From: Acidobacteriota bacterium
GTDB lineage: Bacteria; Acidobacteriota; Thermoanaerobaculia; Multivoradales; SZUA-115
Assembly (NCBI GenBank): GCA_003231035.1
Contig: QIHU01000122.1
Span: 1-33,776 of the forward strand
Direction: 5' to 3'
DNA: 33,776 nucleotides
Shown: positions 1 through 33,776 of the stretch, piece after piece
How positions within the stretch are numbered: position 1 is the first letter of the stretch
How the letters are laid out: each line of letters starts with the position of its first letter
Program-made: the position numbers and the translations under genes
Notes under the pieces: generated by a model
Seen by the model: only the letters and a program-made list of their open reading frames with translations
Databases searched by the model: none
What the model was told of the DNA's origin: nothing

Positions 1-1
1 T

Positions 2-1264
2 TGGCTCCAACCTCCTCCACCGCGACCGCCCGAGTACCCGCCCATCGCCGTCACCGCCGAGGAAGTCGCCGGCCTGCACAGTGGGGGCGAGCTGGTTCCG
101 CTCGACGTGCGCGGTGCCGAGCCCTTCGCCCAGAACCATCTTCCCGGCGCGATCCGGCTGCGCTGGCCGGAGAGTTGCTCCAACAGCGATGGCCCCTGCC
201 TGGGTCGTCACCTGGCCAGTTTGGGGATCTCTGGCAACGAGACGTTGCTGCTCTACGGCACCGCGACCAACTTCGAAGAGATCGGCCGAGCCTTCCTCCG
301 GCTCGAAACCGCCGGTTGCCGCGATGTGCGGGTGCTCGACGGCGGTATCAGCGGCTGGGTAGCGGCCGGTTTCGAGCTCTCGCGGCATCGCGAGCCGCGC
401 CCACCCCAAGAGTTCCTCGCTCCCCTGGCCCGCGTCACCACCGCCACCCAGGATGAACTGTGGAACCGCTTCGGCAAGCGAGGAACCGAGGTGCTGGACC
501 TGCGGGACGACGGTAGTTCATGGCTCCAGGAATACGCGGAACCGGAGCGCTTCGCCGCTGGCCACGTACCGCATGCTTTGCCCTTCGACTTCCGAGTCCT
601 GTTGACTGAAGGCGACCACTGGCCACCGCCGGCCGAAGCCCGCGCGACCCTACTAGAGCTGGGTCCACGCAAGGGAACCCGACTGGATTCGCAGGCCGAG
701 TTTCTCCTCTACGCCGACCGTGCAACGAGCGGGCGAGCCGGTCTGGGATACCTGCTGATGCGGATGATGGACTTGCCCGCTCGGGTGGTCACCGGCGGCT
801 GGGAGAGTTGGCGCGACGAAGGCCGACCCACGGTTCGCATGATCGATGCCGACGCCGTCAAGAAGATACTCGCAGTCGAGAACCCCGGTTTGAGGCAAGA
901 TCGTGCCACGCCCTCAGCCCTGCTGATCGACTTGCGCGAAGACTGGGACTTCGCGATGAACCACTTGCCGGGTGCGATCTGTCTTTCCGAACTCGCCTTC
1001 GCTCAAGGAGGCAAGGAGCTGGCCAAAGCGGTCGCGGCCCATCGAGGCCCCCGCACCGGTTTCGATCTGCCCCTGATCTTTTACTGCTACGGGCGCGACT
1101 GCGTTCGCAGCCGCAACGCCGCCAGCTTCGTGGCGCGGGCAGGCTACCGCGACCTGCTCTGGTTCCATGACGGGTATCCCGAATGGCGCCAGCTAGATCT
1201 ACCGGTCTTCCCACCACCAGGATCAGTGAAGCCCAAGTCGAGGGGTGCACGCAAGGACCACTGA
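2..1264 (+). CDS. multi-domain rhodanese-like sulfurtransferase, 5' end outside window
   Basis: The frame of ORF 107..1264 stays open back to base 2. It already reads ...ITAEEVAGLHSGGELVPLDVRGAEPFAQNHLPGAIRL, so a rhodanese domain begins before the listed start. There are three rhodanese-like repeats (NHLPGAIRL, GHVPHALPF, NHLPGAICL). Only the last carries a Cys active-site-type loop (FYCYGRDCVRSR). Confidence 0.8.
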   Translation, partial: WLQPPPPRPPEYPPIAVTAEEVAGLHSGGELVPLDVRGAEPFAQNHLPGAIRLRWPESCSNSDGPCLGRHLASLGISGNETLLLYGTATNFEEIGRAFLRLETAGCRDVRVLDGGISGWVAAGFELSRHREPRPPQEFLAPLARVTTATQDELWNRFGKRGTEVLDLRDDGSSWLQEYAEPERFAAGHVPHALPFDFRVLLTEGDHWPPPAEARATLLELGPRKGTRLDSQAEFLLYADRATSGRAGLGYLLMRMMDLPARVVTGGWESWRDEGRPTVRMIDADAVKKILAVENPGLRQDRATPSALLIDLREDWDFAMNHLPGAICLSELAFAQGGKELAKAVAAHRGPRTGFDLPLIFYCYGRDCVRSRNAASFVARAGYRDLLWFHDGYPEWRQLDLPVFPPPGSVKPKSRGARKDH

Positions 1265-1294
1265 GCGGAACGCGAAGACCTGAGAGCGGATCGC

Positions 1295-1326
1295 GTTGGC
1301 GACGCCTCCGCGGCGACGTCGCCAAC
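1295..1326. terminator. GC-rich hairpin between convergent genes (no U-tract)
   Basis: gttggcgacg (1295-1304) is the exact reverse complement of cgtcgccaac (1317-1326), with a 12-nt loop. It lies between the rhodanese stop (1264) and the minus-strand gene stop (1359). No T-run follows on either strand, so it is not a classical intrinsic terminator. Confidence 0.35.
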
Positions 1327-1358
1327 TGATACCTCAGTCGGCCAGGGGGTGACCTAGC

Positions 1359-1943
1359 TTACTGGTCCGGCGAGATGACATCGGGATCGATATCGTCTTC
1401 TTGCGGCACTGCCGAGAATCCGGTGCCGGTTCCTTCGAGGGTAGTCGAAGTTCCATCGTCGAATTCGAGGCCATCACCGACGCTCACCACTCCGTCGCCG
1501 TCGTTATCCGACCATCCTGTAACTTCGACAGTGCGGCCTAGGTTGGGCGAGACTTCCTCCCACCTCTGGCCGATCGGATTTCCCCCACCAGCGAAATTGA
1601 ACAGCGGACGCATGATGATCACGTCCCATTTGAAGATCCTGAAAACCCAACGAATGTGGTACGGCACCCAGTCGATCCAGATGATCGAGCAACGCGCCAG
1701 TGGCCCCATGATGAAGGTGACGTGGCTCTTCTTGCAGAAGTTTGGCCACAACCAGTGAACCCGTGTGCAGCGCAACGCGGGGGCAGCGGTTTGCGGGTCG
1801 GGATTGGCGAACGCTTCCGCCAAGTTAGTCGGATCGAGTTCAAAGATCACCTCGCCGGGCGAGGTTTGAGCGGCGCTCGGAACAGCCATCCAGGCTGCGA
1901 GTAGCAGCGACAAAGCGCAAATCAGAATAAGTTTCTGTTTCAT
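1359..1943 (-). CDS. secreted hypothetical protein, Trp-rich with acidic DxDxDG-like C-terminal tail
   Basis: This is the internal ATG at 1943 of ORF 1359..2231. It is preceded by AGGAG about 8 nt upstream (reverse complement of ctcct at 1951-1955). The N-terminus MKQKLILICALSLLLAAWMAVPSAAQ is a typical signal peptide. The 96 codons upstream in the listed ORF look non-coding. Confidence 0.6.
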   Translation of the reverse strand: MKQKLILICALSLLLAAWMAVPSAAQTSPGEVIFELDPTNLAEAFANPDPQTAAPALRCTRVHWLWPNFCKKSHVTFIMGPLARCSIIWIDWVPYHIRWVFRIFKWDVIIMRPLFNFAGGGNPIGQRWEEVSPNLGRTVEVTGWSDNDGDGVVSVGDGLEFDDGTSTTLEGTGTGFSAVPQEDDIDPDVISPDQ

Positions 1944-2109
1944 TGAAGTACTCCTAGTTGCTGGCCGGTAGACCGTCAACTTCCGCGGCAGTGTCGATCT
2001 AACGGAGTTGGTTCCGCCGGTGCACGGCAGGAATTCTTGACGCTTCCCACGGTCAAACGAGAGCACTTGACATCTTGTCCAGTTTGAATTGCCCTCGTAC
2101 ACACATCGC

Positions 2110-2138
2110 ACTATGACAATAATTTGACGCCAAGTCAA
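2110..2138 (-). promoter_or_regulatory. candidate sigma70-type promoter with palindromic -35 region
   Basis: The minus strand reads TTGACT (2138-2133), a 17-nt spacer, then CATAGT (2115-2110). The -35 sits inside the palindrome TTGACttggcGTCAA. It is oriented toward the secreted-protein gene. This is pattern match only. Confidence 0.25.
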
Positions 2139-2276
2139 CCTGCCGCCGGCAATCATCGAGGTGTCGTCGGTAAGGATTAGGTCCGGCTCGACAACACCAC
2201 GGAAGGAGTGGGTTCCGCCCGCGTAGCGCACGTCGAGCTAGAGCTGGTGGCAATCGATGAACGGACGGCCGGGCCT

Positions 2277-2529
2277 CTAGTGTCCATCGCCGCACCAGCG
2301 GCGGTGGAAAAAATTGTGAATCGGTACGAATAGAAGTCCAGCGTAGGCTCCGTAGAGGAAGCTCTCCACCAACTCCAAGGCTGAGCCAACGGAATCCCGG
2401 CAATAGTGCTTCGAGCATCCGGTGCATATGAAGGGACTCCGGAGTCACGATTCCCCAAAGAACGCAAACCAAGAAGCTAACGGCTGCCCAGACTCCCAGA
2501 GTCCAGGTCCAAACTTTGACATTCAACAT
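2277..2529 (-). pseudogene. small two-TM membrane protein (DUF5676-like), reading frame broken by one extra base near 2373
   Basis: The N-terminal frame from ATG 2529 reads MLNVKVWTWTLGVWAAVSFLVCVLWGIVTPESLHMHRMLEALLPGFRWLSLG. One base further on, the frame reads LVESFLYGAYAGLLFVPIHNFFHRRWCGDGH, with its stop at 2279-2277. The total span of 253 nt equals 84 codons plus 1 nt. The rest of the listed 158-aa ORF (2053-2276) is Arg/Pro-rich read-through. Confidence 0.55.
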
Positions 2530-2549
2530 CCCAACACCTCCTAAGTGCG

Positions 2550-2714
2550 CTAACGATCGGGCGAGTTACCGTCCTCTGCCCCGTTCTTGCCTCCGGTTTC
2601 AGGTTCGCGATCTTCCCTGTGCCGACCGTGACCGTGACCGTGACCGTGACCAAAGAAATGGATCCCGATACACAACAGAATGATTAGCAAGAAAAACCAA
2701 TTCTCGGTCAGCAT
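2550..2714 (-). CDS. 54-aa membrane peptide with (His-Gly)4 tract (DUF2933-like), absent from the ORF track
   Basis: ATG at 2714 with GGAGAG 6 nt upstream. The translation is MLTENWFFLLIILLCIGIHFFGHGHGHGHGRHREDREPETGGKNGAEDGNSPDR, with stop tag at 2552-2550. It has one hydrophobic helix followed by a His-rich tract. It sits 20 nt upstream of the next gene in the same operon. Confidence 0.55.
   Translation of the reverse strand: MLTENWFFLLIILLCIGIHFFGHGHGHGHGRHREDREPETGGKNGAEDGNSPDR
2624..2651. repeat. hexanucleotide microsatellite (GACCGT)x4.5
   Basis: Direct reading gives gaccgtgaccgtgaccgtgaccgtgacc. It encodes the HGHGHGHG tract of the small ORF on the minus strand. Confidence 0.9.
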
Positions 2715-2778
2715 GGCTGTCTCTCCAGTTCGCGCGCGACCTTCACGAGTTCATCTCATTAGTGTTCGCCAAGAGTCG

Positions 2779-3765
2779 CTAGTTTTCGGCTGCTTGCCTT
2801 CTGTCCTCAGTCGGTGGAAAGGCCGCGAGGTAGAGGTAGGCGGCCATGAGTTCTTCTCGGGTCAAGTAGGGAAACTTCGGCATCCGACCCCGGGTCTTTC
2901 CTGCTTCGGGCGAGCCAGTTCGCACCTTGCGGACGAACTCTTCGATCGAGTAGTCCACGGTGAAACTGGACAACGCCGGCACGTCACGGTCCGCCACGGG
3001 CCGGCGGCGCCCTTGCGTGGAGTCGTGACAAATCAGGCAGGTGGCCATGACGACGTGTTCCCCCACGCGCTCCGCCGGCTGCCGGACTCGTAGTGTGGCC
3101 CGCTCACCGGGAACACCGGAAAGAACTTCGAGAAAGCCAAGCAAAGCGTCGACTTCCCGCTGCTCGAGGTGAGCGAAACGGGGCATGGTTTGCCCGCCCT
3201 TTAGTAGTCGGTGACGTAGCCCCAGCTCCGCGCCTCGCGCCAGTTTCTCGGCCACTTCATCGGAAATCGATCGTCCACGGCGCTCCATTCTCTCCTGCAC
3301 GTACCGCGGCGAGGACGCCTTGATGGGGTCAAAGAGAGAAGGGATTACCTCACCCAACCCCTGCGCGACCGCGCCATGGCAGGAGCGGCAATTCAACCGA
3401 TAGAGGTCCGCGCCAGAGAGTTCGAAGCCGTCGTCCATCCACCAACCGGGGTCATCGGCTGCATGCCTGCCGTTCGGGAATCGCGCGGCGATCTCCGCCG
3501 GCACTCGGCCTTGCAAACCGAGCCGACCGAAAGAGGAGCTAGCAATCCCCGTGCGTACCCTGGTCAGTAAGCTGGGGCCAGAGACCGGTTCAACTCGAAA
3601 AGACGGCTCAGACTCCTGGACCTGCCCATTACTCGCGTCCGCCCTCACGGGCAGCGAAGTCACCAGGCTTGCCATGGCACAAAAGGCCACGAGAGCGGCT
3701 CTAGTAACAGGCCGGCGCAATAAAGCATGCAGCCCAGACTCTCGAAGGGTCGAATCGATAAGCAT
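2779..3765 (-). CDS. periplasmic diheme c-type cytochrome
   Basis: Two heme-binding CxxCH motifs (CRSCHG and CLICHD). Each is followed downstream by a Met-Pro candidate axial ligand (GGQTMPRF, RGRMPKF). There is an N-terminal hydrophobic signal region. The start lies 10 nt after the upstream gene's stop. Confidence 0.8.
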   Translation of the reverse strand: MLIDSTLRESGLHALLRRPVTRAALVAFCAMASLVTSLPVRADASNGQVQESEPSFRVEPVSGPSLLTRVRTGIASSSFGRLGLQGRVPAEIAARFPNGRHAADDPGWWMDDGFELSGADLYRLNCRSCHGAVAQGLGEVIPSLFDPIKASSPRYVQERMERRGRSISDEVAEKLARGAELGLRHRLLKGGQTMPRFAHLEQREVDALLGFLEVLSGVPGERATLRVRQPAERVGEHVVMATCLICHDSTQGRRRPVADRDVPALSSFTVDYSIEEFVRKVRTGSPEAGKTRGRMPKFPYLTREELMAAYLYLAAFPPTEDRRQAAEN

Positions 3766-3775
3766 AACGGTGTCC

Positions 3776-4366
3776 CTATTTCTTGAGTGTGAAGTCGGCA
3801 GAGGTAGCCCCCTTCACCTCCACCTTCCGAGTGAGGAGCTTCAGAGTCGGATGCCAAACCTTGATCGTGTAGTTTCCGTCCGGTAGCCCTTCGATGGTAT
3901 ACGAGCCGGTGGCCTCACTCACCGCGAAGTACGGCGTTGGGACCGCGACGACAAAGCCCTCCATCTCGGGATGGACATTGCACAAGATGACCGCGGCGCA
4001 AGGTTGATCGAAAGTTTGGCTCCTTGGAGCCTCCCCACCGCTCCAAGAGCCCAGATCGAACAGGTCCGCGCAATCATCGACCGTGAAGACGTTGTGGGCC
4101 ACGGAGTCGCTGTTGTTGAATTCGACCGTCGCACCGACTACGACGGGGAGAACTCTGGGCGTGAAGACCATGTCAATTTGGTCCATACGCGCGCGCTCCT
4201 TGGGTGGCTCGAACTTCTTGCCTGGAATGGTGTCCACGTAGACAACCGCGTCGGCATTGCTACGCTTTCCGACAGCGGTAACCTTGCCGCTGAGGCTGCC
4301 AGCTGACGCTACGGTAGCCGATGACGTCAGCGCTATAAAGACAAGAATTGCTACTGATTTCTTCAT
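3776..4366 (-). CDS. periplasmic cupredoxin-like protein with C-terminal carboxypeptidase-regulatory-like beta-sandwich
   Basis: Signal peptide MKKSVAILVFIALTSSATVASA. A His...Cys-x2-His-x2-Met arrangement (SVAHNVF ... ILCNVHPEMEGFV) resembles type-1 copper ligands. The C-terminal GSYTIEGLPDGNYTIKVWH resembles the CarboxypepD_reg-type fold. Confidence 0.6.
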   Translation of the reverse strand: MKKSVAILVFIALTSSATVASAGSLSGKVTAVGKRSNADAVVYVDTIPGKKFEPPKERARMDQIDMVFTPRVLPVVVGATVEFNNSDSVAHNVFTVDDCADLFDLGSWSGGEAPRSQTFDQPCAAVILCNVHPEMEGFVVAVPTPYFAVSEATGSYTIEGLPDGNYTIKVWHPTLKLLTRKVEVKGATSADFTLKK

Positions 4367-4408
4367 GATGATTCCCCGCGAAAGAATGATGGATGCTCTC
4401 GGCTCAAT

Positions 4409-5920
4409 CTAGAAAGCGATTCCGAAGTTGAGCCAGTAGGAGTGGTTGTCGGAGTTATTGAGATCCAGGTTGTACTCGACGGTGGTCTTGACATTGGCGC
4501 GGATCAACCCAGTAACGGAGCAGACCACCCGCTCCCAGTCGTCCGCGTTATCGAAACCGACCGCCTCATAGCGTAGCGCCCCGTGGAGCCATGGGAAACG
4601 CAGCACGGCGTCCGCTTCGAGGAACCAGGAGTCGAAGTTGAAGGTTCCACCCGAGTCGGGCAGGAGTTGGCCCCGTCGCCCCAACCCGGGGCTTGCGGCA
4701 AAGACTCGCAGGTCGTCCTCCGCTCGAAAGTAGGCACCGAAGAGGTTGAGATCGTCGAAGTACCAATTGAAGTCAACCCCGATCCTGGTGAAGTCTCGAT
4801 CTTCAATGAAGCTTCCCTCTAGCTCTCCGTCTGTCTGGAACAACCGCTGCCGGGCACTCGCGTTGCTTCGCAGCTGTTTGGCGTGGGCCTCTTGCCCATC
4901 TTCCCCGGCGATCGGCACCAGCAAATCGCTACCGTCTCCGCTGTAGCCAAAGGCGCCCACGGAGAAGGATCTTTCTCGCCAGTTCTTGGAGCTTCCGGCA
5001 TAACTCTCGGAGTTCGAACCGTCCACCGCCAACCCACCCCACTTGTAGGAGAGGCGGCCATAGACATCCTTCCCGCTATTGCCGTCGAAGGTCTCTTCTC
5101 CCGGCCCCAGGCCATTGACCAGCCCAGCTGTCCAAAACAACCGTCCCCGGATCACACCGTAGAACTCGAAGCCGGTCGCAATGGTCGGTAGAGAAAGGCC
5201 AGCGCCGCCCCCATGGTCACCGGAGCCACCCACGGATTCGGCGCCTTCGAGCCCGATCGGATTGACACTGAACATCGAGTCGTAGTTGGCGACGGTCAAG
5301 CGCCGAGCATGGTCGAAGGTGCTGACCAGCTCCGGCTGAAAGGCGCCAATCTTGACGTTGAAAGCGATCGATCCACGGATTGGCCGAACGAGGCGAACAT
5401 CGAAGTGCTCCACTTCCACCTCGTTCTCAATGACCCCACCCTCGACCGCGCGCGAAAAGCCTATCTCGCCGAAGTACGAGATGTTCTCGCCAGCCGTACC
5501 GGCCAGTATCAAGGCCACTTCGGAGGGAAAGAGGAATTCATTCTTCACCTTCTCGATCTCACCGTCTTCGAGTCTCGAGCTGTTCTGCACCAGAAACTCG
5601 CTTGCGATGGAGATCGGAACCGACGAAGGAATGGCGCCGGGCCATACAGCCTTGGGCCAGGCCCGTTTGTAGGCCGGCGCGCCAAGCGCGACATCGGGCC
5701 GCTTGACCTGGGCCTCTGTCTCTCCGGGCATCCGGTACCCGAGCACTCGAAAGGCCTGGCCGAAGGTATTGAGCTTGGGGTAGGCCACATGGCATGTTTG
5801 ACAGCTAGTCTGGTACTTGCGAGCGAAGGCCGGTACCGCCCGTGCCGCCTGCGCGGAAACCGCAAGGAGGACACCGGCCACTAGCACGACTCGCCAACCT
5901 AAACACTTCGTTTTTGACAT
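4409..5920 (-). CDS. outer-membrane beta-barrel protein with N-terminal CxxCH motif
   Basis: Signal peptide ending AQAARA. The mature N-terminus is VPAFARKYQTSCQTCHVAYPKLNTFGQAFRVLGY, containing one CxxCH. The remainder is Gly/aromatic-rich with alternating beta-strand pattern and a C-terminal ...LNFGIAF (terminal Phe). AGGAG lies 8 nt upstream of the ATG. Confidence 0.65.
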   Translation of the reverse strand: MSKTKCLGWRVVLVAGVLLAVSAQAARAVPAFARKYQTSCQTCHVAYPKLNTFGQAFRVLGYRMPGETEAQVKRPDVALGAPAYKRAWPKAVWPGAIPSSVPISIASEFLVQNSSRLEDGEIEKVKNEFLFPSEVALILAGTAGENISYFGEIGFSRAVEGGVIENEVEVEHFDVRLVRPIRGSIAFNVKIGAFQPELVSTFDHARRLTVANYDSMFSVNPIGLEGAESVGGSGDHGGGAGLSLPTIATGFEFYGVIRGRLFWTAGLVNGLGPGEETFDGNSGKDVYGRLSYKWGGLAVDGSNSESYAGSSKNWRERSFSVGAFGYSGDGSDLLVPIAGEDGQEAHAKQLRSNASARQRLFQTDGELEGSFIEDRDFTRIGVDFNWYFDDLNLFGAYFRAEDDLRVFAASPGLGRRGQLLPDSGGTFNFDSWFLEADAVLRFPWLHGALRYEAVGFDNADDWERVVCSVTGLIRANVKTTVEYNLDLNNSDNHSYWLNFGIAF

Positions 5921-6562
5921 TTAAGACTCCTTTGCATCGGAAGAGTTCCGTATTTGATCTTCCCTTCCCTACTCTTGGCGCCGTCTTCTCGCGAACTCTT
6001 GAGCAACCGGTCGTTCCGAGTGGCCGCCAGGCTGGCGGTATAACGTTGAGTTGACTGTGCCCTTCTACTTCGCGCGACCCTCCCGCATGTGAATCCATCG
6101 ATCAATCCTCGGCTCTTCATTGCTTTGCCCTATCTCTTCCACCGACACAGAAAGCAAGCTGCGTTCCAGGCAATCGAAGATCTTCCGGCCCGAGGTAAGT
6201 CACTGAAACCTAAGCACTTACTGGAGCAACGGAGAAGCCACGCGCGACCTCGGGCGAAAGCCTCTTGCAACCCTGCGAAGCCTCAGCAGCTCGAGTTCGC
6301 AAACTTGCGAGGGGGGCGACCGTCATCCGCGCTGGCGCGAGACTCGGCGACTCCCTCTCGGCCGGAGCAGGACCTCTAAGCGGCGATCACTGAGTAGAAC
6401 TCGGGTTCGAGCGGGAGTTGACGGAAGAAGCCACGGATGATTCTCGCCCTAGCGGCGTCTCGCCACCAGGCGATAGCGTAAACTCGCCCTTCGATTCCAC
6501 CATCTCGGCCACCCGAGGAGTTACCTTGCCGATGATCTTTCCGTCACAGTTTCCCCGTTCTG

Positions 6563-7585
6563 TTGGCCCTGCTCGCGGGGCTGGCGGCGGGACTTTGGAC
6601 CCAGGGCTGCGCCGACGACGGGCGCACGCCCTTGGTGCTCTATTCGCCGCACGGCCCCGACTTGCTCCGCTTGATGGAGAGGGAGTTCGAGGCGGCGCAC
6701 CCTCAGATCGATGTGCGATGGCTCGACATGGGGTCGCAGGATGTCTACGACCGGATCCGCACCGAGGCCGCCAACCCACAGGCCGATGTCTGGTACGGCG
6801 GGCCGGACACGATTTTTCTGCGTGGGGCCGACGAGGGTCTCCTCGAGGGCTACCGGCCACCCTGGGCCTCGGCGATTCCCGAGGCCAGCCGGGGGCCCAA
6901 CGATCTCTTTTTTGGCCTCTATCGCACCGCTCCCGTCCTCGCCTACAACAGCGCCACGGTCACCGGCGAGGCCATTCCTCGGGACTGGGACGATCTGCTG
7001 AGCGAGCGCTTCCAAGGCGAGGTCTTGATGCGCGACCCGCTGGCCAGCGGCACCCTGCGCACCCTCTTCGGCATGGTCTTGGCCAGTTCCGTGGCCGAGA
7101 CCGGCAGCGAGGAACGCGGCTGGCAGTGGCTGCGCCGGCTCGACGCGCAGACCAAGGAATACATCCTCAACCCGGCGTTGATGATCGAGAAGCTGACCCG
7201 CCAGGAGGGCGAGGTGACCATCTGGGAGTTGACCGACATGCTGTGGCAGCGCCACCGTGGCCGCCCCCTCGACTTCACCTTCCCAAGCTCCGGCACACCG
7301 GTGATCAACGACTCGATCGGTCTCGTGGCCGGCGCCAACCACCCGCAAGCGGCACGCGCTTTCATCGATTGGGTGGGCAGCGCCGAGGTGCAAGAGCTGG
7401 CGGCGCGCAAAGCCTATCGCCTCCCTGCCCGCGACGACCTGCCGGCTGAGGAGCTCCCCGAGTGGGCCAGCCAAGTGCTGGCTGAGATGGTACCGGCGGC
7501 GACCGATTGGGCACTGATCGCCGAGCGCGGCGGCGGCTGGATGGAAACTTGGGACCGCACGGTGCGCGGACGAGGGGCTGAGTGA
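6563..7585 (+). CDS. ABC transporter substrate-binding lipoprotein, Fe(3+)/thiamine (family 1) type; true start uncertain
   Basis: LAAGLWTQGC lipobox, then TPLVLYSPHGPDLLRLMEREFEAAHPQIDVRWLDMGSQDVYDRIRTE...ADVWYGGP, typical of FbpA/AfuA/ThiB-like binding proteins. The listed start is TTG with no SD. An SD plus ATG at 6515-6534 is one base out of frame (see findings). Confidence 0.8.
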   Translation: MALLAGLAAGLWTQGCADDGRTPLVLYSPHGPDLLRLMEREFEAAHPQIDVRWLDMGSQDVYDRIRTEAANPQADVWYGGPDTIFLRGADEGLLEGYRPPWASAIPEASRGPNDLFFGLYRTAPVLAYNSATVTGEAIPRDWDDLLSERFQGEVLMRDPLASGTLRTLFGMVLASSVAETGSEERGWQWLRRLDAQTKEYILNPALMIEKLTRQEGEVTIWELTDMLWQRHRGRPLDFTFPSSGTPVINDSIGLVAGANHPQAARAFIDWVGSAEVQELAARKAYRLPARDDLPAEELPEWASQVLAEMVPAATDWALIAERGGGWMETWDRTVRGRGAE

Positions 7586-8766
7586 GCCCACCGGCTGAAC
7601 CCTCGTCGCCCTTCCTGGTCCTCGATCGGCTCGACAAGAGTTTCGGTGCCCAGCGGGTTCTGCGCGAGTTCTCGCTCACCGTCGAGCGCGGCGAGATTTT
7701 TGCCTTGCTAGGCCCTAGCGGCAGCGGCAAGACCACGGCTCTGCGGCTGCTGGCCGGTTTCGAGAGGCCGGACGGCGGTGAGATCCGCATCGGCGACGAG
7801 CGGGTGGAATTTCTGCCCCCAGCCAAGCGCCGCTTCGGCATGGTCTTTCAGCACTACGCCCTCTTCCCGCACATGAGCGTGGCCGAGAATGTCGCCTTTG
7901 GCCTCGCTGGCAGGGCCAAAGAAGAGATCGCCGAGCGGGTGGCGGCGGCCCTGGCACGAGTTGACTTGACCGGCTTTCAAACCCGTCCGGTCACCCAACT
8001 CTCGGGTGGACAACAGCAACGCGTGGCGCTGGCCCGCGCATTGGCGCCGGAGCCCAGAGTGCTGCTGCTCGACGAGCCGCTCTCCAACCTCGACCCCGAC
8101 CTGCGCGAGCGCACCCGGCGCGAGTTGCGCCAGGCGATCAAAGGCGTGGGTATCACCACCGTCCTGGTCACTCACGAGCAGGAAGAGGCTTTCGATCTCG
8201 GCGACCGAGTGGGCGTCCTCCATCGCGGCCGCTTGCAGCAGGTCGGATCGCCTGAGGAACTCTACGAGAATCCGGCCACCCCGTTCGTCGCCGGTTTTGT
8301 CGGCCGCGCCTCAGTGTTGGAAGGGTTGGTGCTGAGCCGCGATGATGAGAGTGGAGAGTGCGCGGTCATGCTGGCTGGCACGGGGCAATCCGGGGACCCC
8401 AAGGTGAGCTGGCCGGGGTGGACCCACGATCCCGACAGCGCTTTGCAAGAGGGCGACCGCGTTCAGCTGATGCTCCGGCCCGAGTCTCTGACCCTGGCGA
8501 CCACGCACCAGGAATCAGCGATCAGGGGCGTGGTTCGCGAACGCCGTTTCGCGGGACCGCTGACCTACTACGGCATCGACTTACGGATCGGAATGGACCC
8601 AGACGCCGCAAGGCGGGAGCAGGTCCCAGAGCAGGCTGGTGTCCAGATCGAGGTGCTGGCCAGCACTCGCGCCGCCCAACCCGATCAAACGGTCTGGGTC
8701 GGCTACCGCGAGGGAGGGCTACGACCTTCACTCTTCCCGTTGCTGCCAGAGGGAGCCGATCCTTGA
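7582..8766 (+). CDS. ABC transporter ATP-binding protein (FbpC/PotA-like, with C-terminal regulatory/TOBE-like domain)
   Basis: Walker A GPSGSGKTT, Q-loop FQHYALFPH, signature LSGGQQQRVALARAL, Walker B LLLDEPLS, H-loop VTHEQ. The GTG start overlaps the binding-protein stop by 4 nt. Confidence 0.9.
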   Translation: MSPPAEPSSPFLVLDRLDKSFGAQRVLREFSLTVERGEIFALLGPSGSGKTTALRLLAGFERPDGGEIRIGDERVEFLPPAKRRFGMVFQHYALFPHMSVAENVAFGLAGRAKEEIAERVAAALARVDLTGFQTRPVTQLSGGQQQRVALARALAPEPRVLLLDEPLSNLDPDLRERTRRELRQAIKGVGITTVLVTHEQEEAFDLGDRVGVLHRGRLQQVGSPEELYENPATPFVAGFVGRASVLEGLVLSRDDESGECAVMLAGTGQSGDPKVSWPGWTHDPDSALQEGDRVQLMLRPESLTLATTHQESAIRGVVRERRFAGPLTYYGIDLRIGMDPDAARREQVPEQAGVQIEVLASTRAAQPDQTVWVGYREGGLRPSLFPLLPEGADP

Positions 8767-10436
8767 CCCGCCGAACCGCCCTCTGGCCCAGCCTGCTGCT
8801 GGCTGGGCTGCTCAGCTGGTTGATCGGATATCCGCTCCTCATCACCCTGTTCGATGCCTTGGGTCTCTCGGGAGGCTTGGCTGGCTTGAGCCTAGAGCCC
8901 TTCTCTCGCTTCGCCGCGCGCGGCGATGAGTGGCTGGCGCTGTGGCGCAGTTTGTGGATCGCGCTCGCCTCGACCCTGCTGGCCGCCGTCGTCGGAGTGC
9001 CGCTCGCCTTTGTTTTCGAGCGGTCTGACTTTCCCGGCCGACGGCTTGCCGGGGCGCTGCTCGCCCTGCCGGTGGCGCTGCCACCCTTGGTGGGGGTGAT
9101 CGCTTTCTTGTTTCTGTTTGGGGAAAGTGGTTTCATCTCGCGCTGCGTGCAGGGCCTCCTACGGCTTGAGGAACCACCGTGGCGGCTCGCCGGGCCAGGC
9201 GCAATCCTGTTGGTGCACACCTACTCGATGTACGTCTATTTCTACCTCTTCGTGCGCTCGGCCCTCTCCCGCCTCGACCCGGCCCTGGCCGAGGCCGCCG
9301 CCGCGCTCGGCGCGGGGCGACGACGAACGCTGTTGAGGGTGACCCTCCCGATGCTGCGACCCGCGCTCACCGGCGCCGCACTGCTCACCTTCATGACCTC
9401 GATCGGCTCCTTCTCGGCGCCCTACATCTTCGGCGGTAGCTTTCGGGTGATGACCACCCAGATCGTCGCCTCCAAGCTCAACGGCAATCTGGAGGCGGCG
9501 CGGGTGGAGACGGTGGCCCTGGCGGCGCTAGCGCTGCTCGGTCTCGCCCTACTGCGCCTGCTCGACCCCGGGCAAGAGCTGACCGGCACGGTGCGCGGCC
9601 TGGCACCGAAACCACCGCCGATCCGCGGACGGCTGGCGCGCGGATTGACCAGTACCGCCGCCATCGGCTTCACCTTGCTGCTTCTCTTGCCGCACGCAAC
9701 GCTAGTCTTGATCTCACTGGTACCCCCGCACACCTGGACCATCGAGTTGCTGCCCCCAGAACTCTCGTGGGTCAACTACAAGGCCTTTTTCTCCTCACTG
9801 GAAAAACTACGTCCCGTCGCGAGCTCGCTGTGGATGGCGACCGTGGCAACCCTCGGCGCCCTGGCGCTGGGCTTCGCCGCCGCCCGCGGCTCACTGCGCC
9901 AACGCCGCCTCGGCCGACGGGGCTTGGGGGCCGTTCTTGAAGGGTTGATCGGTCTACCTTGGGCGATCCCCGGCACCGTTTTCGCCATCGCCTTGGCCGC
10001 CACCTTCAGCGTCGCGGCGCCGTGGTTCGGCCGCTTCGTCCTGGTTGGGACCTTGTGGATTCTGCCCTTGGCCTATCTAGTGCGTAGCCTACCGGTGACC
10101 GGCCGCTCGGCCCTGGCCGGCCTGCGCCAGCTCGACCCCGCGCTGGAGGAGGCCGCGGCCTCGCTCGGCGCGGGCAGTATGCGTACTTTGCGTCGCGTGG
10201 TCTTACCGCTCATCCGCCCCGCCCTCGCCGCCGGTGCCAGCCTCGCCTTCATCACCGCCTTGGGTGATCTGGTCGCCTCGATCGTGCTGTACACCTACAA
10301 CACCCGGCCGATCTCCATCGAGATTCTCTCGCAGCTACGCCTCCAGGAGATCGGCATCGCCGCCGTCTACGGGGTGGTTTTGATGGTGGCCAGCACCCTC
10401 GCCTTTACCCTCTGGGGCAAGGAAGGAACCGCGTGA
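8763..10436 (+). CDS. ABC transporter permease, duplicated (two fused transmembrane domains, FbpB/ThiP-like)
   Basis: TTG at 8763 shares TTGA with the ATPase stop. Two EAA-type loops are present (ALAEAAAALGAGRRRTLLRVTLPMLRPAL and ALEEAAASLGAGSMRTLRRVVLPLIRPAL). Hydrophobic segments occur throughout. The listed ORF start at 8358 is an off-frame extension across the ATPase gene. Confidence 0.85.
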   Translation: MTRRTALWPSLLLAGLLSWLIGYPLLITLFDALGLSGGLAGLSLEPFSRFAARGDEWLALWRSLWIALASTLLAAVVGVPLAFVFERSDFPGRRLAGALLALPVALPPLVGVIAFLFLFGESGFISRCVQGLLRLEEPPWRLAGPGAILLVHTYSMYVYFYLFVRSALSRLDPALAEAAAALGAGRRRTLLRVTLPMLRPALTGAALLTFMTSIGSFSAPYIFGGSFRVMTTQIVASKLNGNLEAARVETVALAALALLGLALLRLLDPGQELTGTVRGLAPKPPPIRGRLARGLTSTAAIGFTLLLLLPHATLVLISLVPPHTWTIELLPPELSWVNYKAFFSSLEKLRPVASSLWMATVATLGALALGFAAARGSLRQRRLGRRGLGAVLEGLIGLPWAIPGTVFAIALAATFSVAAPWFGRFVLVGTLWILPLAYLVRSLPVTGRSALAGLRQLDPALEEAAASLGAGSMRTLRRVVLPLIRPALAAGASLAFITALGDLVASIVLYTYNTRPISIEILSQLRLQEIGIAAVYGVVLMVASTLAFTLWGKEGTA

Positions 10437-11656
10437 CCCGGCGAGACTCTCTGCGCCGGCTATCCATTTTGATGGCCACCGTGCTGATCGACATGATCGG
10501 CTTCTCGATGGTGCTCACCCAGTTGCCCTTCTACGCCGAACGGTTCGGCGCCTCAGCCAGCACGGTGGGGCTGCTGATCGCCATCTTTGCCCTCGCCCAG
10601 CTGGCTTCGGCCCCGCTCTGGGGCCGTTTCTCTGATCGCTACGGCCGACGACCGGCCATCCTCAGCGGTTTGCTCGCCTCCGCCGTGGCATTCTTGTTGT
10701 TCGGCCTGGCGAATTCTCTGTGGATGCTCTTCGTCACCCGCTTCGTGCAGGGTTTCGGCGGCGGTACGATCGGCGTGGTGCAAGCCTACGTCAGCGACTC
10801 CTCCACCCCTGAGAATCGCGCCCAAGGGCTAGCCTGGGTGACCGCGGCCGCCTCGGCGGGGGTCATGGTCGGGCCCAAACTCGGCTCGCTGGCCTTCGGC
10901 CTCGGCCCCTCGGCTCCCGGTTTCCTTGCCGCCGCTTTTTGCCTGCTGAACTTGGCCTTTGCCTGGAAGTGGCTCCCCGAGAGCCGTTCAGCCAGCGATC
11001 GAGAACGCGACGCCAATCAGGCCGAGCCCACCCTCCTCTTCCAAGCTCTCCTGCGCATCGTGGCCACGCCCAAGGCGCAGATCTCCACCCTGATGACGAT
11101 CTACGCCCTGGCCATGCTCGCCTTCATGTCGCTCAACGGTATCTTGGTGCTCTACCTGAAGCACACCTTCGGCCTTACCGAGCAAACGATCGGTAACGTC
11201 TACTTCTACATCGCCGGGATGGCCTTCGTGATGCGAGCGGCGCTTCTCGGCTTGATCGTCCGTCGCTTCGGCGAGGTCCGCACGCTGCGCCTCGGAGCCT
11301 TGTTCGTGGCCCTGGGACTCTTGACTATTCCTCTGGCCGAGAGTCTCCTGGCCCTCTACCTGGTCGCCCTCTTCATCCCCATCGGCACTTCGCTGCTCTT
11401 CCCGACCACCACTTCGATGGTGTCGAAGTACGCCAAGAAGCAGGAGACCGGCCAGACCCTGGGCGTCCAGCAGGCTTTCGGTGGCCTGTCGCGGCTCGCC
11501 GGCCCGATCTGGGCGACCGCGGTCTTCGAGTTCTCTACCACCGCCCCGTTTTTCATCACCGGAGGGTTGATGCTGGCCGTCTTCCTCTACACTTTCCGCG
11601 TTCAACCGCGGCCCGAGCCGCTGCCACCCAAGGCCGAAGCGGCCGCCGCACAGTAG
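10433..11656 (+). CDS. MFS transporter (12-TMS drug/H+ antiporter-like)
   Basis: MFS motif A GRFSDRYGRRPAIL lies between TM2 and TM3. The hydropathy pattern is consistent with 12 helices. The GTG start overlaps the permease stop by 4 nt. Confidence 0.85.
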   Translation: MTRRDSLRRLSILMATVLIDMIGFSMVLTQLPFYAERFGASASTVGLLIAIFALAQLASAPLWGRFSDRYGRRPAILSGLLASAVAFLLFGLANSLWMLFVTRFVQGFGGGTIGVVQAYVSDSSTPENRAQGLAWVTAAASAGVMVGPKLGSLAFGLGPSAPGFLAAAFCLLNLAFAWKWLPESRSASDRERDANQAEPTLLFQALLRIVATPKAQISTLMTIYALAMLAFMSLNGILVLYLKHTFGLTEQTIGNVYFYIAGMAFVMRAALLGLIVRRFGEVRTLRLGALFVALGLLTIPLAESLLALYLVALFIPIGTSLLFPTTTSMVSKYAKKQETGQTLGVQQAFGGLSRLAGPIWATAVFEFSTTAPFFITGGLMLAVFLYTFRVQPRPEPLPPKAEAAAAQ

Positions 11657-11676
11657 ACGCCACCGGCGAGCCCACG

Positions 11677-11715
11677 AAAAAAGCCGCGACCTGGCATGCC
11701 AGAGATCGCGGCTTT
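11677..11715. terminator. bidirectional intrinsic terminator, strongest on the minus strand
   Basis: AAAAAAGCCGCGAcctggcatgccagagaTCGCGGCTTT. On the minus strand the stem is followed by TTTTTT, immediately downstream of the tRNA. On the plus strand it follows the MFS stop with only a short T-run. Confidence 0.6.
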
Positions 11716-11724
11716 GAATCGGCG

Positions 11725-11802
<78 letters not shown>

Positions 11803-11907
11803 CCATTTTGAGCGTCACTCGTCATTCAACGTGGTGCCGCCTCAAGAGCGCGGATAATGCCAAATCGAAAGGCGCCTGTCAATCGTAAATTTCAGATGGA
11901 GTCCTGT

Positions 11908-13326
11908 TTACTGAATGTAGCCCAGCGCCCTGAGCTGGCGTTCGGACTCATCGCCACGGGCGAGGGCCTCCGGGTTGGCGACTCCGCCTTCGGTTTTGAT
12001 CAGCCATTGCACCAAGGCACGGCGCAGGCGGCTGAGTTCATCGGGGCGTTGGCGACTCAGCTCTTCCTTCTCCCCGGGGTCCTCGACCACATCGAAGAGC
12101 TGGAACACCCCACGTCGCTGGTGGAAGAGCAGCTTGAAACGACCATCGAAGACGCTACGCCACTCGTATTGGCTAGTGAACGCCAACGGCGGTTCATCCG
12201 CCGCGGAGGGGGAGGAGCGGCCGTGGGCAGCCGCTTCGATGCGCTGGCGCAAACTGACGCCGTCGAACTTGTAGTGGGCGTAGTCGATTCCCAGGTAATC
12301 GAGCAGGGTGGGAACCAGATCCAAGTTCTGTACCGCTCCACGCACCCGCAATCCGGCCGGGCCACCGGGCAGACGGAGGATGAACGGCGTCCGCGCCAGA
12401 GTGTCAAAGGGTGGGCGGCAGTGGCGCACGTGGCCGTGCTCGAAGAATTCTTCGCCGTGGTCGCTCACCACCACGATCACCGTGTTGGCCAGCGCCCCCA
12501 CTTCTTCCAGAGCCGCGGTCAAGCGAGGGAAGAGAGCGTCGAAGTAGGCGATCTCCTCGTCGTACAGATCGAGCAGGTGATCCATGTCACTGTCGCGCCA
12601 ACGCAGGACCGGTCCGGTACCGTAAATCGCGTCAGCGATCGGGGTGGGATCGCCAGCGAGGACGAACTCGGGCCCTTTGAACTCTTTGGCGAAACGGCGC
12701 CGATGGCCGGCCGGTGGTTGGTACGGGCCGTGAGGATCCATGAAGTGGAGATAGGTGAAGAAGGGCTGTTCGAGGTTGCGTAGCTGGTCTTTGAGGCGGT
12801 CGTGGATGCAGTCGGCCGACTTCCAGGCGCAGCCTTCGCCAAAGAAGTCGTAGCCGCGATCGAAACCGCCGTGCGGGTTGAACCGAGAGGGGCTCTTGCG
12901 CACGATCGGGCTCGCCGACAGGGCTAGAGTGCTGTACCCCCGCTCTTTCAGGATCTCAGGCAGCGACACGATGGCCGGCACAATGCCCATCGTTCCGCCT
13001 GGTTGCCCTAGAAACTGACTTGGATAGCGCGAGGTCAGCAGCGAGTTGACGGAGGGAAAGGTGCAGGTCGCCTGGCTGCGATTGTCTTCGAAGAGGATCG
13101 CCCCGGCAGCGAACTCGTCGAGGCTAGGGCTGGTCTTGCGGTGATACCCGTAGCCACTCAGGTGATCGGCCCGCAGCGTGTCGACCATCACCAGGACCAC
13201 GTTGAGCGGCTGGGCGGTGACGGGCTCCGGCTCTTCGCCCGCCGGGCGCTCACAACCGACCACGGCCGCTAGCACAAAGAGCGCGGCGAGGGTCCCTCCA
13301 GCGGTCACTCGATCCATGCGCCACAT
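11908..13326 (-). CDS. sulfatase-like hydrolase/transferase lipoprotein (alkaline phosphatase superfamily)
   Basis: Lipobox LAAVVGC. Metal-site N-terminus NVVLVMVDTLRADHLSGYGY. The nucleophile region SQATCTFPSVNSLLTSRYP has no canonical C/S-x-P-x-R formylglycine motif. Later motif VVVSDHGEEFFEHG. Confidence 0.8.
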   Translation of the reverse strand: MWRMDRVTAGGTLAALFVLAAVVGCERPAGEEPEPVTAQPLNVVLVMVDTLRADHLSGYGYHRKTSPSLDEFAAGAILFEDNRSQATCTFPSVNSLLTSRYPSQFLGQPGGTMGIVPAIVSLPEILKERGYSTLALSASPIVRKSPSRFNPHGGFDRGYDFFGEGCAWKSADCIHDRLKDQLRNLEQPFFTYLHFMDPHGPYQPPAGHRRRFAKEFKGPEFVLAGDPTPIADAIYGTGPVLRWRDSDMDHLLDLYDEEIAYFDALFPRLTAALEEVGALANTVIVVVSDHGEEFFEHGHVRHCRPPFDTLARTPFILRLPGGPAGLRVRGAVQNLDLVPTLLDYLGIDYAHYKFDGVSLRQRIEAAAHGRSSPSAADEPPLAFTSQYEWRSVFDGRFKLLFHQRRGVFQLFDVVEDPGEKEELSRQRPDELSRLRRALVQWLIKTEGGVANPEALARGDESERQLRALGYIQ

Positions 13327-13336
13327 GGCTCGATCC

Positions 13337-13987
13337 CTACCCGTCGAGATGGTTCAAGAACTCTTCGGCCAAGCGGGCGCGCAACTTCTGGAGTCGCTGC
13401 GAGCCCGCGGTGCTCTTTCGACCTTCGACGATCAGCACGTGGGTCAACCTCGGATCGTCGCCGTAGGTCTCGTGGCGTTCGAGCCCTTGCAACACCGGCA
13501 GTTCACTCTCGCCGTAGGTGCACCAGCGAACTTCGTCGAAGCCGCAGGCCTCTAGCGCTTCGCCGAGAATTTGGCGATTCCACAGAAACTGGTGCCCCCA
13601 AGCGTGGAAAGCTCGGTTCAAGCGCATGGCCATCAACCGCTTCTCTTCCGCTGGAGCCTCCACTCGGTAGTGGGTATCCCACACCCAGTCGAGGTTGGGT
13701 GTCGACAGGCGCAGCCACCCGCCGGGCGCCAGCACTCGGTGGCACTCGAGCAAGAAGTTGAGAGCGTCGTCCACCGCCAGGTGTTCTAGAAAGTGCTCGG
13801 CGAAGACCACCTCGCAGTCGCGGTAGTCCAAACCTTGAGTTACATCGGCGACCGCGTCGACCCCGGGCAACGGCAAGAGGTCGATGTTGACCCAGCCCTC
13901 GAGCCGTTTGTCCCCCGAGCCGATGTGCAACTTAGCGGCTGCGTCGCTCGGCGTGGAGTTCTTCTGCTTGCCATCGAAAAAGCCCAT
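13337..13987 (-). CDS. class I SAM-dependent methyltransferase-like protein
   Basis: AEHFLEHL and LAPGGWLRLSTPN are typical of Methyltransf_11/23-like proteins. ATG at 13987 is preferred, with GAGG about 12 nt upstream; the listed start at 14023 is TTG. The stop lies 10 nt before the sulfatase-like gene. Confidence 0.65.
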   Translation of the reverse strand: MGFFDGKQKNSTPSDAAAKLHIGSGDKRLEGWVNIDLLPLPGVDAVADVTQGLDYRDCEVVFAEHFLEHLAVDDALNFLLECHRVLAPGGWLRLSTPNLDWVWDTHYRVEAPAEEKRLMAMRLNRAFHAWGHQFLWNRQILGEALEACGFDEVRWCTYGESELPVLQGLERHETYGDDPRLTHVLIVEGRKSTAGSQRLQKLRARLAEEFLNHLDG

Positions 13988-14145
13988 GGCGCCGACCCTC
14001 GTATCTTCGGCATCATTTGTCAAGCACCAGCCGCGAGTCCGCGCCTTGTCTTCGCTCAGCCAGGAGGCCTACGGGGAGGGTGGTACTGAAGCGTAAGTCT
14101 TGAGCAGACATGACTTTGCCGGTACTCTTGCCGGTGCGGGGGTGA

Positions 14146-15507
<1,362 letters not shown>

Positions 15508-15516
15508 AGAGGACCC

Positions 15517-15813
15517 ATGCAAGCCAGTTCAGTTGCCGACCCCAGACCTTTTCGCGTCGTCTTGGCGGCGGCGGTCGGCATTCTGTTGCTCCTCCTCGGG
15601 GTGGCTGGTTTGCGCAGTTGGCGGGATCTCGAGACCTCCCGCCACCAGGAAGAGAGCCTGGTGCAACAACTCGAGCGCACTGGCGCCAGTATCCAAGCGT
15701 TGCAGCACCGAGTCGATCTGCTCCAGAACGACTCGGCGGCGATCGAGCGCTTGGCGCGCGAGGAGCTGTGGATGGCGCACCCCGACGACGTGGTCATCGT
15801 CCTGCCCGAATAG
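15517..15813 (+). CDS. ftsB: septum formation initiator (FtsB/DivIC family)
   Basis: 98 aa with one N-terminal TM helix, a coiled-coil segment and the C-terminal IERLAREELWMAHPDDVVIV motif. The position directly after eno is the common arrangement. Confidence 0.7.
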   Translation: MQASSVADPRPFRVVLAAAVGILLLLLGVAGLRSWRDLETSRHQEESLVQQLERTGASIQALQHRVDLLQNDSAAIERLAREELWMAHPDDVVIVLPE

Positions 15814-15911
15814 ACCAAGGCGGAGGTGCACACCACCCCCGAAATGGCCTCGGTGGAGCTGCCCCAGTAGCCGACCGTTCTCGCCCATCCGGGCCGGCTG
15901 GCGAGCCACAC

Positions 15912-15939
15912 TGGACAGATCGAAACCGTGGCATAGAAT
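15912..15939 (+). promoter_or_regulatory. candidate sigma70 promoter for nhaA
   Basis: TGGACA (15912-15917), a 16-nt spacer, then TAGAAT (15934-15939). The -10 lies in the loop of a 7-bp hairpin (gaaaccg 15922-15928 / cggtttc 15941-15947). Pattern match only. Confidence 0.35.
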
Positions 15940-15985
15940 GCGGTTTCAGATCCGCTGACTATCCAACTGCGTGGAGGTGCTGGGC

Positions 15986-17185
15986 GTGGAGAAAAAAGGC
16001 AAGAGGGGTCCGATCAAATTCCTGCTGGAGAACTCACTGGTTCTCATCATCGGCGCGGTCGTGGCGCTGATTTGGGCGAACCTCGACCACGAGAGCTACG
16101 ACCATCTGGTGCACTTACCGTTGTTCGAGAATAACTTTCTCGGCACCCTGCACGACGGCCATCGGGTCATTACCCTGCACTATCTGGTCAACGATCTCCT
16201 CATGGCTCTCTTCTTCGCCATCGCCGGCAAGGAGGTTTGGGAAGCGACCCTGCCCGGCGGCTCCCTCTCCAATCCGCGCAAAGCCGCCTCGCCGCTGATC
16301 GCCACCCTGGGCGGCGCATTCGTGCCCGCCGGCATCTTTCTGGTCGGCGCCAAGATGGTCGGCCAATTCGCCGAGCTGAGCCAGGGCTGGGCCATTCCGG
16401 TGGCCACCGACATCGCCTTCTCCTACATGGTGGCCCGCCTGGTCTTCGGCGCCCGTCACCCGGCCATCCCCTTCCTCCTCTTGCTGGCCATCGCCGACGA
16501 CGCCATCGGTCTGGTGGTGCTGGCGATCTTCTATCCGCAAGAAGAGCTCCAGCTCGGCTGGCTCTTGCTCAGCGCGCTGGGTGTCTTGATCGGGTTGGCC
16601 ATGCGGCGCAAGGGCGTGCACAGCTTCTGGCCCTACCTCCTGCTGGCCGGTGGTCTCTCCTGGCTCGGCTTCGCCAAGTCGGGGATCCATCCGGCGTTGG
16701 GGCTGCTGCCGATCATCCCCACCATGCCGCACGCCCATGTCGACGCCGGTCTCTTCGACTGGAAGGAGATGATGAAGACCGACACTCTCAACCGCTTCGA
16801 GCACTGGTGGAAGAACCCGGTCGAGCTGATTCTCGGCGCCTTCGGCCTGCTCAACGCTGGGGTAGTGGTCGGAGCGATCAGCACTCCGACCTATCTGATT
16901 CTGATCGCCCTCTTGCTCGGCAAGCCGATCGGAATCTGGCTCTTTGGCATGATCGCGGTCAAAGGGCTTGGTTTCAAGCTACCCGACGGGATGAAAGCCA
17001 GGGATCTGGTGGTGCTTGGCTGCGCCGCCGGCATTGGCTTCACCGTGTCGCTCTTCGTGGCCAGCGTCGCATTTGGCCCTGGCGCGATTCAGGACGCCGC
17101 CAAGATGGGCGCCCTACTCTCCTTCGCCGGCGTCATCATGACCTTCGCGGCCGGCAAGTTGTTCGGAGTGGAGAAGCAACACTAA
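15986..17185 (+). CDS. nhaA: Na+/H+ antiporter NhaA
   Basis: GWAIPVATDIAFSY and LLLLAIADDAIGLVVLAIFY match the NhaA TM4/TM5 signatures, including the Asp-Asp pair. GTG at 15986 has GGAGG 8 nt upstream; the listed GTG at 15971 is an alternative start. Confidence 0.9.
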   Translation: MEKKGKRGPIKFLLENSLVLIIGAVVALIWANLDHESYDHLVHLPLFENNFLGTLHDGHRVITLHYLVNDLLMALFFAIAGKEVWEATLPGGSLSNPRKAASPLIATLGGAFVPAGIFLVGAKMVGQFAELSQGWAIPVATDIAFSYMVARLVFGARHPAIPFLLLLAIADDAIGLVVLAIFYPQEELQLGWLLLSALGVLIGLAMRRKGVHSFWPYLLLAGGLSWLGFAKSGIHPALGLLPIIPTMPHAHVDAGLFDWKEMMKTDTLNRFEHWWKNPVELILGAFGLLNAGVVVGAISTPTYLILIALLLGKPIGIWLFGMIAVKGLGFKLPDGMKARDLVVLGCAAGIGFTVSLFVASVAFGPGAIQDAAKMGALLSFAGVIMTFAAGKLFGVEKQH

Positions 17186-17245
17186 CGCCTAGCGTGTGGA
17201 CTCGCGTGGCGGCGGCCTACTCGGCCATGCCTAGGCATTAGCAGT

Positions 17246-17395
17246 CCGTGGTGAAAGTCATCCGTCGGTGAGAACGAGGGATTTGGCGGCGAATCAAGGC
17301 GGAAAACCGCAGGCGAACCCTAGGTTCGTTGAGGATTTTCCAACGCAGAGTCGCGGTCAAAGACCCGTTCGGAACCAGGATGAGTTTCACCACGG
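17246..17395 (+). promoter_or_regulatory. structured 5' leader of moaA (possible Moco-type riboswitch, unverified)
   Basis: An 11-nt perfect long-range pairing: ccgtggtgaaa (17246-17256) with tttcaccacgg (17385-17395). It encloses about 128 nt that contain local hairpins gcgg-aaaa-ccgc (17299-17310) and cgaac-cctag-gttcg (17314-17328). The structure ends 17 nt before the moaA ATG. Confidence 0.3.
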
Positions 17396-17412
17396 GCTGT
17401 TAGACTCTCCCC

Positions 17413-18420
17413 ATGGCTCCCAAGGACAAGATGGGCCGCCGGCTGCACGACTTGCGGATCTCGGTCACCGATCGTTGCAACTTCCGCTGCCCCTACTGCA
17501 TGCCGAAGGAACTCTTCGGCCCCGCCTTCGAGTTCATCCAGCGCCAGCAGCTCCTCACGTACGAGGAAATCGCCCGCCTGGCAAGAATCTTTGTCGGCCT
17601 CGGGGTCGAGAAGGTGCGCCTCACCGGCGGTGAGCCCCTCCTGCGCCGCGACCTCTCGGACCTGATCCGTCTGCTCGCCAAGCTGCCCGGCGTTCGCGAT
17701 CTCACCCTGACCACCAACGGCCTCCTGCTTCCGAAGTTCGCCACCCACCTCGCGGCCGCCGGCCTTCATCGGGTTACCGTCAGCCTCGACTCCCTCGACG
17801 ATGGGGTCTTTCGCCGGATGAACGACGTCGGGGTCGGAGTCGAAGAGATCCTCACCGGCATCGATGCCGCCCTCGCCGCCGGCCTGACGCCGCTCAAGGT
17901 CAACGCCGTCGTCCAGCGGGGGGTCAACGACCACACTCTGGTCGACCTCGCCCGCCACTTCCACGGCAGCGGAGTAATCGTGCGCTTCATCGAGTTCATG
18001 GATGTCGGCACCACCAACGGCTGGCGGCTGGACGACGTGGTGCCGGCCAGCGAGATCGTCGAATGCATCGACCGCGCCCTACCGCTTGAACCCCTGAGGG
18101 CCAACTACCCGGGCGAGGTGGCGCGGCGGTGGCGTTACCGCGACGGCGGTGGCGAGATCGGGGTGATCTCGTCGGTCACCCAGCCCTTTTGCGGCGGTTG
18201 CACCCGGGCCCGCCTCTCCCCCGAAGGCAAACTCTTCACCTGCCTCTTCGCCAGCGCCGGCCACGACCTGCGCGCCCCCTTGCGCGCCGGAGACAGCGAC
18301 GAGGAGCTGCGCCAACAACTGACCCGCCTGTGGGGCACCCGCGACGACCGCTACTCCGAGCTGCGCTCCGCCCAGACCACGCGGCAGCCACGGATCGAGA
18401 TGTCCTACATCGGCGGCTAG
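17413..18420 (+). CDS. moaA: GTP 3',8-cyclase MoaA (radical SAM, molybdenum cofactor biosynthesis)
   Basis: [18 protein letters not shown] radical-SAM CxxxCxxC cluster. C-terminal second-cluster cysteines [20 protein letters not shown]-terminal Gly-Gly. An alternative start ATG at 17431 is preceded by AAGGA. Confidence 0.93.
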
Positions 18421-18797
18421 TAGGTAGTAGCCGGCAGGAAGATCGCGCGCCAGAGACCGCGCCGCGCGCCAGGATTGGGCCAACTGTAACGTTCTTCCCT
18501 TGCTCCACGACCAAGGTCAATATGGAGAGAACAGGGAGCACTTCACCCACCCCATCGACCACCACACAATCGAACATGGAAACCAGAGAAAACTGGTACA
18601 ATTCGACCTACCCAAGAGTTCAGAGAACGACCCAAAGAACACGGATTTTACGGACGATAAGCCTTGTTTTCTAGGCTATTCCGAGGGGTTCCTTTCTAAT
18701 GGAACGCGTACACTTCCACTCGCCCTGGTAAGATTTGATATTCCATTATTTTAACGATGCTAGCCCTGTTCGGGCCGCGCACCGGAGGAGTCTGACC

Positions 18798-19067
18798 ATG
18801 GAAACAGTCACGATTCGTAGCAAGATCAAAGAGATCATCTCTAACATCACCAGCATCGAGACCGGCGAGATCCGAGACTCGGCCTCGTTTGTGGACGACC
18901 TTGATCTCGACTCGCTCTCGATGCTCGAGATCGGCGTCGATGTCGCTTACGAATTCAAGCTTGAGATCCCCGAGGAAGAACTCTCCCAACTGCGCACCTT
19001 GAACGATTCAGTCGCCTTGGTCGAGAGCTACCTCAGCCGGCAGGAGCCGCAAGTCAAGGCGAGCTGA
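18798..19067 (+). CDS. acyl carrier protein
   Basis: 89 aa. GGAGGAG RBS at 18784-18790. Phosphopantetheine attachment motif DDLDLDSLSMLEI. The listed ORF start at 18735 lies upstream in AT-rich non-coding sequence. Confidence 0.85.
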   Translation: METVTIRSKIKEIISNITSIETGEIRDSASFVDDLDLDSLSMLEIGVDVAYEFKLEIPEEELSQLRTLNDSVALVESYLSRQEPQVKAS

Positions 19068-19068
19068 G

Positions 19069-20295
19069 GTGGTTGCCCAGCCCCGTATTGTCGTCACCGG
19101 CTTAGGTCTGGTGACCCCGGTAGCGACGGGCCGCCGCCAGACTTGGGAGCGCTTGCTGGCTGGTGCCGATGGGATCAGCCCGGTCCAGTCGTTCAGCACT
19201 GAGAAGTTCAACGTTCACCTCGGCGCCGAAGTCCATGACTTCGCTGCCGCCGATCACTTACGGAACCTCGATCCGACCACCCTAGGCCGCGCCTCGCAAT
19301 TGGCGGCGGCCGCCGCCCGGCTAGCCCTCGACGACGCCCGCATCGACCCGGCCAGCCTCGACCCCAACCGGGCGGGAGTAGCCCTCGGCACGACCTCCGG
19401 CGAGCCCCTCGAGGTCGAGCGATTCGATGATCGCCTCGTCGCCGATCAGCTCGATCGCGTGGGGGACGAATTCATCCGCCTCTATCCCTGCCACATGATC
19501 GCCGCGCATGTGGCGGCGGAAGTCGGCTTCGCCGGGGTCAATACGATGATCCCGACCGCCTGTGCCGCCGGCAACTACGCCATCGCCCACGCCAGCGACG
19601 CTCTGCGCTGGGATCGCGCCGAGGTCATGCTGGCCGGCGGCGCGGATTCCTTTTCGCGTATCACCTATACCGGCTTCGCACGCCTCGGAGCCATTGCGCC
19701 AGAGCTCTGCCAACCGTTCGACCGCGATCGCAAGGGGATGATCCCTGGCGAAGGGGCGGCGATCCTCGTCCTCGAGACCCTGGAACGGGCTCTCGCTCGC
19801 AATGCCACCATCTATGCCGAAGTGGCCGGCTATGGACTGACTTGTGACGCCCATCACATGACCGCCGCCCACCCGGAAGGCGAAGGCGCGCTACGAGCGA
19901 TGACGGCGGCGCTCAACGAAAGTGGCTTGCACCCGGACGCGGTGAGCTACATCAGCGCTCACGGTACGGGAACACCGACCAACGACCGCCTCGAATCCAA
20001 GGCCTTTCGCCGCCTCTTCGGTACCCGGTCCAAGCGCACGCCGACCAGCTCGATCAAGTCGATGATCGGCCACACCATGGGTGCCGCATCGGCGATCGAA
20101 GCCGCCGTCTGCGCCCTGGCGGTGGCTGAGAATCGCGTGCCGCCCACGATGAACTTTCGCCAACCCGACCCGGATTGCGATCTCGATTGCATCGCCAACG
20201 AGGCGCGGGAGATGCCGGTCGAGGTGGCGATGAATAACGCTTACGCCTTCGGTGGAAACAACGCCTCCGTGATCTTCAGAAAGTGCCACCCATGA
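19069..20295 (+). CDS. beta-ketoacyl-ACP synthase (KS-alpha / FabF-like), catalytically complete
   Basis: Cys-His-His triad present: PTACAAGNYAI, CDAHHMTAAHP, SAHGTGTPTND. Also IKSMIGHTMGAASAIE and YAFGGNNAS. The GTG start is 1 nt after the ACP stop. Confidence 0.9.
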   Translation: MVAQPRIVVTGLGLVTPVATGRRQTWERLLAGADGISPVQSFSTEKFNVHLGAEVHDFAAADHLRNLDPTTLGRASQLAAAAARLALDDARIDPASLDPNRAGVALGTTSGEPLEVERFDDRLVADQLDRVGDEFIRLYPCHMIAAHVAAEVGFAGVNTMIPTACAAGNYAIAHASDALRWDRAEVMLAGGADSFSRITYTGFARLGAIAPELCQPFDRDRKGMIPGEGAAILVLETLERALARNATIYAEVAGYGLTCDAHHMTAAHPEGEGALRAMTAALNESGLHPDAVSYISAHGTGTPTNDRLESKAFRRLFGTRSKRTPTSSIKSMIGHTMGAASAIEAAVCALAVAENRVPPTMNFRQPDPDCDLDCIANEAREMPVEVAMNNAYAFGGNNASVIFRKCHP

Positions 20296-21605
20296 AGCCA
20301 TCACAAGCCACTCAACGAATCGCGAAACGGGTGGTGATCACCGGCATTGGCCTGGTCACTCCATTGGGGGATGATCCCGAAGAACTCTTCGCCGCTCTGT
20401 GCGACGGTCGTAGCGGTGTTGCCACCATCGAAAACTTCGACACCGAGTTGCTGCCCTACCGACAGGGGGGCGAGATTCGCGATTTCAAGCCCGCCGACTA
20501 CCTTGGAAGCAAGAACCTGCGTCCGCTGGACCGCACCGGTCGTTTGGCCGCGGCTGCCGCTCACAACGCACTCCTTGACGCCGGATGGAGCGAGGAAGCG
20601 CGCGCCGATCACACAATCGGCCTGGTTCTAGGTACACTCTTCGGAAGTGTTCACACCATTTCGCAATTCGACTGCCGAGCCTTAACAGCAGGACCGATGT
20701 ACGCCAAGCCACTCGACTTCGCCAACAGCGTGATCAACGCGGCGGCGGGCCAGACCGCCATCTGGCATCGGCTGCCGGGGGTCAACACCACCATTGCCGG
20801 TGGTCCCGCGGCAGGACTGCAAGCGCTGGGTTATGCCGCCGACCTGATCAGCAGCGGTCGCGCCAAGATCCTGCTGGCGGGCGGAGCGGATGAGATGTGT
20901 TACGAGTCCTACGTCGGGTACCACCGGGGCGGGCTGGTCTGTGGAGGCACCGGAAACGCGGGCTCGGCCTCACGGCAGCCACCACACCCCATCCCCTTCG
21001 ACGGCCGGCGCAACGGCTTTGCTCCCGCCGAGGGCGCCGCCTTCCTGGTCTTGGAAGAGGAAGAGGCGGCTCGCCAGCGCGGAGCTCGGATCCTAGCCAC
21101 GGTGCGGGGCCACGCCACCACCTTTGACACCTCTCTGGCCACCGACACCGCCGCCACCAGCGCCAGTTTGAGCCGCGCCGTGGGGCAGGCACTCGCCCGA
21201 GCGCAATGCACCGTGGACGAGATATCCGCCGTCAGCGCCTCGGCCAACGGGGCCGTACGCGGAGACGCGGTGGAGGCCACGGCCCTTGCCGACGCCTTAG
21301 CCAATCGAACCGACGCAGTGCCGATCACCGCCATCAAATCGATGCTCGGCGAACCGATGGGGGCCGGCGGCGCCCTGCAAGTCGCCACTCTGGTCACTTC
21401 GTTGGCCCACCGCACCCTGCCAGGGATCGCCGGCTTCTCGCAACCGGAAAAAGCGGTAACCCTCGGCGGTTTGAGCGCCGAGACCCGGAAGCTACCCCAG
21501 AGCCGCGCCCCGATCGGTCTGGCCACGGCTCTGGGATTACAAGGTCCCAGCGCCGCCCTGCTGATTGAAGGTGGCGCCGACGACGGTACCTCGCACCATG
21601 TCTAG
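20292..21605 (+). CDS. ketosynthase-like partner lacking the catalytic triad (chain-length-factor/KS-beta-like)
   Basis: KS fold start KRVVITGIGLVTPLG. By-eye alignment to the upstream KS gives TIAGGPAAG for TACAAG (Cys to Pro), FDTSLAT for DAHHMTA, and SASANGA for SAHGTGT (both His lost). The ATG shares ATGA with the KS stop. Confidence 0.8.
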   Translation: MKPSQATQRIAKRVVITGIGLVTPLGDDPEELFAALCDGRSGVATIENFDTELLPYRQGGEIRDFKPADYLGSKNLRPLDRTGRLAAAAAHNALLDAGWSEEARADHTIGLVLGTLFGSVHTISQFDCRALTAGPMYAKPLDFANSVINAAAGQTAIWHRLPGVNTTIAGGPAAGLQALGYAADLISSGRAKILLAGGADEMCYESYVGYHRGGLVCGGTGNAGSASRQPPHPIPFDGRRNGFAPAEGAAFLVLEEEEAARQRGARILATVRGHATTFDTSLATDTAATSASLSRAVGQALARAQCTVDEISAVSASANGAVRGDAVEATALADALANRTDAVPITAIKSMLGEPMGAGGALQVATLVTSLAHRTLPGIAGFSQPEKAVTLGGLSAETRKLPQSRAPIGLATALGLQGPSAALLIEGGADDGTSHHV

Positions 21606-23433
21606 GGACAGTCAGTCCGACGCACCCCCTACCCCCCTGACGCTGAGGCGACACTACGACGTAGTGATTCTCGGCGCCGGCATGGCTGGCCTCACCCTGG
21701 CCCGCCAGCTCTTGCTCGAGACCGACAAGAGCATCCTAATCCTCGACCGGCGCAGTCAGCTTCCCTCCGCCGCCCAGAAGGTCGGCGAATCGACGGTACA
21801 GCTCGCCGGCTACTACCTGTCCAAGGTCTTGGAGCTCGAAGAGCATCTGCTCACCGAGCACTGGATGAAGTACAACCTTCGCTTCCACTGGCCCACCCAA
21901 GGTCACCGCAACACCGGTATCGAAGACTACTCTCAGACCTTCATCCGCAAGTTCTCCAACATCGCCAGCTACCAGGTAGACCGCAACCGGCTCGAAGCCG
22001 AGTTGCTGAGACTCAACCGCGCCGACGATCGGTTCACTCTGATCTCGCCCACTCGGAAACTGGACGTGGTGCTCACCGAGGGCGCCGTCGAGCCCCACCG
22101 AGTGCGCTTCGCCGTCGGCCGCGGCTCCGGCGGACGATTGCGCAGTGTGACCGCCGATTGGGTGGTGGACTGCTCCGGTCGCCGCCGTTTCCTGGCTCGC
22201 AAACTGGGCCTAACTCGCGATCTCGATCTACCCCACGGTGCCTCCTTTCTGTGGGTCGAAGGGCTGCTTAACCTTGAAACGTTGACCGATCAGTCGACGA
22301 GCCAAGCCCGCCTGCATCGCAGCCGGCGCCAGCTAGGGCACCTTCCTACCTGGCTTGCCACCAACCATTTCGTCGGCCAAGGTTTCTGGCTTTGGTTGAT
22401 CCCCTTGCGCGGCGGCACCAGCATCGGCCTGACCTACGATCAGGCTGAGATTTCGCACCATGAAGTTTCGAGCGCTGAGAAGCTGGTGGGGTGGATCTGC
22501 AAGAAGTTTCCTCTCTTCGCGCGCGACCTTCCCCAGCGCAAGATCCGCCATTACGGAGCCTTCCTCAACTTTTCGTACGACTGCGCCCGAACCCTATCGG
22601 CCGATCGTTGGGCGATGTCGGGCGAAGCCGGCCGCTTTTCAGACCCCCTGTACAGCCCCGGTTCCGATCTCATCGCGCTGCACAACACCTTGATCATCGA
22701 TGCCATCACAACCCGCGACCCCGGTGAACTCAAGGGCAAAGTCAAGGGGTATGAAAACTTGCTGCGAGCCCTGTTCGAGGCCTACCTGCCTAGTTTCACC
22801 ACTAGCTACAACGCCCTGGGTGACCCCGAGACCTTCGTTCTCAAGTACACCTGGGAGCTGACCATCTACTTCGCTTTCTACGTCTTCCCCTTCATCAACG
22901 ACCTGTTCACCCAGCGCCGTTTCACCCTCGCTTTTCTCAACCGCTTCAGCCAACTCGGGCCGCTCAACCACAACATGCAGGCCCTCCTCAGCGACTTCTA
23001 CAACTGGAAGAAGGCCGCCGGCAGACTGGGAACCGAGGAACCGCTCTTCGTCGATTTCTTGGACATCGGCCCGCTCGGCAAGGCGGAGAAGACCTTTTAC
23101 CAAGTGGGCCTCGACGTCGACCAAGCCAAGAAGGTCCTGAACCAGCAGCTGGCCAATCTGCAAGAGCTCAGCCGCTACTTGGTGGCCTACATCTGCGCCG
23201 CGGTGGTCGGCAACGCTGGTCTACTGACCAACGCTGCCTTTGTCGAGTCCCTCGACCCCGCCAAGTTCAAGTTTGACCCGCGTGAGATCCGCCATCGATG
23301 GCGCCAATGCGTTAGCCGCCAAGCCCCGTACGCGTGGTCGTTCGATCCCTGGACGCTCGAAATGTTTCGACACAAATCACCCTTCACCGTCCCCGCCCCC
23401 CAACCCAGCCTCGCCGCGGAAGGTGGCCCATGA
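21598..23433 (+). CDS. flavin-dependent halogenase (tryptophan-halogenase family)
   Basis: FAD fold YDVVILGAGMAGLTLA. Conserved Lys context AQKVGESTV. Halogenase signature GFWLWLIPL (WxWxIP). FSDPLYSPGSDL motif. There is a long C-terminal extension of roughly 200 aa. ATG at 21598 overlaps the upstream stop by 8 nt. Confidence 0.8.
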   Translation: MSRDSQSDAPPTPLTLRRHYDVVILGAGMAGLTLARQLLLETDKSILILDRRSQLPSAAQKVGESTVQLAGYYLSKVLELEEHLLTEHWMKYNLRFHWPTQGHRNTGIEDYSQTFIRKFSNIASYQVDRNRLEAELLRLNRADDRFTLISPTRKLDVVLTEGAVEPHRVRFAVGRGSGGRLRSVTADWVVDCSGRRRFLARKLGLTRDLDLPHGASFLWVEGLLNLETLTDQSTSQARLHRSRRQLGHLPTWLATNHFVGQGFWLWLIPLRGGTSIGLTYDQAEISHHEVSSAEKLVGWICKKFPLFARDLPQRKIRHYGAFLNFSYDCARTLSADRWAMSGEAGRFSDPLYSPGSDLIALHNTLIIDAITTRDPGELKGKVKGYENLLRALFEAYLPSFTTSYNALGDPETFVLKYTWELTIYFAFYVFPFINDLFTQRRFTLAFLNRFSQLGPLNHNMQALLSDFYNWKKAAGRLGTEEPLFVDFLDIGPLGKAEKTFYQVGLDVDQAKKVLNQQLANLQELSRYLVAYICAAVVGNAGLLTNAAFVESLDPAKFKFDPREIRHRWRQCVSRQAPYAWSFDPWTLEMFRHKSPFTVPAPQPSLAAEGGP

Positions 23434-24866
23434 GCGATTTCGCGCCCGGTCTCGAGAAAGCCTTTCTTCACGTCCCCACGGAGGGCACCCAATCGATCAC
23501 CCCCACCGGCACCATTCCCGACTGGTTGCGCGGCACCTACTACCTCAACGGACCGGCCCGCTTCGTGCGCGGCGACTTTCACTACCGGCACTGGCTCGAC
23601 GGCGATGGCATGGTCTGCCGGCTCGCCTTTGAAGCCGAGGGCATCACCCTGACTCAGCGCTACGTCCAGACCACCAAGTTGGTGGACGAAGAGGCGGCGG
23701 GCCAGCCGCTCTATCGCACCTTCGGCACCGCCTTTGAGGACGATCGCCTGCTGCACCGGGTGGCCATCGCCTCACCGGTCAATGTCAGTGTCTACCCCTT
23801 TGCCGGCAAGCTGCTGGCTTTCGGCGAGCAGGGTCTACCGTGGGAACTCGACCCCGTCACCTTGGAAACCAAGGGCGAACACACCTTCAACCGTCGAATC
23901 AACGCGATCAGTCCCTTTTCGGCCCACGCCCATTTCGATGGCGATACGGGCGAGATGTTCAACTTCGGCGTCTCCTACGCCACCGCGCAGCCGAGTCTTA
24001 CCCTCTACCGTTTCACCGCCGATGGCAAGCTCGCCCAGCGTCGGCGCTTGCCGCTCGCGGCCCCCTACTCGATGCACGATTTCGGCCTCACCCCACACTA
24101 CGCCATCTTCTATCTGGCGCCCTACCTGCTCGATGCCACCGCCTTGATGCAAGAGGGCGCGACCATCCAGAGCGCCCTGAACTGGCAGCCGGAACAGGGT
24201 AGCCGCTTGTTGATTGTCGACCGCGAGAGCGGCAAAGAGGTGGCGAGCCTGCCGGTGGGAAATCGCTACTGCCTCCACCAGATCAACTGTTTCGAAGAGG
24301 AAGAGCGCTTGATCTTCGACCTGCTCGAACTTGAAGAACCGGCCTACCCAGACTACGAGACCATCCCCGACCTCTTCGTCGACGTAGCCCCTTGTCACCC
24401 CGTGCGCCTGGTGGTGGACGTCGGCCAGGGCACCCTGAGCGAACGCCGAGAGATCGAGTTCCAACTCGCCGGAGACTTTCCCACCCATCACCCCAACCTG
24501 GCGGGCCGCGCCTACCGCCACTTCTGGATCCTCGCCATCAAAGATACCGGTCGCCAAGGCCGCAAATTCTTCGACCGCCTGGTCCACTTCGACTGGCAAG
24601 CCGGTGGCTCCAAACAGGGGGGCATCGTCGAGCACTACCAGGCTCCTCGGGACAAAGTGCTTGGCGGAGAACCGGTCTTCATTCCCCATCCCACCCGCGA
24701 CGACATCGGCACGATCCTCTGCCAGGAATTCGACACCGAAACCTCCAGCGGCGCCTTCCTCCTCTTCGACGCCTTCGACTTGGCCCAAGGCCCCATCGCC
24801 CGTCTGCCGCTCGCCAGCCCGGTGCACCTGGGCTTCCACGCTTGCTGGCAAGCGCAAGAAACCTAA
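23430..24866 (+). CDS. carotenoid/stilbene cleavage-type dioxygenase (RPE65/CCD family)
   Basis: N-terminus IPDWLRGTYYLNGPARF...WLDGDGMV. Four-His iron-ligand pattern FSAHAHFD, MHDFGLTPHY, CLHQINCFEE, HLGFHACW. ATG at 23430 shares ATGA with the halogenase stop. The first 32 codons of the listed ORF are an off-gene extension. Confidence 0.85.
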   Translation: MSDFAPGLEKAFLHVPTEGTQSITPTGTIPDWLRGTYYLNGPARFVRGDFHYRHWLDGDGMVCRLAFEAEGITLTQRYVQTTKLVDEEAAGQPLYRTFGTAFEDDRLLHRVAIASPVNVSVYPFAGKLLAFGEQGLPWELDPVTLETKGEHTFNRRINAISPFSAHAHFDGDTGEMFNFGVSYATAQPSLTLYRFTADGKLAQRRRLPLAAPYSMHDFGLTPHYAIFYLAPYLLDATALMQEGATIQSALNWQPEQGSRLLIVDRESGKEVASLPVGNRYCLHQINCFEEEERLIFDLLELEEPAYPDYETIPDLFVDVAPCHPVRLVVDVGQGTLSERREIEFQLAGDFPTHHPNLAGRAYRHFWILAIKDTGRQGRKFFDRLVHFDWQAGGSKQGGIVEHYQAPRDKVLGGEPVFIPHPTRDDIGTILCQEFDTETSSGAFLLFDAFDLAQGPIARLPLASPVHLGFHACWQAQET

Positions 24867-24908
24867 GAACCCCGCAACGAGAGCCCACGAAGGCGGTAGA
24901 ATGCAGGT

Positions 24909-25178
24909 GTGAGCCCTTTTCCCAGCGGCAGCGCCTACAACATGAGCCGAACCATCGCCAACGGCCACCTTCGCGTCTCCGAACAGACCTTTCGTCGCCT
25001 CTCCCCCGCTGAGATGGACGGTTTGAACCACTCCATCCTCGCCCTGCAACGAGAGATCCGCGGCGAACACGCCACCAGCACCGATCCCCTGGCCATCCAA
25101 GCCCGCGCCCGACAGCTTCAACGCTTGCGCCACACCCTGATGATGCTCTCCACCTATCGCAAGAACTTCAAACGATAA
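24909..25178 (+). CDS. small hypothetical protein (helical, basic C-terminus)
   Basis: ORF with GTG at 24909 or ATG at 24942, 42 nt after the dioxygenase stop. No recognisable motif and no clear SD. A TAGAAT hexamer at 24897-24902 sits just upstream. Weak call. Confidence 0.3.
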   Translation: MSPFPSGSAYNMSRTIANGHLRVSEQTFRRLSPAEMDGLNHSILALQREIRGEHATSTDPLAIQARARQLQRLRHTLMMLSTYRKNFKR

Positions 25179-25208
25179 GGGCGGGCGGCACAACGAAGGC
25201 TCACCCGG

Positions 25209-25228
25209 AACGGGGCGCCACCCGTTTT
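25209..25228 (+). terminator. weak hairpin plus short T-run
   Basis: aacggg-gcgcca-cccgtttt, located after the small ORF stop (25178). Confidence 0.3.
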
Positions 25229-25283
25229 GGGAACACACGAGCACTGAGGCCGAAAGCGAACCCAGCCGTATAATAGGCTCATC

Positions 25284-25523
25284 ATGACGGCAGCTACGGC
25301 AAAACCCACCCTTCGTCGGCGCCCAGTAGTCGAGGGTGTGAGCAACGAAATGGCCCGCGTGCTTTCTAAAAAGAGCGGTGCGGAACGTCTGGCCATTGCG
25401 GCCGCGATGTTTCGATCGGCTCGGCGGATGATCGAGAGCCACCTGCGCACCGAGCATCCTGAGTGGAGTTCCGAACAGCTCCGGACCGAGGTCGCTCACA
25501 GGCTAGCTCATGGAGCAAGATGA
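25284..25523 (+). CDS. small helical protein, probable partner of the downstream nucleotidyltransferase
   Basis: 79 aa with an ATG start. The 3' end overlaps the next gene by 14 nt. No catalytic motif. GC is lower than in the flanks. Confidence 0.45.
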   Translation: MTAATAKPTLRRRPVVEGVSNEMARVLSKKSGAERLAIAAAMFRSARRMIESHLRTEHPEWSSEQLRTEVAHRLAHGAR

Positions 25524-26076
25524 ACTCCTGCGCCAGTTGGTCGAAACCCTTGAGCGGCTAAACCTCACCTACCTCATCACCGGGTCGATCGCGACCATTC
25601 TCTACGGTGAGCCACGGTTCACCAACGACATTGACGTAGTTGTCCAACTCTCGCTGGATCAAGCGGAAACTTTGGTCGAGTCCTTCCCAGCAAGCGAGTT
25701 CTACGCCGATGTCGAACAGGTTCGGTTGGCTATCGCCCGCAAGGGCCAGTTCAACTTCATTCATCCGGCCTCTGGCTTGAAAATCGACTTCATGGTTCCA
25801 TCCATGGATGAGTTCGATCAGAGCCGCTTCGCACGAGCCAAAAAGTTGTGGCCCGTGGATGACCTCCAGGCTAATTTCGCGGCACCGGAGGACGTCATCG
25901 TGAAGAAGTTGCAGTACTACGCCGAAGGCGGTTCCGAGAAACACCTGCGCGACATTAGTGGAGTCCTGCGGATCAGCTCGACCGAGGTCGACCGCGACTA
26001 CGTAGCAGAATGGGCTGAGTATCTCGGCGTCCGAGAGATCTGGGAACTGATCCTAGACCAGTTGCCTGTGCCCTGA
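25510..26076 (+). CDS. Pol-beta-superfamily nucleotidyltransferase-fold protein
   Basis: TGSIATILYGEPRFTNDIDVVV fits the minimal NTase motif G-S-x(9-13)-D-x-D. A third acidic residue occurs in GLKIDFMV. Length is 188 aa. Confidence 0.55.
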   Translation: MEQDELLRQLVETLERLNLTYLITGSIATILYGEPRFTNDIDVVVQLSLDQAETLVESFPASEFYADVEQVRLAIARKGQFNFIHPASGLKIDFMVPSMDEFDQSRFARAKKLWPVDDLQANFAAPEDVIVKKLQYYAEGGSEKHLRDISGVLRISSTEVDRDYVAEWAEYLGVREIWELILDQLPVP

Positions 26077-26155
26077 ACGCGGCCTCCACCGTTCTAGGGA
26101 CGCTCCTCATCCCCCGACTCAGCTAACCCGCCGAGTCACAGCTCCGCCCAGCTCT

Positions 26156-26461
26156 CTAGCGTGGATCGGCAAGGCGACCTAGAAACAGAACCGTTTCAGC
26201 CTGCCGATCTCGGATCAAGAATACAAACGGATGATCCGCGCGAAACAGCGGAGGCGGTGCCACGGGCATACCTCTCAAGGCCATGACCGAGGCGGTCGCG
26301 TCGGCGGCTTCGGTACCCTGCTCATCCACCTTGATGAACGCTTTGTGGAACGCCTTGGCTAGGTACAACTCCTCCCGGGGATCGGTTCGGCGGACCATGC
26401 CGGAAAAGTTGGCCTCTTCGCTAGAGAGCTGGCTTCCTCCCCCCAAAACCACGCCCCAAGA
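26156..26461 (-). pseudogene. serpin C-terminal remnant (about 100 of about 400 codons)
   Basis: ...ANFSGMV...LYLAKAFHKAFIKVDEQGTEAADATASVMALRGMP...FRADHPFVFLIRDRQAETVLFLGRLADP matches the serpin hinge/reactive-centre loop and the s4B-s5B signature. The frame is closed by a stop at 26464-26462. No serpin N-terminal sequence exists upstream, where the SagB-like gene ends at 26421. Confidence 0.7.
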
Positions 26462-27860
26462 TCATCTCCCCCACCGAACTCTCCTCCAAATAATCCGTCC
26501 CCACGGCCCCAGCAAAAAGATCCGCATTCCCCCCACCAATAGCACAAACACAAAGATCCATCGCGGAAGCAGAAAGGTAAAGCGTCTGCATCAAAACCCC
26601 AACATCCTTGAGAACCGTAGCGTAGGCCATCGAACCATACTTCCAAGAAACCCGGCCAAACCGAGCGGAAATCACCAAGAGCACCTGCACGGAGTCCACC
26701 ATCGAAGCCTGACAAGCCGAAGACAACAACCGGTCCACCTGCGCCGTACGCCCCGACAATCGGGTCAGTTGATGCTCCCCCGGCCGATAGTGATACAAAC
26801 CGGAAGCGAGCCCCCGACACCGATCCACCACCAAATAAAGCTCCAACTCCCAAGCCGCCCCGCCCCCCGGATAAACCCGCCGCGCCACCTCATAATCAAG
26901 ACCCGTGGAAACCCCGTCCGCCCGCGCCACCCGAAACAACAACTCCGACAAATCCTCCAGCGAAATCGCCGGCTCACCGTGCGCGCGCCGCGACTGCCGA
27001 GCTTCCATCACGGCAGTCAACGAAGGATCCTCCCGGGTCAATCGCGCCAAATCCGGGCACAGCAACTCCACCGTCTTCCCAGCCATCCGCGGCTTCAACG
27101 CCGGCAACGGCGCGGCAATCCCCCGCTGGCGGTACACCCCACCGTACGGACTGTCATGACGGCCAGCCCGCCCGCGCGAGTGCGCCAGCAAGTCGTGAAA
27201 CTCCCACCACCCGCGCGAGCCGCGATCCTCCTCACCTACCCCGTCATCATCGAGAATCGAGAGAAAACCGCCGTAGTGCAGTAACTCACAAAACTCTCGC
27301 GAAGCCGTCTCGCCCAGCGCTGGATCGGCGCGAGCGCCCCTCTCCTCCAGCGTCGTCGGCCGATCCAAAGCGGCCAACAACGCGCTAGAGGCAGTGTGAT
27401 GAAGAACGATCCGGGCCAGCGCCAGCGGCGACTCGATCACCAACCTCTTCCCCCGCCGACGCAAATAGGCAAAGCGCGAGAGGACGAAAGGCCGGTCGCC
27501 AAGCGGTGCACTGCTGAACGGACAGGCAGCGACCAACGGTAAGCAGGAGGCGAGCAGACTACCCCGCGGAGAGCCCCCAGCGCGCACCGTGCGCCGCAAC
27601 AGAAGCGCCTCGTGAAGCTCGAAGAGCAACCGGTACCAGCGCCGATAGCCGTCGTATCCCTCCGCGCGGCTCACTCTCGCCGCCATGTCCTCTTCCCTCG
27701 CCTCTCCTCCCCACAACCCACGCAGAGCTTCCGCCACCGCGCCAGAGGGAGGATCGATCAACAACTCACCGCGTGAATGGGCCAACCACCACGGCCCCGA
27801 TCGATGGTCCTGACGCAGCCGGCAACCGGGAACCAGCGAGAGCAGCGGTGAGAAGGTCAC
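26421..27860 (-). CDS. SagB/ThcOx-type (nitroreductase-fold) dehydrogenase-like protein with about 250-aa N-terminal extension
   Basis: The C-terminal half reads MEARQSRRAHG...RVYPGGGAAWELELYLVVDRCRGLASGLYHYRPGEHQLTRL...VLLVISARFGRVSWKYGSMAYATVLKDVGVLMQTLYLSASAMDLCVCAIGGG, which resembles SagB-type dehydrogenase domains. The GTG start shares GTGA with the kinase stop. Confidence 0.7.
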   Translation of the reverse strand: MTFSPLLSLVPGCRLRQDHRSGPWWLAHSRGELLIDPPSGAVAEALRGLWGGEAREEDMAARVSRAEGYDGYRRWYRLLFELHEALLLRRTVRAGGSPRGSLLASCLPLVAACPFSSAPLGDRPFVLSRFAYLRRRGKRLVIESPLALARIVLHHTASSALLAALDRPTTLEERGARADPALGETASREFCELLHYGGFLSILDDDGVGEEDRGSRGWWEFHDLLAHSRGRAGRHDSPYGGVYRQRGIAAPLPALKPRMAGKTVELLCPDLARLTREDPSLTAVMEARQSRRAHGEPAISLEDLSELLFRVARADGVSTGLDYEVARRVYPGGGAAWELELYLVVDRCRGLASGLYHYRPGEHQLTRLSGRTAQVDRLLSSACQASMVDSVQVLLVISARFGRVSWKYGSMAYATVLKDVGVLMQTLYLSASAMDLCVCAIGGGNADLFAGAVGTDYLEESSVGEMILGRGFGGRKPAL

Positions 27861-30800
27861 GGAGGGTTCGAGGACGAGACCAGCGCCGCCTCGGCTTCGC
27901 GCACCAACGCCAGCAGGTCCGCGAGAGGCTTCTCCAGATAGGGTGGGAGTTCACCACGGGCCCGAGTTTCTTCCAACACAGCCCGTGTTTTGAGGAAGTT
28001 CTCGCGGCTTTCAACCAACAACGGAGAATATCGAGCGCGGCCGCGAATCGAACTCAGATGGGGGCTCAGGAGCAAGTGCTCATAGGGTGGCAGCATGTCC
28101 TCTTGAGCCCGAAACTCCAGCAGCTCCAAGGCCGTCTCATCGCGTCCGAAGCGAGCTAAGTGCGCCGCCACGTTGTTGGTGGAAGTCTGCCAACGAGAAA
28201 ACGGAAACTCGCCACGGGCCAGCGACAGCAAGCGAGAGGCCGCCGCATCCGCCGCACTCCGGTCACCGGCCTGCGAGGCGATACTGAAGCTAGCAAAGGT
28301 ACGCGGTAGGTCGAGCCAAAGAGGTCTCAACACTCCAAGGATGACCAGCGGTTCGAGGCTCTCGTCGATCAGACGCAACGACGCCTCCTCCTCAAACTGG
28401 CTGAGCACAATCGCTTGGGTCATCAGACCGAAGGGAGACTCCGGTTCAATATCGAGGGCATAGTCCACCCGCGCCTTGGCCTCCTCCCAGCGGTCGAAAC
28501 CGATGAGCACGAGACTCTCGAACAACGGTGAGGTCACCACCAGCGGTTCGACGCGTGAGGCCTGCTGAGCCGCCGCCAAGGACAGTCGAGGCGAAAAAGC
28601 GACCAGCGGGGCAGCCAGACGATTCTGCGCATAGCCATCTCGGGGCCCGTAGGCGGCCGCTTTGAGTGCAAACCGGAGCTTGCGATGGCGACTCTCCTCC
28701 GACCGGCTTCCTTCGAGCTCGGCGCGCACCGCCCAGCCACGACTGGAACGAGGATTGGCTTTCAGAGCACGATCGACCCAGAACTTAATCTCGGGCTGTA
28801 CTTCAAGAATCGAGACGTTGTACGCCATACTCGCCGAGTGCACCACCGCGATCTCCGCCGCCGCATCCGCTCGGGAGGGATCGAGTTCCAGGACGCGGCT
28901 AAAAGCAGCGATGGCTCTCTCCTTGTCGCCGTCGCGACCGCGATTGCGGTATAAATTGGAGTAGTAGAGACCTTGTTGGAGTTCACTCTCGGCCTCCAAG
29001 TTGTCCTCCTGGAGGACCGCTTTGACCAAGGAAAGCGCCTTGGGGCGCACCGCCTGGCGAATGTCTTCCGCCGCCTGCTGGACCAAGACGAGGTAGTCTT
29101 CGAACTGTCCCTGGTACTCCTGACTCCACAGCAACTTGTTGCCGGTAGCCTCGGCTAGCTGCACGTTGAGCACCATTCGGCCATCTTGTGAGCTGAGGGT
29201 TGACAGAACCATCGCGTTGACCCCGTAGGCCAGGGCCACCTTCTCCAAGTCACCATCCAGTTTGTCGATATCGACACTCGACGGTGGCACCTTGGTTTCC
29301 AAATCGTCCACCTGGCTGAGATGAGCCGAAAGGCTGTTGGGGATCGCATCGGTCAGGTAGGCAGCGGTGTCCTCGCCAAGTAGGCGGGTCGGCATCACCA
29401 CCAGCGAGTCAACGCCGGCCAAGCCCTTGGCCCCGAAGAGAACACTTCCCCCTCCCATCGCCAAGACCGCGACAAGCACCAACAGCAGCGCCAGGCCAGC
29501 GGCGATCCAGCCTCGACGACGCCTGGTCCGACTCCGTTGCGCCGCCGCCTGCCCTTCGATCGCGGTGATCGAGGTGGCGGCCGGAGGCGGAATCTCGGCC
29601 GCCAGCTGGCTAGCAACCTCCTCGGCGGAAGAGTTGCGTCGCGCTGGATCCTTCTCCAAACAACCCTGAACGATGCGATCCAACTCTGGCGACAAGGTCG
29701 AGCGCAGCGCACTCGGCTTCCGTGGCGGTTGGCGAAGAATTGCCTCGGTGAGTTCCTGCGCATCGTCCTCGGGAAACGGGCGCTTCCCCGTCGCCATCCA
29801 GTAGAGCAGCACTCCCAGGCTGTACAGATCGCTCTTCGCGCTCGGCTCGTCGCCAGAGATTACTTCCGGCGCCATATAGGCCAACGGCCCTTGGCCTCCG
29901 CCGTTCCCAGAGATCTGTGTACCGGCGTCGCCTTGCGTCGAGATCAACTGGCTGAGACCAAAGTCGATCACCTTCGCCTGGCCTTCCGGAGTCACCATCA
30001 CATTGCCCGCTTTGAGATCGCCGTGCAGCAAACCACTTCGGTGAGCCTGGGCCAAGGCGGCGGCGATCTGAGACCCCAGCCGAAAGACTTCAGGCTCGGG
30101 CATCGGCCCCGCTTCGAGCTTCGTCGCCAACGATTCGCCGGGCACGAACTCCATGACCAAATAGTCCAACTCCTCGGCCGAGCCAGAGTCGTACCAACCC
30201 GCGATATTGGGGTGACGAAGATTGCGCAGCGCCTCGCTCTCGCGGCGCAGCTGGGCAACCGCTTCTTCGTCTTCCAGCATTCCGGGGCGCAATACCTTCA
30301 ACGCCACATCGCACCCTTGGCGACGGTCCCAAGCTCGGTAAACTTCCGCCGTTGCCCCCGCTCCCAGACGCTCCACCACGCTGTAGGGGCCGAGGCGGCT
30401 CAAGTAGCCAAAGGTGGGACTGGTGCCGGTGCCGGCAGCCGGGATCGGAGCCGTATCCGGCTCCCCGCCGGGAGGCAGCTGTGGTGCCAGCATCGGGTGC
30501 AGAACATCGTCGAGTTCGATCCGAGCATCGGAGATCGAGTGCAGCCTTCGATCGGGATCTTTTTGCAAACAGCGGCCCAGTAGGGTGCGAATCGTCGGCG
30601 GCGTCTTCGCGGGAACCGCGTCCCAGTCCGGCGAGCCGTGCAGAATGTTCTCGAAGGTGTCGCGAGTGTTTTTCGCCTCAAAGGCCTTGAGACCCGACAG
30701 GCACTCATAGAGCAGGCAGCCGAAGGCCCAGATATCAGCACGATTGTCCACCGGCTGATCGCGCAGCTGCTCGGGGCTGATGTAGGCCGGGGTCCCCACC

Positions 30801-31363
30801 ACCGTTCCAATCGCGGTCAGATCGCTGGAACTCTCGAGACGGTTGCCAGACATGTCCTGCAGCACGGATGTCAACTCGGGGTCCTGTGCCGCCAGGGCCT
30901 TGGCGACGCCGAAATCCAGCACCTTGACCCAGCCGTCGTCGCCGACCATCACATTCGCTGGCTTCAAGTCGCGATGGATAATCCCCCGCTTGTGGGCCGC
31001 TTCGAGCGCTTTGGCGATCTGACTTCCGACCCGCATCGCCTCGAAGACAGACAGGCCCACGCCACCAAGAACATCCCCTAGCGTTCTCCCCTCGACCAGC
31101 TCCAGAACCAGAAAGCGAATCCCTTGGTCCTCTTCGAGGCCAAAAAGGGTCGCGATGTGTGGGTGGTTGACTGAAGCTAACAGCACCGCCTCACGACGAA
31201 ACCGCTCCATGGCCACGCTGTCTTGAGCTAGCCGGGTGGGCAAGACCTTGAGCGCGACATCGCGTTCCAGCTCGGCATCGCGAGCTCGATAAACCTCACC
31301 CATACCACCCGCGCCAAGGCGTGAGATGACCGTATACCGGCTGAGAGTTTGGCCGCTTTCCAA
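27857..31363 (-). CDS. membrane-anchored tandem Ser/Thr protein kinase with extracytoplasmic TolB-N-like/TPR-like sensor region
   Basis: Kinase 1 (aa 10-287): GAGGMGEVY, VALKVL, HRDLKPANVMV, DFGVAK, YISPEQ. Kinase 2 (aa 327-587): GAGATAEVY, VALKVL, HGDLKAGNVMV, DFGLSQ, YMAPEV. TM helix at aa 618-642 (GWIAAGLALLLVLVAVLAMGG). The roughly 520-aa C-terminal region has helical repeat character. TTG start. Confidence 0.9.
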   Translation of the reverse strand: MESGQTLSRYTVISRLGAGGMGEVYRARDAELERDVALKVLPTRLAQDSVAMERFRREAVLLASVNHPHIATLFGLEEDQGIRFLVLELVEGRTLGDVLGGVGLSVFEAMRVGSQIAKALEAAHKRGIIHRDLKPANVMVGDDGWVKVLDFGVAKALAAQDPELTSVLQDMSGNRLESSSDLTAIGTVVGTPAYISPEQLRDQPVDNRADIWAFGCLLYECLSGLKAFEAKNTRDTFENILHGSPDWDAVPAKTPPTIRTLLGRCLQKDPDRRLHSISDARIELDDVLHPMLAPQLPPGGEPDTAPIPAAGTGTSPTFGYLSRLGPYSVVERLGAGATAEVYRAWDRRQGCDVALKVLRPGMLEDEEAVAQLRRESEALRNLRHPNIAGWYDSGSAEELDYLVMEFVPGESLATKLEAGPMPEPEVFRLGSQIAAALAQAHRSGLLHGDLKAGNVMVTPEGQAKVIDFGLSQLISTQGDAGTQISGNGGGQGPLAYMAPEVISGDEPSAKSDLYSLGVLLYWMATGKRPFPEDDAQELTEAILRQPPRKPSALRSTLSPELDRIVQGCLEKDPARRNSSAEEVASQLAAEIPPPAATSITAIEGQAAAQRSRTRRRRGWIAAGLALLLVLVAVLAMGGGSVLFGAKGLAGVDSLVVMPTRLLGEDTAAYLTDAIPNSLSAHLSQVDDLETKVPPSSVDIDKLDGDLEKVALAYGVNAMVLSTLSSQDGRMVLNVQLAEATGNKLLWSQEYQGQFEDYLVLVQQAAEDIRQAVRPKALSLVKAVLQEDNLEAESELQQGLYYSNLYRNRGRDGDKERAIAAFSRVLELDPSRADAAAEIAVVHSASMAYNVSILEVQPEIKFWVDRALKANPRSSRGWAVRAELEGSRSEESRHRKLRFALKAAAYGPRDGYAQNRLAAPLVAFSPRLSLAAAQQASRVEPLVVTSPLFESLVLIGFDRWEEAKARVDYALDIEPESPFGLMTQAIVLSQFEEEASLRLIDESLEPLVILGVLRPLWLDLPRTFASFSIASQAGDRSAADAAASRLLSLARGEFPFSRWQTSTNNVAAHLARFGRDETALELLEFRAQEDMLPPYEHLLLSPHLSSIRGRARYSPLLVESRENFLKTRAVLEETRARGELPPYLEKPLADLLALVREAEAALVSSSNPP

Positions 31364-31440
31364 TGGAACCTGTAGGAAGAATTTAGAGTGAGGTTGACTT
31401 TATCTCGTTCAAGGCAGCGGGCCAAGAGGCGACAGACGGT

Positions 31441-33776
31441 CTAGCTAGCTTCACCCCCGCGCCGCAAGGCCCTCGCTGCCTGCGCCGACGCTCGGCGCAG
31501 CGCCTCACGATCTTTTTCACCCAAACCCGACCCACCAAAACTTTGTCGCAGATAGATCGTGACCACCTCACCGGCGGCGGCGGCGGCGGCGGGGAAGCGA
31601 TGGCCGGCGACCCGCGCCACGGCCAAGGGCGGCAAAGAGGGTTCGACGACCAATCCTGCCCGCTTCAACCGCCGTTTCAAAGAGCGATAGGCACGCACCC
31701 CGTCCTCGCCGTCCGCCCGTTGGCGCCGCCAAGCGAAACCGACCAAGGCCAAGACCAGCAGGAGCAGGCCAAACCGCCACCCAGTAGTGCCCCGCATCGG
31801 GCTTGCCTGCTCCTCGGAAGTCTCCTCCTCACCGGCGGTGGAGGCGGAGGAAGAGTCCGAGGCCTTGTCTTGGCCGAGGGTCGAGAACAAGGACCATAGC
31901 TTCTGCCAGCCGTCGCGCAGGCCGAGAAAGAACTGCATCTGATCGCCGAGGCCGTAGGTGAGCACGTAGCGATCCCAGCGAAACTCCAGATAGTCCCAAG
32001 CCTGGGTCAAGAAATTGCCCAAGCCGTCGCGCGGGCCTCCCGGTCTGCCGCTGGGAGGAGTTGGGTCCAAGATCCTCCAATGGCCATCCAGATAGGCCTC
32101 CACCCAGGCATGGGCGTTGAGCTCGCGCACGATGTAGTAACGCTCGATCGGGTTGTACTCACCACCCAGAAAGCCGGTGACCAGGCGCGCTGGAATCCCC
32201 TCGGAACGCAGCATCAGCACCATCGCCGAGGCGAAGTACTCACAATGACCGCTCTTGAATCGAAAGAGGAAGTCCTCCAGTGGCTGATCTCCCGCCCTGC
32301 CCAGGAAGTCGAGGGTGTATTCGAATTGCGTCACCAAGAATCGTTCGAGCGCTTGCGCCGTCAGTAGCGGGTCTCCCGCCGCGTCCGCATCCGAAGCCAC
32401 CTGTGCCGCGAGAGCCTCAATCTTCGCGCTCAACCCACCGCGATCGAGGGTCGGCTCGAACTCTAAGCCGGGGCTAGGTGGGGCGGAGTAAACCACTGGA
32501 GCCTCGCCCAACCCCGCCCTATATTGGACGACCCCAACGTTGGAGCGCGGCAAAAAGACCGTGCCCGCGGGAGTCAGAACAACCGAGGGGAAGAGGGCCT
32601 CCAAAGCGATCGCTTCCACCGGCAAAGCCAAACGTGATCCCACCAAGGTGCGCAACCAGATCTCGACCCAGCGCTCGGGTTGCACCCTCGCGAGTTCGGG
32701 TGCCAGATCGAAGCGAACGCCCTCGCGACGCAGGAGTTCGCCGCGTTGCGAGGAGCGGCGCCAAACTCGGTTCTCGTAGTAGTTGTGCGTGCCGACCTTG
32801 AACCGCATCTCCCTACCGGAGACCCTGCCATCGTCATAGCGCAAGCGCATCACCACCGAGCGGTTGGAACGCGACAGCCCGATGCTGTCCAAGGTCACTT
32901 CGTCGGTGAAGCCCGCCGCCTCGATCGAGGCCCCCATCCCGGAGCCTCGACCCACGATGAACGGGGCATGCACCCGTGGCAAGACAGCGAACAAAGGCAC
33001 GGAGATGAGCAGAATGAGGACTGTCGAGATGGCCAAGAAACCGCGCAGCGGCACCACCGCCATCGCCGGATCGTCCCTCCCAAAGCGGGTCAGCGTTTGG
33101 AGCAAGGCAAAGCGGGTCAGCAGGAGCAGGGTCAACACCATGAAAACGAGCAAGTAGACGAGGATGGTCGGATGGACACTGGTCGCCATGGCCGTCAGGA
33201 AGAGGAAGAAAATCGCCATCAAGACATGCCACTTGTCGCGCTCCACGCGCAGCGAATACAACTTGGCGATGATCGCGAAGAGCAGTAGATGGACCACCGG
33301 AACCACCATCCGAGATCGGCCGAGGACCAGGAGGTCGAAAACGAAGTAGGGTATGTAGGCCAAACCGACGAGGTTGATCACCCAGGTCGGCACCCACTCC
33401 TCAGGGCGCTGGTGGGTGCGAAGTAAGAAGTACCCGAGGGCGATCACATAGAGAACCAGCGCCGGCCATTCCAGGATCTCGTTGAAGGGCAAGGGTAGAG
33501 GCGCGAGCAGCGCCAGCAGCCCTAACAAGCGGCGTTTCTCGCGACCGAAGCTCATCCCAACGCTCGCCTCGCTCTCTTCCCGCTCGTCGAGCGGAACCGC
33601 CACCACCCCGTCCCCCTCCATGCCAATGCGCAGTTGAGGAACGTCCCCGCTGCCACCGAGGAGGGGTAGGCGCTGCCGTGGCCCTGGCTCGATCAGTGCC
33701 AAGAGTTCGAGCACGGCTAGCCGCTGCCTCTCGCCGGCCGCGAACGGCAGTGACCCATCGCGAGCCACAAACTCCA
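31441..33776 (-). CDS. TgpA-like transglutaminase membrane protein (DUF3488-like TM region, transglutaminase core, DUF4129-like tail); 5' end unresolved
   Basis: Cys-protease-type core SGHCEYFASAMVLMLRSEGIPARLVTGF...NAHAWVEAY. Multiple N-terminal TM helices and a C-terminal TM helix. The frame stays open to the window edge. A plausible internal start is ATG at 33555 (MSFGREKRRLLGLLALLAPLPLP). Confidence 0.8.
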   Translation of the reverse strand, partial: EFVARDGSLPFAAGERQRLAVLELLALIEPGPRQRLPLLGGSGDVPQLRIGMEGDGVVAVPLDEREESEASVGMSFGREKRRLLGLLALLAPLPLPFNEILEWPALVLYVIALGYFLLRTHQRPEEWVPTWVINLVGLAYIPYFVFDLLVLGRSRMVVPVVHLLLFAIIAKLYSLRVERDKWHVLMAIFFLFLTAMATSVHPTILVYLLVFMVLTLLLLTRFALLQTLTRFGRDDPAMAVVPLRGFLAISTVLILLISVPLFAVLPRVHAPFIVGRGSGMGASIEAAGFTDEVTLDSIGLSRSNRSVVMRLRYDDGRVSGREMRFKVGTHNYYENRVWRRSSQRGELLRREGVRFDLAPELARVQPERWVEIWLRTLVGSRLALPVEAIALEALFPSVVLTPAGTVFLPRSNVGVVQYRAGLGEAPVVYSAPPSPGLEFEPTLDRGGLSAKIEALAAQVASDADAAGDPLLTAQALERFLVTQFEYTLDFLGRAGDQPLEDFLFRFKSGHCEYFASAMVLMLRSEGIPARLVTGFLGGEYNPIERYYIVRELNAHAWVEAYLDGHWRILDPTPPSGRPGGPRDGLGNFLTQAWDYLEFRWDRYVLTYGLGDQMQFFLGLRDGWQKLWSLFSTLGQDKASDSSSASTAGEEETSEEQASPMRGTTGWRFGLLLLVLALVGFAWRRQRADGEDGVRAYRSLKRRLKRAGLVVEPSLPPLAVARVAGHRFPAAAAAAGEVVTIYLRQSFGGSGLGEKDREALRRASAQAARALRRGGEAS
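31572..31592. repeat. trinucleotide repeat (CGG)7
   Basis: Direct reading gives cggcggcggcggcggcggcgg. It encodes the poly-Ala tract (PAAAAAAG) in the TgpA-like C-terminus. Confidence 0.9.

Follow-up and report, generated by a model that had tools for sequence, protein, structure and literature searches.

Which kind of pathway is served by five consecutive genes that encode a dedicated ACP, an active β-ketoacyl-ACP synthase (KS), a dead KS partner, a flavin-dependent halogenase (FDH) and an RPE65/CCD family dioxygenase (CCD)? This combination occurs in a 33,776-nucleotide stretch of DNA from an Acidobacteriota bacterium (hereafter, the window). The first-pass annotation did not recognise it as a described pathway, and we likewise found none with this gene set in the literature or in comparisons with NCBIfam and the PDB.

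Arrangement of the operon and its flanks

The identities and translational coupling of the five genes (Table 1) had been proposed from the sequence, and they agree with Pfam matches, motifs and junctions; the profile search called for at that stage returned PP-binding, ketoacyl-synt N and C, Trp_halogenase and RPE65. The stop/start overlaps were verified base for base, with every catalytic motif intact. The ACP gene starts with an ATG at 18798, preceded 8 nt upstream by GGAGGA, and stops with TGA (19065-19067), while the KS begins at a GTG at 19069. An ATGA at 20292-20295 is common to the end of the KS and the start of its partner, whose TAG stop (21603-21605) lies beyond the FDH ATG at 21598, giving an overlap of 8 nt. 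A second ATGA (23430-23433) joins FDH and CCD, and the CCD gene ends with TAA (24864-24866).

Table 1 Features of the operon, with positions in the window
Feature	Coordinates	Strand	Basis
Leader / likely promoter region	18421..18797	+	Intergenic, 5' of ACP gene, ends in GGAGGA RBS
ACP, 89 aa	18798..19067	+	Pfam PP-binding, Ser within DLDSLS
Active β-ketoacyl-ACP synthase (KS), 408 aa	19069..20295	+	Pfam, PDB, triad
Dead KS partner (CLF-like), 437 aa	20292..21605	+	Triad replaced, PDB
FDH, phenol/pyrrole/enol type, 611 aa	21598..23433	+	Motifs, sequence and Foldseek neighbours
CCD (RPE65/CCD family dioxygenase), 478 aa	23430..24866	+	Pfam RPE65, four-His iron site

A 97% identical relative (L162) has the five genes in the same order, with the same lengths and overlaps, but the DNA immediately 3' of its CCD gene differs, which places the end of the unit at the CCD. 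This match, together with recurrence across phyla, puts the arrangement beyond chance. Judged from the sequence, the five genes are one operon that probably encodes a carrier-protein-based pathway. The leader is nearly identical in L162 and retains conserved blocks in L002, although the upstream gene of the latter differs. Conservation of the leader was not detectable in more distant loci, an Rfam search gave no match, and it had no fold signal (z = 0.12).

The 18 kb before the operon and the 9 kb after it contain housekeeping or unrelated genes. One flank has a true MoaA, NhaA and enolase, the other a nucleotidyltransferase, SagB/ThcOx, a kinase and TgpA. No KR, DH, ER, thioesterase, acyltransferase, starter-unit enzyme or flavin reductase was found in the operon or elsewhere in the 33.8-kb window, and the absence of KR, DH, ER, AT, TE, cyclase and flavin reductase from the operon, noted in the first-pass annotation, was thereby confirmed.

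The encoded proteins

The ACP matches Pfam PP-binding (E = 1.2e-9), and its nearest relatives in NCBIfam and the PDB are AcpM and FAS-type ACPs. On its scores (61 bits to AcpM vs 36-37 bits to 9s5i_E and 7auf), it is not specifically amxACP-like.

Both KS-like proteins contain the Pfam ketoacyl-synt N and C domains (143 and 127 bits for the KS, 108 and 66 bits for the partner). The KS triad, C165, H298 and H335, is invariant in 23 family members, and K330 and the gate residue F394 are also present. In the partner, P172, S317 and E354 stand where Cys, His and His are expected, while K349 and the tunnel residues F143 and V147 are kept. The motifs originally read from the ACP, the KS and the dead partner therefore stand, but the likening of the pair to APE/type II PKS pairs does not, as scores and a neighbour-joining (NJ) tree group it with amxFabF2/amxFabFmut. 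The top PDB match of the KS is 9s5h_B (476 bits, 51% identity, gapless over 400 aa), followed by Iga11 (317 bits), with FabF at 310, act KS at 244 and ApeO (6qsp) at 162 bits; that of the partner is 9s5h_C (248 bits, 34% identity). In the tree, amxFabF2 is sister to the KS family. The His-to-Glu change is common to 22 of 23 members of the partner family and to amxFabFmut, and F143/V147, which correspond to amxFabFmut F135/V139, are invariant (23/23). By sequence, the nearest characterised relative of the pair is the anammox amxFabF2/amxFabFmut heterodimer. We infer that PDB 9s5h/9s5i is this published heterodimer from the residue pattern and from an anammox-type contig (L082) bearing a 91%-identical locus in the order ACP-FabZ-KS-mut-PDH. 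Formation of the anammox heterodimer, decarboxylation of malonyl-ACP and formation of acetoacetyl-ACP have been shown, with no elongation past acetoacetyl-ACP observed in vitro (Granatino et al. 2026, bioRxiv 10.64898/2026.05.19.726425). Phe135 and Val139 in its dead subunit influence its preference for C6-C8 (bioRxiv 10.64898/2026.05.19.726425).

The WxWxIP motif and Lys context previously reported for the FDH hold up: GxGxxG, K91, W264xW266xI268P269 and F347xDPxxSxG355 are invariant in 15 homologues (52-80% identity), and K91 corresponds in the alignment to CndH K76, the catalytic residue. PDB matches by sequence are CtcP, FasV, CmlS, PltA and PltM. Using an AF2 model (pLDDT 81), Foldseek returned FDHs as its top matches (CtcP, PltA, PltM, ChlB4, CmlS, Mpy16, Bmp2 and CndH); proven halogenases make up the best 19 and the majority of the top 45, and KMO-type monooxygenases rank lower. 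The Cytophaga flavoprotein 3nix is also among the structural neighbours. Phenols, pyrroles or enols are the substrates of the halogenases among these neighbours, and several of these enzymes use a substrate bound to a carrier. A hydroxylase or dehydrogenase in a pathway without halogen would agree with the coverage of the Pfam Trp_halogenase model, which matches only the N-terminal (FAD) part, with an identity below 21% to any proven halogenase and with the automatic JGI names of homologues ("flavin-dependent dehydrogenase" or "UbiH-like"). Against the complete and invariant set of FDH-specific motifs and the ranking of the structural matches, however, we regard this as improbable. A conserved helical C-terminal extension of ~200 aa completes the protein, whose conservation across phyla is unusually high (~55%).

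Finally, the CCD matches Pfam RPE65 with 359 bits (E = 8e-107). The four-His pattern attributed to it is real, since H166, H216, H283 and H470, as well as the second-sphere residues E133, D349 and E414, are invariant in 63-64 of 64 homologues. Its AF2 model (pLDDT 89) superposes best on Synechocystis ACO (TM 0.86) and with TM 0.81-0.83 on LSD/NOV1. The protein falls below every NCBIfam equivalog cut-off, and its identity is ~24% to carotenoid-cleaving and stilbene-cleaving enzymes alike, which gives no indication of the substrate class.

Related loci and possible chemistry

Related genomes were taken from the best 80 of 292 matches, all uncultured MAGs. Within this set, 60 of 72 loci have a CCD gene directly 3' of the FDH gene, and KS, partner, FDH and CCD are contiguous in 11 of 57, including a deltaproteobacterial MAG. 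The hosts are mostly Acidobacteriota, with Planctomycetota, Latescibacterota, Zixibacteria, Poribacteria and one deltaproteobacterial MAG. The proposal had been made to depend on synteny in related genomes, and synteny is indeed conserved, across phyla. The conserved core is the FDH-CCD pair, with the KS/ACP module present in only some loci.

Some relatives carry an additional HMG-CoA-reductase (HMGR)-like gene, a CrtI-like desaturase, a PlsC-like acyltransferase and an amidase. Type B loci encode a class I HMGR-like protein, a CrtI/carotenoid-isomerase-like oxidase and a PlsC-type acyltransferase with a weak NCBIfam match to acyl-ACP-phospholipid O-acyltransferase; in L163, one fully coupled operon reads KS-partner-HMGR-AO-AT-FDH-CCD. 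Such coupled operons make the five-gene set a minimal version of a larger, variably clustered system. In many FDH-CCD loci (type C), no ACP or KS gene lies less than 10 kb away, and the neighbours are patatin, lipase, a GDSL-like 1168-aa protein, FadL, ABC1/UbiB kinases and unknown proteins, so the substrate of FDH-CCD does not have to be assembled on the ACP of the window. An ACP adjoins FDH-CCD without a KS in L005, and L078 has ACP-AT.

We lean, with somewhat less than even confidence, towards a scheme in which a short or conjugated chain is built on the ACP, halogenated and oxidatively cleaved. Housekeeping FabD would load malonate onto the dedicated ACP. The KS and its dead partner, as an amxFabF2/amxFabFmut-type heterodimer, would decarboxylate malonyl-ACP for self-priming and condense to acetoacetyl-ACP, activities that were shown for the anammox homologue and are assumed here. 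A few extension rounds could lead to ~C6-C8, with the partner tunnel limiting length, and β-carbon processing would be borrowed from housekeeping FabG and FabZ, possibly leaving a β-keto/enol or conjugated enoyl chain. Supplied with O2, with chloride or bromide, and with FADH2 that a flavin reductase encoded elsewhere would provide, the FDH would use Lys91 to deliver electrophilic halogen onto an electron-rich carbon of the chain. The four-His Fe(II) dioxygenase would then use O2 to cleave a C=C bond into two carbonyl fragments, a step that would double as product release, as the minimal operon has neither thioesterase nor acyltransferase. Several of these steps lean on borrowed housekeeping enzymes because a dedicated KR, DH, ER, TE, AT and reductase are missing from the window. 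The build-halogenate-cleave-to-aldehyde chemistry seems plausible from the sequence. Given the coupling of the core in relatives to the HMGR-like thioester reductase, CrtI-like, PlsC-like and amidase genes, the most likely end product is a small molecule that is linked to a lipid or derived from one and may be halogenated; an aromatic polyketide is less likely.

A somewhat unlikely alternative is that the substrate of FDH and CCD is a lipid already present in membranes or stores that has an electron-rich double bond, such as a carotenoid, an apocarotenoid, some other polyene or a vinyl-ether lipid. ACP, KS and partner would merely provide a short acyl chain to be joined to this lipid or to its cleavage product. 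Co-transcription of the two modules in the window would then reflect a common end product and not the supply of a substrate by one module to the other. FDH-CCD as the only universally conserved unit, the type C loci with their neighbours, the genes added in type B and an apocarotenoid oxygenase as the top structural match of the CCD are all consistent with this. On the other hand, we know of no carotenoid or bulk lipid among FDH substrates, the window and 11 other loci offer no acyltransferase that could link the two parts, and the ACP directly adjoins FDH-CCD in L005. The accessory sets, moreover, mix freely (L033, L078, L069), which argues for one pathway, not two.

Comparison with known systems

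The FDH shares with CtcP, PltA, PltM, CmlS, CndH, Bmp2 and Mpy16 the fold, GxGxxG, the catalytic Lys, WxWxIP and FxxPxxSxG. Its low identity to them, its own C-terminal domain, its conservation across phyla and a gene position almost always directly 5' of a CCD set it apart. The CCD, in turn, has the seven-bladed propeller and four-His Fe(II) site of Synechocystis ACO, NdCCD and LsdA/NOV1 (TM 0.81-0.87), but differs in the invariant Asp349 at the equivalent of ACO Glu370; we found genomic coupling to an FDH described for no other CCD.

A KS, a dead partner and an ACP are the minimal unit of APE/type II PKS systems, and brominated aryl polyenes exist. Both facts, as well as 3nix among the FDH neighbours, would be compatible with an ordinary APE/xanthomonadin-type or aromatic type II PKS cluster of which only a part lies in the window, with the other genes just outside. 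This is very improbable and largely refuted by the unrelated flanks, by the KS scores (amxFabF2 far above act KS and ApeO), by Pro instead of Gln at the Cys position of the partner, and by the 80 related loci, where no APE hallmark genes or cyclases occur among annotated neighbour families conserved in at least five loci. On KS scores, gene content and flanks, the first-pass annotation was thus right to set the operon apart from canonical type II PKS and APE clusters; its concern that the operon might be part of something larger holds in part, for the relatives with HMGR-, CrtI- and PlsC-like genes, but that larger system is not a standard APE/PKS. Highly reducing type II PKS/APE systems (ishigamide Iga10-12; ApeO/ApeC/ApeE; xanthomonadin) do resemble the operon in their KS/CLF heterodimer, discrete ACP and non-aromatic, possibly conjugated chain, with some aryl polyenes halogenated. 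The operon, in contrast, lacks a KR and DH of its own as well as an adenylating starter enzyme, a thioesterase and export genes, its KS is much further from ApeO than from Iga11, and to our knowledge no CCD occurs in clusters of that kind. With the actinorhodin minimal PKS (KS/CLF/ACP), it shares the three-protein unit and its gene order, but it differs in the Pro for the CLF active-site Gln, in the act KS score and in having no cyclase, aromatase or KR.

Anammox Cluster I (Kuste3603-3608) comprises amxACP, amxFabZ, amxFabF2/amxFabFmut, a phytoene-dehydrogenase homologue and a B12-radical-SAM enzyme (Rattray 2009, PMC2649909; bioRxiv 10.64898/2026.05.19.726425). That the operon is itself a ladderane-type lipid cluster is scarcely credible, in spite of the kinship of the KS pair and of the type B CrtI-like oxidase. 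The window has no amxFabZ, B12-radical-SAM gene or PDH (the sole nearby radical SAM protein is the genuine MoaA), its ACP is not amxACP-like, and the operon occurs in Acidobacteriota and further lineages outside the anammox bacteria; conversely, anammox clusters, including that of L082, have neither FDH nor CCD. What the two systems share is an active KS encoded alongside a dead partner, with a dedicated ACP upstream: the KS and amxFabF2 align gaplessly at 51% identity, the partner is 34% identical to amxFabFmut, and both dead subunits have Glu for the second catalytic His and conserve the tunnel Phe and Val. In type B relatives, the gene order of Cluster I continues with the CrtI-like oxidase, which has 33% full-length identity to the Cluster I PDH.

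Organisation of the operon and its flanks

The first-pass annotation placed five plus-strand genes at 18798-24866, and the junctions read directly from the sequence agree with it exactly. The genes encode an acyl carrier protein (ACP), an active ketosynthase (KS), a catalytically dead, CLF-like KS (the partner), a flavin-dependent halogenase (FDH, 611 aa) and a dioxygenase of the RPE65/carotenoid-cleavage type (CCD, 478 aa), in a window with a G+C content of ~63%. The closest relatives among the matches listed are the Acidobacteria MAG L002 (74-90% protein identity) and the Logan contig L162 (CCD 97% identical). Because the five genes are joined by a 1-nt gap and by 4- to 8-nt overlaps, and their organisation is identical in L162 and L002, we infer that they would be co-transcribed as one operon. 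L162 carries the same five genes with equal lengths and overlaps, followed by a reprolysin-like protease between the CCD gene and a conserved ThcOx-kinase-TgpA block. The gene after CCD thus differs in L162, which indicates that the unit ends at CCD.

Features of the window and of related loci (coordinates refer to the window unless a locus is named)
Feature	Coordinates	Strand	Remarks
290-aa ORF	1359-2231	minus	No Pfam or NCBIfam match
Cytochrome c + cupredoxin-like gene pair	2779-4366	minus	Adjoins 503-aa and 290-aa ORFs
503-aa ORF	4409-5920	minus	No Pfam or NCBIfam match
Single tRNA gene	11729-11802	minus	Rfam 66.9 bits; between MFS transporter and sulfatase genes
ACP gene	start ATG 18798, stop TGA 19065-19067	plus	GGAGGA 8 nt upstream; Pfam PP-binding
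KS gene	start GTG 19069	plus	Pfam ketoacyl-synt N and C domains; ATGA 20292-20295 common to KS and partner
Partner gene	stop TAG 21603-21605	plus	Ketoacyl-synt N and C; 8-nt overlap with FDH ATG 21598
FDH gene	start ATG 21598	plus	Weak N-terminal Pfam Trp_halogenase/FAD match; ATGA 23430-23433 common to FDH and CCD
CCD gene	ends TAA 24866	plus	Pfam RPE65, 359 bits
89-aa ORF	24909-25178		Downstream of CCD
Small ORF	about 25330-25512		Downstream of CCD
DUF6036/AbiEii-like nucleotidyltransferase	25510-26076		Downstream of CCD
SagB/ThcOx-type FMN dehydrogenase	26421-27860	minus	4-nt overlap with end of kinase gene
Ser/Thr kinase, 1168 aa	27857-31363	minus	Two kinase domains
TgpA-like transglutaminase	31441-33768	minus	Upstream of kinase
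U416	L021 3151-4401		Type C family, about 420 aa
U422	L065 1034-2302		Type C family, about 420 aa
U423	L065 6060-7331		Type C family, about 420 aa

Upstream of the ACP gene, a 377-nt leader (18421-18797) is near-identical in L162 and conserved block-wise in L002, despite a different upstream gene there. We considered a riboswitch or leader RNA at this position and rejected it: the leader had no Rfam match at the gathering threshold or at E ≤ 1, its folding energy was no better than that of shuffled sequences (z = 0.12), and its conservation is confined to close relatives. It is probably a promoter/operator region specific to the sublineage. Consensus scans for sigma-70 promoters and intrinsic terminators returned nothing beyond shuffle expectation (a single promoter-like site, which lay on the minus strand, and three sites resembling terminators).

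The flanks are unrelated to the operon, with enolase, NhaA and MoaA upstream and, downstream, a small ORF and a DUF6036/AbiEii-like nucleotidyltransferase followed by opposite-strand genes. By analogy with anammox bacteria, MoaA was considered as a radical SAM enzyme of the pathway and rejected, as it is a true MoaA (passing the NCBIfam equivalog cut-off, TIGR02666 at 382 bits) and its adjacency is limited to one subclade. The stretch from the CCD stop to the ThcOx-kinase-TgpA block differs between the 97%-related genomes (window 24867-26076, L162 6890-9700): the window holds ORFs and the nucleotidyltransferase where L162 has the reprolysin-like metalloprotease. This region looks like an insertion/deletion hot spot, and its ORFs in the window may include a toxin-antitoxin-like pair. 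The ThcOx-kinase-TgpA trio itself is kept in L162; at the window trio (26421-33768), neither a YcaO nor a precursor peptide was seen.

Predicted properties of the enzymes

Motif conservation in FDH was assessed in 15 homologues at 52-80% identity. Invariant in all 15 were the glycines of the GxGxxG FAD-binding motif (G26, G28, G31), the WxWxIP residues W264, W266, I268 and P269, the F347xDPxxSxG355 segment, and K91 (within MKYNLRF), which falls on K76 of CndH in a profile-to-PDB alignment, a residue that we take to be the catalytic lysine of that enzyme. In this enzyme family, the catalytic lysine carries or positions hypohalite, and WxWxIP keeps the substrate off the flavin. The AlphaFold (AF2) model (pLDDT 81) retrieved only halogenases as top Foldseek matches (E = 1e-19 to 1e-15), the best structural neighbours being CtcP, PltA, PltM, ChlB4, CmlS, FasV, Mpy16, Bmp2, RadH, MalA' and CndH. 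Sequence identity to every one of these is below 21%, and FDH has a conserved helical C-terminal extension of ~200 residues that is absent from all of them. The WxWxIP motif and lysine context noted in the first pass are joined by the fold, and the protein is predicted to be an active halogenase. The window FDH had no exact-sequence entry in the collection that was looked up, and no NCBIfam equivalog covers FDH or CCD. In L165 (8212-10004), a type B locus, the FDH call is split into two ORFs (210 and 357 aa), which points either to a frameshift through assembly error or to a pseudogene.

The KS and its partner were compared in an alignment of 23 sequences of each from related loci. C165, H298, H335, K330 and the gate residue F394 are kept in every KS sequence. 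In the window partner, the Cys, His and His positions are occupied by P172, S317 and E354, respectively. Across the partner family, the Cys position holds P, S, T, A, F, L or V, with Gln in no sequence, and the second His is replaced by Glu in 22 of the 23 sequences. Two tunnel residues, F143 and V147 in window numbering, are invariant in the family. The ACP is nearer to AcpM and FAS ACPs than to the anammox carrier protein amxACP.

For CCD, the four-histidine pattern seen in the first pass was borne out: H166, H216, H283 and H470 align to the iron ligands H183, H238, H304 and H484 of Synechocystis ACO and do not vary in 63-64 of the 64 homologues. In the second sphere, E133 and E414 are kept, and the middle Glu is replaced by Asp349 in all 64 sequences, a conservative change. 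The model (pLDDT 89) is a predicted seven-bladed propeller that superimposes with a TM-score of 0.86 on ACO and of 0.81-0.83 on LsdA/NOV1. Scores against the NCBIfam models LigStilDioxAlpha (177 bits, cut-off 800) and NOV2 (155 bits, cut-off 650) place the protein outside the stilbene-cleaving families, and it also falls far under the cut-offs for apocarotenoid dioxygenases. We dropped both the carotenoid-type and the stilbene-type label, as neither sequence nor Foldseek discriminates between them.

Distribution and genomic neighbourhoods

FDH homologues occur in metagenomes by the thousands, many at ~55% identity with E-values of about 1e-215. A scan with one genome per species gave 292 matching stretches, and taxonomy was taken from the best 80 of these, all of them MAGs. 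Within these 80, most are Acidobacteriota, namely Thermoanaerobaculia including Ca. Multivoradales, Pyrinomonadaceae/Blastocatellia, Vicinamibacterales and Ca. Angelobacter; the remainder are Gemmataceae, Pirellulaceae, Latescibacterota, Zixibacteria, Poribacteria and one deltaproteobacterial MAG. When the five proteins were searched against all loci with tblastn, CCD lay directly downstream of FDH in 60 of the 72 loci with enough sequence and elsewhere in the locus in six more. KS-partner-FDH-CCD form a contiguous set in 11 of the 57 loci whose upstream sequence spans at least 4.2 kb; the KS/ACP module goes with FDH-CCD in some loci only. Full-text searching of the literature found no description of the FDH+CCD gene pairing or of the five-gene operon.

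Clustering the ORFs of all loci and annotating the conserved families distinguished three architectures. Type A, the window form, consists of ACP, KS, partner, FDH and CCD. Type B adds a class I HMG-CoA-reductase-like gene (HMGR), often fused to the following CrtI/carotenoid-isomerase-like amine oxidase (AO), a PlsC-type acyltransferase with an NAD-binding N-terminus (AT), an AhpC-like protein, a nitrilase-superfamily amidase and FG-GAP/ASPIC proteins; in L163, KS-partner-HMGR-AO-AT-FDH-CCD are translationally coupled throughout. Type C lacks both ACP and KS within 10 kb and carries two ABC1/UbiB kinases, a patatin, a 1168-aa GDSL-like protein, a DinB_2 protein, a Na+/H+ exchanger, a DAO oxidoreductase and three conserved soluble families (U416, U422 and U423). 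The latter accompany FDH-CCD across Acidobacteriota, Planctomycetota and Latescibacterota and have no Pfam, NCBIfam or PDB-sequence match, with none for U416 and U423 even when profiles were used at E ≤ 1. A search of the window for HMGR, AO, AT, CNH, patatin, U416/U422/U423, GDSL, DinB and ABC1 found none.

Mixed loci also exist, combining AO-AT with ABC1-U416-patatin (L033), or ACP-AT with ABC1-U416 (L078), and the three architectures interleave on the FDH tree. We read types A-C as pieces of a single, lipid-flavoured system that cluster in varying combinations. In L005 (8540-13254), the order is ACP, U416, FDH and CCD with no KS pair; as the ACP here stands beside the core without condensing enzymes, U416 may use acyl-ACP.

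Proposed pathway and relation to known systems

The KS pair has its nearest counterpart in anammox Cluster I (Kuste3603-3608), a gene set generally believed to take part in making ladderane lipids, whose amxFabF2 and amxFabFmut form a KS/CLF-like heterodimer (Granatino et al. 2026, bioRxiv 10.64898/2026.05.19.726425). This heterodimer decarboxylates malonyl-amxACP and yields acetoacetyl-ACP, reacts best with C6-C8 probes, and has a chain-length preference affected by Phe135 and Val139 of the dead subunit (Granatino et al. 2026). The PDB entries 9s5h and 9s5i, the latter containing an ACP chain, presumably correspond to this pair; the preprint text gives no PDB codes, so the match is our own. 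It is supported by chain C of 9s5h, in which, as described for amxFabFmut, Val takes the place of the Cys and Glu that of the second His, and by the metagenomic contig L082 (91% identical to chain B), where the order is ACP-FabZ-KS-dead KS-phytoene-dehydrogenase homologue. The window KS scored 476 bits against chain B (51% identity, gapless over 400 residues), compared with 317 for Iga11, about 310 for FabF, 244 for act KS and 162 for ApeO (6qsp), and the partner scored 248 bits against chain C (34% identity). A neighbour-joining tree places amxFabF2 as the sister of the FDH/CCD-linked KS family. The anammox pair and the partner family also have in common the replacement of His by Glu and the Phe and Val of the tunnel.

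Our working scheme, put forward tentatively as somewhat short of probable, is that a chain is built on the ACP, halogenated and oxidatively cleaved. By analogy with the anammox homologue, the KS and its partner would form a heterodimer, self-prime by malonyl-ACP decarboxylation and condense to acetoacetyl-ACP, in a tunnel that may suit short chains. From what is known of its family, FDH would take FADH2 from an unlinked reductase, together with O2 and halide, and halogenate an electron-rich carbon. Candidate targets on the ACP-bound chain are a conjugated enoyl system or the alpha-carbon of a beta-keto/enol thioester, at which CmlS has reportedly been proposed to act. CCD would then split a C=C bond with O2 into two carbonyls, as its family does, and this cleavage could double as the release step, the operon having no thioesterase or acyltransferase. 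Thioester reductase-like, desaturase-like, acyl-ACP-type acyltransferase, amidase and lipase genes added in relatives point to a lipid-linked or lipid-derived product.

In the main rival reading, the substrate of FDH-CCD is a lipid, carotenoid or vinyl ether that exists beforehand, and the KS module does no more than provide an acyl chain. Its chief argument is the type C loci, where FDH-CCD occur with no ACP/KS within 10 kb; we consider it somewhat less likely than the working scheme. That FDH is instead a non-halogenating flavoprotein is unlikely, given its GxGxxG motif, catalytic Lys, WxWxIP and fold. A broader and, as a whole, improbable reading is that FDH-CCD marks an undescribed, phylum-spanning, lipid-linked pathway whose chain module (ACP and amx-type KS/dead-KS heterodimer, joined in many genomes by a CrtI-like desaturase) has an ancestry in common with Cluster I. 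Halogenation may be cryptic in this reading, with the halogen priming a carbon of an enol, polyene or vinyl ether for cyclisation or oxidative cleavage and not being retained. If this broader reading were true, these operons would be natural comparators for the role of the shared module in ladderane biosynthesis, and would suggest that Acidobacteria make a new class of lipids, or of aldehyde signals derived from lipids.

In soils and sediments, Acidobacteriota rank with the most abundant bacteria, and to our knowledge almost none of their specialised or lipid metabolism has been characterised. The set is compact and strongly conserved in about 290 species-level genomes, at ~55% identity across phyla and with clear predicted catalytic potential; the operon merits experimental follow-up, and every host genome found is that of an uncultured organism. 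The enzyme families are all known; the novelty lies in their combination, which is conserved, and in the tie to the KS heterodimer of anammox bacteria.

Amx-like KS/dead-KS pairs also occur in a third genomic setting, seen in L086 (7728-15322; 54% identity to amxFabF2, 48% to amxFabFmut) and ordered as dead KS, FabG-like SDR, KS, PP-loop ATPase-like protein, NAD-binding protein and amine oxidase, then a two-component system. The KS pair and CrtI-like oxidase seem to be a recurring module with variable tailoring.

We class the operon with type II FAS/PKS-like carrier-protein pathways. A fragment of an aryl-polyene (APE) or aromatic type II PKS cluster is unlikely. The CLF of the latter has Gln at the active-site Cys position, whereas the window partner has Pro, and cyclase/aromatase/KR genes were found neither in the window nor among the annotated neighbour families conserved in at least five loci. 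ApeO is far more distant from the window KS (E = 2e-46) than amxFabF2 is (1e-141), and the window has none of the APE accessory genes (KR, DH, adenylation enzyme, thioesterase, acyl/glycosyltransferases, LolA/MMPL export). The initial view that this is no canonical type II PKS or APE cluster thus stands; the KS and its dead partner group with the anammox pair and not with the KS/CLF pairs of APE or aromatic PKS systems.

A ladderane cluster is unlikely as well. The window contains the amxFabF2-type KS and dead amxFabFmut-type partner of Cluster I, but has no amxFabZ, phytoene-dehydrogenase homologue (PDH) or B12-radical-SAM gene, and its ACP is not amxACP-like. The Cluster I PDH aligns end to end with the type B amine oxidase at 33% identity (E about 1e-90), and the two have the same place in the gene order. 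Cluster I has been described as unique to ladderane producers, and antiSMASH 'ladderane' calls outside anammox bacteria have been noted in published papers. Close relatives of the KS/dead-KS heterodimer and its CrtI-like companion occur in many bacteria other than anammox ones, alongside tailoring enzymes of quite another kind, which narrows the truly anammox-specific Cluster I genes to FabZ and the radical SAM enzymes and suggests that the common module makes a generic short or unsaturated acyl-ACP. Lacking FabZ, PDH, a B12-radical-SAM gene and an amxACP-like ACP, the window operon is therefore not a ladderane cluster, yet it holds a module in common with one.
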